From contig CAZUXG010000003.1 of assembly GCA_964623985.1 (NCBI GenBank), positions 1 through 55,247 on the forward strand: DNA of 55,247 nt, read 5' to 3'. The notes beneath the pieces were generated by a model. That model saw only the letters and a program-made list of their open reading frames with translations, was not told the origin of the DNA and made no database searches. Origin of the DNA: an uncultured Thermodesulfobacteriota bacterium (lineage in GTDB: Bacteria; Desulfobacterota; Anaeroferrophillalia; Anaeroferrophillales; Tharpellaceae). Shown here in pieces: positions 1 through 55,247 of the stretch; the stretch's first letter is position 1, and every line of letters begins with the position of its first letter. A program made the position numbers and the translations under genes.

Positions 1-158
1 AGGGAGAAGACCAGACCGAATTTGATCAGCGCCGCCAGGATGGTCCAGCCTTCCCTTAAATTGCGGGACTTTTCGCCGGTCAAAAGGATTAGAAAAGCGG
101 CAATCATCGAGACCAGTACAGCCCACAACGGTTTTGCCGAATAGATCACCTCACCCAT
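1..158 (-). CDS. Second MrpD/NuoN-like antiporter subunit, N-terminal ~52 codons only (gene continues beyond the window start)
   Basis: Read by hand, too short for the ORF track. ATG at 158-156 is preceded by AAGAGGA. Translation MGEVIYSAKPLWAVLVSMIAAFLILLTGEKSRNLREGWTILAALIKFGLVFSL is a hydrophobic N-terminus of the same type as the MrpD-like ORF upstream. Confidence 0.5.
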   Translation of the reverse strand, partial: MGEVIYSAKPLWAVLVSMIAAFLILLTGEKSRNLREGWTILAALIKFGLVFS

Positions 159-188
159 GAATTACAAATCCTCTTAGAAAATAGTTTA

Positions 189-298
189 GTAACTATTTAG
201 GTTCCGTTCTCGAATTGTCACGATGTGGGGACAGACCTTTAGTTCTGTCCCCGGTTATAGAGGGCGAAGCAAAGTTCGCACAGTTCTCTGTTTGTTAA
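189..298. repeat. Intergenic structured repeat, copy 1 of 3 (~110 nt), inside the mrp operon
   Basis: GTAACTATTTAGG … GAATTGTCACGATGTGGGG-ACAGA-CCTTTAGT-TCTGT-CCCC … GGGCGAAGCAAAGTTCGC …. Hairpin GGGGACAGA/TCTGTCCCC (227-252) and GCGAA/TTCGC (264-279). Confidence 0.85.
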
Positions 299-315
299 AT
301 GTTACTGGCCACTAT

Positions 316-1812
316 TTAAAATGTTGCCGGTACTGCATGTTGAATTACTGTACTGATGATTTTTCCGCTTAGAGGGCCGAGAATAATAATAATCGTTGCC
401 ATGATCAGGATCGGAATTAGCAGATCCGCCGGAGCCTCGTCGCGGGCGATGACCACCTCTTCGTGGCCGTGGTCGTGAGTGGTGCCGTTCAAGGGGGCGA
501 GATAGGCTTTTTCAATGATGCGAAAGAAGAGGATTGCATTAATCAGGCTGCTTATTAATAGAGTGATTGCGAAAACCCACTGCTTGGCTTCAATTGTGCC
601 CATAATCAGATACCATTTACTGAAGAAACCACAGGCTGGTGGAATCCCGCACATTGAAAGGGCAACGATAACAAAGGCACCCATAGTGTAGGGCATCTTT
701 TTATTAAGATTTTGAAAGTGGAAGATCTCCCGACCGTGACCTTTATAAGAGATGGCTCCGATTATCAGAAAGAGGCAGAAGATCATACAGGCGTCATTGA
801 CGATATGGAGTATGGCACCGGTCAGGCCGGGCCGGTTCATGACACTGATTCCCATAACAATGTAGCCGACCTCGGCAATCATGATATAGGTAACCATTCT
901 TTTGATATCGGTTTGGGCCAGGGCCTTGATACCGCCGACAATGATGGCGACTACCGCCATCCATCCGAGAATTGTCGCTACGGGTACGACGGAAATGGAG
1001 AAATCAGGTTGGAAAAGGGTAAACATGATGCGAATCATGATATAGGCTGCAACCTTGGTCATTAAAGGGGCAATCAGGGCGCTGACCGGGTTGGGAGCTG
1101 TAGTGTAGGCATCCGGCATCCAGGTGTGGAGCGGGAAGAGTCCCATTTTGATAGCGACGCCGGTTGTAAAAAAGGCAAATCCGACAAGAATCACCTTTGA
1201 ATGGTAAAGGTTGGGCAGGATGGTTGCGAGATCGGCAATATTAAGGGAGCCGGTAGCCATGTAGAGATAGCCGACGCCAAGCAGGTAGAAGCTGGCACCG
1301 ATAGTGCCGATAATAATATAATTAAAGGTCGCCATCGGGGCCCCGTCTTCACCGTGGGCGATGAGACCGTATCCTGAAAGAGAAGAGATTTCAAGAAAGA
1401 CGAAGATATTGAAAAGATCGCCGGTGATGACAATGCCCAGTAAACCGGTAATCTGAAGAAGTAGCAAGGTGTAAAAGTTAGTTTCTTTACCCCGGATATC
1501 CATTGTGATCCCGGGTTTGGCGCTAATTGCCGCGAGCAGGCCAATAGCGGCGATCAGAACCAGCATCAGACCACTTAAATGGTCGATTCGGTATTCAATA
1601 CCCCAAGGTGGGGCCCAGCCGCCAAGATTGTAGCCGAAGGGGCCACTTCTGATAACTTGTAAAAGGGCACCGCCGGCAGCATATAGCGGGACAGCCAGAA
1701 TCATCAGTGCCCAAGGGCGGCAGAGATGGCGATAACGCCAGCCGATAATCGGAGTCAGGAAGGCCCCGAGCAACGGGGCGATTATGATAAAAGCGGGAAG
1801 CTGATCTGTCAT
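316..1812 (-). CDS. mrpD: Mrp/Mbx-type cation:proton antiporter subunit D (NuoL/M/N-family proton-conducting membrane subunit)
   Basis: 498-aa polytopic ORF with the family-typical GLFPLHTWMPDAYTTAP segment. It follows an mrpC-like gene. Confidence 0.85.
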   Translation of the reverse strand: MTDQLPAFIIIAPLLGAFLTPIIGWRYRHLCRPWALMILAVPLYAAGGALLQVIRSGPFGYNLGGWAPPWGIEYRIDHLSGLMLVLIAAIGLLAAISAKPGITMDIRGKETNFYTLLLLQITGLLGIVITGDLFNIFVFLEISSLSGYGLIAHGEDGAPMATFNYIIIGTIGASFYLLGVGYLYMATGSLNIADLATILPNLYHSKVILVGFAFFTTGVAIKMGLFPLHTWMPDAYTTAPNPVSALIAPLMTKVAAYIMIRIMFTLFQPDFSISVVPVATILGWMAVVAIIVGGIKALAQTDIKRMVTYIMIAEVGYIVMGISVMNRPGLTGAILHIVNDACMIFCLFLIIGAISYKGHGREIFHFQNLNKKMPYTMGAFVIVALSMCGIPPACGFFSKWYLIMGTIEAKQWVFAITLLISSLINAILFFRIIEKAYLAPLNGTTHDHGHEEVVIARDEAPADLLIPILIMATIIIILGPLSGKIISTVIQHAVPATF

Positions 1813-1979
1813 TAAAATAAATTTGTTAAGTTTTTAGTTTCTGAACGGAAGATGCTTCAATCCAGGCCTTGCAAGAGGTTTTAGCCGGTTTTTACAGCCG
1901 AGATTTTTAAAAAGCTGTCAGCGATTAACTTTTAGAATTCCGGCTCGATTTCTTGACCTGACACCTGACAGCTAATTGC

Positions 1980-2393
1980 TTAACCCAGCGTTTTGTAGGA
2001 AGAGGCATCTTTTCTGAGCGCCATAATCTCATCCTCCTCCAGGGTGTTGTAACGTTTATATATAAGGATAAGCGTTGCCAAGGCAACCCCGGTAGTTGCG
2101 ATCGAGACGACAATTGCGGTCAGCATCAGAACATGGGGCAGGGGGTTTAAGTAGTCGGCTACCTTGATGAGGTGTTCGCCGTGACCGTGACCATTTTCCA
2201 TAAGAATCGGCACCGTAGCTCCACCTTTCTTGACCCCGATGGAGACGAAAAAGAGGATGATTGAGGTTTGGAAGATATTCATGCCGATCAGTTTCTTGAC
2301 GAGATTGCGCTTGCCCATCATGGCATAGAGGCCAATCATCATGAGGACGACGTAGATCCAGAAATTATATTTGGCAAGGATGTACTCAAGCAT
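1980..2393 (-). CDS. mrpC: Mrp antiporter subunit C (NuoK-like)
   Basis: 137 aa with 3 TM helices. N-terminal half (FWIYVVLMMIGLYAMMGKRNLVKKLIGMNIFQTSIILFFV) is typical of MnhC/NuoK. Start overlaps the upstream gene by 8 nt. Confidence 0.8.
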   Translation of the reverse strand: MLEYILAKYNFWIYVVLMMIGLYAMMGKRNLVKKLIGMNIFQTSIILFFVSIGVKKGGATVPILMENGHGHGEHLIKVADYLNPLPHVLMLTAIVVSIATTGVALATLILIYKRYNTLEEDEIMALRKDASSYKTLG

Positions 2394-2700
2394 CTACTTT
2401 TTTCCTTCCTTTCTTTTCTTCCCGGATACGGCGCAAGAGAAAGAGGCAGGAGATCGAGGCTGTGAAGATGACTGCGGTCTCCCCTAAAGTGTCATATCCT
2501 CGGTAATCAGCCAACACCGCCGAGACAAGATTGGGAGTCGCGGTCTTCTCGGTAGCCTCAAGAATATAGCGTGGTGAGACATGGGAGTTGGCCGGTGAGT
2601 TGGGGTCGCCCCAGGCCGGCATGTCATGCATACCGTAAACCAGTAGGGCGCCGGTCATGATGACCGCCACCCAAGAGATCAGTTTGAACCAGCTTTTCAT
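2386..2700 (-). CDS. MbhE-like small subunit (MnhB-related domain, as in the C-terminal extension of MrpA)
   Basis: 104 aa. Motif LVSAVLADYRGYDTLGETAVIF matches the DxRGxDTLGE signature of MnhB-related domains. Confidence 0.7.
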   Translation of the reverse strand: MKSWFKLISWVAVIMTGALLVYGMHDMPAWGDPNSPANSHVSPRYILEATEKTATPNLVSAVLADYRGYDTLGETAVIFTASISCLFLLRRIREEKKGRKKVDA

Positions 2701-2945
2701 TAATCTTTTGACCTCCGGGTGGTTTTGTTGATGGCGGCGATAAAGAGCACCGTACCGATGCCGGCTCCGACCGAGGCTTCGGTAAAGGCGACATCTACGG
2801 CACCCATTTCAGTCCAGAGCAGACACATGAAAAAACTGTAGGCCCCGAGGATGATGACGGCGCTTAAAAGATCCTTGATGTTGATGGCGGCGACGGCGCA
2901 GACCACAATAAAGAGTAGCAAGACGATGTCGAGTTGCCAAATCAT
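2700..2945 (-). CDS. MbhD/DUF4040-like small membrane subunit
   Basis: 81 aa, three hydrophobic helices. Its position between the mrpG-like and MbhE-like genes matches Mbh/Mbx modules. It has 1-nt and 4-nt overlaps with its neighbours. Confidence 0.6.
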   Translation of the reverse strand: MIWQLDIVLLLFIVVCAVAAINIKDLLSAVIILGAYSFFMCLLWTEMGAVDVAFTEASVGAGIGTVLFIAAINKTTRRSKD

Positions 2946-3259
2946 GGTTTATTCTCCTTTTTTTTCGTCCACGGCTTGACTCCACAGCGAAAGGCGGCTC
3001 GGCAGATTGAATGGGTGCCGGTTGGGTTGGCAAGGAAGACAAAGGCCGCAATCAGAAGAAGTTTTACACTGTCAAGGGTGAAGCCATGGTGAATAGCGAG
3101 GCCGCAAAGACAAAGGAGGACGGCTAAAGTGTCGCTTTTGCCAGTGGCATGCATACGGGTGTAGAAATCCGGGAAACGCAAGATTCCGATAGAGCCGGTC
3201 ATGAAGAAAAAACAACCCGAGCAAATGAAAATTACTGCGATAATGTCGGCAATCGTCAC
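2942..3259 (-). CDS. mrpG: Mrp antiporter subunit G
   Basis: 105 aa. The N-terminus MTIADIIAVIFICSGCFFFMTGSIGILRFPDFYTRMHATGKSDTL is the MnhG/PhaG signature. Confidence 0.85.
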   Translation of the reverse strand: MTIADIIAVIFICSGCFFFMTGSIGILRFPDFYTRMHATGKSDTLAVLLCLCGLAIHHGFTLDSVKLLLIAAFVFLANPTGTHSICRAAFRCGVKPWTKKKENKP

Positions 3260-3526
3260 CTAAATCTCCCCCTCGTTTTCAAAATAACGTGCGGCTGCCA
3301 GAGTGCCGATGAAATTGAGGATGGCGTAGACCATACTGATATCGATAAACATGGCGATTCGTTTGTAGAGAAAACCTATTAAGACGAGGATGATCAGGGT
3401 CTTGGTGCCGATGGCGCCAACCGCTACCATGCGGTCGATAATCGTAGGCCCGACAATCATCCGGTAGAGGCAAGGCAGAATCAGAAGGCAGAGAAAAAGG
3501 CTGATGCCGAGAAAGAAACTATTCAT
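3260..3526 (-). CDS. mrpF: Mrp antiporter subunit F
   Basis: Small 3-TM protein (…YRMIVGPTIIDRMVAVGAIGTKT…) typical of MnhF. The start was moved to ATG 3526 (GAGGA SD, 8-nt overlap with the upstream stop). The track start 3556 has no SD. Confidence 0.7.
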   Translation of the reverse strand: MNSFFLGISLFLCLLILPCLYRMIVGPTIIDRMVAVGAIGTKTLIILVLIGFLYKRIAMFIDISMVYAILNFIGTLAAARYFENEGEI

Positions 3527-4625
3527 CCACAGCTTCCTCTGCTGCAACATAGTCATCTATAATCAAGGCTTTCGAGGGATCGTCGGGGAGTTCGCCGGCA
3601 GTGGCGATATCGAAGAAAATTGAGGTCATGCAGGCCATGACTGCGATGCCGACGCCGATCTCGACGCCTAAAATTCCGAGTGAACGGGATTGGGGGGCGC
3701 CGACCCTTAAAAAAAGATCAAGTTTTTCATAATCGAGGAAATTACCACCCAGTAGCAGACACAAAAGACCCAGCCCTCCGTAGATGAAGACTCCGGTACA
3801 GCAGAGCAAGGTAGTTAGTTTTTCGGTAACCTTGGTCATCGTTCTTCTGAAACCGAAGGCGAGTGTCAGGAGGACGATGCTGGCGGCCAGAATAACGCCT
3901 CCTTGAAAACCGCCGCCCGGTGAATAGTGGCCGTGAGCGATAACGTAAAGGGCGTAGATCTGAATGAATGGGGTAAAGAGGCGGACGATGGTTTTGACAA
4001 TCAGGTTACTTGATTCGGCCGCCAGCATAGCGCTGGACCTTTCATGAGCGTGAGCGATTGGGAGAAATACTCTTTCAATCCGGTCTTCCATGTCTCCGGT
4101 TAAGAGATCATCGGCAACCTTGTTGTCGATTGCATGAATGTAGAAAATGTTCTCATCAAGTTCAACGGTAATGGTTCCCGGGGTCAAGGTTACGGAGTTT
4201 GCAAAAGTAACCAGGGCCAGGCCGTTGGTTAATTTAGTCTGGTAGGGGATGATACTGGGTTTGAGCCGGTCAAGCGGCGAAAAAACCAGTTTTGCCAGAT
4301 ATATATTAGAAAGGATAATCTGGTAAAGGTGCCAAGGGATATAGGTGAGCAGCCGCGGGATAATCAGATAGGTGTCCTCGGCACCGACATGAACAAAAAG
4401 GAAACCACCTGAGGTGTAGGAGATCAGTAGGCAGCAAAAAATACCGATTGTTATGTGAAACAGGTCATAGTGACCGGAGAGTAGGAGCCAGAAGAGAAAA
4501 AGCAGGACAAAGGCCAGGGTAAAATGTCTTACCTGTAAGACTCGTTTCTGCGTAAAAACGGGCTGGTCAGGGGTGCGAGGTGTGTGAGGTTTGGTCTGGG
4601 GAGTAGTTGTAGCCTCGTTGTTCAT
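3519..4625 (-). CDS. Fusion of Mrp subunit E (N-terminal) and Mrp subunit B (C-terminal)
   Basis: 368 aa. The N-terminal half has the MnhE signature NSVTLTPGTITVEL. The C-terminal half has the MrpB signature GHYSPGGGFQGG followed by TM helices. Confidence 0.75.
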   Translation of the reverse strand: MNNEATTTPQTKPHTPRTPDQPVFTQKRVLQVRHFTLAFVLLFLFWLLLSGHYDLFHITIGIFCCLLISYTSGGFLFVHVGAEDTYLIIPRLLTYIPWHLYQIILSNIYLAKLVFSPLDRLKPSIIPYQTKLTNGLALVTFANSVTLTPGTITVELDENIFYIHAIDNKVADDLLTGDMEDRIERVFLPIAHAHERSSAMLAAESSNLIVKTIVRLFTPFIQIYALYVIAHGHYSPGGGFQGGVILAASIVLLTLAFGFRRTMTKVTEKLTTLLCCTGVFIYGGLGLLCLLLGGNFLDYEKLDLFLRVGAPQSRSLGILGVEIGVGIAVMACMTSIFFDIATAGELPDDPSKALIIDDYVAAEEAVDE

Positions 4626-5023
4626 TGGTTGTCGTATGACCGATTAGGGCTGATTTTTCAATTAGAGAGGGTTGGTTCGTTGGCTGAATATTAGTTTGTT
4701 TATGATAAATCTTGAAGTGCTGATGATGTAGAGGATAAAATGAAGTTATTAACCTAAATATTATAACTTTTGATGATTTTTTGTCAAGATATTTTTTAGT
4801 AAAATTAGGTTCTTAGGAGAGGGGGCGCGGTCGTAAAAAAAACTTGACTTAAAAAGCTTCAGTATGATAGCTATGCGCCCGCTTAGCAACCTGTAATAAT
4901 GGGCAAAATTAAACATTTTAACTGGATTGGATGCCATTCTCAGATGTTGGTTTTCCGGTGCCCTCGGGATCCGGTGTTGAATACATCAAAAGTGGTCGAT
5001 GGAATCAGTAGGAGTAGAGTGCT

Positions 5024-5449
5024 GTGATAGATCTTAATGCAACACTGTTTATCCAGTGGGGCATATTTATAGCCCTGATGGTTTTTTTGCATTTTTTCCT
5101 TTTCAAACCGGTGTTGCGGGTGATCGACGCCAGACAGGCCAAGGTTGAGGGGACTTTTGCCGGCGCCCAAGATCTTCAGGCTAAGGCAAAAAAGGATCAG
5201 GACGAGTACCAGGCCAAACTTGGGGCCTCCAAGGAGAAACTCTTTGCTCGTACCGCGGCCATCCGTGAGAGTGCAGTAAAAAATGCCAAAGGGCTCATGG
5301 AAAAGGCTCGGGAAGAGGCTCAGGTTCAGATTGAGTCCACCAAAGAGCGGGTTCGGAATGATTCTGAAATTGTGCGTAAAGAGCTGGTTGCCAATGTTGA
5401 TAGCCTGGCCCGCGAAATTGCCGGCAAGATTCTTGAGAGAAAAATTTAA
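5024..5449 (+). CDS. F-type ATP synthase Fo subunit b'
   Basis: 141 aa with a GTG start and an AGGAG 9 nt upstream. It has one N-terminal TM helix and then a long charged coiled coil. It is the first of two b-type genes. Confidence 0.8.
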   Translation: MIDLNATLFIQWGIFIALMVFLHFFLFKPVLRVIDARQAKVEGTFAGAQDLQAKAKKDQDEYQAKLGASKEKLFARTAAIRESAVKNAKGLMEKAREEAQVQIESTKERVRNDSEIVRKELVANVDSLAREIAGKILERKI

Positions 5450-5487
5450 CCTGAACTGATTTTTAGGTATAAGAGGGACCGGGTGGG

Positions 5488-6108
5488 ATGGATAGTCGTG
5501 TAAAGAGTAGAACCGGGAAGATCGTGCTGGCTGCCCTGATGATTGGGTTGATGGTTGTCGCAGCCGAAGCTGCCGAACATGGCGGTGTCGAACATAAGAG
5601 TCTCTTGACCCTGTTGGTTGAGAACCCGATGCCCTTGCTCAAAGATTTTCTCTGGCGGGTTCTGAATATTGCGGTTGTGCTCTGGGTCATCATTAAGTTT
5701 GCCGGTAAGCCGGTCCGTGAATTTTTTGCCGGTCGTCGTGAAACTCTTTTGCAGGGGGTTCAGGAGGCTCAGGAGGCAAAAGCGGCGGCCGAAAGTATCT
5801 ACAGCGAGTATCAGTCAAAACTTGTCGGTCTTGAAGGTGAGTTGCAGGAGATGGAAAAACGGGCTCAACTTGAGGCTGAGCGTGAAAAAGAGAGAATGCT
5901 GCAGGAGACTGAAGCTTTAGTAGCCAAACTCCAGCAGCAGACCCGGCAGATGGCCGATCAGGAAGTTTCCACAGCCCAGCGCACCTTGCGTGATGAGGCG
6001 GCTCGTTTGGCGGTTGAAGTGGCTGAACGTCTGGTCAAAGAGAATGTCAGTGATACCGACCGTAAGATGATGGTCGAAAACTATCTAGAAAAAGTAGTGA
6101 GGGCGTGA
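5488..6108 (+). CDS. atpF: F-type ATP synthase Fo subunit b
   Basis: 206 aa with an N-terminal TM region and then an A/E/Q/R-rich coiled coil. It lies immediately upstream of the delta subunit. Confidence 0.8.
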   Translation: MDSRVKSRTGKIVLAALMIGLMVVAAEAAEHGGVEHKSLLTLLVENPMPLLKDFLWRVLNIAVVLWVIIKFAGKPVREFFAGRRETLLQGVQEAQEAKAAAESIYSEYQSKLVGLEGELQEMEKRAQLEAEREKERMLQETEALVAKLQQQTRQMADQEVSTAQRTLRDEAARLAVEVAERLVKENVSDTDRKMMVENYLEKVVRA

Positions 6109-6109
6109 A

Positions 6110-6649
6110 TTGATTCGCGATATTATTGCCAAGAGATATGCTAAAGCCTATTTTAATTTGGCCCGGGAACAGGATCGTCTGCTTGAAGCGCGGACAGAGT
6201 TAAGTGAGTTTGTTGCCTTTCTTGATGAACAGCCGGAGCTTCGCGTGATACTTTACAATCCGGTTTTTGAGGTCGCGCAGCGCAAGGCGGTTCTCAACGC
6301 ACTTCTCGACAAACTTGAAGTATCGTCCCCCTTACGTAGTCTGCTAGCTATCTTGGTCGACAAAAATAAGATCGCTTATGTTGGCCTTGTCGCTGAAAAT
6401 TTCAGCAGCCTGGTGGATGATGCAGAAGGCCGGATGAAGGTTGCAATCAGCAGTGCTACAGCCTTGGGCAAAAAGTCTCTGAACGAGCTGCAAAAAGAGT
6501 TCTCACGCTTGACCGGTAAAGAGGTTGAGCTTGAAGTTGAAGTCGACGAGTCCCTTATCGGTGGCATCGTGGCCCGTTACGGGGGTATGGTTTACGATGG
6601 TAGTATCAGGACTCAGTTAAATTATTTTGGCGAGGCCCTTAAAGCTTAG
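6110..6649 (+). CDS. atpH: F-type ATP synthase subunit delta (OSCP)
   Basis: 179 aa with a TTG start. The C-terminal …IGGIVARYGGMVYDGSIRTQL… matches the delta/OSCP signature. Confidence 0.85.
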   Translation: MIRDIIAKRYAKAYFNLAREQDRLLEARTELSEFVAFLDEQPELRVILYNPVFEVAQRKAVLNALLDKLEVSSPLRSLLAILVDKNKIAYVGLVAENFSSLVDDAEGRMKVAISSATALGKKSLNELQKEFSRLTGKEVELEVEVDESLIGGIVARYGGMVYDGSIRTQLNYFGEALKA

Positions 6650-6772
6650 GGCAAACTTGTTAAACCAAAAGAAAAGATAACCTGTAATGACAGGTTGTTT
6701 ATAGTTTTGAATAGGGAAGTTTAGAACGGTTACCTTAGACAACGAACTGTTTTTAGGGAGTAGTAAGAGGCC

Positions 6773-8281
6773 ATGGAATTACGCGCTGAAGAGATAAGTC
6801 AGATTATCAAAGATCAGATTGAAAACTATGAGAAGAAGGTCGAGGTCAGTGAAACCGGAACTATCCTGACGGTAGGTGATGGTATTGCACGTATCTACGG
6901 TCTTGAGAATGCTATGGCCGGAGAACTCCTGCTCTTTCCCCATGATATCTATGGGATGGTTCTAAACCTGGAAGAGGATAATGTCGGGGCGGTCCTTTTT
7001 GGTGAGGATATTGAGATCAGCGAAGGCGATGAGGTTAAACGAACTGGTCGTATTGTTGAAGTTCCTGTCGGCGAAGCTCTTTTAGGGCGTGTCGTTAATG
7101 CTCTGGGACAGCCGATTGACGGTAAGGGCCCGATCGATACCGATTTGAGCCGCCGGGTCGAAATCAAGGCCCCCGGGATTGTTGATCGCCAGTCGGTTTT
7201 TGAACCTCTGCAGACGGGCTTAAAAGCTATTGACGCAATGGTGCCGATTGGCCGGGGCCAGCGTGAGCTGATTATTGGTGACCGGCAAACCGGTAAGACG
7301 GCGGTCGCCCTTGACACTATCATCAACCAGAAAGATACCGATGTTTATTGTATCTATGTGGCGATCGGTCAGAAACGTTCAACCGTTGCCCAGGTGGTGG
7401 CCAAGCTAGAAGAGTTTGGGGCTATGGAGTATACGACTGTGGTTGCGGCAACCGCCAGCGAACCGGCGCCGCTACAGTTTATTTCCCCCTATGCCGGGGT
7501 TACTATGGGTGAATATTTTCGTGATAATGGCAAGCATGCTTTGATTATCTATGATGATCTTTCCAAGCAAGCTGTGGCTTACCGTCAGCTCTCTCTGCTG
7601 TTGCGCCGGCCGCCGGGACGTGAAGCTTATCCCGGGGATGTTTTCTATGTCCATTCTCGTTTGCTGGAACGGGCTGCAAAAATGAGTGATGAGCGGGGTG
7701 GTGGTTCGCTGACCGCTTTGCCGATTATTGAAACCCAGGCCGGTGATGTCTCGGCTTACATTCCGACCAATGTTATCTCAATTACTGATGGTCAGATCTT
7801 TCTCGAATCTGATCTCTTTTATTCCGGCATCCGACCGGCAATCAATGTCGGACTTTCGGTCTCGAGGGTCGGTGGTGCGGCTCAGGTGAAAGCCATGAAG
7901 CAGGTTGCCGGGACGTTGCGCCTCGACCTGGCCCAGTATCGTGAGATGGCTGCTTTCGCTCAGTTCGGCAGTGATCTTGATAAAACAACGCAGGCCATGT
8001 TGGCACGAGGTTCTCGTTTGGTTGAAATCCTTAAGCAGGATCAATACTCTCCGTTCCCTCTGGAGAAACAGGTGCTTATCATCTTTGCCGCGATTAACGG
8101 TTTTGTTGATGATTATGATGAGTCGGTGCTGCTTCGTTATGAGGCTGAACTCAACGACTTTGTCAATGCCAACTACAGTTCAGTAATGGATGAGCTGCGA
8201 GAGAAAAAGAAGATTGATGATGACATTAAAGCCAAGATCGAAGATGCTTTAAAAGCCTTCAAAGAAGTTTTTAAACCTTAA
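6773..8281 (+). CDS. atpA: F-type ATP synthase subunit alpha
   Basis: 502 aa with Walker A GDRQTGKT and full-length alpha-type sequence. Confidence 0.97.
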
Positions 8282-8366
8282 AGTTTTCCGTTTTTTGACC
8301 CTCCGATTCGCAACTGAATCGGAGTTTGGTGGGTAAAGTCTTTGGCTGAAGCAGGATTATTGATAG

Positions 8367-9230
8367 ATGGCAAATCTAAAAGATATCAGAAAACGCATAA
8401 GCAGCGTTAAAAGTACGCAGCAAATCACCAAAGCCATGAAGATGGTGGCCGCCTCTAAATTAAAAAAAGCGCAGGATGGTGTCGTTCAGGCGCGTCCCTA
8501 TGCGGCCAAGATGAGTGATGTGCTGGCCAGTCTTGTGGTTCGTGTGAAGCCCGGCAAACATCCCCTGCTCGAGCGTCGCGACGAGAAAAAAATCGAGTTG
8601 CTGGTTATTACCTCAGATCGGGGTCTGTGTGGCGGGTTCAATACAAACGTGACCAAAGCGGCGGACAATTTTCTTCAAGAGAAGCAAGGTGTCTGTGAAG
8701 ATGTTGTCATGAGTGTGATTGGGCGTAAAGCCCGCGATTACTACCGGCGTCGCAACTGGGAATTTAAAAACCAGGAGCTCAATCCCGGAAGTACCAGTTT
8801 CAGTCAAGCCGAAGTAATTGCCCGTCCTGTAATAGATCGCTATGTCGAGGGTGAAATTGACGCCGTCTATGTAGCTTACACCGAATTTAAGTCGGCCATG
8901 ACTCAGAATATTGTCGTCAAACGCCTTCTTCCGCTTGAACCGAAAGTTCTGGCCGAGGATGAAGTTCCGGTTGAGTATCTCTACGAACCATCCGAAGACG
9001 CTCTGTTGGCGGATATTATTCCTCGCTATATCTATACGCAGATGTTCAGCATGATGCTTGAATCGATTGCCAGTGAACATGGTTCACGGATGACGGCAAT
9101 GGATTCCGCAACCAATAATGCTACTGAGATGACAGCAAAATTGACGTTACTTTATAACCGGGCCCGGCAAGCTGCAATTACTACGGAATTGATGGAAATT
9201 GTCAGCGGTGCAGAAGCGCTTAATTCGTAA
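8367..9230 (+). CDS. atpG: F-type ATP synthase subunit gamma
   Basis: 287 aa. N-terminus MANLKDIRKRISSVKSTQQITKAMKMVAASKL and C-terminus ITTELMEIVSGAEAL are gamma signatures. Confidence 0.95.
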   Translation: MANLKDIRKRISSVKSTQQITKAMKMVAASKLKKAQDGVVQARPYAAKMSDVLASLVVRVKPGKHPLLERRDEKKIELLVITSDRGLCGGFNTNVTKAADNFLQEKQGVCEDVVMSVIGRKARDYYRRRNWEFKNQELNPGSTSFSQAEVIARPVIDRYVEGEIDAVYVAYTEFKSAMTQNIVVKRLLPLEPKVLAEDEVPVEYLYEPSEDALLADIIPRYIYTQMFSMMLESIASEHGSRMTAMDSATNNATEMTAKLTLLYNRARQAAITTELMEIVSGAEALNS

Positions 9231-9263
9231 ATCAGGTTCACAGACTTTAAATTTTAGTGATAA

Positions 9264-10694
<1,431 letters not shown>

Positions 10695-10757
10695 CCTTAA
10701 TATAACTGAATCCTGAAGAATCTTTCACGGTGCTAACCTAAGTGAGATTTTAGAATA

Positions 10758-11165
10758 ATGGAAAGTGATAAAATACGCCTTGAGATTGCCAGCCCTTATC
10801 GCCAGGTTTTAAATGTTGAGGTCGATGAGGTTATAGCTCCTGGAGAAGAGGGACAGTTTGGAGTTCTGCCGGGCCATACCCCATTTCTGGCAACCATCAG
10901 TGTCGGGCAGTTGATGTATCGCCAGGGCAATCAGATGAAATATGTTGCGGTCTCGCATGGTTATGCTGAAGTTGAGTATCATCGGGTGATTGTCTTGCTC
11001 GATGCCGCTGAACTTCCTCATGAAATTGATCTTGAACGGGCTGAAAAAGCCCGCCTTCGGGCTGAAGGACGTCTGGCTGAACTTGGCCATGAAGATCGAG
11101 ACTACTATGAGGAGTTGGCAGCTCTTGATCGGGCCATGAACCGGATTACAATTGCCAAGATCTAG
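10758..11165 (+). CDS. atpC: F-type ATP synthase subunit epsilon
   Basis: 135 aa. It has a beta-sandwich N-terminal part (GEEGQFGVLPGHTPFL) and a helical C-terminus. Confidence 0.9.
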   Translation: MESDKIRLEIASPYRQVLNVEVDEVIAPGEEGQFGVLPGHTPFLATISVGQLMYRQGNQMKYVAVSHGYAEVEYHRVIVLLDAAELPHEIDLERAEKARLRAEGRLAELGHEDRDYYEELAALDRAMNRITIAKI

Positions 11166-11211
11166 TTTTCGATAAACTGAATAATTGTAGATAGCCTTAA
11201 AGAGGCTTAAA

Positions 11212-11240
11212 ACGGGAGTTGACAAGCTTCCGTTTTTTTC
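11212..11240 (+). terminator. Rho-independent terminator after atpC
   Basis: Stem ACGGGAG / CTTCCGT (one G-U pair), 8-nt loop, then TTTTTTT. Confidence 0.5.
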
Positions 11241-11344
11241 GTTTATGTGTTTAGCAATGAAGATTAACTCAAAGCAGTCTAAATATTTTTATTTTATTTA
11301 ACCGGTTTAGTCTCGACTAGTTCGGGTTAGGAGGAGGGCTTGTC

Positions 11345-12745
11345 ATGCAAAATCTAACTGCTATCGTTCTGGCTGCAGGGCGGGGCACTCGCATGTTGTC
11401 GGCGCGTCCTAAAGTACTTCATAAACTACTTGATGAGCCTCTCTTATCCTACCCTTTACGGGCTTTGGGTGAGCTCGGTATTAAAAGGCAGTTAGTGGTT
11501 GTTAGTGGTGATCAAGATGGCGATTTGGTGGCCAGCTCATTGGCCGCCTTTCCGGGGCTTGAGTGGCCTCGGCAGATTCAAGCCCGGGGGACTGCGGATG
11601 CGGTCACTAGCGCTCTCAAAATTTTGGACGGGGTTTCAGGAAGCGTCCTTATTCTCTGTGGCGATGTGCCTTTGTTAAGTAGGGCAACCTTGCAGCTTTT
11701 TCATCAAAAGCACCAACAAAGTAGATCACAACTGACAGTTCTTACCGCCGTTCTTGACGATGGTGGTAGCTATGGACGGGTTCTTTTGGATGACGGGGGG
11801 TTACCTGAGGCAATTGTCGAAGCCCAGGATGCGACTTTAGAGCAGCTTTCCGTTAAGCGTATTAACAGCGGAACCTATCTGGTTGATATTGATCTTTTAC
11901 GACGCGTTCTTGCAGCAACCGGTTGTGATAATGCTCAAGGTGAGTACTATTTAACCGATATAGTGGCTTTTGCGCGACGTGAAGGCGCACCGACGGCCAT
12001 CTTTGATATCTTGGACAACCGTGAGATACTGGGGATTAACACGCGTGGAGATCTGGTTGATCTGGAGAAAATTATGGCGTTAAGGCTTTGTCACCATTGG
12101 CTTGCTAAGGGGGTCACTGTGCGTCATCCTGAAACAGTCAGAATCGGTCCGCAGGTGATTCTTGGCCAGGATACCGAGATTGAGTCCGGTGTATCATTAA
12201 GTGGCCAAACTGAAATCGGAGTCGGTTGCTATATAAGGTCCGGGGCACTTATCAAAGATTCTAAAATTGGTGATCGTGTAGAGGTTAAACCTTATTCGGT
12301 TCTCGAAGATGCCATAGTTGAAGAAGACTCTCAAATCGGCCCCTTTGCTCGACTTCGACCTGGAACTGAGATCGGGGTCGGGGCTAAAATTGGTAACTTT
12401 GTCGAGACTAAAAAGGCGCGTTTTGGCAAAGGTGCTAAAGCTTCTCATTTGGCCTATATTGGTGACGCCGAGATTGGTGAACAAAGTAACTTAGGCGCCG
12501 GTACCATCACCTGTAACTATGACGGTTTTAATAAGTTCAAAACCGAGATTGGTCGGCGGGTTTTCGTCGGCAGTGATACACAGCTTGTGGCTCCCCTAAA
12601 ACTGGGTGACGATGTTCTGGTGGGGGCTGGTTCTACAGTCACTAAAGATGTTTCTGATAATGCTTTGGTGACGACCAGAACCCGGCAGAAAGCACTTGCC
12701 GGACGGGGGATGGCCTGGCGTCGACGATCTTTGGAGGAGAAGTAA
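11345..12745 (+). CDS. glmU: Bifunctional UDP-N-acetylglucosamine pyrophosphorylase / glucosamine-1-phosphate N-acetyltransferase
   Basis: 466 aa. N-terminal LAAGRGTRM nucleotidyltransferase motif and C-terminal left-handed beta-helix hexapeptide repeats. AGGAGGAGGG SD. Confidence 0.93.
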   Translation: MQNLTAIVLAAGRGTRMLSARPKVLHKLLDEPLLSYPLRALGELGIKRQLVVVSGDQDGDLVASSLAAFPGLEWPRQIQARGTADAVTSALKILDGVSGSVLILCGDVPLLSRATLQLFHQKHQQSRSQLTVLTAVLDDGGSYGRVLLDDGGLPEAIVEAQDATLEQLSVKRINSGTYLVDIDLLRRVLAATGCDNAQGEYYLTDIVAFARREGAPTAIFDILDNREILGINTRGDLVDLEKIMALRLCHHWLAKGVTVRHPETVRIGPQVILGQDTEIESGVSLSGQTEIGVGCYIRSGALIKDSKIGDRVEVKPYSVLEDAIVEEDSQIGPFARLRPGTEIGVGAKIGNFVETKKARFGKGAKASHLAYIGDAEIGEQSNLGAGTITCNYDGFNKFKTEIGRRVFVGSDTQLVAPLKLGDDVLVGAGSTVTKDVSDNALVTTRTRQKALAGRGMAWRRRSLEEK

Positions 12746-12746
12746 A

Positions 12747-14588
12747 ATGTGCGGAATCGTTGCTTATATGGGTCCGAAAAACGGAGTCCCGGTGGTCCTT
12801 GACGGATTACGAAAGCTTGAATATCGAGGTTATGACTCAGCTGGTTTGGCGATTCTCAGTGAGCATGGGATTGATATCCATCGTAGCGTTGGTAAATTGA
12901 TCGGTCTTGAGGAGAAGATCCTTAAAAAAAATCTCAGCGGGGCCCCGGTCATCGGCCATACCCGTTGGGCTACTCATGGCCGGCCGACTGAGGCTAATGC
13001 CCATCCTCATAAATATGAGGGAGTAGTGGTTGTTCACAACGGGATTGTTGAGAATTATCTAAATCTCCGTCAGGAGTTAATCGAGCTTGGTCATTCCTTT
13101 TCTTCCGAAACCGATACCGAAGTGATCAGTCATCTGATCGTCCGGGAGCTTGAAGACGGTGCCGACTTTGAGATGGCGGTCAGGCAGGCCCTGCTTAAGA
13201 TTCGGGGAACCTATGCTTTGGCCGTTCTCTACGAGAAGGAGCCTGGGAAAATGGTAGCGGCTCGGCAGAGCAGTCCCTTGGTGCTGGCTCTGGGAGAGAC
13301 TGCCGGTGAGTACTATGTCGCCTCAGATATCCCGGCTCTATTGGCCTGGTCACGGGAGGTAATCTTTCTTGATGATGGTGAACTGGTAATTTTTGATGAT
13401 CACAAGATGCGGGTTCTCGGTCTTGTCGATGGCGAGCAAAGGGAAAAAACGCCACGGCGCATCGTCTGGGATTCGATTATGGCCGAGAAAAGCGGTTATA
13501 AGCATTTCATGCTCAAAGAGATCTTTGAGCAGCCTGAGGCTGTCAGTAATACCCTGTTGGGCCGCTTAAATGAAGATCGTAGCGGGGTAGAACTATCGGA
13601 AATCGGTTTCAGTGAAGAACAGTGGCAAAGTTTTAAAGAGATCAAGATTGTTGCTTGCGGAACCTCATGGCATGCCGGGCTGGTGGCTAAATATTGGTTT
13701 GAAAGTCTGGCTCGGATTCCCGCTGAAGTCGATATCGCTTCAGAATTTCGTTATCGGGATCCTCTGGTTGGACCCGATACCCTGGTTATTGGTATCTCCC
13801 AGTCTGGAGAGACGGCTGACACTTTGGCGGCTTTGCAAGAGGCCAAGCGCCGTGGGGCCCGGTTGCTGGCAGTTTGTAATGTTATGGAGAGTAGTATCAC
13901 CAGGCTTTGTGACGGCGTTTTCTATACCCATGCCGGGCCTGAGATCGGGGTAGCCTCAACCAAAGCCTTTACGACTCAGTTGACGGCGCTTTTTCTGTTG
14001 GTTCTGGAGATGGCGGCCCGCCGGCAGGCTTTAAGTCCTGATGAGATCAGTCAGCAGGTAAAGGCTCTCCTGCATCTGCCCGTCGCTTTGGAGAAGGTTC
14101 TGGCCCGGGCTTCGGAACTTGAAAAGATGGCCCGCAAATATCATCATGTCAATGACTATCTCTATCTTGCCCGAGGGCTTAATTTTCCGATTGCTTTAGA
14201 AGGGGCTCTAAAACTCAAAGAGATCTCTTATATTCATGCTGAAGGCTACCCCGCTGGCGAGATGAAGCATGGTCCGATCGCTCTGATCGATGAGAATATG
14301 CCGGTTGTTGTTCTGGCCCCACCAGATCGTCATTTAGAAAAGATCGTCAGTAATTTTCAGGAGGTAGCGGCCCGGGAAGGGCGTTTGCTGCTCTTTTCCG
14401 GACCTGATCTGGAGGTCCCGGAAGAGGTTTCAGGGGTTGACCGTTTTGTGGTTGAGGTTGTGGGCGAGGAGCTTAACCCCCTGCTCTATGTTGTTCCCTT
14501 GCAGCTACTGGCCTACTACACCGCCGTTTTAAAGGGGACCGATGTCGATCAGCCCCGTAACCTGGCCAAGAGTGTGACGGTAGAATAA
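12747..14588 (+). CDS. glmS: Glutamine--fructose-6-phosphate aminotransferase
   Basis: Start reset to MCGIVAY (ATG 12747, 1 nt after the glmU stop). It has the Cys2 Ntn amidotransferase domain, two SIS domains and a C-terminal …PRNLAKSVTVE. Confidence 0.96.
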   Translation: MCGIVAYMGPKNGVPVVLDGLRKLEYRGYDSAGLAILSEHGIDIHRSVGKLIGLEEKILKKNLSGAPVIGHTRWATHGRPTEANAHPHKYEGVVVVHNGIVENYLNLRQELIELGHSFSSETDTEVISHLIVRELEDGADFEMAVRQALLKIRGTYALAVLYEKEPGKMVAARQSSPLVLALGETAGEYYVASDIPALLAWSREVIFLDDGELVIFDDHKMRVLGLVDGEQREKTPRRIVWDSIMAEKSGYKHFMLKEIFEQPEAVSNTLLGRLNEDRSGVELSEIGFSEEQWQSFKEIKIVACGTSWHAGLVAKYWFESLARIPAEVDIASEFRYRDPLVGPDTLVIGISQSGETADTLAALQEAKRRGARLLAVCNVMESSITRLCDGVFYTHAGPEIGVASTKAFTTQLTALFLLVLEMAARRQALSPDEISQQVKALLHLPVALEKVLARASELEKMARKYHHVNDYLYLARGLNFPIALEGALKLKEISYIHAEGYPAGEMKHGPIALIDENMPVVVLAPPDRHLEKIVSNFQEVAAREGRLLLFSGPDLEVPEEVSGVDRFVVEVVGEELNPLLYVVPLQLLAYYTAVLKGTDVDQPRNLAKSVTVE

Positions 14589-14595
14589 GATACTT

Positions 14596-16371
14596 ATGTT
14601 ATTTCGCAAAAAACTTTTAAACAAGATAGTTCATCTGAGAAAACGTTTCGGTGTATCAGAGAACTATTTCCTTATCTTTTTGGCTGTTCTAGTTGGTGTC
14701 CTGAGCGCTCTGGGTAACTGGGGCCTGCGTTTTGCGATTGAGTTTTTTCACGAATATATCTTTGTTGCCGGCTCTGGTCTGCTCGGCGTTGACCAAGGGG
14801 GCTGGAAATTTTATCTACTGCCGTTGCTGCCGATGTTCGGAGGCCTTCTCCTGATTCCTCTGGAGATGGCTTTTCCGGGTTATGTCTGTGGTTACGGGTT
14901 GCCCAATTTTCTCAAAACCGTCAATCTCGGCCATGGTCGTCTGGCGCGGCGCAATATCTGGCTCAAGATTGTTGCTCCGGCGATTACTATTGGTAGTGGT
15001 GGTTCAGCTGGTCAGGAGGGGCCGATCGCAACGATTGGTGGCGCCATCGGGCAGATGGTCGCCGGTTTCTTCTCCTTTAACCAGGCCCGGGTTCGTTTAC
15101 TGATCGCCTGCGGGGTCGCCGGCGGCATCGCTGCTACCTTTAATGCCCCGATTGCCGGAGTCTTCTTCGCTCTGGAAATAATCATGATGGGTGATATCGG
15201 TCTGGCTATTTTTACACCGGTGGTTATCTCGGCGGCGACCTCGGTGGTTTTTACCCGGCTTATTTTTGGTGAGGAGAGTTTGTTTGCAGCTCCGGCCTTT
15301 GTCTTGGGAAGTTTTCGAGAACTCTTTGTCTATATGGCGATGGGCTTGGTGATCGGGGTGTTGGCGGCTTTTTTTATCCGTTTTTTCTATTTCGTTCAGG
15401 ATCTTTTCACTAAACTGACTTTTCCCCGTTATCTGAAGCCGGCTCTCGGCGGCCTTTTAGTTGGTTTTATCGGGCTTTTCTTTCCCCAAGTGATGGGCGA
15501 TGTTTATGAACATATGGAGCATGTTTTTAATCATTCGTCGATCTGGTACATGGCCTTGGCCCTGGTTTTCATGAAGATCTTGGCAACTTCTATATGTCTG
15601 GGCTCAGGGGGTTCCGGTGGCCTTTTTGCACCGATCATGTTTATCGGTGTGATGATCGGTGAAAGTTGTGGCCTGATTGCCTGTCGATTGCTGCCGGAGG
15701 TGGTGTTTTCGGCTGATGGTTACGCGATTGTCGGTCTTGGGGCCTTTCTTTCAGCCGTGACCCATGCCCCCTTGACCGCCATTTTTCTGGCCTATGAATT
15801 GACCGGTAATTCAGAGATCATTCTGCCGGCCATGTTTGCGACTGTGGTCGGAATCATGGTGGCCCGCAGTATTGAACGTGAAGGGATCGATACCTTCGGC
15901 CTGGCTCGCGAGGGGATCCATCTTGAAGATGGTCGGGAGGTTAATCTGTTGCGTTCGATCAAGGTTGGCGAGGTTATGTTTCGTGGTTCTCTGGAGACCA
16001 TTCCGGAAACTATGAAGCTTAAATCACTCCTTCAGTTTTTGCCGAGATCTCATAAGACAACGTTCCCGGTGGTTGATGGCGAAGGTTTATTGAGTGGTAT
16101 TTTAAGTATTCAGGATCTCCGTGGATTGGTCTACGAGGAGGGGCTTGAAGATCTTATTGTCGCCAAGGAATTGGCTCGAAATAAGGTTTTGACGGTGACC
16201 GCCAAAGATAATCTTGATGACGCCATGCAGAAGATCGGTTCACGAAATATCGACTACCTGCCGGTGGTTGCCGATGATAATCCACATCGTTTGGTCGGTA
16301 TGGTTTCACGTCAGGATATTATCGCGGCTTACAATCGTAGTCTGCTGGAACGGGAACTCCCTGGACATTGA
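14596..16371 (+). CDS. ClC-family chloride channel / H+:Cl- antiporter with a C-terminal CBS pair
   Basis: 591 aa. ClC motifs GSGGSAGQEGP and GSGGSGGLFAP, then two CBS-like repeats in the last ~140 aa. Confidence 0.9.
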   Translation: MLFRKKLLNKIVHLRKRFGVSENYFLIFLAVLVGVLSALGNWGLRFAIEFFHEYIFVAGSGLLGVDQGGWKFYLLPLLPMFGGLLLIPLEMAFPGYVCGYGLPNFLKTVNLGHGRLARRNIWLKIVAPAITIGSGGSAGQEGPIATIGGAIGQMVAGFFSFNQARVRLLIACGVAGGIAATFNAPIAGVFFALEIIMMGDIGLAIFTPVVISAATSVVFTRLIFGEESLFAAPAFVLGSFRELFVYMAMGLVIGVLAAFFIRFFYFVQDLFTKLTFPRYLKPALGGLLVGFIGLFFPQVMGDVYEHMEHVFNHSSIWYMALALVFMKILATSICLGSGGSGGLFAPIMFIGVMIGESCGLIACRLLPEVVFSADGYAIVGLGAFLSAVTHAPLTAIFLAYELTGNSEIILPAMFATVVGIMVARSIEREGIDTFGLAREGIHLEDGREVNLLRSIKVGEVMFRGSLETIPETMKLKSLLQFLPRSHKTTFPVVDGEGLLSGILSIQDLRGLVYEEGLEDLIVAKELARNKVLTVTAKDNLDDAMQKIGSRNIDYLPVVADDNPHRLVGMVSRQDIIAAYNRSLLERELPGH

Positions 16372-16777
16372 GTGAACTGAATAAAAACCAAACACTTTAA
16401 GAATTATTATTAGTCAGTATAAACCTTGTAAACGATCACCTGCTAACTACATAATCTCCTGCCATCATTCTTACTTTACCATTCCCTCTTATACCTCTGG
16501 ACTCAAATTGACATGGACAGTTGCAACGAGATAATTTAAACCTAGTTCCCAATTTTAGACCGTCTAAAAGACCGGAATCGAAATTAATTACTTGTTTCAA
16601 TGCCGAATAATTTACGTTATAGTGGTGATCTAAAAAGTGGTGCCCTTCGTTTTGACGACAGTCCTTATTATACTTCAAAAGAGCTGCCGATCTACTCTAT
16701 TTCAATAGCCTACAATTTAACTGCAAGTCTATAGATTGGACCTTTCAAGACAACTGCTCAAGCATTAGGAGGATTCA

Positions 16778-16921
16778 ATGGCAGCCCATCAGTCGCTAGA
16801 AAGAATTTCCTGGATGCCCCACTCTATTGCATCAGGAGTCAAAATTAAACCACTAATTACTCAGAAAGAGCATGGTTTGGATGTGACCTGTATGTTGGTT
16901 GATATTCCGGCTTTTTTGTAA
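16778..16921 (+). CDS. 47-codon ORF with a strong SD, stop overlapping the asnB-like start. It resembles the N-terminal strands of a small cupin. It may be a gene remnant or a leader/micro-protein.
   Basis: Read by hand, below the ORF-track size cut-off. AGGAGGA lies 6 nt before ATG 16778. Translation: MAAHQSLERISWMPHSIASGVKIKPLITQKEHGLDVTCMLVDIPAFL. Its TAA overlaps ATG 16921 as TAATG. Confidence 0.35.
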   Translation: MAAHQSLERISWMPHSIASGVKIKPLITQKEHGLDVTCMLVDIPAFL

Positions 16922-18825
16922 TGTGTGGTGTTCACGGTATAATTTCAGCCCGCATGGAGGCTGGTGAAATTGGGCATAAATTGTCTTTGATGGGCTCAGT
17001 TCAGGCCCATCGCGGGCCGGATGATAAGCGTTGTGAGGTCTATGAGTGTGGTCGGCGGCGGGTTGGTTTTGGCTTTGTCAGACTCGCGATTCTTGATCTT
17101 GAAACCGGCATGCAGCCGGTACGTTCCGTGGTTGATCAGGCGGCTCTGATCTGCAATGGTCAACTCTATAATTACCTTGAGCTTAAGGATGGTTTTGATG
17201 ATGTTGAATGGTTGACGAAAGGCGATGCCGAGGTGGCTTTGCAGATGTTGCGGCGTTTTGGGATTGGGGCCGCACTGCAAGCTTTTAATGGTATGTATGC
17301 CGGGGCTTTTTTTGATCCCGTTAAGCGTCAAGTGGTTCTTTTTCGTGATCGTTTCGGGATCAAACCGCTTTACTATCGTGAACTTGACGGCGACCTTCTG
17401 TTTGCTTCCGAGATCAAGCCTCTGTTGCAGGTTGGAGGTGCTACGAGAATCAGAGACGAGGCCTTTCCGGCGCTTTTCACCTATCGCTATCTGCCGGGTG
17501 AAGAGACCGTTTTTGCTGGTATCAAGCGTCTGCCACCGGGCTCTTTTCTGATCTATGATCTGGTTGCCGGAACCTATAAAGTTGAGTCCTACTGGCAGAA
17601 CAGTTTTCTCCCGGAGTCTGAAAATAGTGAAAAAATCTCTCTTGCCGAAGCCGAGGAGAGGCTTTATGAACTATTTTGTGATGCCGTACGTTTGCGCTTG
17701 CGATCCGATGTTGAGGTTGGCAGCTTCTTAAGCGGTGGTATCGACTCTTGTGCCGTCGCGTCGGCCGCCGCCGAGAAACAACCGGAACTTTCACTGTTTA
17801 CGATCGCTTTTAATGATCCGGCATACAATGAGTTGCCTGATGTGCAAAATTTTCTTGCGGCTGCCGGAGCGCGTTTCAAAAAAGCGAAACACCATGTCGC
17901 TTTTTGTCAAAAGAGCATCTTGGCGGAACTTCCCGAGTTGGTGCGGGCTATCGAAGAACCGATTTTTCTTGGAGCGGTGCTGCCCACCGACCAGGTCTGT
18001 CGGATAGCCAGCCAGCGGGTGAAAACCGTGCTCACCGGTGAGGGGGCTGATGAGATCTTTGCTGGATACCGTAAATTTCTCATTGAAATGGCAGCGCTTG
18101 AATATGTCCAGTCAGATCGTACAGGTCGCCGGGAGCTTGAACTCAGTTATCCGGAGTTGAGAAATTATATCGAGCAGCGGGCTGCTGATCCTTTACAGCG
18201 CTATATCCAGAGTGAGGCTCTTTTCACAGAGCTTGAGTTGTCGCGTCTCTTAGGGTATAAACATGTAGATGTGCCCGATCTGCGAAAACTCAAGGCGGCA
18301 CCGCAACTTGATGGTCGTGAACATCCCTTGAATGCGGCTCTGGCGGTTGAAAGTCGTTGTCGATTACCCGATTACGTTATTTTGAGGCTTGATAAACTGT
18401 CGATGCGTCATTCGCTGGAGACGCGAACTCCGTTTTTAGACTATCGTTTGGCCGAGTTTGCCGCTCGTTTACCGGTTGAATATAAAATAGATCTTTCTCA
18501 GGGGCGGGAGAAGTATATCTGTCGACGTACATTTTCCCGTTACAAACTATTGGACGAACGTAGCGCCTGGCGTCGTAAACAGCCCTTTACGAGTCCTTTG
18601 GCAGCTTGGCTTGCCGATCGTAAGGCTTGGCCGGAGGTTGTCTCTGAGGCTTTGTCGGGTAGTATGATAAAGCGCCATGGGGTGCTTGCTCCCAAAATGG
18701 TTGAAGAGTTGATGGCGCAGGTTACAACCGTCGGGGTTGGTCCTGCGACCCTGGTTTCGGGAGCCGATCGTCTCTTTGCGGTGTTGGTCTTTACTTTGTG
18801 GTATGAGGAGTTTTGTTATGTCTGA
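16921..18825 (+). CDS. Asparagine synthase-family glutamine-hydrolysing amidotransferase (AsnB-like)
   Basis: 634 aa. N-terminal MCG (Cys2 Ntn nucleophile), PP-loop SFLSGGIDS, and the C-terminal AsnB-type domain. Confidence 0.85.
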   Translation: MCGVHGIISARMEAGEIGHKLSLMGSVQAHRGPDDKRCEVYECGRRRVGFGFVRLAILDLETGMQPVRSVVDQAALICNGQLYNYLELKDGFDDVEWLTKGDAEVALQMLRRFGIGAALQAFNGMYAGAFFDPVKRQVVLFRDRFGIKPLYYRELDGDLLFASEIKPLLQVGGATRIRDEAFPALFTYRYLPGEETVFAGIKRLPPGSFLIYDLVAGTYKVESYWQNSFLPESENSEKISLAEAEERLYELFCDAVRLRLRSDVEVGSFLSGGIDSCAVASAAAEKQPELSLFTIAFNDPAYNELPDVQNFLAAAGARFKKAKHHVAFCQKSILAELPELVRAIEEPIFLGAVLPTDQVCRIASQRVKTVLTGEGADEIFAGYRKFLIEMAALEYVQSDRTGRRELELSYPELRNYIEQRAADPLQRYIQSEALFTELELSRLLGYKHVDVPDLRKLKAAPQLDGREHPLNAALAVESRCRLPDYVILRLDKLSMRHSLETRTPFLDYRLAEFAARLPVEYKIDLSQGREKYICRRTFSRYKLLDERSAWRRKQPFTSPLAAWLADRKAWPEVVSEALSGSMIKRHGVLAPKMVEELMAQVTTVGVGPATLVSGADRLFAVLVFTLWYEEFCYV

Positions 18826-19747
18826 AAGTCATCATCCAGCGTTGTTTGATCTTGAAAAAGAGTATACTGAAAAACTTTTTGGAGAGCTTTCCCAGGCTCT
18901 GGTTCCCGGGCCTTTAACTTATGGTTTTGAATACGAGTTTTTGTCGTCTTCTAAGCTTATTCCGGCAACGCTTGAAAAGCTTATGAGAGCTTTGCCGGGT
19001 CTCGGTTTTCAACGCCAGCCAGACGGCAGTTTCAAGGCTCTTGACGGACTTCATGTTACTTTTGAGCCGGGTGGTCAACTGGAGTATGGTTCGCCTCCTC
19101 TTTTTGGCTCTGATGAGGAGGGGTTTGCCAACCTGTTAGATCATATTGCAGTTACCAATCAGGCAATTGAGGAGTCTTTCGGAGTGCGATACCTGGCCGT
19201 TGCTTATCGTTCAGGCCGGGCTTCGGCACCGCTTTGTATAGATAACCGGCGATACCATGATATGCACTCGTTGTTTACCGATAACGGCGGACGTGGTCGT
19301 GAGATGATGAAGGGTACGGCGTCGATCCATCTTCATGTACGGCTGCGCTCCTTAAATGAGATGGTGCCGCTTTTCCTGCTTTTCCAGAAACTTTCAAAGG
19401 ATCCCGATTTTGCCATGTCAGGCCCTCGCCGGGAGATCTGGAATGAGACCGAATCCAGCCGTTGCGGTCTTCCCGTAATTGGCAAAATAGAAAACGAAAT
19501 GATGTTGCTGGCTCACTTGGTTAAATATGCCCTGCAGGCTTTAGATTTGAATCGGCGTATTCCTTTCGCAGAGCTCAAAGAGCCGTCGTTTGCTGATTTC
19601 CTGAGCCATCTTACAACTATCTTTACTGATGTACGGCTTAATCTTAAAGGGCCGACTTTTGAATTGCGGACCATGGATAGTATGCCGGCTAAAGATTTCG
19701 TCACACGCTGGCGGCGTTTTGTTGTCGAAGTAGAAAAAACGCTTTAA
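18818..19747 (+). CDS. Short glutamate--cysteine ligase-like carboxylate-amine ligase (plant/EgtA-type GCL family)
   Basis: Start reset to MSESHHP (ATG 18818, GAGGAG SD, 8-nt ATGTCTGA overlap with the asnB-like stop). Motifs HVTFEPGGQLEYGSPP, MMKGTASIHLHV and FTDVRLNLKGPTFELRTMDS parallel the GCL motifs EPGGQxE, MMRxTxxxQVN and RLKxYLExRxxD. At ~309 aa it is shorter than canonical GCLs. Confidence 0.6.
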   Translation: MSESHHPALFDLEKEYTEKLFGELSQALVPGPLTYGFEYEFLSSSKLIPATLEKLMRALPGLGFQRQPDGSFKALDGLHVTFEPGGQLEYGSPPLFGSDEEGFANLLDHIAVTNQAIEESFGVRYLAVAYRSGRASAPLCIDNRRYHDMHSLFTDNGGRGREMMKGTASIHLHVRLRSLNEMVPLFLLFQKLSKDPDFAMSGPRREIWNETESSRCGLPVIGKIENEMMLLAHLVKYALQALDLNRRIPFAELKEPSFADFLSHLTTIFTDVRLNLKGPTFELRTMDSMPAKDFVTRWRRFVVEVEKTL

Positions 19748-19770
19748 AATTATTTTGTAGGGAGGATAAA

Positions 19771-20025
19771 ATGGTGGAAATTGTTGTCTACAGTACTCAG
19801 GTATGTCCTTACTGTGTTAAAGCCAAGCAGTTACTATCAGCCAAAGGGGCAACTTATAAGGAAATCGATATCAGTCGTGATCCGGTCCTGGTTGAAGAGG
19901 CCCAGATTCGCAGTGGAGGGCGTAAAACCGTACCTCAGATTTTTATCGGCGATTTTCATGTTGGCGGCTGTGATGAGCTTTATGCCCTTGACTCAGAAGG
20001 CAAGCTTGATGAATTGTTGAAGTAG
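19771..20025 (+). CDS. grxC: Glutaredoxin (Grx3-type, CPYC active site)
   Basis: 84 aa with CPYC, TVPQIFI and GGCDEL motifs. Confidence 0.9.
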   Translation: MVEIVVYSTQVCPYCVKAKQLLSAKGATYKEIDISRDPVLVEEAQIRSGGRKTVPQIFIGDFHVGGCDELYALDSEGKLDELLK

Positions 20026-20049
20026 TGAAAAATCTGTTAAGTTTCCGGC

Positions 20050-21852
20050 TCATGCCGGATTAGAATAGAGGGGCGGAAGCCCCTTTTTTTGTTTATGGGC
20101 TAGTTTACCCGGCGCTTTTTTCTCTAGATTAGGCAATATCGTTTGCCAGAAATAGTTGCCGTCCCAGGTTCGGCCGTCCGGGCTGTAGAGGGTTTCTTCC
20201 AGGTTTGCAAAGGCGTTACCCAAGGTTGGGTTTTCCAGGCGGGCAGCAATTGATTTAAGGTTTTGTGGTGGGTTTTGCGGCCAATTGGCCGCGCCCCAGC
20301 CGAGGATGGCCTGATGTGCATCCCGGGGATTGTTGTCTAAGCAGGCTTGTTTAATAGTTTCTTGATTGATTGTCTGTTTCTTTTTCGGTGTCAGATCTCT
20401 TTCTTTAAGTTCTGCAATCTGCCGGCGCAGGGTTTTACGCCAGAGCAGAACGGTTATAATCCAGGCGATCAGCAGCATCGCGCTGATCGTTTTCCAGAGT
20501 TGGGTGGTATCGGCGTCCACGATTTTTGTGGTTAAAGTATCTGAGGTTGGGGACGGGTTTTTAGCACTGTCTGGTTCCGCTTTGCGGGGTTTTTTTTCAA
20601 TCTTTATATTGCTTCTTTGTGGTTGGTCTGCGAATCCATTGTCAGCCTTGATAACCTTGATCACGCGCGCCGGCAGCACAGCTTTTTGTTGTTTATTGTT
20701 AACCACGTCCCACCAGTCAATCGTGACTTCCGGTAGGGTGAATAGGCCCTCTTGTGAAGGGATAAAGGCCATTGCCTGGCGTTTGACGGCGTGCAACAGC
20801 GCCCCATCGACCTCGGTTTGGTACTCGGCTTGATCGAGATAGATTTTACCGTCGTCAGGGGCATCAGGTTTTATTTCCGGCAGTTGTTCAGCCGTTAGAC
20901 CTAAGGCTTCGATCTGGATTGTCCGGGTCAGGGGCTCGCCGACTTTAAGCACTTTCTCTTCGTCCAGATTTTCCATGATTGCTATTTTTCGCGCCGGTAG
21001 CCAGACCTTGCCTTTAAATTCATCAGGTATTTGAGTCAGTGAGATTGTTAGCTCCTGACTCCGGGCCCGGAGACGCTGGCCGCGACCGGAAAAGCGGTCA
21101 AAAAAGGGATCGGCCGGAAAACGGCGGTTGCCGCCGTTCGTAGTGATCGCCTGAAAAAGTAGTGGCGGAATTGTGATTTCGCGGCCATCTTCAGCGATGA
21201 TGGCATATTTTCGTTCAATTACCTGGTAGGTAAAATCGTTTTTACGGCTCTGATAGCGTCGATCGTCACCGAGTTTAATGATGGTGGCATGTTTTAAGGC
21301 CGGCTCTTCGAGTGAGGCCTCGGTGAGGCGTAATTGATTCTTGATAAAGAGTTTGACGTTGATTGTGATTTGAGCCTGGAGGTATGCCGGGGTATCCATC
21401 TCAGGAGTTACTTCAATGAAGACCTCGGGAAGGGTTTTGGAGGTTTTCGAGGTTTTCGGAATTGGGGTGCTAACGGTTAGGGTCAGGGCCGCGGTTTTTT
21501 CTACCCCGACGTTAAAGGAAGGAATAGTGAAACTTCCGGTTTGTTTCGCTTCCAGCTTAATAGTCCAGGTTTTGGTAGCTTTGCTGGTGCCGTTAATAAT
21601 CTGGAAATTACTGTTGACCGAGCGGTCAACAATGGAAAAATCCTTTTCAAGATTACTGGTGTCAAGGTTTGCAATGCTATTAAGAGCGCCATCGGCTTCG
21701 ATAATGAGTTTAACAGTTTCATCAATGGTGATTGTCTGCCGGTCGAGTCGGGCTCTGACCGCCGCATCGCAAGTTAGAGGCCACTGGCCGACGACAATTA
21801 TAGCGATGATGGCAAAAAAGAGCAGTTGTGAAATTACGGTTTGGCGTTTCAT
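20050..21852 (-). CDS. batD: BatD-family protein (oxygen-tolerance/Bat operon)
   Basis: Start reset to MKRQTVISQLLFF (ATG 21852, 4 nt after the upstream stop). It has a signal peptide, a large beta-rich periplasmic region, one late TM helix and a C-terminal cytoplasmic tail. It is the last gene of the MoxR-VWA operon. Confidence 0.7.
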   Translation of the reverse strand: MKRQTVISQLLFFAIIAIIVVGQWPLTCDAAVRARLDRQTITIDETVKLIIEADGALNSIANLDTSNLEKDFSIVDRSVNSNFQIINGTSKATKTWTIKLEAKQTGSFTIPSFNVGVEKTAALTLTVSTPIPKTSKTSKTLPEVFIEVTPEMDTPAYLQAQITINVKLFIKNQLRLTEASLEEPALKHATIIKLGDDRRYQSRKNDFTYQVIERKYAIIAEDGREITIPPLLFQAITTNGGNRRFPADPFFDRFSGRGQRLRARSQELTISLTQIPDEFKGKVWLPARKIAIMENLDEEKVLKVGEPLTRTIQIEALGLTAEQLPEIKPDAPDDGKIYLDQAEYQTEVDGALLHAVKRQAMAFIPSQEGLFTLPEVTIDWWDVVNNKQQKAVLPARVIKVIKADNGFADQPQRSNIKIEKKPRKAEPDSAKNPSPTSDTLTTKIVDADTTQLWKTISAMLLIAWIITVLLWRKTLRRQIAELKERDLTPKKKQTINQETIKQACLDNNPRDAHQAILGWGAANWPQNPPQNLKSIAARLENPTLGNAFANLEETLYSPDGRTWDGNYFWQTILPNLEKKAPGKLAHKQKKGLPPLYSNPA

Positions 21853-21856
21853 TGGT

Positions 21857-23722
21857 TTACCACCCTTTATGGCCTTGGGAGCGATTTTGTCGGCTGCGGT
21901 ACTGGTAGAGGAACTTTTTTTCCAAGAGGCCCTGTGGGTCATCCGGGACCCGACGAAGCCACTGTTCTAAGGCCTGTTGTTTGGCAGCCATCGGTTTCTC
22001 GTCGTTATCTTCTTTTGCGGCCCCACCTTCCGGTCGTTTTTTTTCTTTTGCGTCTCTGTTTCCAGTGGAGTCTCTGGATTCTTCGAGCGAATCCACAGGA
22101 TTATTGGATTCTAACCCCTGAGTTTTTTCGGGTTCTGGTTCTTGCGGTGGAGGATTGTTTGGAGAAGATTGCTCCTGATTTTGTGTCTGATTATCCTGAC
22201 ACTTTTCACTTTGAGAGCTTTGTTGGTTTTCTTTCGGTTCTGGTTGTTCGGAAGAGTCTTGAGACTGAGACGAATTTTGTTTTGACTCTTGGTTTTCCGG
22301 GTTCTCTTTTTCCGAGTCGTTGTTTTGTGATCTGTCGTTCTGTGATTTTTCCTGTTGTTGTAGAAGTTTTTCGACCAGTTTGCGGTTGAAACGGGCATCT
22401 TCCATAGTCGGGTCGGTTTGCAGAGCCTGGTCGTAGGCCGCGATTGCCTTCTCCAGTTCTCCTGAGTGAGCCAGAGCATTACCTCGGTTATAGTGGGCCC
22501 GGCGAGATGGGAGAGTTTCAAGGACGGTTGCCGCCTCTTTGAAGTTACCAGCGCGGTAGTGGGCCGCCGCCCGCCAGTCGGGATCTTTGGTCAGTTGGGC
22601 GGCTTCGTTAAAGTTCTCTTTAGCGAAGGCTTTCACTGCTTGTTGGGTCGGGCGCTGCCAGAGATTATGCCAGAGATTTTCTAAGTTTTGGGCTGAGGCG
22701 GTTTCGGCGTTGACAAAAATAGCTATAAGGATAACCAGCAGCCAACCTTTACGGAAGCATATTGCCGCTAGCAGGAGCAGAGGAATCAGGAGCCAGGGGC
22801 CGCGATCGTGCCATTGATCACCGGTAAGCTCACTTTTACTTTTGTTTTCAGGAAAAAGGGTATCCGGTTGGTTTAAACGTTGAAAAGAACTATCCTGATC
22901 CTCGATTTCAAAATAGCTGCCGCCCCCGGATTCAGCAACCTCACGCAACTTGTCAAAGGCGGGAACCGGAACCACAATCTGACCCTGCAGGTCTTTTAAA
23001 TAGCGGCCTTCCGCTAAAGGAACCGGGGCTCCTTCTTTTGTGCCGACGGCGATAACATCAATTCGATGACCCGCACTTTTCAGTTTACGGGCCGCTGTGA
23101 TTGTCGATTGGTCGGCATCATCGGCCAGAAGAATTATCTGTCCTTGATTAATGGCTGCTCGTTGGAGTAGCTCGCCGGCTTTTTCAAGGCCCCGGTCGGC
23201 CCGGCTGCCCTGGATCGGAACCGTGTTTGGGTTGAGGCCCGGCAGGAGGTTAAGCAGGGTGGCGCGGTCATCGGTCAGGGGTGTGACAATAAAACTGTCG
23301 CCTGCAAAGACCACCAGTCCCTGTTCGATTCCAACTCCGGCTTTAATCAGGTCAATGGCCTTGTAGTGGGCTCGGTTCAGGCGCGAGGGAGCGATGTCTG
23401 GAGCTAGCATCGAGAGCGACAGATCGAGAACTATGACGCGGCCGTTGGTGGCTCGAAAAAGGGGTTGAGGCAAGCGCTCCCAAGTCGGGCCGGCCAGCGC
23501 CAGGGTGGCGAGAGACAACATTATCAAGAGGCCGCTGTAGATTCTTTTCTGGGCAATTTTTGCTTCACCTACCAGGAGATGTTCAAGCAGGTGGTTGTCG
23601 CAGACTTTATGCCACTGGTTTTTGCCGGGATCACGCCTTTTCAGACCGGCCAGCAGAACCAGGCCGGCCGGCAGGGCCAGCAGCCACCAGGGACGCAAAA
23701 AATGGAAATCATGAATATTCAT
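21857..23722 (-). CDS. batB: BatB-BatC-like fusion: TM + von Willebrand factor A domain + TM + TPR repeats + acidic low-complexity tail
   Basis: 621 aa. The N-terminus FHFLRPWWLLALP is typical of BatA/BatB. It has a VWA core (VIVLDLSLSM … ILLADDAD), TPR-like AHYRAGNFKEA / YNRGNALAHSGELEKAIAAY, and a Q/S/E/N/P-rich stretch. Confidence 0.75.
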   Translation of the reverse strand: MNIHDFHFLRPWWLLALPAGLVLLAGLKRRDPGKNQWHKVCDNHLLEHLLVGEAKIAQKRIYSGLLIMLSLATLALAGPTWERLPQPLFRATNGRVIVLDLSLSMLAPDIAPSRLNRAHYKAIDLIKAGVGIEQGLVVFAGDSFIVTPLTDDRATLLNLLPGLNPNTVPIQGSRADRGLEKAGELLQRAAINQGQIILLADDADQSTITAARKLKSAGHRIDVIAVGTKEGAPVPLAEGRYLKDLQGQIVVPVPAFDKLREVAESGGGSYFEIEDQDSSFQRLNQPDTLFPENKSKSELTGDQWHDRGPWLLIPLLLLAAICFRKGWLLVILIAIFVNAETASAQNLENLWHNLWQRPTQQAVKAFAKENFNEAAQLTKDPDWRAAAHYRAGNFKEAATVLETLPSRRAHYNRGNALAHSGELEKAIAAYDQALQTDPTMEDARFNRKLVEKLLQQQEKSQNDRSQNNDSEKENPENQESKQNSSQSQDSSEQPEPKENQQSSQSEKCQDNQTQNQEQSSPNNPPPQEPEPEKTQGLESNNPVDSLEESRDSTGNRDAKEKKRPEGGAAKEDNDEKPMAAKQQALEQWLRRVPDDPQGLLEKKFLYQYRSRQNRSQGHKGW

Positions 23723-24692
23723 AACGTTTGATTAAGAGCAGTAAAAAAGTGAGCAGAAGAGCGCCACTCAAGGGCCAGTAGAAGAATTCTTGGATGGGTC
23801 GCAGGGCATGGTTTTCACTCAATACCGGTTCCAGAGTGTCAAGCAGGGCGTAGATCTTTTCCAGATCTTTTTTTTCACGGGCTCGAAAATAGCGGCCGCC
23901 GGTAAGTTCGGCAATCTTTTGCAAGGTTTTTTCGTCGAGGTCAGCCGAGGGATTGACGAGCCGGTTGCCAAAAAAACTGTTGACTACCATGCGGTCAGCT
24001 CCGACCCCGATGGTGTAGATCGAAAGCTTACCCTCTTTGGCCAATTCGGCCGCTTTTAAAGGTTCGATGGTGCCGGCTGTGTTTGCTCCATCAGTCAAGA
24101 GAATCAGGACTTTTCTTTCTCCCGGTCGTTGACGCAAGCGTTTGACCGCCAGTCCCAAAGCGTCACCGATCGCGGTTTTTTCGCCGGCAATCCCGATCAG
24201 GGATTCCTGCAAGAGTTGGTTTACAGTTTTACGATCCAGCGAGAGTGGTGCCTGTAGGTAAGCCTGACTGCCAAAGAGGATCAGGCCGACCCGATCGCCT
24301 TGCCGGCGGTTGATAAAATCACCAGCCACCTTTTTGATCATGGTTAAACGATCAACCGGTTGATCGTTGATTTCCATATCCTTGGCTTGCATACTGCCGG
24401 AGATGTCGACGGCCAGCAGTAGATCACGGCCGCTGATAGGTGTGTTTAGAGGCTCACCTATCCATTGTGGACGGGCCGCAGCACAGACCAGTAATAGCCA
24501 TGCGATAACGGCTAGAAACCGGAGCCCAGCGAAACCTTTTTCAGTTGAGGTCTTACGGAACTCTTCAAGTTCCTGAAAAAAAGGGATCTTTAAAGCCATG
24601 CCGGAAGTAGAGCGAGCCCGGGGCAGCAACAGATAGACCAGTAATGGGAGTGGCAAGGCGACGAACAGCTGAATCCAGACAAATTCTATCAT
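23709..24692 (-). CDS. batA: BatA-like VWA domain membrane protein
   Basis: Start reset to MIEFVWIQLF (ATGA overlap with the upstream stop). It has an N-terminal TM helix, the VWA MIDAS motif DISGSM, and a C-terminal TM helix. Confidence 0.8.
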   Translation of the reverse strand: MIEFVWIQLFVALPLPLLVYLLLPRARSTSGMALKIPFFQELEEFRKTSTEKGFAGLRFLAVIAWLLLVCAAARPQWIGEPLNTPISGRDLLLAVDISGSMQAKDMEINDQPVDRLTMIKKVAGDFINRRQGDRVGLILFGSQAYLQAPLSLDRKTVNQLLQESLIGIAGEKTAIGDALGLAVKRLRQRPGERKVLILLTDGANTAGTIEPLKAAELAKEGKLSIYTIGVGADRMVVNSFFGNRLVNPSADLDEKTLQKIAELTGGRYFRAREKKDLEKIYALLDTLEPVLSENHALRPIQEFFYWPLSGALLLTFLLLLIKRYEYS

Positions 24693-25207
24693 GGTCGGAC
24701 CCGGGTTTTTTTCTTCTGTCCGGAGAACCACTCTTTGACAACTCGGCCGAGGGCCACAAGGTCAGTGTCATTGGTCGGAGAGTAGGCATCTTCTATTAGA
24801 GGCTGAAGTTCTTGGTCGGTAAACTGTGTGTCTCTACCTTTGCTTTTTCCAGAGATTTCTTGTTTGAGAAATTCAAGCCACGGCTGGCCGCAGAGCCCGG
24901 CAATCGTTTGCTGTGGAAAAAAAACGATGCAAAAGCGTCTTGTAAGGGCTGAAAGATCTTGCAGCACTTGGCGGCATTGCTCGGGATCTTCGCTCTTCAA
25001 ATCGAGTTGTGCGAGCTCCAGCAAGGCAAGTTTGATGGGCTGGTGATGCAACTGTCGCTGTCGCCACTTATAAAGTCCGAAACTGATTAGCGCTAGCAGT
25101 AAAAAGGTTATAAACCACCAGCCCGGAGCTGGAGGCCACCAACCCGGAGCTGGGGGCAGATGAATATCCTTAAGTGCGGCCAGAGGATTTGAGTTTATTG
25201 GATTCAT
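24689..25207 (-). CDS. DUF4381-like small membrane protein of MoxR/Bat operons
   Basis: 172 aa. It has PPAPGWWPPAPGWW followed by a single TM helix, and sits between the DUF58 and BatA genes. There are 4-nt overlaps on both sides. Confidence 0.65.
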   Translation of the reverse strand: MNPINSNPLAALKDIHLPPAPGWWPPAPGWWFITFLLLALISFGLYKWRQRQLHHQPIKLALLELAQLDLKSEDPEQCRQVLQDLSALTRRFCIVFFPQQTIAGLCGQPWLEFLKQEISGKSKGRDTQFTDQELQPLIEDAYSPTNDTDLVALGRVVKEWFSGQKKKTRVRP

Positions 25208-26163
25208 GGCCGATGCACATTTTGTTTAAGGCTTAAGCCGCGGCGCATGATACCGGCGATATCATCACCGGAGACGACTTTGAGATAGGGGATTTTCAGG
25301 TTGCCGGCGATGCGCCCGAGGTTTTCCCGGCGTGCATTAAACTTTTCACTGTAAGCGTTGCGTACGATAGCGGCTTTGGTGTTGAGCCGGGCTTGATCAT
25401 GGCCGTTGCTTATATTGTAAAGGCCCGGGGGTGGTGCCTTGAGCTCCAGGGGGTCGATAATTTGGCAGAGGATAAGGTCGTTGTGGCGGCGCAGGCGGTT
25501 CAGGTTGCGTTCGAGATTCTGGTCATGGTTATAAAAATCACTGATCAGGAAAATCCGGCTGCCGGGACGGATGGTGCGAATTCCGTGATGGAGAACCTGC
25601 TCTAAAGAAGGTTCGGAACTTTCGGTTGTGGGTGTTTGGGTTGCCTTAACGAGGGCATGGATCAGTGCCAGTACCCCTTTACGACCGGCCTGCGGCCTTA
25701 AATCGAATTTTTTCTGTGGGGTCAGAAGAATACCTCCGATACGGTCACTGTTAAAGGCCGCTGTCCAAGCCACTGTTGCAGCGAGCCGGGCAGCAATTAC
25801 CGATTTGAAGGCCTCTTTGGTGCCGAAATAGAGGGAGGGGCTAAAATCGACCAGGGTCAGGACTGGGCGGTCACGCTCCTCAGCATAGAGTTTGGTATGG
25901 GTTTTGCCGCTGCGGGCCGTAACCCGCCAGTCGATACTGCGGATATCATCGCCCGGGGTGTAGATCCGGGATTCAGCGTAGTCCATGCCGCGTCCGCGAA
26001 ACTTGGAGAGCGTATTGCCGGCCATAATGGAGTAAGCCCGTCGATTGTTTTTGCCGATCAGGGAACGGGCTGTATGGCGCAGATCGAGAAGCTCTTCAGT
26101 TGTGCAGGTAATCCCGTTGACGGATGAAGGTTGCGGTTTTCTAAAAATCTTTGCCAGACGCAT
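25204..26163 (-). CDS. DUF58 family protein (MoxR-associated, VWA-like fold)
   Basis: Start reset to MRLAKIF (ATG 26163, after the MoxR stop at 26171). The motif YAESRIYTPGDDIRSIDWRVTAR is the DUF58 signature. Confidence 0.8.
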   Translation of the reverse strand: MRLAKIFRKPQPSSVNGITCTTEELLDLRHTARSLIGKNNRRAYSIMAGNTLSKFRGRGMDYAESRIYTPGDDIRSIDWRVTARSGKTHTKLYAEERDRPVLTLVDFSPSLYFGTKEAFKSVIAARLAATVAWTAAFNSDRIGGILLTPQKKFDLRPQAGRKGVLALIHALVKATQTPTTESSEPSLEQVLHHGIRTIRPGSRIFLISDFYNHDQNLERNLNRLRRHNDLILCQIIDPLELKAPPPGLYNISNGHDQARLNTKAAIVRNAYSEKFNARRENLGRIAGNLKIPYLKVVSGDDIAGIMRRGLSLKQNVHRP

Positions 26164-26170
26164 ATTGGGG

Positions 26171-27184
26171 CTAGGGCACCGGGATATAGCGCAGTAATTC
26201 GTCGATTGCCTCTTCACTTTTGATCCCTTCGGCTTCGGCTTCAAAGGTCAAAAGTAGACGATGGCGCAGGATGTCATGGATAATGGCCTGGATGTTTTCC
26301 GGGGTCACATACTTTTTACCCTGAAGCCATGCATGGGCCCGGGCACAACGGTCCAGAGCAATAGAGGCCCGCGGGCTGGCGCCGTATTCGATCCAGCGCC
26401 CCATCTTCTCGTCGCAGGCCTGCGGGTTACGGGTGGCGAGAATAAGTTGGACGATATACTCTTTAAGCGGATCTGCCATATACAGATCAAGAATTTCGCG
26501 GCGCGCTCGGGTGATTGCTTCGGGCGTGAGAATTGCCGATTGTGAAGGTTTTTCTTCCAGTTCACTCAAAGCTTCACGCCGGGCCAGTTCAAGAATTTTT
26601 TTTTCGCTGTGATAGTCTGGATAATCGACATTGATCTGCATGAGAAAACGGTCAAGCTGGGCTTCCGGCAGGGGGTAGGTGCCCTCCTGTTCGATCGGGT
26701 TCTGGGTTGCCATGACCATAAAAAGATCGGGCAGGTAATGGGTTTTACGGCCGACACTGATCTGTCTTTCCGACATCGCTTCCAATAGAGCCGACTGAAC
26801 CTTGGCCGGGGCCCGATTGATCTCGTCGGCTAAGACAATATTGTGAAAGAGTGGCCCGGGCTGAAAGCGAAAAGAGTCATTGCTACGTTGGTAGATTTCG
26901 GTGCCGGTAAGGTCAGCCGGCAGGAGGTCGGGAGTAAACTGCAGGCGTTGAAAATCACCCTCGATACAATCGGCCAGGGCTTTTACGGCTCTGGTTTTGG
27001 CCAGTCCCGGAGCTCCTTCAACCAGCAGGTGACCATCGGCTAGTAAAGCGACCAAGAGCCGTTCAACTAGAACTTGCTGACCGATGATCTCGGTTTCCAT
27101 ACGTTCTTTGGCCTGTTGGAAAGCCTCCCGGGGTTCATTACCTGGCGGCGCGATGTTTTGCAGTGAGGTGGTTGTCGGTTCCAT
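26171..27184 (-). CDS. MoxR-family AAA+ ATPase
   Basis: Walker A GAPGLAKT and Walker B VLADEINRA. Start set to ATG 27184, because the track's GTG 27217 lies inside the pspA terminator stem. Confidence 0.9.
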   Translation of the reverse strand: MEPTTTSLQNIAPPGNEPREAFQQAKERMETEIIGQQVLVERLLVALLADGHLLVEGAPGLAKTRAVKALADCIEGDFQRLQFTPDLLPADLTGTEIYQRSNDSFRFQPGPLFHNIVLADEINRAPAKVQSALLEAMSERQISVGRKTHYLPDLFMVMATQNPIEQEGTYPLPEAQLDRFLMQINVDYPDYHSEKKILELARREALSELEEKPSQSAILTPEAITRARREILDLYMADPLKEYIVQLILATRNPQACDEKMGRWIEYGASPRASIALDRCARAHAWLQGKKYVTPENIQAIIHDILRHRLLLTFEAEAEGIKSEEAIDELLRYIPVP

Positions 27185-27202
27185 AAGAGGGTTCTTTCGG
27201 AG

Positions 27203-27248
27203 TAAAAACAAAAGCACGAAATTGGCATAAACCCAATTTCGTGCTTTT
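27203..27248 (-). terminator. Rho-independent terminator after the pspA-like gene
   Basis: On the minus strand: AAAGCACGAAATTGG / CCAATTTCGTGCTTT, a 15-bp stem with a 7-nt loop, followed by TTTTGTTTTT. Confidence 0.7.
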
Positions 27249-27262
27249 GGGGATTATTAAGA

Positions 27263-27943
27263 TCAGTTGTCGAGCTTGGCTTTGAGAGCGGCGAGTTTAT
27301 CGTTGACCGCCTGGTTGGTGTGGTTTTCACCCAAACCGGCAAACTCATTTTCGAGGCTGTCACCGCTGTCAGCCGCCATTTCGGCGGCTGCGTCGGCTTC
27401 ATGGGATGAACGTTCGGCTTTAGCCCGCATTCGCGCCATGAGATCATCGGCAGTATGTTTATTAGACATCTTGGCCTTGGCTTGGTAGATCTGTTTCTTG
27501 ACTTCCGAGGCTTTACTCTGGGCGATGATGAAATCGCGGTTGCGCTTAAACTCGGCCAGCTCATCCTCAATGCGACGGATATCCTGTTTGAGACTTTCGA
27601 TCTGGCCGCGCTGTTCCTTGCAGCGCGGTTCCATCTCCAAGGCCTTCTTTTCATGTTCTCCGGCCCGGGCTAAAGCTTTCACCGCGAGATCTTCGCGGTT
27701 GGCCTTAAGTGCGGCTTCAGCTTTGGCCTCCCAGTTACTCTGCTCGAGTTTATCTTTATCGAGAATCGCCTTGGCCTGTTTCTCGGTGGCGATACATGAC
27801 ATGACTGCCTGTTTGGCCTCTTTGATCTGTTTTTCTTTGTCGCGGATGGCCTGATCCAACATCAGTTCAGGGGTTTCCATTTTGTCGATGGCCTTATTGA
27901 CTCCGGCTTGGCCGACCTTGAATATTCTACTGAAGATGCTCAT
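27263..27943 (-). CDS. PspA/IM30-family protein (YjfJ-like paralog)
   Basis: 226 aa. It has the MSIFSRIFKV… amphipathic N-terminus and then a continuous coiled coil (…LDQAIRDKEKQIKEAKQAV…), the PspA/IM30 architecture. AAGGAGA SD. Confidence 0.85.
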   Translation of the reverse strand: MSIFSRIFKVGQAGVNKAIDKMETPELMLDQAIRDKEKQIKEAKQAVMSCIATEKQAKAILDKDKLEQSNWEAKAEAALKANREDLAVKALARAGEHEKKALEMEPRCKEQRGQIESLKQDIRRIEDELAEFKRNRDFIIAQSKASEVKKQIYQAKAKMSNKHTADDLMARMRAKAERSSHEADAAAEMAADSGDSLENEFAGLGENHTNQAVNDKLAALKAKLDN

Positions 27944-27982
27944 ATATTGGTTCTCCTTAAAAATGTTAAGCGAATGAATTTG

Positions 27983-28127
27983 TTAACTATTTGGGTACCC
28001 GTACCGTTTTCAAATTGTCTCGGTGCGGGGCTTTGCTCCAGACCGGGCTGAAAGCCCGAGCCGCGTGGCGTCGTGTCCCCTTCGAAGTGGGCGAAGCAAA
28101 GTTCGCCGTTATCCGCTGTAACTTAAC
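27983..28127. repeat. Intergenic structured repeat, copy 2 of 3 (~145 nt, expanded central hairpin)
   Basis: Shares blocks with copies at 189-298 and 31372-31497: TAACTATTTGG, AAATTGTCTCGGTGCGGGG, GTCCCCTTCGAAGTGGGCGAAGCAAAGTTCGCCGTTATCCGCTGTAACTTAACT. It contains the hairpin GGCGAA-GCAAAG-TTCGCC. Confidence 0.9.
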
Positions 28128-28533
28128 TCAGATAATCTGCCAGCAGGGTTTCGGCTCGATCAACGGCCAGTTCCAAGGTTGTGAAAACGCAGAGTAGTTC
28201 ATTGCTGTCGAGATTTTCGGCTTCGCGGCTCTCAACCAGAACTAGACGAGGGTCGTCGGGATTGGCCCGGTTGAGACCAAAGGCGACCGGCAGGATTTCA
28301 GTGTTGAGATCAAGCAGGTCATGGTAGAGTTTCTCAGTGGCGACAGAGCTGATATTGCCCAGATCAATTTCGAAGTAGAGATGATCGTCTTCCAGGTTAA
28401 TGAAGACCGGTAATTCACCGTCGCGTTCGACCCGGTAGATGGTTTCTTCAAGTGCCTCGACAGTAAATTCGTTAAATTCGAGAAAACTGACAAGATCTTC
28501 TTTCAACGAGCTGGTCACGATTACCTGTTTCAT
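28123..28533 (-). CDS. YjfI-like (DUF2170-type) small acidic cytosolic protein, chaperone-like
   Basis: 136 aa. The pattern …GELPVFINLEDDHLYFEIDL…LLDLNTEILPVAFGL…LVLVESREAENLDSNELL… parallels YjfI-family proteins that pair with YjfJ-type PspA. This assignment is from memory of the family, not from a search. Confidence 0.5.
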   Translation of the reverse strand: MKQVIVTSSLKEDLVSFLEFNEFTVEALEETIYRVERDGELPVFINLEDDHLYFEIDLGNISSVATEKLYHDLLDLNTEILPVAFGLNRANPDDPRLVLVESREAENLDSNELLCVFTTLELAVDRAETLLADYLS

Positions 28534-28608
28534 ACGACATCCTTTTTACCGTTTTAATCAGGTTGACGTTATTGATTTTTTTTAAGGATATTTACCTTAT
28601 TGGATGAG

Positions 28609-28637
28609 AATATAGGACTCTTTTCAGGTGTGGTCAA
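28609..28637 (-). promoter_or_regulatory. Candidate sigma70 promoter for the yjfI-like / pspA-like pair
   Basis: Minus strand reads TTGACC - 17 nt - TATATT, about 70 nt upstream of ATG 28533. Confidence 0.45.
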
Positions 28638-28677
28638 GAGGTATGTACCTTTATTTGAAAATTCTAAGATCTCTCTT

Positions 28678-29784
28678 TTATGTTAAGCTTGAGTCCGAAT
28701 TCAAAATATCTTTTTCAATGACGCTGAAATCGCGGCGGCTTTCGGCCAGCATGATGAGTTTATTACCCTCTTCAATGCATTCATTTTTGGCCGGGTTGAG
28801 GATGGTCTTTCCTTGTTTGATGATGCCGATGACCTGGAGGTTGGCGGGGTGTTTGAGGACTGCGACCTGAATATCGGCAACCTTGTGACCGGCCAGTTGC
28901 GTGTCGAGGATATAGAACTGACTGCCGATCTTGTTGCTGATGATCTGAGTGATGATTTCATGAATCCCGGGGTAGAGAAATTCTTGGGCCAAAAGGCAAT
29001 CGGTCAGACCTTCCGGAGTAACAATGCCGTCGACTTTGGCCCTTTGCAAAAGGCAGAGATTCTCATGATGGATGAGTTCGGCAACCATTTTGAACGGATA
29101 GTGATGTTCCTGTCGGAGCTGTTCGACAACCGAGGCGATGGCAAAGGTAATGGCATCGGCGTCACTGTTGAAAGGGTCGCCGGCGAGGATGAAGACCCCG
29201 GCCGCCGCCATAAGGTTTGCTTTATGTAGCACCTGTTCACTGGTCGGGTTGCCGTAGACAAAGGCAAAGTCATCGGCCGGTAGACTTTCGGGCAATTTCG
29301 TGATTGTGTCACTGACGATCACGAAGAATGAGTGTTCATAGGCTGGATGCAACTTCAGTTCGGCGGTCAGGCGTTTGAGTTTGTCGAGAGTGGGAAAGTT
29401 GCAGATGATGATGTGGTGTTCTCTGGTTATTTGCACAAGTCCTCGCTTTCTTTTTGAGATATAATCAAAAACACTTTCCGCCACCATCCCCAATAGATAG
29501 CCGATAATTGCGATACCGACCAGCATGCAGGGATAAGCGATCAGAAAACGGCCGATTTCAGTCTGCGGGGAGAGATCCCCGTAACCGACCGTGGTCATGG
29601 TTACCATTGCCCACCAGATACTGTCGGCTAAGTCAAGTTCAGGTTGAACGTTTCGTTCAACAAGGTAGAAGACCAGACCGAAAAAAAGGTTCAGGAAGAG
29701 GGCCAGAGAGAATATCCGAACCAGGCGCAGGCGCTGATAGTTGTGTTGATGTAACCAGCTTAAAAAACGTTGAAAAATAGGCAT
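28678..29784 (-). CDS. Two-TM potassium channel with cytoplasmic RCK (TrkA-N/TrkA-C) gating domains
   Basis: 368 aa. Selectivity filter TTVGYGD (codons at 29575-29595), followed by HHIIICNFPT… Rossmann-like and C-terminal TrkA-C-like segments. Confidence 0.88.
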   Translation of the reverse strand: MPIFQRFLSWLHQHNYQRLRLVRIFSLALFLNLFFGLVFYLVERNVQPELDLADSIWWAMVTMTTVGYGDLSPQTEIGRFLIAYPCMLVGIAIIGYLLGMVAESVFDYISKRKRGLVQITREHHIIICNFPTLDKLKRLTAELKLHPAYEHSFFVIVSDTITKLPESLPADDFAFVYGNPTSEQVLHKANLMAAAGVFILAGDPFNSDADAITFAIASVVEQLRQEHHYPFKMVAELIHHENLCLLQRAKVDGIVTPEGLTDCLLAQEFLYPGIHEIITQIISNKIGSQFYILDTQLAGHKVADIQVAVLKHPANLQVIGIIKQGKTILNPAKNECIEEGNKLIMLAESRRDFSVIEKDILNSDSSLT

Positions 29785-29799
29785 CGATTTTTGTTGTCT

Positions 29800-30459
29800 C
29801 TATAACGCATCCCGGAGGGCATTACCTTGGGTGATAATATCTTTGATCACCGTTTCAGCAGCAATCTTTCCCTCCTTATCTTCATAGCCGAGATCCGGCC
29901 AGTGGATTGATTGGTTGCAGATCTCCAGAATTTCATCCCAGACCGATCCTAAAAGTAAATCGAACTGCCAGTTGCCGTCGGCATCGCGACCAAAACGTTT
30001 TTCGTTTATGAAACTCATGAAGACGAGTTCAATCGGGTCGCTTTTTAAGTATTCCGCGACTGCGATACGCAAGTCATCCCAGCGTTGTTCAGCTAGAAAA
30101 GCTTCCCATTCCGGTTTTGTTGGATAGTCGTCATAGTAATTGAAGGCGAATTCACCACTGGTCAGGTCAACGGCGCAGAAGATATCACTGATGGTCATGT
30201 TTTCCCGGTAATGTTTGAGAAAATTATGATGCAGGGTTTTGCCTTTCCGGCTGACACAGTAATGTTGCTCCTGGTCGATTTCAATCAGTTCACGAGCCAT
30301 GAGTTCATCAAAAATTGATTCTAAATCTTCATTTTTTTCGTTGAGCAGAATCGAAATTCTGGTCTTTTCCTGAATCATGTAATCAAGCAGGTAGAGGCGG
30401 GCGTAGTGATGTCGCTGTTTTTCGTCAAGTTGATAGGGTAGTTGAGGTAAATTATTCAT
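29800..30459 (-). CDS. Hypothetical acidic cytosolic protein (possible winged-helix N-terminal domain)
   Basis: 219 aa, no TM helices, Trp/Asp/Glu-rich C-terminal half. Translationally coupled (ATGA) to the DUF350 gene. I recognised no family. Confidence 0.6.
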   Translation of the reverse strand: MNNLPQLPYQLDEKQRHHYARLYLLDYMIQEKTRISILLNEKNEDLESIFDELMARELIEIDQEQHYCVSRKGKTLHHNFLKHYRENMTISDIFCAVDLTSGEFAFNYYDDYPTKPEWEAFLAEQRWDDLRIAVAEYLKSDPIELVFMSFINEKRFGRDADGNWQFDLLLGSVWDEILEICNQSIHWPDLGYEDKEGKIAAETVIKDIITQGNALRDAL

Positions 30460-31343
30460 GAGAAGAAGAGACTTCCGACAACCAAAGCAATGATAATGGC
30501 GACTCCACCCTCAATCAGGGCCGCGCCCCAGTTGTGGTCCTGACTGATCTCTTCGTCGAGCAGGGCTCCGGGAAGCAGCAATTTGTCGGCGATATAGCGG
30601 CCTGTAACCAGAAAGAAAAAACTTACCGGGAGCCATAAGATGAGCCCCGGCAGGGAGTCGTAGGCGGCGATATAGTCGGCTAAAAGGATGCCGACGGCAA
30701 CCATGCTCAATCCGAAAGCAACTCCGGCGGCGGGGTTGTCCTGCTCAATTTCGTGGTGCAGGTCGAAACGACTAATATGTTGGTAGAGGCGGCCGAAGAG
30801 GAGAAAGGTGGCTTGAGCAATAGCGAAATAGAAAAAAGTGCCGAAAAGGTCGGTAAAAAAACCTGAGCCGGAACCACTTAAAACGGTTTTTATGATAATC
30901 CCTGAGGCGATAAAGGTGCAGCCTTCAATAGCTCCGGTGCCGAGATTGTGATCTTCGATGATTTCCTTGTGGTTCTGGAAATTAGGCAGCAGATAATTGT
31001 CATTAAGGTATTGCGAGATCTGGAGCAGGCCGATTCCGAGCAGTCCCCAAAAAAAGATCTCAATCAGGTCAACGATCAGGCTCCCGAAGCCGGTGACGGC
31101 AGCATCACCGTTGGGGGTGATAACCCCCCAGAGAATGAGGCCTAAGGCGAAAAGGTAGCCGCTGGTTGAGAGGGCCACCGCTTTGTTGTCGGTGGTGGTT
31201 AGTTCATGGTCAAGGTCGTAGCTTGCAAACTTGTTGTGCAGGTGTTTGCCGATAACCATGATAACCAGAACGACCAGCAGGTAGGTTGCAGCAACCGGTT
31301 GAAAAAGTTCGGCGATGGGGCGCAAAGAAAAAAAACTGAACAT
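30456..31343 (-). CDS. Tandem-duplicated DUF350 (YjfL-like) integral membrane protein
   Basis: 295 aa, ~8 TM helices. It has four copies of the DUF350 half-repeat signature (TTDNKAVALSTSG, EDHNLGTGAIEG, EQDNPAAGVAFG, SQDHNWGAALIEG). Confidence 0.65.
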   Translation of the reverse strand: MFSFFSLRPIAELFQPVAATYLLVVLVIMVIGKHLHNKFASYDLDHELTTTDNKAVALSTSGYLFALGLILWGVITPNGDAAVTGFGSLIVDLIEIFFWGLLGIGLLQISQYLNDNYLLPNFQNHKEIIEDHNLGTGAIEGCTFIASGIIIKTVLSGSGSGFFTDLFGTFFYFAIAQATFLLFGRLYQHISRFDLHHEIEQDNPAAGVAFGLSMVAVGILLADYIAAYDSLPGLILWLPVSFFFLVTGRYIADKLLLPGALLDEEISQDHNWGAALIEGGVAIIIALVVGSLFFS

Positions 31344-31371
31344 GACTTAATCCTTATTAGCTTAGATTTTG

Positions 31372-31497
31372 GGTAACTATTTAGGGCAACTATTCAGGTT
31401 TTGTCCACAAATTGTCTCGATGCGGGGATCGACCTTTAGTTCTGTCCCCCTCGAAGTGGGCGAAGCAAAGTTCGCCGCTATCCGCTGTAACTTAACT
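31372..31497. repeat. Intergenic structured repeat, copy 3 of 3 (~126 nt)
   Basis: GTAACTATTTAGG … AAATTGTCTCGATGCGGGG … CCTTTAGTTCTGTCCCC … CGAAGTGGGCGAAGCAAAGTTCGCCGCTATCCGCTGTAACTTAACT. It is in the same orientation as the other copies and lies between two minus-strand genes. Confidence 0.9.
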
Positions 31498-31500
31498 CTT

Positions 31501-32355
31501 TTATTTACCACCAAAGCGGCCGCCGCTCCGACCGAAACCGCTGCTTCTGCGTACCGATGGACGGGACGGACGGGGTTTTGAACTTCGGCCAAAAGCACTT
31601 TTACCGATCTGTTTTGAGGGGTTGCGTTTTTGAAAACTTTTCTGTGAAGAGGTTGGTTTTTTCAATGGTGTCTTGATACCTTTAGCCGCACTTTTACCGG
31701 CATTAGGTGAGGTTGCTTTACCTTTAACAGTGCTGCTGGAAGCGCTTTTCAAGTTTCTTTTACCAGCGGTACGTTGCTGGTAGTTTGCCTGAGAAGTCGT
31801 ATTGTAGGATCTGTAATGTCCTGGATAGTTGCCGTAGCCCCAGGGTGAAGCGTAGAAGGGGTGGGGCCGGAAAAGCCAGTACATGAACAGCATATCGGTG
31901 ATTCCGAAACTGCTGCGATGATAGTGATTTTGGCCATAGACCTGTTCATTACCCTTGACTTCGACGTTGGCCTGATCGGCACCGCTTTTTTCGATTGCGA
32001 TCGTCGCTATTTCCTGGGTCTCGCCAGCGACTGGTTCAACCGTTAGAGAGAAGCCTTTGGTCTGCTCATTGCCAAACTCGGTGACCTTGAGATAGTCGAC
32101 CTTGCCGTCTTCATCGAGATCGAGATTGTTGAGGCCGGTATCTGGGTCGTTGAGTAGGCGTTCCAGAGCGGCCGCGTTTTCAGCTTTTTTCAGGAGTGAA
32201 CCAACGGTTGCCAGATCGAGACCTTCACTGCCATAGGCTATGGTTTGAACACTGACATTATACTGTTTTTCACCTCCTCCTGAAGGCCAGAAGAAGGAGA
32301 TGAGGATGAGGAGAAAGAAAACTCCGGCCAGGATCTTGAAAATCTTTTCATTCAT
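31501..32355 (-). CDS. Signal-anchored protein with a DxDxDG loop and a basic Ser/Lys/Arg/Gly-rich tail (possibly YjfM-like)
   Basis: 284 aa. It has an N-terminal TM helix, an NLDLDEDGKVDY loop, an aromatic-rich mid-section, and a C-terminal ~90 aa of low complexity ending …RRSSGFGRSGGRFGGK. Confidence 0.6.
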   Translation of the reverse strand: MNEKIFKILAGVFFLLILISFFWPSGGGEKQYNVSVQTIAYGSEGLDLATVGSLLKKAENAAALERLLNDPDTGLNNLDLDEDGKVDYLKVTEFGNEQTKGFSLTVEPVAGETQEIATIAIEKSGADQANVEVKGNEQVYGQNHYHRSSFGITDMLFMYWLFRPHPFYASPWGYGNYPGHYRSYNTTSQANYQQRTAGKRNLKSASSSTVKGKATSPNAGKSAAKGIKTPLKKPTSSQKSFQKRNPSKQIGKSAFGRSSKPRPSRPSVRRSSGFGRSGGRFGGK

Positions 32356-32420
32356 GTTTAAACCCCATTTTGTTTGCAGTGGTCAGTGTGCAGGTTTTTA
32401 CTGTCGACTGCTTACTGATT

Positions 32421-34079
32421 TTAGTATCCGGTTTGCCAGCCTTTTAGATAATACGTGAAAATCTTATGATTAACAAGGGTATTTATTTCACTTTCATTGG
32501 TTTTAAGCTGATTTGTGCCGAAATTTAGCGAAGCATCGATAAGTTCCGGGGTTAAGTAGCGGGTTGGAACCGGCAGTACGTTTCTCTGTTTAAGCTTCTC
32601 TTTTAAACTTTTTGATGACCACTTTTCACTGTGACCGCCAATCCACCAGCCCCATTCGCCAAAGGAGGGGACATTGTCATGGTAGGGAATAACGTTTAAA
32701 TCAGCTGCGGCCATGCTGCGACCGATACAGAGAAAAGCTTCACGGGCGTGATAGGGAGAGGTCGCCTGTTGGACAAAAATGCCGTCGATGGCCAAGCGGT
32801 CGGCCAAGTGGCGGTAGAAGGTGCGGGAGTAGAGTTTGGCCAACTCCTCGTTGTTGGGGTCGGGAAAGTCGACGATGATGATATCAAATTTACCGGCCAA
32901 TTTCTCCACTAAAGAAGCTGCATCAAGGTGAACCAGAGTGACTATGGCGACCTCTTCGGGCCGGCTGCCAAAGCGTTGGTGCTGGTCGGGGATGCGAATC
33001 ACTTCATCTTTGTTTTGCGGAATCAAACTGTTATTTTTCAGGATGTTGATTCTGGCATCTCTCAGACTGTTTCGGTTAAGTTTGATGAGAGTCGGGTGGT
33101 TGCGGGCCAGGTCGGTCATCTCCGGGTCGAGGTCGCAAAGCACGAGTTCTTTAACCGTCTCGTATTTAAGGACCTCCCGGGCGGCCAGGCCGTCTCCGCC
33201 ACCGAGGATGAGGACGCGGCGTTGAGGTTTGGCTAGGGCGAAAGCGGGATGGACCAGGTTTTCGTGGTAGATATGTTCATCGGCGCTGTTAAATTGGAGG
33301 CTGCCGTTGATATAACAGGAGATTTCGGCGGCCCTCGATTTAGTCAGCACAATATGTTGGAAACGAGTGGTTTTACTTAATATGACGCGGTCGCGATAGA
33401 GGTACTGCTCGGCGCTTGAGGTCCAGTTCCGGGCCTGAAAAAGACCGCTTGCCAAAAGTAGTGAGGCGGTCATCAGAGTTGCCCATAAACGGACGCTAAA
33501 GGTGACTTTTGAACGAAAGTAGAGTAGTAAGATGGTGGCGGCGGAAAGGTTTAAAAGTCCCAGGACAAAGGCGGTTTCGATCAAGGTGAAAAAACGGGGC
33601 AGTAGAAAAACCCAAATCAAGGCTCCTGCCAAGGCGCCGACGTAGTCCATTTTTAGAACCTTGCCGAGATTAACCTTGAGCTGGTTGGTGTAGGCAGAGT
33701 TGAGCCGGGCGATCAGGGGGAGTTCAAAGCCTAGCAGGAGACCGATGCTGCTGATGAAAGCATATTGCGCTATGACATAGTAATTGGGGGCCATGCCGTA
33801 GGTGAAGAGCAGGGCCAGAGGACCGCAGCCTCCCAAAACCCCCAGCAAAATTTCGGCGCCGATAAATTTATCGAGCAAAAGCTGGTCGTTGAGGCGTTTT
33901 TGCAGGTCCGCGCCGATGCCCATACAGAACATCATGGCGCCGATCACCAAGGCCCACTGGCGGGCGGAATTTCCGAGCAGGTCGGCGGCCACCCGGCTTA
34001 AGGTATATTCGTAGGCGAGACCGCAACCTCCCATGATAAAGGTTGCCAGATAGAGAATGAAGGAGGCTGAGATATTCAT
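32421..34079 (-). CDS. Membrane-anchored spermidine synthase-like aminopropyltransferase
   Basis: 552 aa. The N-terminal ~210 aa are polytopic. The C-terminal domain has VLILGGGDGLAAREVLKY, CDLDPEM and FDIIIVDFPDP, the SpeE-family binding motifs. Confidence 0.8.
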   Translation of the reverse strand: MNISASFILYLATFIMGGCGLAYEYTLSRVAADLLGNSARQWALVIGAMMFCMGIGADLQKRLNDQLLLDKFIGAEILLGVLGGCGPLALLFTYGMAPNYYVIAQYAFISSIGLLLGFELPLIARLNSAYTNQLKVNLGKVLKMDYVGALAGALIWVFLLPRFFTLIETAFVLGLLNLSAATILLLYFRSKVTFSVRLWATLMTASLLLASGLFQARNWTSSAEQYLYRDRVILSKTTRFQHIVLTKSRAAEISCYINGSLQFNSADEHIYHENLVHPAFALAKPQRRVLILGGGDGLAAREVLKYETVKELVLCDLDPEMTDLARNHPTLIKLNRNSLRDARINILKNNSLIPQNKDEVIRIPDQHQRFGSRPEEVAIVTLVHLDAASLVEKLAGKFDIIIVDFPDPNNEELAKLYSRTFYRHLADRLAIDGIFVQQATSPYHAREAFLCIGRSMAAADLNVIPYHDNVPSFGEWGWWIGGHSEKWSSKSLKEKLKQRNVLPVPTRYLTPELIDASLNFGTNQLKTNESEINTLVNHKIFTYYLKGWQTGY

Positions 34080-34087
34080 GTCCGTCG

Positions 34088-34115
34088 GCTATACCGAAGT
34101 GTGTCTGGAAGTCAA
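34088..34115 (-). promoter_or_regulatory. Candidate sigma70 promoter directly abutting the speE-like start (possible leaderless mRNA)
   Basis: Minus strand reads TTGACT - 16 nt - TATAGC, with the -10 ending 8 nt before ATG 34079. There is no SD upstream of that ATG. Confidence 0.25.
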
Positions 34116-34551
34116 GTTAAAATGTTACAATCGGTTTTGCCGGATTTTTTCAGACTTTTTTGCAGCAGCCGGCAATATCCAAAAATATTTCTTGAAGTTT
34201 ATAGGTGAAATTGTGTATTCCTCTACTTCGCAGGCTAGCCTGCGGCAAGTTGCTATTCCTTTGCGACAAACATCCCTAAGCCATAGAGGTTAAACTTTAT
34301 TGAAAAGTGATTATGATTCGTTCGGTAATCTTTTTTTAGGTTTTTTGTTGGTTGGCTAGTGCTCTAGTGTTGGAGTTGCGGTTGAGGTGAGTCAAACGGT
34401 TTCGGGTGAACGTGAATATCACATTTTTATGGTCAACAGTTAGCACTCTGAATATTTCTGGCGTGAGCGTCAGAGTCATGGCTCAAGGATGCTTTGTCGG
34501 GTTTAAGGGTGCCGTTAGATTTGCTTTTAGGGGCTGAGATTTTGACTAACT

Positions 34552-37197
34552 ATGGCCGAACGGTGCGGTGAAAAGTTGATGGAAAATAGGACCTATACTC
34601 AATTTATACTCATGGCTTTGACGGTACTGATGCTTTTTCTTGCCGGGGGCTACATTTTTTATAATCATGTCAGCCAGCATTTTATCTGTGGAGTTCAGCG
34701 CGAGCAGGAGATGGTGGCCGAGCGTATCACCGAAAATTTACAGACCTATCTCAAGAGGGTGCAGCAGACGGTCGATTCGGTACTCGATTTTACTTCATAT
34801 CAAGTCGGTGATATAAAAGAGCTTACTGCTCATCGTTTTAAGCTTTTATGGAAGATTTATCCGGAAATTTTCCATCTTGCTTTTTTAGCTGCCGACGGAG
34901 AGGTTTATTATACCGGTGAAGATGGTGATTTTACGCCTATGGGCCAACCTCTTAAGGAGGTTTACGAGTGGCAATATTTTGATTATGGTTTCTGGGATGA
35001 GCTTGATGACGAAAAACTGCATCAGTACATTTCCGTTTTCATGCACTTTGTACCTGAACTGGGAAAGGTAATGCCGGTGCCGATTATCCTCTTTGCAAAA
35101 CGGGTTGTCGTTGATGGTGAGTCTCTCGGATTTATACTGGTACCTTATCAATTAGATTTTATGATTACTACCTATTGCCGGAATATGGTCGTTGAAAAGC
35201 GTCGTGAGATTGTCCTGGTCGACAGTCGCGGGCGGGTGGTTTTTTCCTCTTTGCCGGGGCTTTTGTTGCGGGATTTTTATCCGGCTTATGGCATTTCGTC
35301 TGATCTGTTACTTGAAAAAAGTGAACAATTTTCGTTGTTGGACAAAGAGGAGCTGTCTTTGGTTGTGGCCGCTCTGGCCAACCGGAATCCCTTTTCGACA
35401 ACTATGAAAATTTTTTCAGGGGAGCGGCACAACACCCTTCTGGCGGCCTTTCGGGCGATGACGATGGTGACTGCCGACTGGACGGTGATGGTTGCCACGC
35501 CCCGGACAAAAGCTGACGAATTGGTCTGGCGACTACTGGTTCCCGTAATCCTTTTGTGTATTTTCATGCTTTTGATAATTGTCCTCTTCTCATATTTCAT
35601 GTTTTGGCGTCTGAATCGTTTTGCGCAAGAGAATGCTATCTTTAAGGCGGGTCTAGCTTCGAGTTCGGATGGCGTGGTCGTGCTTGATGATCAGGGCCGT
35701 TATCTATTTATTAATCGGGCTTATAGCGAGATTACCGGAGCGTCGGCACCAGAGCTCTTGGGGACTTTCTTCCAAGTCGAGGGTCAGGGCGGTGATCGGG
35801 AAGGCCTGCCGAAAAATATTTTTTCTTTGGTTGCTGAGCAGGGTCGTTGGCAAGATGTGGTTTCTTATCAGAAAATAGGGAAAAAACCGCTTGAAGTCAG
35901 TCAGAATTTTTCCGAGATCTATCGGGCTGATCGTAAGGTTGGTTACATCAGCAATCTTCATGATATCAGTGAGGAGCGGCGGCTGACTCGGGAGGTTAAA
36001 GTATACAGTGAATTCCTTCATAAAGAAGTTGATCGGCAAACCAAGGTTATCCTGCAGTCTCAAAAGATGGAGACTGTCGGCATCCTGGCGGCCGGTTTTA
36101 CCCACGATTTCAATAATCTTCTTGCCAGCCTGCACGGTAATATTGAATTGCTGGAGATAATGCTGGAAACAGCACCACAAAACGCAGGTCGTTATATTGA
36201 CAAAATTCGGCAGATTTCGATTCAGGCGGCTGAGCTGACCCGGCAGCTATTGCTCTTTTCGCGTCGGGATATAGGGGCTACGGAGGTCGTCTCTATAGCC
36301 GATCTGGTTGAGTCGGTTTTGGTACTTGTGCCTCCTTTCTTGCCGGCTCAAATATCCTTTGACTGTCTTGAGGACAGCTGCGATCTCAAGCTTGAAGTTG
36401 ATAAATCTGCAATCGTGCAAACTATATTAAATCTGGTTTTGAATGCCGGCGAAGCCTTTACCGAAGATCAGGAGAATGCTCAAATCAAGATTATTTCCAA
36501 AGCTAAATTTGTTGATCGTTATTTTGGTGAGCGTTTCAATCTTACTCCCGGCAACTGGTATTGTGAGATTACCGTATCGGATAACGGCAGCGGTATTTCG
36601 TCGGCTATTATGGGGAAGATTTTTGATCCATTTTTTAGTACCAAGGGGTGGTCGAACAAGAAAGGTACGGGGCTGAGCTTGGCTATTGCCTATCGGACTA
36701 TTGCTAATCATGATGGTGTTATTACGGTTAATTCAGAACTTGGTGTCGGAAGTTCTTTTATTATCTATCTGCCGGTAGCCAGCCATCCCGGCAAGTCTCG
36801 GCCGTTTGTTCAGGAGCTGGAATACTCGCATGATCTCAATGCCCGGAAGATTCTGATTGTTGAAGATGAAGAGCTTTTACGTGAAAGTTTGAAGGTTTTG
36901 CTTGAACTGCGTGGCGCTCGGGTTGAGTTGGCGGCTAATGGTAAAGAGGCTCTGGAGAGTCTCGAAACCGTTTCAGCGGATTTGATCGTGCTTGATCTGG
37001 TGCTGCCGGAGATGGGGGGGGAGGAGTTTTTGTCCGAGATGGAGATGCGGAAAATTAAAATTCCGGTTTTGATTATGACTGGTACCCTCAATGAGGGTTT
37101 TCGTGTCAGTAAACTTTTTCCGGTGGTCCTGGAAGTGCTGGAGAAACCTTTTTCACAGAAACAGCTCCTCCACCTTTGTCACCAGATGTTGTCGTGA
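34552..37197 (+). CDS. Hybrid sensor histidine kinase (periplasmic sensor domain, TM, PAS, HisKA, HATPase, C-terminal receiver)
   Basis: 881 aa. H-box FTHDFNNLL, G-box DNGSGI…GTGLSLA, receiver KILIVEDEE…DLIVLDLVLPEMGG. The start could instead be ATG 34579. Confidence 0.88.
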   Translation: MAERCGEKLMENRTYTQFILMALTVLMLFLAGGYIFYNHVSQHFICGVQREQEMVAERITENLQTYLKRVQQTVDSVLDFTSYQVGDIKELTAHRFKLLWKIYPEIFHLAFLAADGEVYYTGEDGDFTPMGQPLKEVYEWQYFDYGFWDELDDEKLHQYISVFMHFVPELGKVMPVPIILFAKRVVVDGESLGFILVPYQLDFMITTYCRNMVVEKRREIVLVDSRGRVVFSSLPGLLLRDFYPAYGISSDLLLEKSEQFSLLDKEELSLVVAALANRNPFSTTMKIFSGERHNTLLAAFRAMTMVTADWTVMVATPRTKADELVWRLLVPVILLCIFMLLIIVLFSYFMFWRLNRFAQENAIFKAGLASSSDGVVVLDDQGRYLFINRAYSEITGASAPELLGTFFQVEGQGGDREGLPKNIFSLVAEQGRWQDVVSYQKIGKKPLEVSQNFSEIYRADRKVGYISNLHDISEERRLTREVKVYSEFLHKEVDRQTKVILQSQKMETVGILAAGFTHDFNNLLASLHGNIELLEIMLETAPQNAGRYIDKIRQISIQAAELTRQLLLFSRRDIGATEVVSIADLVESVLVLVPPFLPAQISFDCLEDSCDLKLEVDKSAIVQTILNLVLNAGEAFTEDQENAQIKIISKAKFVDRYFGERFNLTPGNWYCEITVSDNGSGISSAIMGKIFDPFFSTKGWSNKKGTGLSLAIAYRTIANHDGVITVNSELGVGSSFIIYLPVASHPGKSRPFVQELEYSHDLNARKILIVEDEELLRESLKVLLELRGARVELAANGKEALESLETVSADLIVLDLVLPEMGGEEFLSEMEMRKIKIPVLIMTGTLNEGFRVSKLFPVVLEVLEKPFSQKQLLHLCHQMLS

Positions 37198-37202
37198 GAA
37201 TT

Positions 37203-38210
37203 TCAAACCTTAAGTAGAGTATCAATTGCTTTGATAACCTCAACCTCCGATAACTCATCCATACAGGCCCGGGTTTGGTTGGGGCATTGCCGGTTGCCGT
37301 GGCGGGCGCAGGGTCGGCAGCTGAGACCTTTTTTCTCAACAATAATAGCCCGGTTTTGCCAGGGACCGAAACCGAATTCAGGAACCGTAGCGCAAAAGAT
37401 CACCACTGTCGGTATCTTGCAGGCGGAGGCCATGTGTAGAGCCATGCTGTCGTTGCAGACCATTAGGCGGGCGTGCTTGGTTAAATAGAGTGCGCTATCA
37501 AGATCTCCGCGGCCCGCCAGATTGATAACCTCCAGGTTGCCGGCGACCTCTTGGCAGACATCGACTTCTTCGTTACTTCCCAGCAAAACTACGAGCCAGC
37601 CTCTTTTCAGCAAATGTTTGGCGACCTTGTGATAACCGGCGGCCGACCATCTCTTGGTCTCCCAGGCGCTGCCGGGGACCATCAGGACATAGCTGCCTGG
37701 AGCCGGAAGTTCTGTTTGAAGAAGCGGTGCGAGAGCTCTTTTTTCAGGTGCAAAAAGACGGAGCTGATCGGGTAAATTTGTATTTTGGGAACCATTGTTA
37801 AGCAGAGCCAGGTTGCGCAAAACATCATGTAGCTCTTGAGGTCTTGGCCTGGTTATGTCGTAGAGGAAGGCCAATTTGGCATTTTTGAAACCTATTTTCT
37901 CAGGGATTCGGCTTAAGGCTAAGAGTAAGCTGGTGCGGGCTGAACGATGCAGTGAGTAGGCCATATCAAAGTTCATTTTACGTAATTTATGGGCTTGTCG
38001 TAAAAGACCTTTGATACCTCTCTCCAGACCCCGTTTAGCGAAGGGTATAACCCCTGTAAGAAGAGGATCGCGTTTGACCAGAGTAGCAGCCAGTGGGGTG
38101 GTCATTATCCAGAGTTCCGCGTCAGGGTGCAGCTTTTTTAGGGCGGCAATCAGTGGGGTCGAAAGGATGGTATCACCTAAAAAACTGGTTTGTACAAGGA
38201 GTATCTTCAT
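37203..38210 (-). CDS. Glycosyltransferase family 9 (ADP-heptose:LPS heptosyltransferase)
   Basis: Start reset to MKILLVQTSFLGDTILSTP (ATGA overlap with the upstream stop). GT9 N-terminal signature, and C-terminal …NDSMALHMASA…. Confidence 0.8.
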   Translation of the reverse strand: MKILLVQTSFLGDTILSTPLIAALKKLHPDAELWIMTTPLAATLVKRDPLLTGVIPFAKRGLERGIKGLLRQAHKLRKMNFDMAYSLHRSARTSLLLALSRIPEKIGFKNAKLAFLYDITRPRPQELHDVLRNLALLNNGSQNTNLPDQLRLFAPEKRALAPLLQTELPAPGSYVLMVPGSAWETKRWSAAGYHKVAKHLLKRGWLVVLLGSNEEVDVCQEVAGNLEVINLAGRGDLDSALYLTKHARLMVCNDSMALHMASACKIPTVVIFCATVPEFGFGPWQNRAIIVEKKGLSCRPCARHGNRQCPNQTRACMDELSEVEVIKAIDTLLKV

Positions 38211-39037
38211 CGTGGTCCCCGACGTTTGAACTCTCGATAAAAAGCTTGGGCCCGCCTTTCTACCCGGTGCCATAGTCCGGTTTTCAGTTTAAGGGATTCA
38301 CGCCAAGGGCGCTGAGTATAGGTGGAGATAAACCGTAAGCGATCTCTTAAAGTCAGACCAATCTCAAAACTTGAAAAATGTAATGCTGCGAGGTCTTTGA
38401 CCTGCCAGCGCCGGGGCAGTGTTTTTCGTTGCCGGACGCGGTGGAGATCGATAAGGTGCAAGGTCAGGTTTTTGGGATCCGGGGTTCTGCCATTTTCAAG
38501 GTCGAGAAGAAAATGGCAGATGTAGAGATCGCAGTGGTTGAGAGCTAAACGATGTAGGGATCCCGTGATCTCCGCCACCCGTTTAATAAGAGCCCGCTTT
38601 AAGGTTGGAGAGGGAGGTTTTGTGGCCCAGTTGCGGCAGTAATCTTCCAGACTTTCAGTGTTTTTCAGGTCTTTAGTGATGATGAATGACTGTTTGTTGA
38701 TCGGGTTTTTCCCCCGGCGGCCGTAGGCGACTAGAGGGGTCGTCGGAATTTTGAGTTTTTCGAGAAGTTCTATTGCCCGCCACTCATTTTCAGCCCCGCT
38801 GATCGGCCACTTGAAACGTAAAAGACTTCTTAAAAAACGCCGCCAGCCGAGACCGTGGTGCAGTTTGGCGAAGTAACTTTGGCCATCTATCGTAAATTGC
38901 AGGGTGCGCCGCCCATCTTTATGGCGATAAATGGTACCGTCAAGGGTGAAAATCTTCTCAAAGGGTTTTTCTTTGAGCCATCCCTGCCGCCATTTGTCGG
39001 GTATCTCAAGAATTTCCGAAGGTGTCTGTTGGTTCAT
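38207..39037 (-). CDS. waaP: Lipopolysaccharide core heptose(I) kinase (WaaP/RfaP family)
   Basis: 276 aa, collinear with E. coli WaaP as I recall it: …SYFAKLHHG…SFIITKDL…SLEDYCRNWATKPP…KRALIKRVA…NHCDLYICHFLL…LIDLHR…PRRWQVKDLAALHFSS…. Confidence 0.8.
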   Translation of the reverse strand: MNQQTPSEILEIPDKWRQGWLKEKPFEKIFTLDGTIYRHKDGRRTLQFTIDGQSYFAKLHHGLGWRRFLRSLLRFKWPISGAENEWRAIELLEKLKIPTTPLVAYGRRGKNPINKQSFIITKDLKNTESLEDYCRNWATKPPSPTLKRALIKRVAEITGSLHRLALNHCDLYICHFLLDLENGRTPDPKNLTLHLIDLHRVRQRKTLPRRWQVKDLAALHFSSFEIGLTLRDRLRFISTYTQRPWRESLKLKTGLWHRVERRAQAFYREFKRRGPR

Positions 39038-39163
39038 GATAGGTACTTAATTGATTAAGGTTTCGCTTTTTTGGTTTTAGTTATGCAGGATTTTAGAATG
39101 CTCCTTTTAACATAAATAAGAATGACGTGGTAACAAAATATCATCAGTTAGGTAAAGCATCAG

Positions 39164-39192
39164 TTGAAAATGTTGTCTCCCTGTGCTAGAAT
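39164..39192 (+). promoter_or_regulatory. Candidate sigma70 promoter for gltX (extended -10)
   Basis: TTGAAA - 17 nt - TAGAAT, with TGC immediately upstream of the -10. It lies ~110 nt before ATG 39305. Confidence 0.5.
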
Positions 39193-39304
39193 ATTCTCAA
39201 TAAAATTACTCAGGAGTCAGATGTTTTTTCTGCATAATAACTATTTGGACAGTCGAAAATATTCTAAAATTAAAATTTAAATATACAAACATTAAGGTGA
39301 ATTA

Positions 39305-40789
39305 ATGACTGAAGAGATCAGAGTGCGATTTGCGCCGAGCCCGACCGGTTATCTCCATATTGGTGGAGCGCGAACGGCAATTTTGAACTGGCTGTATGCT
39401 CGCCAGCACAACGGCAAACTAATTCTGCGGATAGAGGATACTGATACTGAACGTTCAACCAGTGAGATGATTCAAGGAATTCTTGATGGTTTGCAGTGGC
39501 TCGGTATTGAGTGGGATGAAGGTCCCTACTACCAATCCGATTTTATCAATGATCATATCGCGGCGGCGGAGAGCCTGTTGGCTTCCGGCCACGCCTATAA
39601 GTGTTTTTGCTCAAAAGAGGAGCTCGAATTAAAGCGTGAGAAAGCCCGGGCCCTAAAAGAGGATTTTCGTTATGATCGTAGTTGTCGCGGCTTAAGTGAG
39701 TTGGAGGTGGCTGAACGGGAAGCCGCTGGTCAATCTTATGTTATTCGTCTGAAGGTTCCGGAGGGTGATGGCGCGGTTGTTTTCAAAGATGCAGTATATG
39801 GTTCAATAACGAAACGTTATCAGGATATTGAGGATTTCGTCATTGTTCGGGCCAACGGTCAACCCCTATATCTGCTCTCCAATGTTGTTGATGATGCCCG
39901 CGATCGAATTAGTCATGTGATTCGCGGGCAAGATGGTCTTGGCAATACCCCCAAACAGATTCTGCTCTATCAGGCTTTAGGGGAGACATTGCCGGTGTTT
40001 GTTCATATGAGCCTGACCTTAGACCCTAAAAGGGCTAAGATTTCGAAACGAACCCATGGTGAACTGGTTGCTATCCATTTCTATCGTGAACATGGTTTTC
40101 TGCCTTGGGCCTTGGTCAATTTTCTCATTCTTTTGGGCTGGTCGAACCCTGAATCGAAAGAGATTTTTTCGTATGAAGAGCTGCTTGAGGTTTTTTCGTT
40201 TGCCGGTATGAATCGGGCCAATTCGGTTTTTAATGTCAATAAAAATGACCCCAAATTTATTACCGATCCCAAAGCCATTAATATGAACGCCCACTATTTG
40301 AAGACCTTACCGCTGCCCGAGCTTGAGCCCTATGTTCGAACCGAACTTGAAAAGGCCGGTCTGTGGCAGGACGCCTATGCCGATGAGAAACGGGAGTGGT
40401 TTCTGAATACGGTTGATCTTATCCGGGCCCGCTATCACCTGTTGACCGATTTTGCGATTCTCGGTCGGCCCTATTTTGGTGATGATGTTGAGCTCGCTAT
40501 AGAGGATAAGGCGCGGCGTAAAAATCTTGAAAAATTTCCCGATTTACGTGAATGGTTGCCGCAGCTGGCTGAACGCCTTGAGAACACCGCCGACTTCAGT
40601 GAGACGGTGATTGAAGAGCTGATGCGGGTTTTTGCCGATGAAGTGGAGGTCAAGCCCGGAGTTATTATCAACGGGGTTCGAACCGTAATCACCGGTCAGT
40701 TGGCCGGTCCCGGTCTTTTTGAGATTGTTACGACAATTGGTCGCGAGCGGGTGGTTGCCCGTCTACGTCATGCACCGCAGCTTTTTTAG
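39305..40789 (+). CDS. gltX: Glutamyl-tRNA synthetase
   Basis: 494 aa with a HIGH-type motif (PSPTGYLHIGGART) and a KMSKS-type motif (KISKR). Confidence 0.95.
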   Translation: MTEEIRVRFAPSPTGYLHIGGARTAILNWLYARQHNGKLILRIEDTDTERSTSEMIQGILDGLQWLGIEWDEGPYYQSDFINDHIAAAESLLASGHAYKCFCSKEELELKREKARALKEDFRYDRSCRGLSELEVAEREAAGQSYVIRLKVPEGDGAVVFKDAVYGSITKRYQDIEDFVIVRANGQPLYLLSNVVDDARDRISHVIRGQDGLGNTPKQILLYQALGETLPVFVHMSLTLDPKRAKISKRTHGELVAIHFYREHGFLPWALVNFLILLGWSNPESKEIFSYEELLEVFSFAGMNRANSVFNVNKNDPKFITDPKAINMNAHYLKTLPLPELEPYVRTELEKAGLWQDAYADEKREWFLNTVDLIRARYHLLTDFAILGRPYFGDDVELAIEDKARRKNLEKFPDLREWLPQLAERLENTADFSETVIEELMRVFADEVEVKPGVIINGVRTVITGQLAGPGLFEIVTTIGRERVVARLRHAPQLF

Positions 40790-40820
40790 TAACTTAAGAA
40801 TTTTTCCTCAATAGTGTGTT

Positions 40821-40869
40821 TTATGGGTAAATCTGGTGTCCGACACCTGTTTTACCCATAAAGCTTTTT
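40821..40869. terminator. Long hairpin between convergent gltX and queH (likely a terminator)
   Basis: Outer stem TTATGGGTAAA / TTTACCCATAA (11 bp) encloses GGTGT-CCG-ACACC. On the + strand it is followed by a T-run (CTTTTTGG). The right arm lies in the last queH codons. Confidence 0.5.
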
Positions 40870-41394
40870 GGTTCCCAGATAACGTTCCCCTTCACTGTAG
40901 ATGCAGCCGCAATATTGTTGACGATACATTCCCTTCTCTTTTGATAGATCTATCCCTTCGCGCCAGCCCTCACGGAAGTCTTCGTAATGAAACTTTACCC
41001 CGAAGCGGCGGCCCAGCTCTCGGCCCAGTTCGCAAATTTTTTCATGTTGTTGAAACTTGCTGTAGAGGAGCGTGGTGGTAAAGGCTTCAAATTTGCCTTT
41101 ATGAGCGATCCGGGCGGCTTTCTCAAGTCGGTCATGGTAGCAGAAGAGGCAGCGCTGCTTTTCCCGAAAGGCCGCGTTTTTTAAAAAATTGACGAGCTCG
41201 TAGCGTTCATCAACAATTAGCGGTAATTCTTCTTCCTGAGCCCATTCGGCTAGGGTGTCGCGGCGTTTTTGCCACTCTGTGTAAGGGTGGATATGATTGT
41301 AGTAAAAGGCCCGCAATTGGTGGCCTTGATGGCGTAGTTGCATGACCGGGTAGATGGCGCAGGGGCCGCAGCAGCAGTGCAGAAGAATTTTCAT
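40852..41394 (-). CDS. queH: Epoxyqueuosine reductase QueH (DUF208)
   Basis: 180 aa with the signatures HCCCGPC, CxxCY and QQYCGCIYS. Confidence 0.88.
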   Translation of the reverse strand: MKILLHCCCGPCAIYPVMQLRHQGHQLRAFYYNHIHPYTEWQKRRDTLAEWAQEEELPLIVDERYELVNFLKNAAFREKQRCLFCYHDRLEKAARIAHKGKFEAFTTTLLYSKFQQHEKICELGRELGRRFGVKFHYEDFREGWREGIDLSKEKGMYRQQYCGCIYSEGERYLGTKKLYG

Positions 41395-41537
41395 GGTGGT
41401 TTGCTTAGTGGGTAGCGGGTAGTCTGCAGTCGGCCGGGTTCCAAAGCCCTCAGCAGTTTACTTCCGCACCGGGTTGGGAGTTGTCGATGTCGGGCTCAGA
41501 TTGTGTGGTTTTCTGCTCTATACGTTAAACAGGTCAG

Positions 41538-41565
41538 TTGTCAAGTCAGACAGCTCTTTTAATAT
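41538..41565 (+). promoter_or_regulatory. Candidate sigma70 promoter P1 upstream of tRNA-His
   Basis: TTGTCA - 16 nt - TAATAT. Confidence 0.4.
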
Positions 41566-41586
41566 CTCGATCGGATTAAAATCAGG

Positions 41587-41615
41587 TTGACAGACGCATT
41601 CTTTTCCATTATTTA
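41587..41615 (+). promoter_or_regulatory. Candidate sigma70 promoter P2 upstream of tRNA-His
   Basis: TTGACA - 17 nt - TATTTA. Confidence 0.45.
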
Positions 41616-41645
41616 GTGAGCCCTTCAAAAACGCAGCTGAAATTG

Positions 41646-41771
41646 AAATGACAAAGTAAAATGTTCAGATGCGAGGCGCCCTAAACCTGAGGAATGAGGC
41701 GTACGTCAAGTACTCCGCAGTGACGAAGGTTGAAGGGGAACGAAGAAGGTGGACGTTTTACTTTGTCATTT
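41646..41771 (+). repeat. 126-nt element bounded by 19-bp inverted repeats, abutting the tRNA-His 5' end
   Basis: AAATGACAAAGTAAAATGT (41646-41664) pairs with ACGTTTTACTTTGTCATTT (41753-41771), 19 bp with one G-U. The enclosed 88 nt are purine-rich (GAAGG repeats). Confidence 0.8.
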
Positions 41772-41774
41772 TAT

Positions 41775-41852
41775 GGTGGGTGTAGCTCAGTTGGTTAGAG
41801 CGCAGGATTGTGGCTCCTGAGGCCGAGGGTTCGACCCCCTCTACTCACCCCA
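41775..41852 (+). tRNA. tRNA-His (anticodon GTG) with an encoded G-1 and 3' CCA
   Basis: Hand-folded cloverleaf. Acceptor GGTGGGTG / TACTCACC including the extra G-1:C73 pair. D arm GCTC/GAGC. Anticodon stem CAGGA/TCCTG with loop TTGTGGC. T arm GAGGG-TTCGACC-CCCTC. Ends in CCA. Confidence 0.95.
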
Positions 41853-41862
41853 AAAATTAAAA

Positions 41863-41913
41863 ACCCTAAGCAGAACCGTAAAAGTAGCGGTTCTGCTTAG
41901 GGTTTTTGTTTTT
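41863..41913 (+). terminator. Rho-independent terminator after tRNA-His
   Basis: 15-bp stem CCCTAAGCAGAACCG / CGGTTCTGCTTAGGG, 9-nt loop, then TTTTTGTTTTT. Confidence 0.85.
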
Positions 41914-42135
41914 CTGAAGTCAATAAAATACGTTTGTAGTAGACATGGGTTATCTCTCCAATGTTTTTTACTGCCTACTGCCCATTACATGGGGACAAAG
42001 TTTTTGCCCTGCGGATCTTCAGTCGTTGCCGCGACGGTTGCCCGGGTTTGACTTTCACTACTCGGTCTGCTAGGGTCAGGGGCTGATTTTTTTTGGTTGT
42101 GATGTTAGGTTTGTCATCACTTTTGTGGAGTGTCA

Positions 42136-43491
42136 ATGAAGATTGTTATTTCCGGTTCCGGTGAAGTCGGTTTCCATCTGGCCGAGCAGTTGGTGACCAG
42201 TCATCAGGATGTAGTTCTGATTGAAAAAGATCCGCTCAGGGCAAAGTTTGTGGCCGACCATCTTGACTGTATGGTGGTCCAGGGCGAGGGCAGTAACCCG
42301 GAAATCCTGGCTGAGGCCGGGATTGATGGAGCCGATACCTTTATTGCCGTCTCTAATCTTGATGAGGTCAATATCGTCTCCTGTCTGGTGGTTGCGAATG
42401 AGTTCAAGGTCAAGACCAAAATCGCCAGGGTCCGTAGTATTCAATACCGGCGCAGCGGTATTTTGAACAATTCGCTGCTTGGGATTGACTATGTCGTCAA
42501 TCCCGAGATCGAGGCGGCCCGAGCGATTATGAATATTGTTGCCCATGGGGCTACCGGCGAGGTGTTGGTATTTGAGGATACCGATATTCAGTTGCGAAAT
42601 ATCTTTGTTGATGCAACTTCTCCTTTTCGCGATAAGAACCTGCGCGAGATTCGCCGTGATATGCACTATAATTTTATCATCGCCGGGATCAGCCGGGATG
42701 ATGAGGTGATTATTCCCTACGGTGATACCCGAATTTCTGAAGGGGATCGGATCTATATCGTTTCGAATCATCGTAATATGGAGCGGGTCTTTGCCAGTGC
42801 CGGCCGTTTCCGTCATAAACTGCATAATGTAGTTGTTGTCGGTGGTGGAAAAATCGGTTGTTATATCAGTGAATTTTTAATCACTACCGGACGCAGTGTC
42901 AAAATTGTCGAAAAAGATTATAAGCACTGCAAATATCTGGCCGAACGTTTTCCCGACGCCTTAGTTATCCACGAGGATATTTCTGATGAAAAGCTCTTTG
43001 AAGATGAACAGCTATATGCCTCCGATCTGATCGTTACCACAACCCCGGATGAAGCTCTCAACATGCTGACCGCCATTTATGCTAAAAGTCTCGGTATAAA
43101 GCGGGTGATCCCGGTTGTCAATAAGTCAAGCTATTTGAACATAGCCGACAAACTCGGTATTGATGCGACTGTTAGTCCGAAAGCCAGTTCCGTCAGTGCG
43201 ATCCTCAAATATGTGCGGCGCGGTAATATTAAACGGGTTCATTCGATTTTTGACGGTAAGGCCGAGGCGATTGAGTTTACTGTTAATCTCTCCAGTCGGA
43301 TTGCCGGGAAAATGGTAAAAGAGTTACAGTTACCGACCGGTTCTTTGGTCGTTGCCGTTAATCGTCCTGAGGGATCAATCAGTAAAAATTTTGTTCCCAG
43401 CGGCGAGTTTGTAATTCAGGCGGGTGATAATGTAGTTACCTTTGCCAAAGCCGAACAGGTTGATTCATTAGAAGAGCTTTTCCTGCATTAG
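42136..43491 (+). CDS. trkA: Trk potassium uptake system NAD-binding subunit TrkA
   Basis: Two TrkA-N/TrkA-C repeats (MKIVISGSGEVG… and VVVVGGGKIG…). Start set to ATG 42136, 5 nt after GTGGAG. Confidence 0.9.
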   Translation: MKIVISGSGEVGFHLAEQLVTSHQDVVLIEKDPLRAKFVADHLDCMVVQGEGSNPEILAEAGIDGADTFIAVSNLDEVNIVSCLVVANEFKVKTKIARVRSIQYRRSGILNNSLLGIDYVVNPEIEAARAIMNIVAHGATGEVLVFEDTDIQLRNIFVDATSPFRDKNLREIRRDMHYNFIIAGISRDDEVIIPYGDTRISEGDRIYIVSNHRNMERVFASAGRFRHKLHNVVVVGGGKIGCYISEFLITTGRSVKIVEKDYKHCKYLAERFPDALVIHEDISDEKLFEDEQLYASDLIVTTTPDEALNMLTAIYAKSLGIKRVIPVVNKSSYLNIADKLGIDATVSPKASSVSAILKYVRRGNIKRVHSIFDGKAEAIEFTVNLSSRIAGKMVKELQLPTGSLVVAVNRPEGSISKNFVPSGEFVIQAGDNVVTFAKAEQVDSLEELFLH

Positions 43492-43499
43492 CATAGCGT

Positions 43500-44951
43500 A
43501 TGGATCCTAAAACTGTTTTACGGATTATAGCCTATCTTCTCTTGATTGTCTGCGGTTTTATGCTGACTGCAGTTGTAGTGGCCCTCTATTTTCGGGAGTT
43601 TGCGGTTTCGCGGGCTTTCATTGAGACGGTTGCGATGACGGTCTTGGTTGCCGGCATCTTTCTTTTTACGACCCGTAATTCGGGTCGTAGTCAACCCTCT
43701 TTCAAGGATGGTTTTCTCTTTGTCGTCGGCGGTTGGGGTATGGTTGCCCTGATTGGTGCCCTGCCTTTTTATCTTTCCGGAACGATTCCCTCTTTTTGTG
43801 ACGCCTATTTCGAGGCCATCTCCGGTTTTACGACAACCGGGGCCTCGATTTTGACCGAAGTTCAGAGTCTGCCCCGGGCCATTCTCTACTGGCGTTCGTT
43901 AACTCACTGGCTTGGCGGTATGGGAATCGTGGTTCTGACGGTCGCAATTTTGCCGCTGTTAGGTGTCGGTGGCCTGCAGTTGGTCAAGGCTGAGGCCCCC
44001 GGGCCGACGGTTGATAAAATTACCCCGCGGATTGCCGAGACGGCCAAGTATCTCTGGTATATCTATCTCGGTATGACCGTTATTGAAACGCTGCTTCTGA
44101 TGGGTGGAGGCATGGGTTTTTTCAATGCCTTGACGCATACTTTCGGGACCGTTGCCACGGGTGGGTTTTCGACTATGAATGCCAGTGTGGCTCATTTTGA
44201 TTCGGCCTATATCGATTGGGTGATCACTTTTTTTATGGTCGCGGCCGGGATGAACTTTGTTCTCCATTTCCGTCTTTTAACCGGCAATGTCAAGATCCTT
44301 TTTTCTAATACCGAACTTAAAGCCTACCTTTTGATCTTTGTCTTTGCGACCTTGATGATCGCTTATAAACTTAACCTTGAAGTCTACCCAGGTTTTTTCG
44401 AGGCCCTGCGCTACGCCGCTTTCCAGGTTGCCTCAATCTTAACGACCACCGGTTATGTGACAGCTGATTATGAGACGTGGCCCTATATGGCTCAGGCGGT
44501 TCTTTTTTTATTGATGTTTGTCGGCGGTTGTTCGGGTTCGACCGGTGGTGGAATCAAGGTGATTCGGATCGTTACCCTGTTTAAACAGGCGGTTAATGAG
44601 ATGAGATATCTGATCCACCCTAAAGGGGTTTTCCCTTTGCGGTTTTCCGGTCAGGTAGTGCGTAAAAATATTGTCTATGCTATTTCCGGATTTTTCTTTC
44701 TTTATATTACAATCTTGCTGTTGGTTACCTTTGTTGTCAGCCTCGCCGGGGTTGATCTCTTAAGTGCCATATCTACGGCCCTGGCGACCATCGGCAATAT
44801 CGGTCCTGGTTTTGGGGTCGTCGGGCCGACCAAACACTATGCCCAATTTCCGGATTTTGTCAAATGGGTCTTAAGCTTTGCCATGATGGCTGGCCGCCTT
44901 GAGCTTTATACCGTCTTAGTTCTTTTTACTCCGATGTTCTGGCGGCACTAG
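43500..44951 (+). CDS. trkH: Trk potassium uptake system membrane subunit TrkH
   Basis: 483 aa, polytopic, with repeated pore-loop motifs (SGFTTTGAS, GTVATGGFST, TTTGYV, GSTGGGIK). Confidence 0.9.
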   Translation: MDPKTVLRIIAYLLLIVCGFMLTAVVVALYFREFAVSRAFIETVAMTVLVAGIFLFTTRNSGRSQPSFKDGFLFVVGGWGMVALIGALPFYLSGTIPSFCDAYFEAISGFTTTGASILTEVQSLPRAILYWRSLTHWLGGMGIVVLTVAILPLLGVGGLQLVKAEAPGPTVDKITPRIAETAKYLWYIYLGMTVIETLLLMGGGMGFFNALTHTFGTVATGGFSTMNASVAHFDSAYIDWVITFFMVAAGMNFVLHFRLLTGNVKILFSNTELKAYLLIFVFATLMIAYKLNLEVYPGFFEALRYAAFQVASILTTTGYVTADYETWPYMAQAVLFLLMFVGGCSGSTGGGIKVIRIVTLFKQAVNEMRYLIHPKGVFPLRFSGQVVRKNIVYAISGFFFLYITILLLVTFVVSLAGVDLLSAISTALATIGNIGPGFGVVGPTKHYAQFPDFVKWVLSFAMMAGRLELYTVLVLFTPMFWRH

Positions 44952-45003
44952 AAAAAGTTGACCTCATCAAGGTTACTTTTTGTCTAAGCATTGCCATAAA
45001 ACT

Positions 45004-45044
45004 AAAAAAGGGCTCTCCCGATTCTTTGTCGAGAGAGCCCTTTT
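45004..45044. terminator. Bidirectional rho-independent terminator between trkH and the cyclophilin gene
   Basis: AAAAAA-GGGCTCTC … GAGAGCCC-TTTT. An 8-bp GC-rich stem is flanked by an A-run and a T-run. Confidence 0.7.
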
Positions 45045-45077
45045 AGTTGGCAGTCTATAGCAGTTAAACAGAAACCT

Positions 45078-45674
45078 TTATTCCCCCCCCTCTACAGCTT
45101 TTTCACGTCGGGTCGAGGTGATGAAAACCGGTTCTGCCGGAACGTCCTGGTAGTGCCCTTTGGTGGTGGTTTTGACACTGGCCAGCTTGTCGATAACGCT
45201 GACTCCTTTAACAACTTTAGCGAAGACGGCGTAACCGAAGCCGGGGTTGCCGTGGTCGAGATTGCGGTTATTTTTCAGGTTAATAAAAAACTGGCTGGTC
45301 GCACTGTTAATCTGTGATGTGCGGGCCATTGAGAGGGTCGCTCTTAAGTTGCGCAGGCCGTTATCAGCTTCGTTTTTGATTGGATTATTATTTTTCTTTT
45401 TCTCCATGTGGGCGTCAAAACCGCCGCCTTGAAGGACAAAACCTGGGATTATGCGATGAAAAATGGTACCATCGTAGAACCCGGCATCAACATAATCAAG
45501 AAAATTTTTCACAGTAATCGGAGCCTTTTCAGGGTAGAGCTCGATTACCATGGTTCCCATACTGGTTTCCATGACCACCCGGGGATTGTCGGCCGTCGCC
45601 TCGGAAACCGTCGGGAGTCCGGTTGAAAATGCCATAAAAAGTCCGCCTAATAATAAAAGTTTTATCGCCAGCAT
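45078..45674 (-). CDS. ppiA: Periplasmic cyclophilin-type peptidyl-prolyl cis-trans isomerase
   Basis: Start reset to MLAIKLLLLGG (AGGAGA SD). It has a signal peptide and the cyclophilin motif FHRIIPGFVLQGGG. Confidence 0.88.
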   Translation of the reverse strand: MLAIKLLLLGGLFMAFSTGLPTVSEATADNPRVVMETSMGTMVIELYPEKAPITVKNFLDYVDAGFYDGTIFHRIIPGFVLQGGGFDAHMEKKKNNNPIKNEADNGLRNLRATLSMARTSQINSATSQFFINLKNNRNLDHGNPGFGYAVFAKVVKGVSVIDKLASVKTTTKGHYQDVPAEPVFITSTRREKAVEGGE

Positions 45675-45773
45675 CAATTCTCTCCTTTTATAAATGTCAT
45701 TCCGGCGAAAACCGGGATTCATTGATTTCAGTATGTTAATTATGGTTTTTTAAGGAGCCATCTTGCAACGCCA

Positions 45774-46052
45774 TCAAATCCATTTTTGTAGGGCGGCAAT
45801 TATCTTGCCGGCCTGTTCCCGGTTCGAGATGTTGAATTTCGACTGTGGCATATAGTTGCCCTTTACCTTACGGTAGCGGCGAATTGTATAGAGATCCTTG
45901 CCGAAATCCTCGGTTTTTTTGTTCCATTGTTGATAGCGAAAGACAATTGTCGTCCAGGCGCCTCGGGTGAGAATCTCCTTGTCAAGTTCTTTGACGATGA
46001 GCTGGCCATCCTCTTCATAATTCAGGGTTATCTCATCAATCGTTTCCGCCAT
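45774..46052 (-). CDS. Hypothetical small basic protein
   Basis: 92-aa ORF with an AGGAGA SD. I recognised no family. Confidence 0.55.
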   Translation of the reverse strand: MAETIDEITLNYEEDGQLIVKELDKEILTRGAWTTIVFRYQQWNKKTEDFGKDLYTIRRYRKVKGNYMPQSKFNISNREQAGKIIAALQKWI

Positions 46053-46189
46053 CGATTTTCTCCTGTTATTTGTGCTGCTTTCGGGTTTATGCGACAGTCA
46101 GCTGTCGCTCTCTTGTAACTATTCTTAGCGAAATCAGGCTAGCTTTTTCAAAAAATAATTTGTTTTAATGAGTTATTGTAACGTACTGC

Positions 46190-47527
46190 TTATAGTAGAT
46201 TACTGGCCAGTTCAGCGAGTTCCGAGCGTTCCCCTTTTTCAAGATTGATATGGGCGTAGAGTTTTTCTCCCTGCATTTTGGCGATGATGTGGCTCAAGCC
46301 GTTGGAGTGGCTATCAAGATAGGGGTGATCGATTTGAAAGATGTCGCCGGTAAAGACGATCTTGGTGTTTTCACCGGCTCGGGTGACGATTGTCTTGACC
46401 TCGTGCGGGGTCAAGTTCTGGGCTTCATCAACAATAAAGAAGATTTTTACCAAGCTGCGGCCGCGAATGTAGGAGAGGGCTGAGATGACCAGTTTTCCAT
46501 CCTCCAGCAAATCCCGAAAATGGAATGCATTCTTGCCCTCTCGGTTATGGGTTTGAATGACTCCGAGATTATCAAAAAGGGGTTGCGTGTAGGGTGATAT
46601 CTTAGAGCTGATATCGCCGGGTAGATAACCGATATCCTTGTTGCTTAAAGGGACAATCGGTCGGGCTAGATAGATCTGCCGGTAGAGGTTGCGTTGTTCA
46701 AGGCCGGCGGCCAGGGCGAGTAGGGTCTTGCCGGTTCCGGCTTTGCCGGAGATCGTGACCAGGGAGATTTTGGGATTGAGCAAGGCATCTAAGGCAAAGA
46801 TCTGTTCGGCATTGCGCGGCACGATGCCGGAGACCGTTTTTTTTTCGACCTTGTTGATTAACTTCTGATGGCCGTCATAGGTGGCTAAGGCCGATTTGTT
46901 AGGGGAGCGCAAAATCATGTATTCATTGGGTTGCAGAGGTTCGTTTAAGGGGATTTCAGTGAGAGTCAGGTTCCCTTCATCAGAGTATATTTTGTCAATA
47001 AGTTCATCGGCAACTTCTTCAATTTCCCGGGTGCCGGTGTAGAGGGTCTTGAGATCCTTGATATGGTCACTGGTGTAATCTTCGGCCAGCAGGCCAACCG
47101 CTTTGGCCTTCATGCGCAGGTTGACATCTTTGGTCACCAGAATGACCTTCAGGTTTTTGTTCTGCTGGGTGATGATATAGGCGAGATTGAGAATGTGGTG
47201 ATCCTTCTTGAGTGGATTGAAGCTCGCTTTAATTTCGGGAGCCATCTCTTCATCAAGACGGATACTGATTTTGCCAAGGCCGGGGCCAATCTCGATCCCG
47301 CTGTTAAAAATTGCATCTCCGCAAAGTTCATCCAGGGTCCGGACAAACTTGCGGGCATGATAGTTGATGATTTCGTTGCCGCGTTTAAAATTGTCTAGTT
47401 CTTCGAGTACGGTAATCGGAATAATTATATCATTTTCGGCAAAATGTCGCAGTGAATCACTGTCGTGCAGGATAACATTGGTGTCGAGAACAAATATTTT
47501 TTTGTTTTGAGACTTGTTTTCTACCAT
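46190..47527 (-). CDS. PhoH2-type protein (N-terminal PIN domain fused to a PhoH-like ATPase)
   Basis: 445 aa. PIN-like FVLDTNVILHD… at the N-terminus and Walker A GKAGTGKT with a PhoH core at the C-terminus. Confidence 0.88.
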   Translation of the reverse strand: MVENKSQNKKIFVLDTNVILHDSDSLRHFAENDIIIPITVLEELDNFKRGNEIINYHARKFVRTLDELCGDAIFNSGIEIGPGLGKISIRLDEEMAPEIKASFNPLKKDHHILNLAYIITQQNKNLKVILVTKDVNLRMKAKAVGLLAEDYTSDHIKDLKTLYTGTREIEEVADELIDKIYSDEGNLTLTEIPLNEPLQPNEYMILRSPNKSALATYDGHQKLINKVEKKTVSGIVPRNAEQIFALDALLNPKISLVTISGKAGTGKTLLALAAGLEQRNLYRQIYLARPIVPLSNKDIGYLPGDISSKISPYTQPLFDNLGVIQTHNREGKNAFHFRDLLEDGKLVISALSYIRGRSLVKIFFIVDEAQNLTPHEVKTIVTRAGENTKIVFTGDIFQIDHPYLDSHSNGLSHIIAKMQGEKLYAHINLEKGERSELAELASNLL

Positions 47528-47671
47528 TAGTACTCCTTTTAAAGAAGTCGAGATTTTAAGGGAATTCTGGAATTTTTAAGGGGACACCAAACAAATAAAC
47601 AACCAAAAAAACCCAGCTCTAAATAATCAGTTCCTTTTACCAGTAACGGTTAACTGCGACCTTTGAACCAA

Positions 47672-48226
47672 TTATCGTTTACGGCCTCTGATAAGGCCAT
47701 AAAAAGCGCCCACCACCCCGCCGGTAAGATGGGCGAATTGAGAAATATTATCTTTTCCCAGTGAGCCGTACAACTCGTTACCGAGATAGAGGACGGCCAC
47801 CAGGAGCAGGGTCAGTGGAATTTCACCAGCACGAATATTGGCGCAGGAACTTAAAAGAATCAGCATGAAGACGATGCCGCTGGCCCCGAGCAGGCCGGTG
47901 TTGAAAAAGAGGGCGTTGAGCAGGGCGGTGAGCAGGGCGGTTATCAGGATCATCTCTAGCATGAGCCCGGAACCGAATTTTTCCTCATTGATCGGGCCAA
48001 TCAACAGTAGCAGGGAGAGGTTGGCACTTAAATGAGAGAAACTGCCATGTCCGAAAATATAGGTGAAAAACTGGATATAGTGGAGCGGTGATGAACCGTG
48101 GAGGCCCGGATAGGCGGTAAAAAAGGTCTGCGTGGTCGCCCCATTGGTAAGTTGGTGGGCCCCCATGGCGGCACAACACAGGAGCGCCAGGGTTAGGGTG
48201 ACCGGGGCATTATAACGAATTTTCAT
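47672..48226 (-). CDS. Rhomboid-family intramembrane serine protease
   Basis: Start reset to MKIRYNAPV. It has catalytic GASG (LLGASGIVF) and a downstream FAHLTGG histidine on six TM helices. Confidence 0.8.
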   Translation of the reverse strand: MKIRYNAPVTLTLALLCCAAMGAHQLTNGATTQTFFTAYPGLHGSSPLHYIQFFTYIFGHGSFSHLSANLSLLLLIGPINEEKFGSGLMLEMILITALLTALLNALFFNTGLLGASGIVFMLILLSSCANIRAGEIPLTLLLVAVLYLGNELYGSLGKDNISQFAHLTGGVVGAFYGLIRGRKR

Positions 48227-48415
48227 GACCGCTAAAATAGGGCTTGGAGCAAACCTTGTCAAGAGGATTTTCTCTGATTTTGGATTTTCTTTTTTTGGGG
48301 AGCCGGACTCCATTTGTTCGCTTTCTTAAGGAGACTTGCTTGACGACCTCTTCTTTTTGGGTGTATGGATGGTTTTTCATATGGTTGATATGAACTGTTT
48401 ACGACAGGAGAGTTA

Positions 48416-50233
48416 ATGAATAGTGAAAGCGTAGTAAGTTTTGCCGCACATTGTCTGAATGGTCGACGTATGGAACTTGATTTGCTTTTGCAAGAGTTAC
48501 TGCGTGATGGTCTGATCGGGGTTGATGACGTTGAGCGTTGTCGTCGTTCGGCCCAGATCAAACGCGGCACGCCTCTTCAACCCCTGGTTTTGATCGCAGC
48601 AATGAAAATTGAGGATCGGCGTTCGCCGGGCGGGGTAATTTCACTCGAATCTCTAACCTTCTGGGTGGCCGCTAAATCCGGTTTGTTATACCAGCATATT
48701 GACCCCTTAAAACTTGAGGTCCACGCCATTACCGGTCTCAACCTGCCGATGGCCTACCTTGAACGTTTCAATATCATGCCGGTCAGGGTGACAGCCGATC
48801 GGGTGGTAATGGCGACGTCCGAACCCTTTGTTGATGAATGGGTTAAAGAACTCAGCCAAGTTTTAAAGAAAAAGATTGAGCGGGTGATTGTCAACCCTGT
48901 CGATATCCAGCGTTACCGACGGGAGTTCTTCGCCCTGGCCGAGTCGGTCAGGGGCGCCAGCGACGGTCGGGACGGTGTTTCACAGATCTCCGATTTTGAA
49001 CAGCTGGTCACCTTGGGCCGGGCCGGAAAACTCGACGCCAGCGACCAGCATATTGTTCATATTGTTGACTGGCTCCTGCAATACGCCTTTGATCAGCGAG
49101 CCAGCGATATCCATCTTGAACCCCGGCGTGAGAGTGCCAATATCCGTTTCCGTATCGATGGTGTTCTCCACCATATCTACCAGGTGCCGCAGAACGTGAT
49201 GAATGCGGTGACCAGTCGTATTAAAGTATTGGGCCGTATGGATGTCGCCGAAAAACGCCGTCCCCAGGATGGTCGCTTAAAGACCGTCACCCCGCAAGGC
49301 GAAGAGGTTGAACTACGTCTTTCGACCATGCCGACCACCTTTGGTGAAAAATTGGTGATGCGTATATTCGACCCCGAATCCCTGAAAAAATCGTTTAAGG
49401 AACTCGGCTTCAGTGATGAAGAGTTAAAAACCTGGCGCGATATGGTCGAGCGCCCGCATGGTATTATCCTGGTTACCGGTCCGACCGGTTCAGGGAAAAC
49501 CACAACCCTCTATGCCACTCTAAAACATCTCGCCCGGCCCGAATTCAATGTCTGTACGGTCGAGGATCCGATTGAGATCGTCGATCCCAAACTTAACCAG
49601 ATGCAGGTCCAGCCCGCCATCGATGTCACCTTTGCCAGCGGTGTTCGTACCCTTTTACGTCAGGATCCCGATATCATCATGGTTGGTGAGATTCGTGACC
49701 TTGAAACTGCCGAGATCGCGGTTCAGGCCTCCCTGACCGGTCATCTTGTGCTCTCGACCCTGCATACTAACGATTCCGCTACCGCCGTCACCCGCCTTCT
49801 TGATCTCGGGGTTTCCGATTTCCTGATTCAGGCGACCTTGCTCGGGGTTACGGCCCAGCGCCTGGTCCGTACTCTCTGCCCCTTCTGTAAAAAACCTGGT
49901 CCCATAAATGAGCACAGCTGGCATCTGTTGACGTCGCCCTGGAAGATCAAGCGGCCGGAAAATATCTACCAGGCCGTCGGTTGTTCCGAATGTCGTCGTA
50001 CCGGTTACCTCGGTCGGAGCGCCATTTTTGAGATCATGCTGGTTACCCCGGAGCTCTCCGAATTGATTAATTCATCCATAAACCTCGAAGCCTTGCGCGG
50101 TCAGTCGATCAATGACGGCATGCGTCCCTTGCGTTTAAGTGGCGCCAACGCTGTGATCGCCGGCCTTACTACCCCCGAGGAGGTCTTTAAGGTTGCTCCG
50201 CCGCCGCGTAACCTGAAGAACCTTAAGAGTTGA
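48416..50233 (+). CDS. GspE/PilB-family secretion ATPase (orphan; no other pilus or T2SS genes in the window)
   Basis: 605 aa (the start may be the internal MELDLLL). It has a T2SSE_N-like domain, Walker A GPTGSGKTTT, Asp/His boxes, and a tetracysteine cluster CPFC…CSEC. Confidence 0.88.
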   Translation: MNSESVVSFAAHCLNGRRMELDLLLQELLRDGLIGVDDVERCRRSAQIKRGTPLQPLVLIAAMKIEDRRSPGGVISLESLTFWVAAKSGLLYQHIDPLKLEVHAITGLNLPMAYLERFNIMPVRVTADRVVMATSEPFVDEWVKELSQVLKKKIERVIVNPVDIQRYRREFFALAESVRGASDGRDGVSQISDFEQLVTLGRAGKLDASDQHIVHIVDWLLQYAFDQRASDIHLEPRRESANIRFRIDGVLHHIYQVPQNVMNAVTSRIKVLGRMDVAEKRRPQDGRLKTVTPQGEEVELRLSTMPTTFGEKLVMRIFDPESLKKSFKELGFSDEELKTWRDMVERPHGIILVTGPTGSGKTTTLYATLKHLARPEFNVCTVEDPIEIVDPKLNQMQVQPAIDVTFASGVRTLLRQDPDIIMVGEIRDLETAEIAVQASLTGHLVLSTLHTNDSATAVTRLLDLGVSDFLIQATLLGVTAQRLVRTLCPFCKKPGPINEHSWHLLTSPWKIKRPENIYQAVGCSECRRTGYLGRSAIFEIMLVTPELSELINSSINLEALRGQSINDGMRPLRLSGANAVIAGLTTPEEVFKVAPPPRNLKNLKS

Positions 50234-50336
50234 TTTACGACAGCAAAATAATAATAATTATAGAGTCCCGAAGGCTGGACCGGGTGAGGCCTTAACAAAT
50301 TTAAGTGGAGAACAGTTGTTGGCATGATATTGAGGA

Positions 50337-50386
50337 GGCGCATCGATGGTTTAAAAAACATCGATGCGCCTTTTTGTTTCTTTTTT
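50337..50386 (+). terminator. Rho-independent terminator after the GspE-like gene
   Basis: 12-bp stem GGCGCATCGATG / CATCGATGCGCC, 10-nt loop, then TTTTTGTTTCTTTTTT. Confidence 0.85.
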
Positions 50387-50403
50387 AAGTGATCACTGAT
50401 CAC

Positions 50404-52062
50404 TTAAAGCCGGGCTGCGATCGGCATGCGGCGGCCGCTGCCGAAGGCTTTGCTGGTTACTTTGAGTCCGGGAGGGGCCTGACGGCGTTTGTATTCGTTG
50501 CGATTAACGGCGAGAATGATTTCCGAGACGGTTTCCAGGGGGAAACTTTCCCGGTCGGCGATGGTTGCCGCATCAAGACCTTCATCAATATATAAGGCCA
50601 GGACCCTGTCGAGTAGGTCATAAGGGGGCAAGGAGTCCTGGTCTTTTTGATTGGGGCGTAGTTCGGCCGAAGGTTCCTTGGACATGGTTGCCGGCGGGAT
50701 AATAATACCCTTCCGGTTGATATGGTGAGAGAGTTTGTAGACCAGTCCTTTGGGCAGGTCGGAGAGCGGTGCCAGGCCGCCGCTCATATCGCCATAGAGG
50801 GTGCAGTAACCGACTGCCATCTCGCTCTTGTTGCCGGTAGCCAGAAGTAGACGTCCGAATTTATTGGCGGTTGCCATCAAAAGGTTGCCGCGAATCCGGG
50901 CCTGAATATTCTCCTCGGCAAGATCCATCGGTCGTCCGGTAAAGAGTGGTTCAAGGGTGTCAAGGTAGTTTTGATAGAGGGAGTTTATCGGCATAATATC
51001 AAAACGGATACCGAGATTTTCGGCTAAGGTTTGCGAATCTGTAACGCTGCCGCCGGAAGAGTAGGGCGAAGGCATGGTAATCCCCCAGACATTGCCGGCC
51101 CCTAAAGACTTAACTGCCAGGACGCAGGTCAGAGCTGAATCGATTCCGCCGGAGAGGCCGATGACAGTCTGTGAGAAACCGCATTTGTTAAAGTAATCTC
51201 GGATACCGAGAATCAGGGCTTGTTCAAGCTGATCCATGGGATCAGCTTGAACAGCAAGCGATGTCGGAGTTGATGTTGATGGTTTGAGTTTATCATGTTT
51301 GAGCTTGTCAGAGTCGACAAACAAAATCTCTTCGCTGAACTGGACGGCTTCGTAAATCACCTTTCCCTGATAATTTAAAGCCAGACTACAACCGTCAAAG
51401 ATCAGTTCGTCATTGCCGCCTACCTGGTTGACCATCAGCATCGGGAGTTTGAGGTGTTGACATTGCCGTGCTAATGTCGCTAAGCGGAGTTTCTCTTTCC
51501 CGAGATAGTAAGGCGAAGCCGAAAGATTGATGAGCAGGGTCGCTCCGCCCTGGCTCAATTGATCCAAAGGGTTTTGCAGGTGGGTGGTGGCTTCGTTCCA
51601 GGCATCTTCACAGATGGAAATCCCGAGGATTTCATCTCGAAAAGGGTATACGTTAAGCTTGTGGGCCGGTTCGAAATAGCGGTTTTCATCGAAGACATCA
51701 TAGGCTGGCAGAAGGCTCTTGGATTGAGTAAAAAGGGTTTTGCCATTTTCGATCAGGATGGCGCTGTTGTGTAGTTTTTTCCCGTACCCCTGTTGACAGC
51801 GGGTTATGGTGCCCACCAAGATGGCGAGATCAGGATAACGGGTGGAGAGTTTTTTAAGTTTCTCAAGAGATGCTTCACAGCGCCCTATGAAAAAGTCTTG
51901 ATCAAGTAGGTCCCGAGGCGGATATCCGGTGATAAAAAGTTCCGGCAGGATGACTAAATCGGCGCCGGATTGACTGATTTCGGAAAGGCTTGAGTTTAAC
52001 TTTTCTAGATTACCGTTGAGATCTCCAATTGTGGGATTGAGCTGGGCCAGCGCGATTTTCAT
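50404..52062 (-). CDS. nadE: Glutamine-dependent NAD+ synthetase (nitrilase-like glutaminase domain + NadE domain)
   Basis: 552 aa. It has an N-terminal CN-hydrolase domain (…ILPELFITGYPP…, …ISICED…) and the PP-loop SGGIDS in the C-terminal half. Confidence 0.93.
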   Translation of the reverse strand: MKIALAQLNPTIGDLNGNLEKLNSSLSEISQSGADLVILPELFITGYPPRDLLDQDFFIGRCEASLEKLKKLSTRYPDLAILVGTITRCQQGYGKKLHNSAILIENGKTLFTQSKSLLPAYDVFDENRYFEPAHKLNVYPFRDEILGISICEDAWNEATTHLQNPLDQLSQGGATLLINLSASPYYLGKEKLRLATLARQCQHLKLPMLMVNQVGGNDELIFDGCSLALNYQGKVIYEAVQFSEEILFVDSDKLKHDKLKPSTSTPTSLAVQADPMDQLEQALILGIRDYFNKCGFSQTVIGLSGGIDSALTCVLAVKSLGAGNVWGITMPSPYSSGGSVTDSQTLAENLGIRFDIMPINSLYQNYLDTLEPLFTGRPMDLAEENIQARIRGNLLMATANKFGRLLLATGNKSEMAVGYCTLYGDMSGGLAPLSDLPKGLVYKLSHHINRKGIIIPPATMSKEPSAELRPNQKDQDSLPPYDLLDRVLALYIDEGLDAATIADRESFPLETVSEIILAVNRNEYKRRQAPPGLKVTSKAFGSGRRMPIAARL

Positions 52063-52071
52063 TCTGGTTCC

Positions 52072-52641
52072 TTACCTCTTAATTCTGGTTCTGAGATCGA
52101 AGACCTTTGCGAGCCCGGCAATTGCCAGGGCGTGGCGTAGCCGTCCGCTGCTCACTGCTTTTTTGAGTTCTTCGAGGTTGGCGGTGATGACGGTGATATC
52201 TTCGCCATCATCAAGGTTTACGTTATGGTTTAATACGACATCTTCGGCCAGCCAGTGGTGGCAGAGATTATTTAAGATCGCCGGATTGGGTTCAGTTGCT
52301 CCGAGATAGGTCCAGTTGCCTCCGGAAAATCCGGTTTCTTCACGGAGTTCACGTCTGGCCGCCTCACCATGACTTTCGCCTGGGTCAATAACTCCGCCGG
52401 GGATCTCAATCGTAACGCTGGCGCTGCCGAAACGGAACTGTTTGACCAGTATTGCATCTTTGGTCGGGGTCAGGGCAACAATATTGACCCAGTCTTTTGA
52501 ATCGAGAATCAGGCATTTAAGCTCCTTGCCGTTGCGTGGGTTCAGGCGATATTCAAAGCGGCTGGCAAAAACTTTAAGGCTGGGGCCGGATTCCTGCTTG
52601 ATTAATTCCCAGGGTTGAGGGTCGTTGGTTCGGTTATTCAT
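52072..52641 (-). CDS. NUDIX hydrolase (ADP-ribose pyrophosphatase-like)
   Basis: 189 aa with the Nudix box GGVIDPGESHGEAARRELREETG. Confidence 0.85.
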   Translation of the reverse strand: MNNRTNDPQPWELIKQESGPSLKVFASRFEYRLNPRNGKELKCLILDSKDWVNIVALTPTKDAILVKQFRFGSASVTIEIPGGVIDPGESHGEAARRELREETGFSGGNWTYLGATEPNPAILNNLCHHWLAEDVVLNHNVNLDDGEDITVITANLEELKKAVSSGRLRHALAIAGLAKVFDLRTRIKR

Positions 52642-52655
52642 AGGGCAAGGAATTT

Positions 52656-52862
52656 TTAGAATAGTGTTAGTTGTCGGGTTTGCAGGCCTTCGATGCCCGG
52701 GAAGGTGACTGGATATTTACCGGTGAAACAGGCATCGCAGAAGCTAGGTTCGCAATTTACAACTTCGGTTAAGGTTGTACTGTCAATATAGTTTAGGGTG
52801 TCAGCCGTGATATAGCGGCGGATATCGTCAACGTTATGATTTGCGGCGTACAATAAGTACAC
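52656..52862 (-). pseudogene. purF: C-terminal relic of amidophosphoribosyltransferase (purF); the N-terminal ~85% is missing
   Basis: The frame encodes …LLYAANHNVDDIRRYITADTLNYIDSTTLTEVV…FCDACFTGKYPVTF…, matching the PurF C-terminus (…EEIRxxIGADSLxYLS…CxACFTGxYP…). The only start is a GTG with no SD. The upstream 776-aa gene stops at 52905, leaving no room for the rest of purF. Confidence 0.65.
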
Positions 52863-52904
52863 CGCAGTGATGAAGGTTGCAGCCCAATGACGCAGATGAC
52901 CCTC

Positions 52905-55235
52905 TTATTCCGCCGGATTCATTTGCCAGATACCGCAGGGGCAAACGGCTGCACAAAAGCCGCAGCCAATACATAAGTTTTCGTCAACGACATATTGATA
53001 ACCGCCATTCTCGGTTTCTTCTCTGGTGATCGCCCCGCGAAAGCAGGACTCCTCACAGGTCGAGCAGTCGCGACAGGTGCCGCAGGATAAACAGCGTAAA
53101 GCTTCAGTCTCGCCATCTTCACCAGCTTTTTGGTGGTCACGTTCGTAATATTCGCCTTTGATGCGATTGTAATCGACCATTGGGGTAGTGCGGTCGGCCA
53201 GGGGGGTTCCGTCAAAGTCTGCAATAACCGCCTGCGCCGCATGGCGACCGGCACCTAAAGCATGAGTAATCAGACCCGGAGCTGTAACATCACCAATTGC
53301 ATAGAGTCTTTTGATGTTCGTACGGCTCCAATCATCAATTGTCAGGTAGCCGCGTTCGCGGTGAACCTCTTCTGGTAGATAGTCGAGTTCGGGGCTCTCA
53401 CCAATCGAGATCAGGACCGCATCGACATCAAGGAAACTGTCGTCTTTAAAATAGATCTTTTTCTCTTTCTTGACATAACGATCAGTAAATTTGGGGTAGA
53501 GGATCTGGGTGCCGCGCGCTGCCGCCATCTCCTGCTCCTTGCCGAAACTGGCCGGAGCCTGGATATCGACAGCAATGACTGACGCTGCTCCAAGGTTGTA
53601 GGCTTCGACAGCGATATCCATACCGACATTACCGGCCCCAATAATTACTACGCGTTTTCCCCCCATGCTCATCGGTTGGCGGTTGTTGATCGTTTTCAAA
53701 AAAACAATTCCGGGGATCACATCTTCATAACCGGGGAAAGGGATCACGCGCGGAGCGTGGGCTCCGCTGGCCAGGACGACGGCATCATAATCTTTCTTTA
53801 TCTGTTCAAAATCACTGGCCGAAATCACTTGATCAGTTCTGATTTCGATTCCTAAGGATGCGAAACGCTCAATTTCACTCTTTAAGATATTGCGGGGTAA
53901 GCGGTCTTCCGGGATGCAGAGGTGGATCTTGCCGCCGAGTTCCGTTTCGCGTTCGAAAATTGTTACGTTTACACCCTCTAACGCGAGTTTCCAGGCCGCT
54001 GCCATACCGGCCGGACCACCGCCGATGACGGCCACCTTTTCGGAGCGTGCTTCAGCTTTTTCCGGAGCCGGAATATCGAGACTCAAACTTCCCAGGAAAC
54101 CGATTTCGACCGGCTCTTTGAGTAAAACTGCACGGCTGCAGGCGTCCATGCAGGGATTCGGGCAGACCTCACCGCAGACGGTTGCCGGGAGAGGCGAGTA
54201 TTCAAGGATCAGGTTAAGCATCTCCTCAAGACGGCCCTCACGAATCAGACGGGTTCTAAGCTGGGTTGGAATATCGGTTGGGCAGTTGTAGGTGCAGGGT
54301 GCTAAGTAGCGGTCATTGTCCCAGGTCGGATAGAAACGCCGGTCATCGCCAAAGGCGATATAGGGAATGATAGTCCGATTTTCAGCCGGCAGAAGCTCGC
54401 CGACGATGCCGCCTTTGCCGACCTCCTGATCCCAGGTTTCAAGGCGGAATCTGGCCATCGGTAAAGAACTGCCACCAAGATCGTTACGCTCCTCAGGAGT
54501 CAGGGCGACGATTTTGTGCCACTCACTACGATCCTTTGTCAATTCGTCAAGAAATGAGAGCCGCTCGATCGCTTCAAGGTAAGGTTGCATATTTTCAGTC
54601 AGCCAGGTCCAATCCAGATCATTCAGATCTTCAATGCGACTATCTTTGGCGCTGTGATCGGCCGCCTTTCCGCGAAAATAGATGGTGCCGCCAACCATAC
54701 CGACACAGGGTCGATAACCTAAAACATTGTCTGGATGGCGGGGGTTAATGCCACAGACGACGGCGATGCCGCCAGCCTTGAATTCGGCAAAAGAGTCGCC
54801 GACCCCCCGAAAATACCAGGATTGTAAGGGGGCGAAGCGGGGGTTGAATTTGGTCATTGTATCGCAACGGGCGCCACCGCCACCCTGGACATAGAGAATA
54901 CCCTGGGCGCCGGCGTTATGGGCTCCGTTAGTGACATCTCCGAGAACTGTAATTTCGGCGCCGCAATTGAGCCAGCCGACATCGTCAGAACAGGAGCCGT
55001 TGACGGTGATTTTCGTACCCATCATCCCCATACTGCCAAGGCGCTGGCCCGAAGTTCCATCGACAACTATTTTTTTATCTTCCGGGGTCGGCCAGAGGCG
55101 ACCCCCGATACCATGTTGACCGTCGGCAAAGATCTTCAGTTCGCGTCTGCCGTTTTTGACGGCAGTTTGGATTCTCTTTTCGAGATCTCTGGAAGACATT
55201 CTTTGATTTAGGACAGTTCCGTTAATTTCGTACAT
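52905..55235 (-). CDS. Fusion protein: GltB C-terminal GXGXG domain + GltD-like FAD/NAD(P) oxidoreductase + 2x[4Fe-4S] ferredoxin domain
   Basis: 776 aa. N-terminal GXGXG repeats (…DGQHGIGGRL…VDGTSGQRLGSMG…VQGGGGARCD…). Dinucleotide folds VAVIGGGPAGMAAA and VVIIGAGNVGMD. C-terminal CLSCGTCRDCSTCEESC and CIGCGFCAAVCPCG. Confidence 0.85.
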   Translation of the reverse strand: MYEINGTVLNQRMSSRDLEKRIQTAVKNGRRELKIFADGQHGIGGRLWPTPEDKKIVVDGTSGQRLGSMGMMGTKITVNGSCSDDVGWLNCGAEITVLGDVTNGAHNAGAQGILYVQGGGGARCDTMTKFNPRFAPLQSWYFRGVGDSFAEFKAGGIAVVCGINPRHPDNVLGYRPCVGMVGGTIYFRGKAADHSAKDSRIEDLNDLDWTWLTENMQPYLEAIERLSFLDELTKDRSEWHKIVALTPEERNDLGGSSLPMARFRLETWDQEVGKGGIVGELLPAENRTIIPYIAFGDDRRFYPTWDNDRYLAPCTYNCPTDIPTQLRTRLIREGRLEEMLNLILEYSPLPATVCGEVCPNPCMDACSRAVLLKEPVEIGFLGSLSLDIPAPEKAEARSEKVAVIGGGPAGMAAAWKLALEGVNVTIFERETELGGKIHLCIPEDRLPRNILKSEIERFASLGIEIRTDQVISASDFEQIKKDYDAVVLASGAHAPRVIPFPGYEDVIPGIVFLKTINNRQPMSMGGKRVVIIGAGNVGMDIAVEAYNLGAASVIAVDIQAPASFGKEQEMAAARGTQILYPKFTDRYVKKEKKIYFKDDSFLDVDAVLISIGESPELDYLPEEVHRERGYLTIDDWSRTNIKRLYAIGDVTAPGLITHALGAGRHAAQAVIADFDGTPLADRTTPMVDYNRIKGEYYERDHQKAGEDGETEALRCLSCGTCRDCSTCEESCFRGAITREETENGGYQYVVDENLCIGCGFCAAVCPCGIWQMNPAE

Positions 55236-55247
55236 CGGTTTACCTTT

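What the first reader, a model, noticed from the sequence alone, without database searches (positions are those of the whole stretch)
16778..20025. Translationally coupled AsnB-type amidotransferase + short glutamate-cysteine-ligase-like enzyme + glutaredoxin: candidate pathway for an amidated gamma-glutamyl-cysteine-type thiol
What the sequence shows:
- A 634-aa asparagine-synthase-family enzyme keeps both the Cys2 glutaminase nucleophile and the SGGIDS PP-loop.
- Its stop overlaps by 8 nt (ATGTCTGA) the start of a ~309-aa protein carrying glutamate-cysteine-ligase motifs (FEPGGQLEYGSPP, MMKGTASIHLHV, RLNLKGPTFELRTMDS). That protein is clearly shorter than canonical GCLs.
- A CPYC glutaredoxin follows 23 nt later.
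- No glutathione synthetase (gshB) gene is present in the cassette.

What is inferred:
- A carboxylate-amine ligase plus an ATP- and glutamine-dependent carboxylate amidase plus a thiol-disulfide oxidoreductase is the enzyme set expected for making and using a small amidated thiol, for example a gamma-Glu-Cys amide or an isoglutaminyl-cysteine.
- As far as I know, the amidation step for known amidated thiols such as glutathione amide has no assigned gene.
- The product identity is therefore pure inference.
Basis: partly seen in the sequence, partly recalled or inferred. Interest (0 to 1): 0.65.

Follow-up and report, generated by a model that had tools for sequence, protein, structure and literature searches.

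The report
Conserved amidotransferase, mini-GCL and glutaredoxin operon
Three tightly packed genes (an asparagine-synthetase-like amidotransferase, an unusually small glutamate-cysteine-ligase-like enzyme and a glutaredoxin) form an uncharacterised operon conserved across dozens of uncultured sulfate-reducer relatives, and it most likely makes and uses a small thiol that is not glutathione, possibly an amidated gamma-glutamyl-cysteine.

Summary
- an AsnB-like gene (16921-18825, with Cys2 and SGGIDS);
- an 8-nt ATGTCTGA overlap with a 309-aa GCS2-type ligase (18818-19747);
- a CPYC glutaredoxin 23 nt further on (19771-20025).

The gene order is not an accident. In 80 GTDB species that carry the ligase (all MAGs, mostly labelled Desulfobacterota; 41-80% identity), the AsnB-like gene lies directly upstream in 78 of 79 evaluable loci. 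The glutaredoxin lies within 400 nt downstream in 66 of 78. No other gene travels with them, so there is no gshB and no reductase.

The ligase is a distinct, compact clade. It keeps all catalytic motifs and folds like plant GCL (pLDDT 93), but it lacks about 120 C-terminal residues.

The amidotransferase keeps both active sites and fits no specific AsnB subfamily.

The linked glutaredoxins keep the CPYC, TVP and GG-x-D-D/E motifs. They never have the basic residues found at the E. coli Grx3 Lys8 and Arg40 positions.

Best reading: the operon synthesises and uses a gamma-Glu-Cys-derived, probably amidated, thiol. The product chemistry remains inferred. I found no publication on this cassette.

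The parts
16508..16535 (+). Sigma-70-like promoter candidate (TTGACA-16-GATAAT) in the 400-nt gap after the ClC channel gene
   Evidence: Consensus scan, 11 of 12 matches. This is a pattern match only and was not tested.
16778..16921 (+). 47-aa remnant of a cupin gene. It is first in the transcription unit, and its TAA stop overlaps the AsnB-like ATG. It is not a conserved part of the system.
   Evidence: Translation. No Pfam hit. The full 114-aa cupin sits at the same place only in the closest relative, L008. There is a 201-nt in-frame deletion between TCCGGC repeats.
16921..18825 (+). AsnB-type glutamine amidotransferase/adenylating synthetase (634 aa), with the Cys2 nucleophile and the SGGIDS PP-loop
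   Evidence: Across 70 orthologues C2, R54, N79-G80, D102, S271/G273-I-D-S276, E374, D484, R489 and K553 are invariant. It lies directly upstream of the ligase in 78 of 79 species loci.
18818..19747 (+). Minimal GCS2-type carboxylate-amine ligase (309 aa), a short sister clade of plant-type GCL/EgtA, translationally coupled to the amidotransferase (8-nt overlap)
19771..20025 (+). Grx3-like dithiol (CPYC) glutaredoxin (84 aa), with Thr9 and Val41 in place of E. coli Grx3 Lys8 and Arg40
   Evidence: It lies within 400 nt downstream of the ligase in 66 of 78 evaluable species loci.
20067..20086 (+). Terminator-like G+C hairpin with a T-run after the glutaredoxin gene. It lies inside the 3' end of the convergent batD gene.
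   Evidence: Pattern scan, not tested.

Best explanation
The three genes are one functional unit that makes and uses a low-molecular-weight thiol different from glutathione.

Step 1 (inferred from family). The 309-aa ligase, a stripped-down plant/EgtA-type glutamate-cysteine ligase, phosphorylates the gamma-carboxylate of glutamate with ATP and joins it to the amino group of cysteine, giving gamma-Glu-Cys.

Step 2 (inferred from gene coupling and family chemistry). The AsnB-type enzyme hydrolyses glutamine at its Cys2 site and adenylates a free carboxylate of the dipeptide at its PP-loop site. The most likely target is the cysteine carboxylate. The enzyme then replaces AMP with the tunnelled ammonia, giving gamma-Glu-Cys-amide.

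Step 3 (inferred). The Grx3-like glutaredoxin uses this thiol as its reductant. Its gamma-glutamyl/cysteine docking motifs (TVP, GG-x-D-D/E) are kept. The two basic positions present in glutathione-using relatives are neutral in every linked glutaredoxin.

Shown here: the genes, their intact catalytic motifs, the fold, the distinct clade, the strict and co-evolving linkage, the lack of gshB nearby, and the glutaredoxin signature.

Not shown: any substrate, any product, or expression.
For: - Linkage. The AsnB-like gene is upstream in 78 of 79 evaluable GTDB species loci. The Grx is within 400 nt downstream in 66 of 78. Intergenic distances are mostly -29 to +50 nt. Identity to the window is correlated between the three proteins (r = 0.90-0.97).
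- No fourth gene. No other gene family occurs in more than 18 of 81 loci.
- Ligase. It has invariant E38/E40, E83/Q87/E89, H173, R204, R215, H264, R273, E282/R284/D287. The AF2 model has pLDDT 93. The best fold match is plant GCL 2GWC at E = 1e-13 and TM 0.72, followed by YbdK and E. coli GshA. The nearest non-family sequences are plant-type GCL/EgtA-like proteins.
- Amidotransferase. Both active sites are invariant in 70 orthologues. Only the generic TIGR01536 cut-off is passed. The specific AsnB, NAGGN and PEP-CTERM models fail.
- Glutaredoxin. Among 68 linked Grx sequences, none has K/R at the EcGrx3 Lys8 position (41 T, 24 S) and none has a basic residue at the Arg40 position (V/I/M/A). 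CPYC, TVP and GG-x-D-D/E are kept. The five nearest solved Grx chains (Brucella twice, Bartonella, E. coli Grx3, Synechocystis) all have Arg at the second position, and four have K/R at the first.
- Role of the Lys. It is described as the glutathione activator site, and a natural Ala variant is nearly inactive with GSH (PMC5382279).
- Precedent. Loss of a carboxylate-binding Arg in glutathione amide reductase is already used as a proxy for an amidated thiol (PMC8877833).
- Paralogue. A ligase copy without the amidotransferase sits beside cydB, rubrerythrin and a thioredoxin-reductase-like gene, which is a redox-stress setting.
Against: - No biochemical or expression data exist. No RNA run holds the locus, and all carriers seen are uncultured MAGs.
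- The ligase is only about 20% identical to characterised GCLs. It scores far below the GCL and EgtA equivalog cut-offs (55 and 40 bits against 371 and 463). It also lacks the C-terminal third, so cysteine as the amine substrate is not established.
- The glutaredoxin signature would fit plain gamma-Glu-Cys equally well. One glutathione-using relative (Synechocystis) also lacks a basic residue at the Lys8 position.
- Ten of 78 evaluable loci have no adjacent Grx.
- No disulfide reductase is linked.
- I could not test whether the AsnB-like protein is also the organism's only asparagine synthetase.
Confidence: 0.45

Rival explanations
1. The ligase makes plain gamma-Glu-Cys, which is the final thiol as in haloarchaea and some lactic acid bacteria, and the glutaredoxin uses it. 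The AsnB-like enzyme is an ordinary asparagine synthetase, or serves another pathway, and only shares the operon.
For: The protein passes the generic asparagine synthase model TIGR01536 (359.8 bits against 267.1). The general catalytic residues shared with human ASNS are present. The glutaredoxin signature is explained just as well by a thiol that simply lacks glycine.
Against: A housekeeping gene would not be expected directly upstream of this ligase in 78 of 79 species, often with overlapping stop and start codons, and diverging in step with it. It fails the E. coli-type AsnB equivalog (232 bits against 499). In the segment aligned to human ASNS 'ETYDITTVRAS' it reads 'EEPIFLGAVLP'. From memory, that segment holds aspartate-binding Thr/Arg residues.
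Confidence: 0.15
2. The pair makes a non-thiol amidated gamma-glutamyl compound or dipeptide amide, for example an osmolyte analogous to N-acetylglutaminylglutamine amide. The glutaredoxin is a regulator or a passenger.
For: A ligase plus an AsnB-type amidotransferase is exactly the logic of the NAGGN pathway, and the NAGGN amidotransferase model gives a full-length though sub-threshold match (268 bits). The ligase's amine substrate is unproven. Many carriers are marine-sediment MAGs. Ten of 78 evaluable loci lack the Grx.
Against: The nearest relatives of the ligase are all Glu-Cys ligase types (plant GCL, EgtA). A glutaredoxin is the only other conserved partner (66 of 78 loci), and its thiol-docking motifs are intact. 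No acetyltransferase or ATP-grasp partner is present.
Confidence: 0.15
3. Same pathway, different chemistry. The amide is placed on the alpha-carboxylate of the glutamyl residue (isoglutaminyl-cysteine), or the amidotransferase acts before the ligase on one of its substrates.
For: Nothing in the sequence fixes which carboxylate is adenylated. AsnB-type enzymes amidate many kinds of carboxylates, as shown by the lasso cyclase, NAGGN and PEP-CTERM models listed.
Against: The linked glutaredoxins keep the GG-x-D-D/E helix end and the acidic residue assigned to the glutathione scaffold site (PMC5382279). The changed positions are the basic residues at the other end. From memory, those residues contact the C-terminal carboxylate of glutathione. 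This is weak evidence.
Confidence: 0.12
4. The enzymes modify a macromolecule or a ribosomal peptide, such as peptidoglycan amidation or a RiPP encoded by the short upstream ORF, rather than making a free small molecule.
For: AsnB-type enzymes include lasso-peptide cyclases and, from memory, cell-wall amidating enzymes. A 47-aa ORF is translationally coupled upstream.
Against: The short ORF is a deletion remnant of a 114-aa cupin gene and occurs only in the window and its closest relative. Lasso and macrolactam cyclase models are far below cut-off. No protease, transporter or precursor gene is conserved nearby.
Confidence: 0.04

Closest known systems
Plant/alphaproteobacterial-type glutamate-cysteine ligase (e.g. 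Brassica juncea GCL, PDB 2GWC) and the ergothioneine enzyme EgtA
   Same: They share the GS/GCL fold: it is the best Foldseek match (E = 1e-13, TM 0.72). They share the motifs ExE, EPGGQxE, RxxIW, HLTTIFxxVR and E-x-R-x-x-D. These proteins are also the nearest sequence neighbours.
   Different: Identity is about 20%. The protein has 309 aa against 380-520. It lacks about 120 C-terminal residues and about 28 internal ones. It scores far below both equivalog cut-offs. There is a gap from above 250 bits within the clade to about 96 bits for the next proteins. It is always paired with an AsnB-type enzyme and never, in the loci seen, with gshB or egtBCDE.
NAGGN pathway (dipeptide-forming ligase Ngg plus AsnB-type amidotransferase AsnO; NCBIfam TIGR03104)
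   Same: An ATP-dependent ligase gene is paired with a glutamine-dependent AsnB-type amidotransferase gene, and the expected end product is an amidated small peptide. The match to TIGR03104 covers the full length.
   Different: The amidotransferase is below the TIGR03104 cut-off (268 bits against 570). The ligase has a GCS2 fold, not (from memory) a GNAT/ATP-grasp fusion. A glutaredoxin is the third partner, which points to a thiol rather than an osmolyte.
Glutathione amide of purple sulfur bacteria (Chromatiaceae)
   Same: It is an amidated gamma-glutamyl-cysteine-based thiol in anaerobic sulfur-cycle bacteria. Its partner redox enzyme has lost a carboxylate-binding Arg (PMC8877833), which parallels the neutral Lys8/Arg40 positions here.
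   Different: Glutathione amide contains glycine and needs gshB. No gshB is linked here. The carriers are labelled Desulfobacterota, not Gammaproteobacteria. I found no gene assigned to its amidation.
E. coli glutaredoxin 3 (TIGR02181)
   Same: The score is above the equivalog cut-off (114.5 against 90). CPYC, TVP and GG-x-D-D/E are present, and the length is the same.
   Different: Thr/Ser replaces Lys8 and Val/Ile/Met/Ala replaces Arg40 in essentially all 68 cassette-linked copies.
YbdK-type carboxylate-amine ligases (PDB 1R8G)
   Same: They are small GCS2-family enzymes, and YbdK is the second-best fold match.
   Different: The match is much weaker (E = 1e-5, TM about 0.5, 12-14% identity). 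No YbdK-type NCBIfam model hits the window protein.

Membership tests
GCS2 / glutamate-cysteine ligase superfamily (Pfam PF04107) | Profile score above the curated cut-off | tested here: met
   27.6 bits against a cut-off of 21, but only residues 80-176 are matched.
GCS2 / glutamate-cysteine ligase superfamily (Pfam PF04107) | Metal- and substrate-binding acidic/basic motifs of the GS/GCL fold (ExE, ExxxQxE, H, ExR) | tested here: met
   E38, E40, E83, Q87, E89, H173, E282 and R284 are invariant in 20 homologues and aligned with the plant GCL motifs.
GCS2 / glutamate-cysteine ligase superfamily (Pfam PF04107) | GS/GCL three-dimensional fold | tested here: met
   AF2 pLDDT 93.1. Foldseek top hits are 2GWC, 1R8G and 1V4G.
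Plant-type GCL (TIGR01436) / EgtA (TIGR03444) equivalogs | Full-length match above the equivalog cut-off | tested here: not met
   40.3 bits against 463 and 55.2 bits against 371. The matches are partial.
Plant-type GCL (TIGR01436) / EgtA (TIGR03444) equivalogs | Glu + Cys ligase activity | not testable with these tools
   Needs an enzyme assay.
Asparagine synthase B family (class II amidotransferase + PP-loop synthetase) | N-terminal Cys nucleophile, glutamine-binding residues and SGGxDS PP-loop | tested here: met
   C2, R54, N79-G80, D102 and S271/G273-I-D-S276 are invariant in 70 orthologues. TIGR01536 scores 359.8 against 267.1.
E. coli-type AsnB (NF006949), housekeeping asparagine synthetase | Equivalog cut-off | tested here: not met
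   232 bits against 499.
NAGGN amidotransferase (TIGR03104) | Equivalog cut-off and linkage to the Ngg ligase | tested here: not met
   268 bits against 570. No Ngg-like gene is conserved nearby.
XrtA/PEP-CTERM amidotransferase (TIGR03108) | Cut-off | tested here: not met
   329 bits against 817.
Lasso-peptide / macrolactam cyclases (NF033535, NF033561) | Cut-off and an adjacent precursor peptide | tested here: not met
   158 bits against 525 and 54 bits against 300. The upstream short ORF is a cupin remnant and is not conserved.
Glutaredoxin 3 (TIGR02181) | Equivalog cut-off, CPYC, TVP and GG-x-D-D motifs | tested here: met
   114.5 bits against 90. The motifs are conserved in 67-68 of 68 linked copies.
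Glutaredoxin 3 (TIGR02181) | Basic residue three positions before the active-site Cys (glutathione activator site) and Arg40-type residue in the following helix | tested here: not met
   Thr9 and Val41 in the window. None of 68 copies is basic at either position. The role of the Lys is from PMC5382279.
Canonical glutathione pathway (gshA + gshB) | A glutathione synthetase gene | tested here: inconclusive
   None in the window and none conserved within 9 kb in 81 loci. The rest of the genomes could not be searched.
Ergothioneine cluster (egtABCDE) | EgtB and EgtD next to the ligase | tested here: not met
   No such conserved neighbours.

The most novel reading that the evidence does not exclude
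A large group of uncultured, mostly marine-sediment and hydrothermal Desulfobacterota use a previously undescribed low-molecular-weight thiol, gamma-glutamyl-cysteine amide, as a redox buffer and possibly as a sulfane-sulfur carrier. It would be made by a minimal 309-aa glutamate-cysteine ligase plus a dedicated AsnB-type amidotransferase, and read by a co-evolved glutaredoxin whose glutathione-contact residues have been re-tuned. This would also give the first gene-level model for how amidated glutathione-type thiols are made.
Probability: 0.4. Interest if true: 0.8.

Novelty: new variant of a known kind. Interest (0 to 1): 0.68.

Why it matters
- **Open question.** From memory, which small thiol anaerobic sulfate reducers and their relatives use instead of glutathione is largely unsettled. 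The one genome paper I read on a related group states that glutathione synthesis enzymes had not been identified in Geobacteraceae (PMC3543383).
- **Testable candidate.** This cassette offers a three-gene candidate present in about 400 species-level genomes.
- **If the product is an amidated gamma-Glu-Cys,** it would add a member to the short list of bacterial redox-buffer thiols. It would also define the smallest known working GCL scaffold and show how an AsnB-type enzyme is recruited to neutralise a thiol's charge.
- **Annotation marker.** The neutral residues at the two usually basic positions of the glutaredoxin could be used to flag such systems in genome annotation, in the way the Arg21Glu change in glutathione amide reductase already is.

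Tried and rejected
- **RiPP idea.** The 47-aa ORF at 16778 looked like a possible precursor peptide. It is a cupin gene with a 201-nt in-frame deletion, and it is found only here and in the closest relative.
- **Riboswitch or leader RNA.** An Rfam scan of the whole window found only one tRNA.
- **Extra pathway genes.** Clustering about 990 neighbouring ORFs from 81 loci gave no further family in more than 18 loci. The 2.8-kb insert between the ligase and the Grx in L019 is a hybrid histidine kinase gene; L018 has a gap of the same size that I did not inspect.
- **Expression evidence.** No RNA run holds the locus, and only one marine DNA metagenome run does.
- **Literature.** Ten full-text searches found nothing on this cassette, on a natural gamma-Glu-Cys amide, or on a gene for glutathione-amide amidation. 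I could not find a paper in the library that states the exact Grx3 Lys8/Arg40 contacts with glutathione, so that detail rests on memory plus PMC5382279.
- **Cultured carriers.** All named members in ten sequence clusters are MAGs.
- **Whole-genome check.** I could not test whether carrier genomes lack gshA/gshB or hold another asparagine synthetase, because only one genome-collection scan is allowed per session and it was used for the ligase.
- **Regulatory disulfide.** I considered a disulfide between the conserved Cys140 and Cys216 of the ligase, with the Grx as its regulator.

Full report
**1. What is in the window**

The region holds four head-to-tail ORFs on the + strand.

- **16778-16921:** a 47-aa ORF preceded by AGGAGG. 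Its TAA stop overlaps the next ATG.
- **16921-18825:** a 634-aa protein that starts MCGVHG and carries SGGIDS. Pfam gives GATase_7/GATase_6 plus Asn_synthase at 1.5e-68.
- **18818-19747:** a 309-aa protein whose ATG overlaps the preceding TGA in ATGTCTGA. It matches Pfam GCS2 just above the cut-off, and matches EgtA and plant-type GCL partially.
- **19771-20025:** an 84-aa CPYC glutaredoxin, 23 nt downstream. It scores above the Grx3 equivalog cut-off.

Signals around the cluster are pattern matches only. A promoter-like TTGACA-16-GATAAT lies at 16508-16535, and a hairpin with a T-run lies at 20067-20086.

The flanking genes are housekeeping genes:
- upstream: glmU, glmS and a ClC channel;
- downstream, convergent: a batD/batB/batA/DUF4381/DUF58/MoxR operon.

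The rest of the window holds Mrp antiporter genes, PspA, LPS genes, gltX, queH, trkAH, nadE and others. It contains no glutathione synthetase, reductase or transferase.

**2. The ligase is a real enzyme and a distinct clade**

- **Homologues.** A word-indexed search found 409 homologues, the best 120 nearly all 300-320 aa. Where named, they are called 'hypothetical' or 'glutamate-cysteine ligase family', and they come from Deltaproteobacteria/Desulfobacterales MAGs.
- **Conserved residues.** In an alignment of 20 members down to 41% identity, the following are invariant:
  - first strand: E38-x-E40;
  - E83-P-G-G-Q87-x-E89;
  - E162-M-M-K-G-T-A-S-I...H173;
  - R204, W208, R215-C216;
  - H264-x-T266...F269-T270...R273-x-N275-x-K277;
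  - E282-x-R284-T-x-D287-S.
- **Alignment to plant GCL.** A profile built from this alignment aligns positions 28-288 with residues 39-327 of plant GCL (449 aa), motif by motif. Examples are EPGGQ(I/F)E, RxHIWxDTDxxR, HLTTIF(T/P)(D/E)VRL and E(L/M)R. The family therefore lacks the last 120 or so residues of plant GCL and about 28 internal ones.
- **Fold.** AlphaFold2 on the alignment gives a confident model (pLDDT 93.1, pTM 0.90). Its best PDB matches are:

| PDB entry | Protein | E-value |
|---|---|---|
| 2GWC | plant GCL (query TM 0.72) | 1e-13 |
| 1R8G | YbdK | 1e-5 |
| 1V4G, 2D32 | E. coli GshA | about 6e-4 |
| several | glutamine synthetases and PafA | weaker |

- **Separation from other families.** A filter-free HMM search of 1.84 billion representative proteins shows about 20 full-length clusters scoring 256-436 bits. 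The next full-length proteins score about 96 bits and are 380-470 aa. NCBIfam identifies those as plant-type GCL/EgtA-like, one of them fused to EgtD.

So the protein is a compact sister clade of enzymes whose characterised members all join Glu to Cys. It does not meet either equivalog threshold.

**3. The three genes travel together**

The best 80 were fetched with flanks. All are MAGs. Most are labelled Desulfobacterota lineages, and the closest is Candidatus Tharpella at 80%.

- **Amidotransferase.** tblastn places an AsnB-like gene (50-92% identical to the window's) immediately upstream in 78 loci. The two exceptions are L007, a contig that starts inside the ligase gene, and L080, a second ligase copy in a MAG that also has a complete cassette (L033).
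- **Glutaredoxin.** A Grx gene lies 17-306 nt downstream in 66 of 78 evaluable loci. In two more loci it lies about 2.8 kb downstream; in the one I inspected (L019) a hybrid histidine kinase gene sits in between. It is absent in ten loci.
- **Other sources.** Independent look-ups of three homologues in other assemblies show the same pair in three different genomic contexts.
- **Spacing.** The estimated gap between the amidotransferase stop and the ligase start lies mostly between -29 and +50 nt, with overlaps in about a quarter of loci (start choice is heuristic).
- **Co-divergence.** Identities of the three proteins to the window copy are correlated across loci (r = 0.97, 0.90 and 0.94).
- **No fourth gene.** Clustering about 990 neighbouring ORFs within 9 kb found no further family in more than 18 of 81 loci. 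There is no ATP-grasp glutathione synthetase, no flavoprotein disulfide reductase and no transporter as a rule. An MFS gene precedes the pair in one lineage.

**4. The amidotransferase**

- **Active sites.** Seventy full-length orthologues (625-639 aa) keep 187 invariant positions. These include M1-C2-G3, R54, N79-G80, D102, the PP-loop S271/G273-I-D-S276, E374 in TGEGADE, D484, R489 and K553. Both the glutaminase and the adenylating half-sites are therefore under selection, which argues for ammonia transfer rather than a cyclase-type reaction.
- **Subfamily placement.**

| NCBIfam model | Score (bits) | Cut-off (bits) | Passes |
|---|---|---|---|
| TIGR01536, generic 'asn_synth_AEB' | 359.8 | 267.1 | yes |
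| XrtA/PEP-CTERM amidotransferase | 329 | 817 | no |
| NAGGN amidotransferase | 268 | 570 | no |
| E. coli-type AsnB | 232 | 499 | no |
| Lasso cyclase | 158 | 525 | no |

- **Solved relatives.** The nearest are human ASNS and the hydroxyamidotransferase of PDB entry 7YLZ, at about 131-135 bits.
- **Possible substrate clue.** In the alignment to human ASNS, the segment 'ETYDITTVRAS' corresponds to 'EEPIFLGAVLP'. From memory, the Thr-Thr-x-Arg of that segment contributes to aspartate binding in E. coli AsnB. Also from memory, the 'EEP' type of segment is common to the long AsnB-like group, some of whose members are reported to make asparagine. This is compatible with a different carboxylate substrate but does not prove one.

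**5. The glutaredoxin carries a consistent signature**

I aligned 68 cassette-linked Grx sequences to E. coli Grx3.

- **Kept:** C11-P-Y-C14 (68, 67, 62+6F, 68), T51-V52-P53 (67, 66, 67), G63-G64 (67 each), D66 (67) and D/E67 (66).
- **Changed at Lys8:** the position is Thr (41) or Ser (24) and never Lys or Arg.
- **Changed at Arg40:** the position is Val, Ile, Met or Ala and never basic.

For comparison, the five nearest solved Grx chains are two Brucella entries, Bartonella, E. coli Grx3 and Synechocystis ssr2061. All have Arg at the second position. Four have Lys or Arg at the first, and Synechocystis has Trp.

Begas et al. describe the Lys as conserved in many glutaredoxins. They identify it as the glutathione activator site and note that yeast Grx8, with Ala there, is barely active. 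They assign TVP, the preceding Arg and the GG-x-(D/E) helix end to the glutathione scaffold site (PMC5382279). From memory, Lys8 and Arg40 contact the glycine carboxylate in the Grx3-glutathione complex. I could not find a held paper stating this.

The pattern parallels the Arg21-to-Glu change in glutathione amide reductase, which is used as a proxy for glutathione amide (PMC8877833).

My reading is that the linked Grx still docks a gamma-glutamyl-cysteine-like moiety, but that its partner thiol does not present glutathione's C-terminal carboxylate. That fits a thiol without glycine, amidated or not. It does not on its own prove amidation.

**6. Mechanism proposed**

- **Shown:** gene content, intact catalytic motifs, fold, clade separation, strict linkage, the Grx signature, and the absence of a linked gshB.
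- **Inferred from family chemistry:**
  1. The ligase forms gamma-glutamyl phosphate and couples it to cysteine.
  2. The amidotransferase adenylates a remaining carboxylate of the dipeptide and replaces AMP with ammonia released from glutamine at Cys2.
  3. The Grx uses the resulting thiol.
- **Position of the amide.** I consider the cysteine carboxylate the more likely site, because the Grx has changed at the end that, from memory, faces the C-terminus of glutathione. This is weak evidence.
- **Supporting context.** The ligase paralogue without an amidotransferase (L080) sits next to cydB, rubrerythrin and a thioredoxin-reductase-like gene, an oxidative-stress setting.
- **Confidence.** I put about 0.45 on the amidated gamma-Glu-Cys thiol. 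I put roughly 0.7 on the weaker statement that the cassette makes and uses a non-glutathione thiol.

**7. Rivals**

- **Plain gamma-Glu-Cys plus an unrelated asparagine synthetase (0.15).** The near-universal, often overlapping and co-diverging linkage argues against it.
- **A non-thiol amidated gamma-glutamyl compound, NAGGN-like (0.15).** The Glu-Cys-ligase ancestry of the ligase and the conserved Grx argue against it.
- **Same pathway with the amide on the other carboxylate, or the steps in reverse order (0.12).**
- **Modification of a macromolecule or a RiPP (0.04).** The only candidate precursor is a cupin remnant, and no accessory genes are conserved.

**8. Novelty**

Ten full-text searches found no description of this cassette, of a natural gamma-Glu-Cys amide, or of a gene for glutathione-amide amidation. 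Database names are 'hypothetical protein' or 'glutamate-cysteine ligase (family protein)', and all carriers seen are uncultured.

The components belong to known superfamilies, and the ligase-plus-amidotransferase logic has a precedent in NAGGN. I therefore rate it a new variant of a known kind: an uncharacterised thiol pathway built from a new minimal GCL clade, a dedicated AsnB-type clade and a re-tuned Grx.

**9. Limits**

- There are no expression data and no biochemistry.
- The intergenic-distance and start-codon estimates are heuristic.
- The Grx control set is small (five solved chains).
- Some residue roles are recalled from memory rather than checked here.

Noticed in passing
window 16778-16921; L008 333-677: The first ORF of the reported region is a cupin gene that has lost 201 nt in frame between two TCCGGC repeats. 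That removes residues 46-112, including the His-rich metal motif. The 47-aa remnant is still translationally coupled to the amidotransferase gene. The intact 114-aa cupin is present only in the closest relative.
   Followed up: yes
window 18737-19747: The mechanical ORF call extends the ligase to a TTG at 18737 (336 aa), deep inside the amidotransferase gene. Homologue N-termini (M-x-E-S/N...) support the ATG at 18818 (309 aa).
   Followed up: yes
L080 4935-11593 (same MAG as L033): A second copy of the short ligase (330 aa), without an amidotransferase or Grx, lies between a cytochrome bd subunit II-like gene, a phosphotransferase-like gene, a rubrerythrin-like gene and a thioredoxin-reductase-like flavoprotein gene. 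These identifications were made by eye from the translations and not run against Pfam.
   Followed up: partly
L019 5003-7765 (L018 has a similar 2.8-kb gap, not inspected): In L019 a 920-aa hybrid sensor kinase/response-regulator gene sits between the ligase and the glutaredoxin genes, and the cassette is otherwise intact. L018 has the same spacing between the two genes.
   Followed up: partly
18 related loci, e.g. L059 7043-7492 (minus strand): In one sub-lineage a roughly 149-aa protein with two CxxC pairs is divergently transcribed about 150-600 nt upstream of the amidotransferase gene. Its function was not examined.
   Followed up: no
L003/L004 4840-6078: In one lineage an MFS transporter gene (Pfam MFS_1, Acatn) sits directly upstream of the amidotransferase gene and may be an exporter or importer linked to the pathway. 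It is not seen in the other loci.
   Followed up: no
window 27263-34079 (minus strand): This is a run of PspA/IM30, a K+ channel-like protein, a 219-aa unknown, a double DUF350 membrane protein, a 284-aa unknown and a 552-aa protein with a spermidine-synthase domain. From memory it resembles the E. coli yjf-type stress/polyamine clusters.
   Followed up: no
window 20050-27217 (minus strand): A complete BatD / vWA-TPR / vWA / DUF4381 / DUF58 / MoxR-AAA operon converges on the glutaredoxin gene. A BatD-like gene also follows the cassette in at least 9 relatives.
   Followed up: partly
window 1-54000: GC skew is positive in every 2-kb bin of the window, with no sign change, so no replication origin or terminus lies inside it.
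   Followed up: no

Follow-up and report, generated by a model that had tools for sequence, protein, structure and literature searches.

A conserved seven-gene PspA operon with a membrane-bound aminopropyltransferase, a duplicated DUF350 protein and a K+ channel

What might a PspA/IM30 paralogue do beside a polyamine-type enzyme, a DUF350 protein and a K+ channel? The question is raised by one stretch of DNA of 55,247 nucleotides (the window) from an uncultured Thermodesulfobacteriota bacterium. A preliminary description, made from the sequence alone, had reported seven co-directional genes running from 34079 down to 27263 on its minus strand, and we found all seven ORFs there. In order of transcription, and followed by two possible signals, they are:

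32421–34079, minus strand: membrane-bound aminopropyltransferase (SpeE-like), by NCBIfam NF002956 and Pfam Spermine_synth
31501–32355, minus strand: p284, an N-terminally anchored extracytoplasmic protein of 284 aa with a Ca-type loop, a beta-rich domain and a conserved Lys/Arg/Ser tail
30456–31343, minus strand: tandem-duplicated DUF350 (YjfL-type) membrane protein (PF03994, E 1.2e-53, two stretches)
29800–30459, minus strand: p219, an acidic cytosolic protein of 219 aa whose N-terminal winged helix is followed by a C-terminal domain of novel type; gene start overlapping the stop codon of DUF350
28678–29784, minus strand: MthK-like K+ channel (Ion_trans_2, E 1.8e-17), in which two TM helices and a TVGYGD filter are joined to a single cytoplasmic RCK domain
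28123–28533, minus strand: CesT/Tir-type chaperone-like acidic protein, partner of PspA (PF22550 CesT_Tir_1, E 4e-10; PF05932, E 5e-6)
27263–27943, minus strand: PspA/IM30 (bacterial ESCRT-III) paralogue with an N-terminal amphipathic helix (PF04012, E 1.6e-37)
27209–27249, minus strand: hairpin resembling an intrinsic terminator (17-bp stem and T-run), 3' of the PspA stop codon, closing the operon
28609–28637, minus strand: sigma-70-like site TTGACC-17-TATATT in the channel–CesT gap, a consensus match only (10/12)

The gaps between cistrons, taken from the ORF coordinates, are 65, 157, -4, 15, 144 and 179 nt, and the DUF350 and p219 genes are indeed coupled by an ATGA overlap (tcATGAat). The terminator-like hairpin also follows PspA in a related locus, L009. 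The sigma-70-like site might serve the CesT-PspA pair as an internal promoter, although matches to this consensus are about as frequent as expected (9 sites observed, 6.9 expected).

We then anchored a neighbourhood survey on p219, using 48 species-representative genomes with sufficient flanking DNA. The co-conservation supposed in the preliminary description held up: all seven genes are present in the window's order and orientation in 34 of the 48 loci, and gene by gene p284 is found in 46, CesT and PspA in 45 each, DUF350 in 43, SpeE in 41 and the channel in 40. By their record labels, these loci belong to Thermodesulfobacteriota, Ca. Tharpella, Calditrichota, Verrucomicrobiota, KSB1, Planctomycetota, Myxococcota, Spirochaetota, Bacteroidota and Acidobacteriota, and the gene order is common to at least ten bacterial phyla. 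All seven belong to a single operon, which is conserved as a unit, order included, across many phyla. An S-adenosylmethionine decarboxylase (SpeD) gene follows PspA in 31/48 loci, immediately so in most lineages other than that of the window, and an AAA+ ATPase gene lies downstream of PspA in 29/48; no SpeD gene adjoins the cluster in the window or in its closest relatives.

Profile and structure searches identified most of the products much as the preliminary description had named them. Residues 1–224 of PspA align to Synechocystis PspA/Vipp1 structures (80 bits), its closest solved relatives, and less well to E. coli PspA (37 bits) and YjfJ (28 bits only). The small acidic protein (pI 4.06) had been assigned to YjfI/DUF2170, but Pfam places it in the sister family CesT_Tir_1; its top PDB match, the DUF2170 protein 8q8o, is non-significant, and any resemblance to YjfI or BacA stays sub-significant. 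BacA is a DUF2170 protein with the fold of a T3SS chaperone; it reportedly interacts with the PspA-like BacB, whose abundance rises upon osmotic shock (PMC10948618). The DUF350 protein, duplicated as claimed, has eight hydrophobic (TM) segments, acidic loops, a pI of 4.64 and no solved relative. The channel matches MthK over its full length (residues 23–343, E 3e-16), and its Slo-like_RCK, TrkA_N and Castor_Poll_mid matches are each barely over cut-off.

p284 carries the features expected of it, namely a single N-terminal anchor, the loop NNLDLDEDGKVDY of the calcium-type D-x-[DN]-x-D-G, and a basic tail (pI 9.8). Some orthologues are lipoprotein-like, with a Cys at positions 22–26 in 13/28. 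The protein falls in no Pfam or NCBIfam family, and its 449 homologues are all unnamed. A family alignment shows invariant N77, L78, D79, L80, D87 and Y88, near-invariant N76, E82, D83 and G84, and conserved motifs in the tail, which is predicted to be disordered; the AF2 model (pLDDT 75) has no fold match in the PDB. A suggested relation to DUF1190 failed, with weak matches in just 2 of 28 family members; weak CarG-like matches occur in 19 of them.

The enzyme is a spermidine-synthase-like protein with a polytopic N-terminal domain, as had been claimed. It scores 580 bits against the equivalog NF002956, polyamine aminopropyltransferase (cut-off 472), E 1e-31 against Spermine_synth and a borderline 40.1 bits against NF037959, MFS_SpdSyn. 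About seven hydrophobic segments lie within residues 1–215 (hydropathy averaged over 53 orthologues), followed by a SpeE-type catalytic domain at residues ~219–552, and among solved structures thermospermine synthase (6bq2) and T. thermophilus SpeE (1uir) come closest. GGGDG, CDLD and VDFPDP are preserved, and judged by its sequence the enzyme has retained the motifs with which aminopropyltransferases bind dcAdoMet and carry out catalysis. The positive-inside rule would put the catalytic domain outside the cytoplasm, provided all seven segments cross the membrane, and this conflicts with a dcAdoMet-dependent reaction; we know of no dcAdoMet available there. Related membrane-SpdSyn fusions reportedly failed to complement an E. 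coli speE mutant, and organisms with such fusions are said to be without spermidine. Because of this failure, the product may be something other than spermidine.

The operon class is already known from computer analysis. Ravi et al. 2024 described computationally a CesT/Tir-PspA dyad accompanied by a 7TM spermine-synthase-like protein, an 8TM DUF350 and a lipoprotein, grouped yjfIJKLMC-type and spermine-synthase-type operons together, and proposed that the dyad system monitors polyamines or aminopropylation, leading to altered membrane structure (PMC11237479). In their second group, Shewanella oneidensis SO_3765 has the order LipoSIG+Ctha_1186+low-complexity, YjfL 8TM, SIG+TM+Spermine_synth, CesT_Tir-DUF2170, PspA, DUF4178 and RHH (PMC11237479). 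The window operon shares with it the dyad, the polytopic SpeE-like enzyme and the duplicated 8TM DUF350, and the architecture of p284 fits the description of its signal/lipo-anchored protein (globular domain plus low-complexity tail). However, the gene order differs, RHH is missing, the chaperone is PF22550 rather than DUF2170, and the present variant is found mostly outside Proteobacteria, often with SpeD and an AAA+ ATPase appended. This architecture is not listed by Ravi et al. 2024; what is new is that p219 and the MthK-like channel, both rightly singled out as extras in the preliminary description, are added between DUF350 and CesT, and that DUF4178 is absent.

The preliminary description had instead compared the locus with E. 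coli yjfIJKLMC. A chaperone-like protein with a PspA paralogue, a DUF350 protein and a polyamine-directed enzyme are indeed common to the window operon, the yjf locus, P. aeruginosa bacABCDEF and an Alteromonas variant (CesT_Tir-DUF2170, PspA, K+ channel, DUF2491, YjfL, DUF1190, ATP-grasp; PMC11237479), the last of which also has an RCK K+ channel; the part of the comparison that did not stand is DUF2170. Profile searches agree that the ATP-grasp peptide-spermidine ligase of yjfIJKLMC-type loci is replaced by an aminopropyltransferase and their single 4TM DUF350 by the 8TM form; neither p219 and YjfK nor p284 and YjfM are related. The yjf locus had also been said to have no experimentally established function, but a passage of PMC11762307 citing Pederick 2023 gives YjfC as a peptide-spermidine ligase in vitro, and yjfIJKL are up-regulated in heat-evolved (heat-adapted) E. 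coli strains (PMC12492005). With classical Psp (pspFABCDE) and Vipp1/IM30, the operon shares a full-length PspA/IM30 domain and the N-terminal amphipathic helix; unlike classical Psp, it has no PspB, PspC or PspF, its partners are wholly different, and no sigma-54 promoter match was found near the cluster. Clusters of an MFS/7TM-SpdSyn fusion, AdoMetDC and DUF350 have reportedly been described from the enzyme's side. These, M. tuberculosis Rv2597–Rv2601 included, have in common with our operon a membrane-fused SpeE-like enzyme (NF002956), a link to DUF350 and, in most phyla, SpeD, but their actinobacterial form is without the CesT-PspA dyad, and neither a K+ channel nor the p219 family is reported there.

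We lean towards the view that the operon is a self-contained envelope-stress and membrane-homeostasis module, and that it belongs with those CesT/Tir-PspA operons that carry a polyamine-type enzyme. Its gene context suggests that aminopropyl transfer, K+ flux and PspA are coupled in it. A membrane arm, made up of p284, the 8TM DUF350 protein, p219 as an adaptor and the RCK-gated channel, would sense or adjust membrane state and cation balance, while the membrane-embedded aminopropyltransferase would transfer aminopropyl groups to a membrane-located amine, either a polyamine or some other acceptor. PspA would be held back by the CesT-like chaperone until required; it would then polymerise on the inner leaflet via its amphipathic helix, seal damaged membrane and limit ion leak. 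The preliminary description had likewise proposed a membrane-stress module, with local polyamine synthesis and K+ flux; the co-conserved PspA-centred module stands, whereas the coupling to polyamines and K+ is still something that we infer.

A different role for the enzyme, which we regard as rather unlikely, is polyamine-independent aminopropylation. Here the enzyme would make no free spermidine or spermine and would modify a membrane-surface amine, for example a protein lysine (such as those of the Lys-rich p284 tail) or a lipid head-group, and PspA, DUF350 and the channel would respond to or support the aminopropylated envelope. The reported behaviour of the related fusions is consistent with this, as are the lack of any diamine-forming enzyme in the cluster, the strong conservation of the p284 tail motifs despite predicted disorder, and the positive-inside count, which puts the catalytic domain on p284's side. 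Ravi et al. 2024 expressly permit "aminopropylation of other substrates", and YjfC and YgiC of related ATP-grasp operons ligate spermidine to peptides. Yet the catalytic domain exceeds an equivalog cut-off for polyamine aminopropyltransferases, its nearest solved relatives are true polyamine synthases, and any protein or lipid acceptor is putative. The question of dcAdoMet outside the cytoplasm also weighs against it.

In the envelope-stress module, p219 is cast as an adaptor. It was rightly described as an acidic cytosolic protein of unknown family: its pI is 4.66 (4.1–4.7 across the family), profile searches placed it in no family, and comparison rejected DUF2491/YjfK as a relative. The family is small and closed, with 287 representatives among 1.84 billion proteins and no fusions, and the AF2 model (pLDDT 88.5) resembles known folds only in its winged helix. 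This N-domain is structurally like those of DtxR, FadR and PadR, weak similarity of the HTH_45 and PadR-like kind is seen, and a single source annotation calls the protein a PadR regulator, so that p219 could be taken for a conventional winged-helix transcription factor autoregulating the operon, possibly via a perfect 6+6 palindrome, GGCGAA-N6-TTCGCC, in the repeats listed below. We find this improbable, since throughout the family the helix in the recognition position carries acidic rather than basic residues (mean K+R 0.1, D+E 3.4) and the low pI extends to the whole protein, the gene lies in the middle of the operon with its translation coupled to that of a membrane protein, identity across phyla (~50%) is unusually high for a regulator, and the palindrome is part of a dispersed repeat missing from most related loci. 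A role for p219 as an adaptor between proteins or a sensor of a ligand is likelier than one in regulation by DNA binding.

The two largest gaps contain the repeats:

27975–28135, minus strand: REP-like repeat, copy A, CesT–PspA gap
31365–31505, minus strand: REP-like repeat, copy B, p284–DUF350 gap

Their 56-nt cores are 96% identical, and 0/100 shuffles gave such a pair. Two structured copies in these gaps had been noted before, but they are not a feature of the operon, since copies occur at other intergenic sites: a third lies outside the operon at window positions 191–279, and in related genomes copies are found after PspA, upstream of SpeE and, reverse-oriented, between the channel and CesT genes. 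We very much doubt that the pair is an operon-specific cis-regulatory RNA (processing sites, attenuators or riboswitch-like) setting the relative expression of downstream genes. Both copies are sense-oriented, hairpins are present and L009 has a copy in the same p284–DUF350 gap, but site and orientation vary, Rfam gave no match, the fold energy is no better than shuffled (z = -1.2 and -0.05), and the cluster in other phyla is without the element. The repeat is REP-like and dispersed in the genomes of this lineage.

That seven unrelated genes came to be adjacent by chance, for which nothing speaks except single genes missing in a minority of loci, is refuted by the survey, since order and strand are kept across many phyla amid otherwise unrelated flanking genes. 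Some loci lack CesT-PspA, some SpeE and some the channel, which means that the arms are able to function separately. The cluster is also found in reduced form, in records labelled Gemmatimonadota, Nitrospinia and Lentisphaeria.

The seven co-directional reading frames that the preliminary description had placed on the minus strand, from 34079 down to 27263, were present at exactly those coordinates, and their products were assigned as follows.

Genes of the cluster in order of transcription (coordinates, strand, product)
32421-34079, minus strand, membrane aminopropyltransferase (SpeE-like), by NCBIfam and Pfam profiles
31501-32355, minus strand, p284, a protein without a family
30456-31343, minus strand, DUF350x2, two DUF350 units
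29800-30459, minus strand, p219, a protein without a family, winged-helix model
28678-29784, minus strand, MthK-like K+ channel, 2TM with TVGYGD filter and RCK domain
28123-28533, minus strand, chaperone-like protein, CesT_Tir_1 (PF22550)
27263-27943, minus strand, PspA, PF04012 over its full length

Read 5' to 3' along the operon, the intercistronic gaps are 65, 157, -4, 15, 144 and 179 nt; the -4 gap is a true stop/start overlap between the DUF350 and p219 genes, as the proposed ATGA coupling implied. Just 3' of the PspA stop codon lies a perfect hairpin with a 17-bp stem and a trailing T-run (27249-27209, minus strand), and therefore PspA is the last gene of the unit; the same hairpin also follows PspA in a related genome. 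The best sigma-70-like match of the locus, TTGACC-17-TATATT (28609-28637, minus strand), falls in the 144-nt gap that separates the channel gene from the CesT-PspA pair and, judging by its sequence, may be an internal promoter for this dyad. The sigma-70-like consensus search reported no site upstream of the operon's first gene, and the sigma-54 consensus TGGCAC-N5-TTGCW had no match near the cluster and fewer matches across the window than expected by chance. Rfam searches of the whole window (gathering threshold) and of the locus (E <= 1) returned one tRNA elsewhere and two chance-level matches. Searches with PADLOC anti-phage models placed none of the cluster proteins in a defence system, the only matches being a generic one to a methyltransferase fold (mad2) and one to a coiled coil at E 0.004.

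We next turn to conservation of the cluster, which was surveyed with p219 as the anchor. One genome per species was scanned, the p219 family was found in 150 genomes, the best 80 of these loci were fetched, and the seven window proteins were searched against all of their ORFs. Among the 48 loci with enough flank for the whole cluster, 34 carried the full set in the order SpeE-p284-DUF350x2-p219-channel-CesT-PspA on one strand, so the proposed co-conservation of the seven genes was borne out. The channel alone was absent in 5 of the 48, and the remaining incomplete loci lacked one arm. By their record labels, the loci come from Thermodesulfobacteriota, Ca. Tharpella, Calditrichota, Verrucomicrobiota, KSB1, Planctomycetota, Myxococcota, Spirochaetota, Bacteroidota and Acidobacteriota, with reduced forms in Gemmatimonadota, Nitrospinia and Lentisphaeria; the closest relatives among those fetched are Ca. 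Tharpella and related MAGs (84-86% identity). The flanking genes differ from phylum to phylum. A cluster conserved amid such differing flanks rules out chance adjacency: the genes make up a module that travels or is retained as a whole.

Clustering of the remaining flank ORFs revealed extra members, which bring the module to as many as nine genes. An AdoMet_dc (SpeD) gene lies directly 3' of PspA on the same strand in 31 of the 48 loci, and a gene for an AAA+ ATPase with an AAA_lid_6 domain and a helical N-domain follows PspA, again on the same strand, in 29 (examples fall within survey loci L021-L085, e.g. L038:12961-14958 and L080:6196-7991). Neither gene occurs in the 55-kb window or in the loci of its closest relatives. 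That SpeD is linked to the cluster elsewhere supports the view that aminopropyl transfer from dcAdoMet is integral to the module, with the caveat that neofunctionalisation can turn SpeD homologues into decarboxylases of other kinds (PMC10407285). The placement of an AAA+ ATPase beside PspA, an ESCRT-III homologue, recalls Vps4 and Snf7.

Several loci and neighbours stood out. A complete seven-gene cluster was found on an Asgard-binned contig labelled Promethearchaeota archaeon (L046, JAIWHJ010000063.1), which is probably a mis-binned bacterial contig, horizontal transfer being less likely. A Gemmatimonadetes MAG (L004/L029, 5990-11933) carries a reduced form of four genes, p284-DUF350x2-p219-K+ channel, that lacks both SpeE and CesT-PspA; it lies directly 3' of a sigma-54 activator gene, whereas the window cluster itself has no sigma-54 promoter match. 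In the window, the divergently transcribed upstream neighbour encodes a dCache-PAS hybrid histidine kinase, and a complete, unrelated Bat/MoxR-type operon (20050-27217, minus strand; MoxR AAA_3, DUF58, DUF4381, VWA, VWA-TPR and BatD) lies immediately 3'. The latter is also found 3' of the cluster in the closest relatives, L007 and L009, and not in other phyla. Other ion-homeostasis genes of the window, at 316-4625, 14596-16371 and 42130-44951 (Mrp-type antiporter subunits, a ClC channel with CBS domains, and TrkA with an adjacent 483-aa ORF), are not conserved beside the cluster elsewhere.

The SpeE-like protein scored 579.6 bits against the long membrane form of polyamine aminopropyltransferase (NF002956/PRK03612), above the equivalog cut-off of 472. 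Its catalytic half aligned best with thermospermine synthase ACL5 and T. thermophilus SpeE, and its GGGDG, CDLD and VDFPDP (D-x-x-D-P) motifs align with those of 6bq2 and 3anx. Judged from these alignments, the dcAdoMet-binding and catalytic motifs are intact and constitute an aminopropyltransferase active-site signature.

The adjacent p284 falls in no family and has a single N-terminal anchor, followed in about half of its orthologues by a lipoprotein-like Cys. Alignment of the orthologues revealed invariant N77 L78 D79 L80 and D87 Y88 and near-invariant N76, E82, D83 and G84, which together form a calcium-type loop. The beta-rich domain was modelled with a pLDDT of about 90, and the model had no significant fold match in the PDB; the basic tail, of Lys, Arg and Ser, carries conserved motifs. 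The comparison of p284 with DUF1190/YjfM was negative: the window protein has no DUF1190 match, and hhalign against E. coli YjfM gave a probability of 0.5%. Across the p284 family, profile matches were all sub-threshold, to CarG-like in 19 of 28 members and to DUF1190 in 2 of 28 (E >= 0.088). We also considered the hydrophobic stretch at about residues 152-163 as a second TM helix, which would leave the basic tail cytoplasmic. This was rejected, since no more than about 11 of its residues are hydrophobic and it packs against the globular domain in the model.

The product of 30456-31343 is a DUF350 protein, as proposed (PF03994, 181 bits, E 1e-53, two units), with eight TM segments predicted by hydropathy and acidic loops. 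The K+ channel was likewise confirmed: it matched Ion_trans_2 at 63 bits, its TVGYGD filter is visible in the sequence, and it aligned over its whole length to MthK (residues 23-343). Its single RCK domain is C-terminal and scored above the cut-offs of three RCK-type profiles (Slo-like_RCK 26 vs 24, TrkA_N 24.5 vs 23.8, Castor_Poll_mid 29.8 vs 26.7).

Encoded between them, p219 is acidic (pI 4.66) and belongs to no named family. A confident model (pLDDT 88.5) is largely helical with an N-terminal winged helix; it had no significant PDB match, and the C-terminal domain no structural match. Going by this model, DNA binding is unlikely, because the helix in the recognition position is acidic across the family (means of 0.1 basic and 3.4 acidic residues). 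We found 439 homologues, all unnamed, in a set of 5.8 billion proteins. The family is closed: a profile search of 1.84 billion representatives for remote relatives recovered only the family itself (287 representatives, no fusions) and no link to a known one, and lengths ranged from 95 to 335 aa among the 150 members listed. A tblastn search of plasmids with p219 gave no match. DUF2491/YjfK was tried as an identity for p219 and rejected (hhalign against E. coli YjfK, probability 0.2%; no Pfam match in 30 family members).

The last two genes encode a chaperone-like protein and PspA, a dyad in which the CesT/Tir-type gene lies immediately 5' of the pspA paralogue and which is kept in 45 of 48 loci. 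The best families for the former are CesT_Tir_1 (PF22550, E 4e-10) and CesT (PF05932). It had been taken for a YjfI/DUF2170 protein, and DUF2170 (PF09938) gave no match at E <= 0.1; BLASTP against E. coli YjfI (E 0.036) and the top PDB match, the DUF2170 structure 8q8o (BacA, E 1.1), were both in register and not significant. The PspA/IM30 identity of 27263-27943 was confirmed by PF04012 (129.7 bits vs a cut-off of 33.9, residues 2-222), and residues 1-224 align to solved PspA and Vipp1. It resembles cyanobacterial PspA/Vipp1 (80 bits) more closely than it does either PspA or YjfJ of E. coli.

Operons of this class have already been defined by comparative genomics (Ravi et al. 2024, PMC11237479). 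Their spermine-synthase group, in Shewanella, combines a 7TM spermine-synthase-like protein, an 8TM YjfL/DUF350 protein, a Ctha_1186 lipoprotein with a low-complexity tail, DUF4178 and sometimes an RHH regulator, while their ATP-grasp group, in E. coli and Alteromonas, has an ATP-grasp ligase, a K+ channel, a 4TM DUF350 protein, DUF1190 and DUF2491 (PMC11237479). The window shares with the former a 7TM SpeE-like enzyme, an 8TM DUF350 protein and CesT/Tir-PspA in one operon. In architecture, p284 corresponds to the Ctha_1186 lipoprotein as described, low-complexity tail included, and is a candidate counterpart of it. None of the seven window proteins matched DUF4178 or RHH, and the largely helical, winged-helix p219 is unlike the beta-rich cytosolic DUF4178. 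With respect to the E. coli/Alteromonas group, p219 is unrelated to YjfK and p284 to YjfM (hhalign). The window architecture is a hybrid absent from the published listing: a SpeE-type core plus channel, with p219 in place of DUF4178. The general logic of the module is already published and the class is known computationally, and the novelty is this variant architecture. The preliminary description was right about the operon class and wrong about two family assignments and the reading of a repeat discussed below.

Experimental knowledge within the class is confined to distant relatives, and our searches of the literature on DUF350, PspA and aminopropyltransferases found no experimental work for this operon type. 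The DUF2170 protein BacA, which adopts the fold of T3SS chaperones, is a repressor of the bac operon and is reported to bind the PspA-like BacB (PMC10948618). In vitro, YjfC and YgiC ligate spermidine to peptides, according to work cited in PMC11762307, and E. coli evolved under heat shows up-regulation of yjfIJKL (PMC12492005).

We propose that the module has a membrane arm, with p284 outside, DUF350 in the membrane and p219 and the RCK domain inside, that would sense or adjust membrane and cation state. The SpeE-like enzyme would aminopropylate an amine at the membrane, and the CesT-like protein would chaperone PspA, which would afterwards polymerise on the stressed membrane. In the main rival reading, the aminopropyl groups would go not to a polyamine but to a protein tail or a lipid. 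In a 2019 study by Li and colleagues, related membrane-SpdSyn fusions with links to SpeD and DUF350 reportedly failed to complement speE, and a non-putrescine acceptor is said to have been suggested for them. The rival is sharpened by a puzzle of topology. Residues 1-215 of the SpeE-like protein contain seven hydrophobic segments, and averaged over 53 orthologues, basic residues are concentrated in loops 2-3, 4-5 and 6-7; if all seven segments span the membrane, this positive-inside count would therefore put the catalytic domain on the outer side of the membrane, the side of p284. Such a location is unexpected and clashes with the requirement for dcAdoMet, so that either segment 198-214 is not membrane-spanning or something unusual occurs.

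There is also a bolder joint reading, which we regard as improbable when all of its parts are taken together. The SpeE-like domain would face outside, as the positive-inside count suggests, and its acceptor would not be a polyamine but, most attractively, the conserved Lys-rich tail of p284, or a lipid head-group. A polycationic surface layer would be made, with the 7TM domain supplying dcAdoMet from the linked SpeD. By analogy, p219 on the inner face would be an ESCRT-II-type adaptor recruiting PspA to a DUF350/K+ channel complex, and the AAA+ ATPase would take the role of Vps4 in lineages having one.

PspA/IM30/ESCRT-III proteins are universal membrane-repair machinery, and the cluster offers a defined, widely conserved handle on the targeting and regulation of many PspA paralogues. 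It is also a handle on the role of the membrane-fused SpeE-like enzymes with DUF350 linkage, which number in the thousands and, prior work is said to indicate, may not make spermidine. The module is compact (7 to 9 genes) and cross-phylum; its parts include p219 and p284, neither with a family, along with a K+ channel that can be recognised as such and a SpeD of its own. With it, a vague PspA-polyamine association becomes a defined system open to expression, deletion and reconstitution. The known distribution of these operons is widened well beyond Proteobacteria.

The two largest intercistronic gaps of the window cluster each hold a copy of a repeat, which had been read as a feature of the operon. 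The repeat is about 90-160 nt long, with a core GCGAACTTTGCTTCGCCC and a stem GGGGACAG...CTGTCCCC, and three copies lie in the window, sense-oriented and each between co-directional genes.

Copies of the repeat in the window (coordinates, strand, location)
191-279, minus strand, between two unrelated genes of the Mrp-antiporter region
27975-28135, minus strand, copy A, CesT-PspA gap
31365-31505, minus strand, copy B, p284-DUF350 gap

Copies A and B share a 56-nt core at 96% identity and similar flanks, copy A having one extra hairpin inserted. The repeat had no match in Rfam, and both repeat-bearing gaps fold no better than shuffled sequence. In related genomes, copies lie 3' of PspA, 5' of SpeE, in the p284-DUF350 gap and, inverted, in the channel-CesT gap. 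Since copies also occur outside the operon and at varied sites, the earlier reading was wrong; the most likely identity of the repeat is a dispersed, REP-like element specific to this lineage whose insertions fell in the larger gaps. Beyond the window, intergenic copies were seen in four of the survey loci (L007, L009, L010 and L012), at differing sites.
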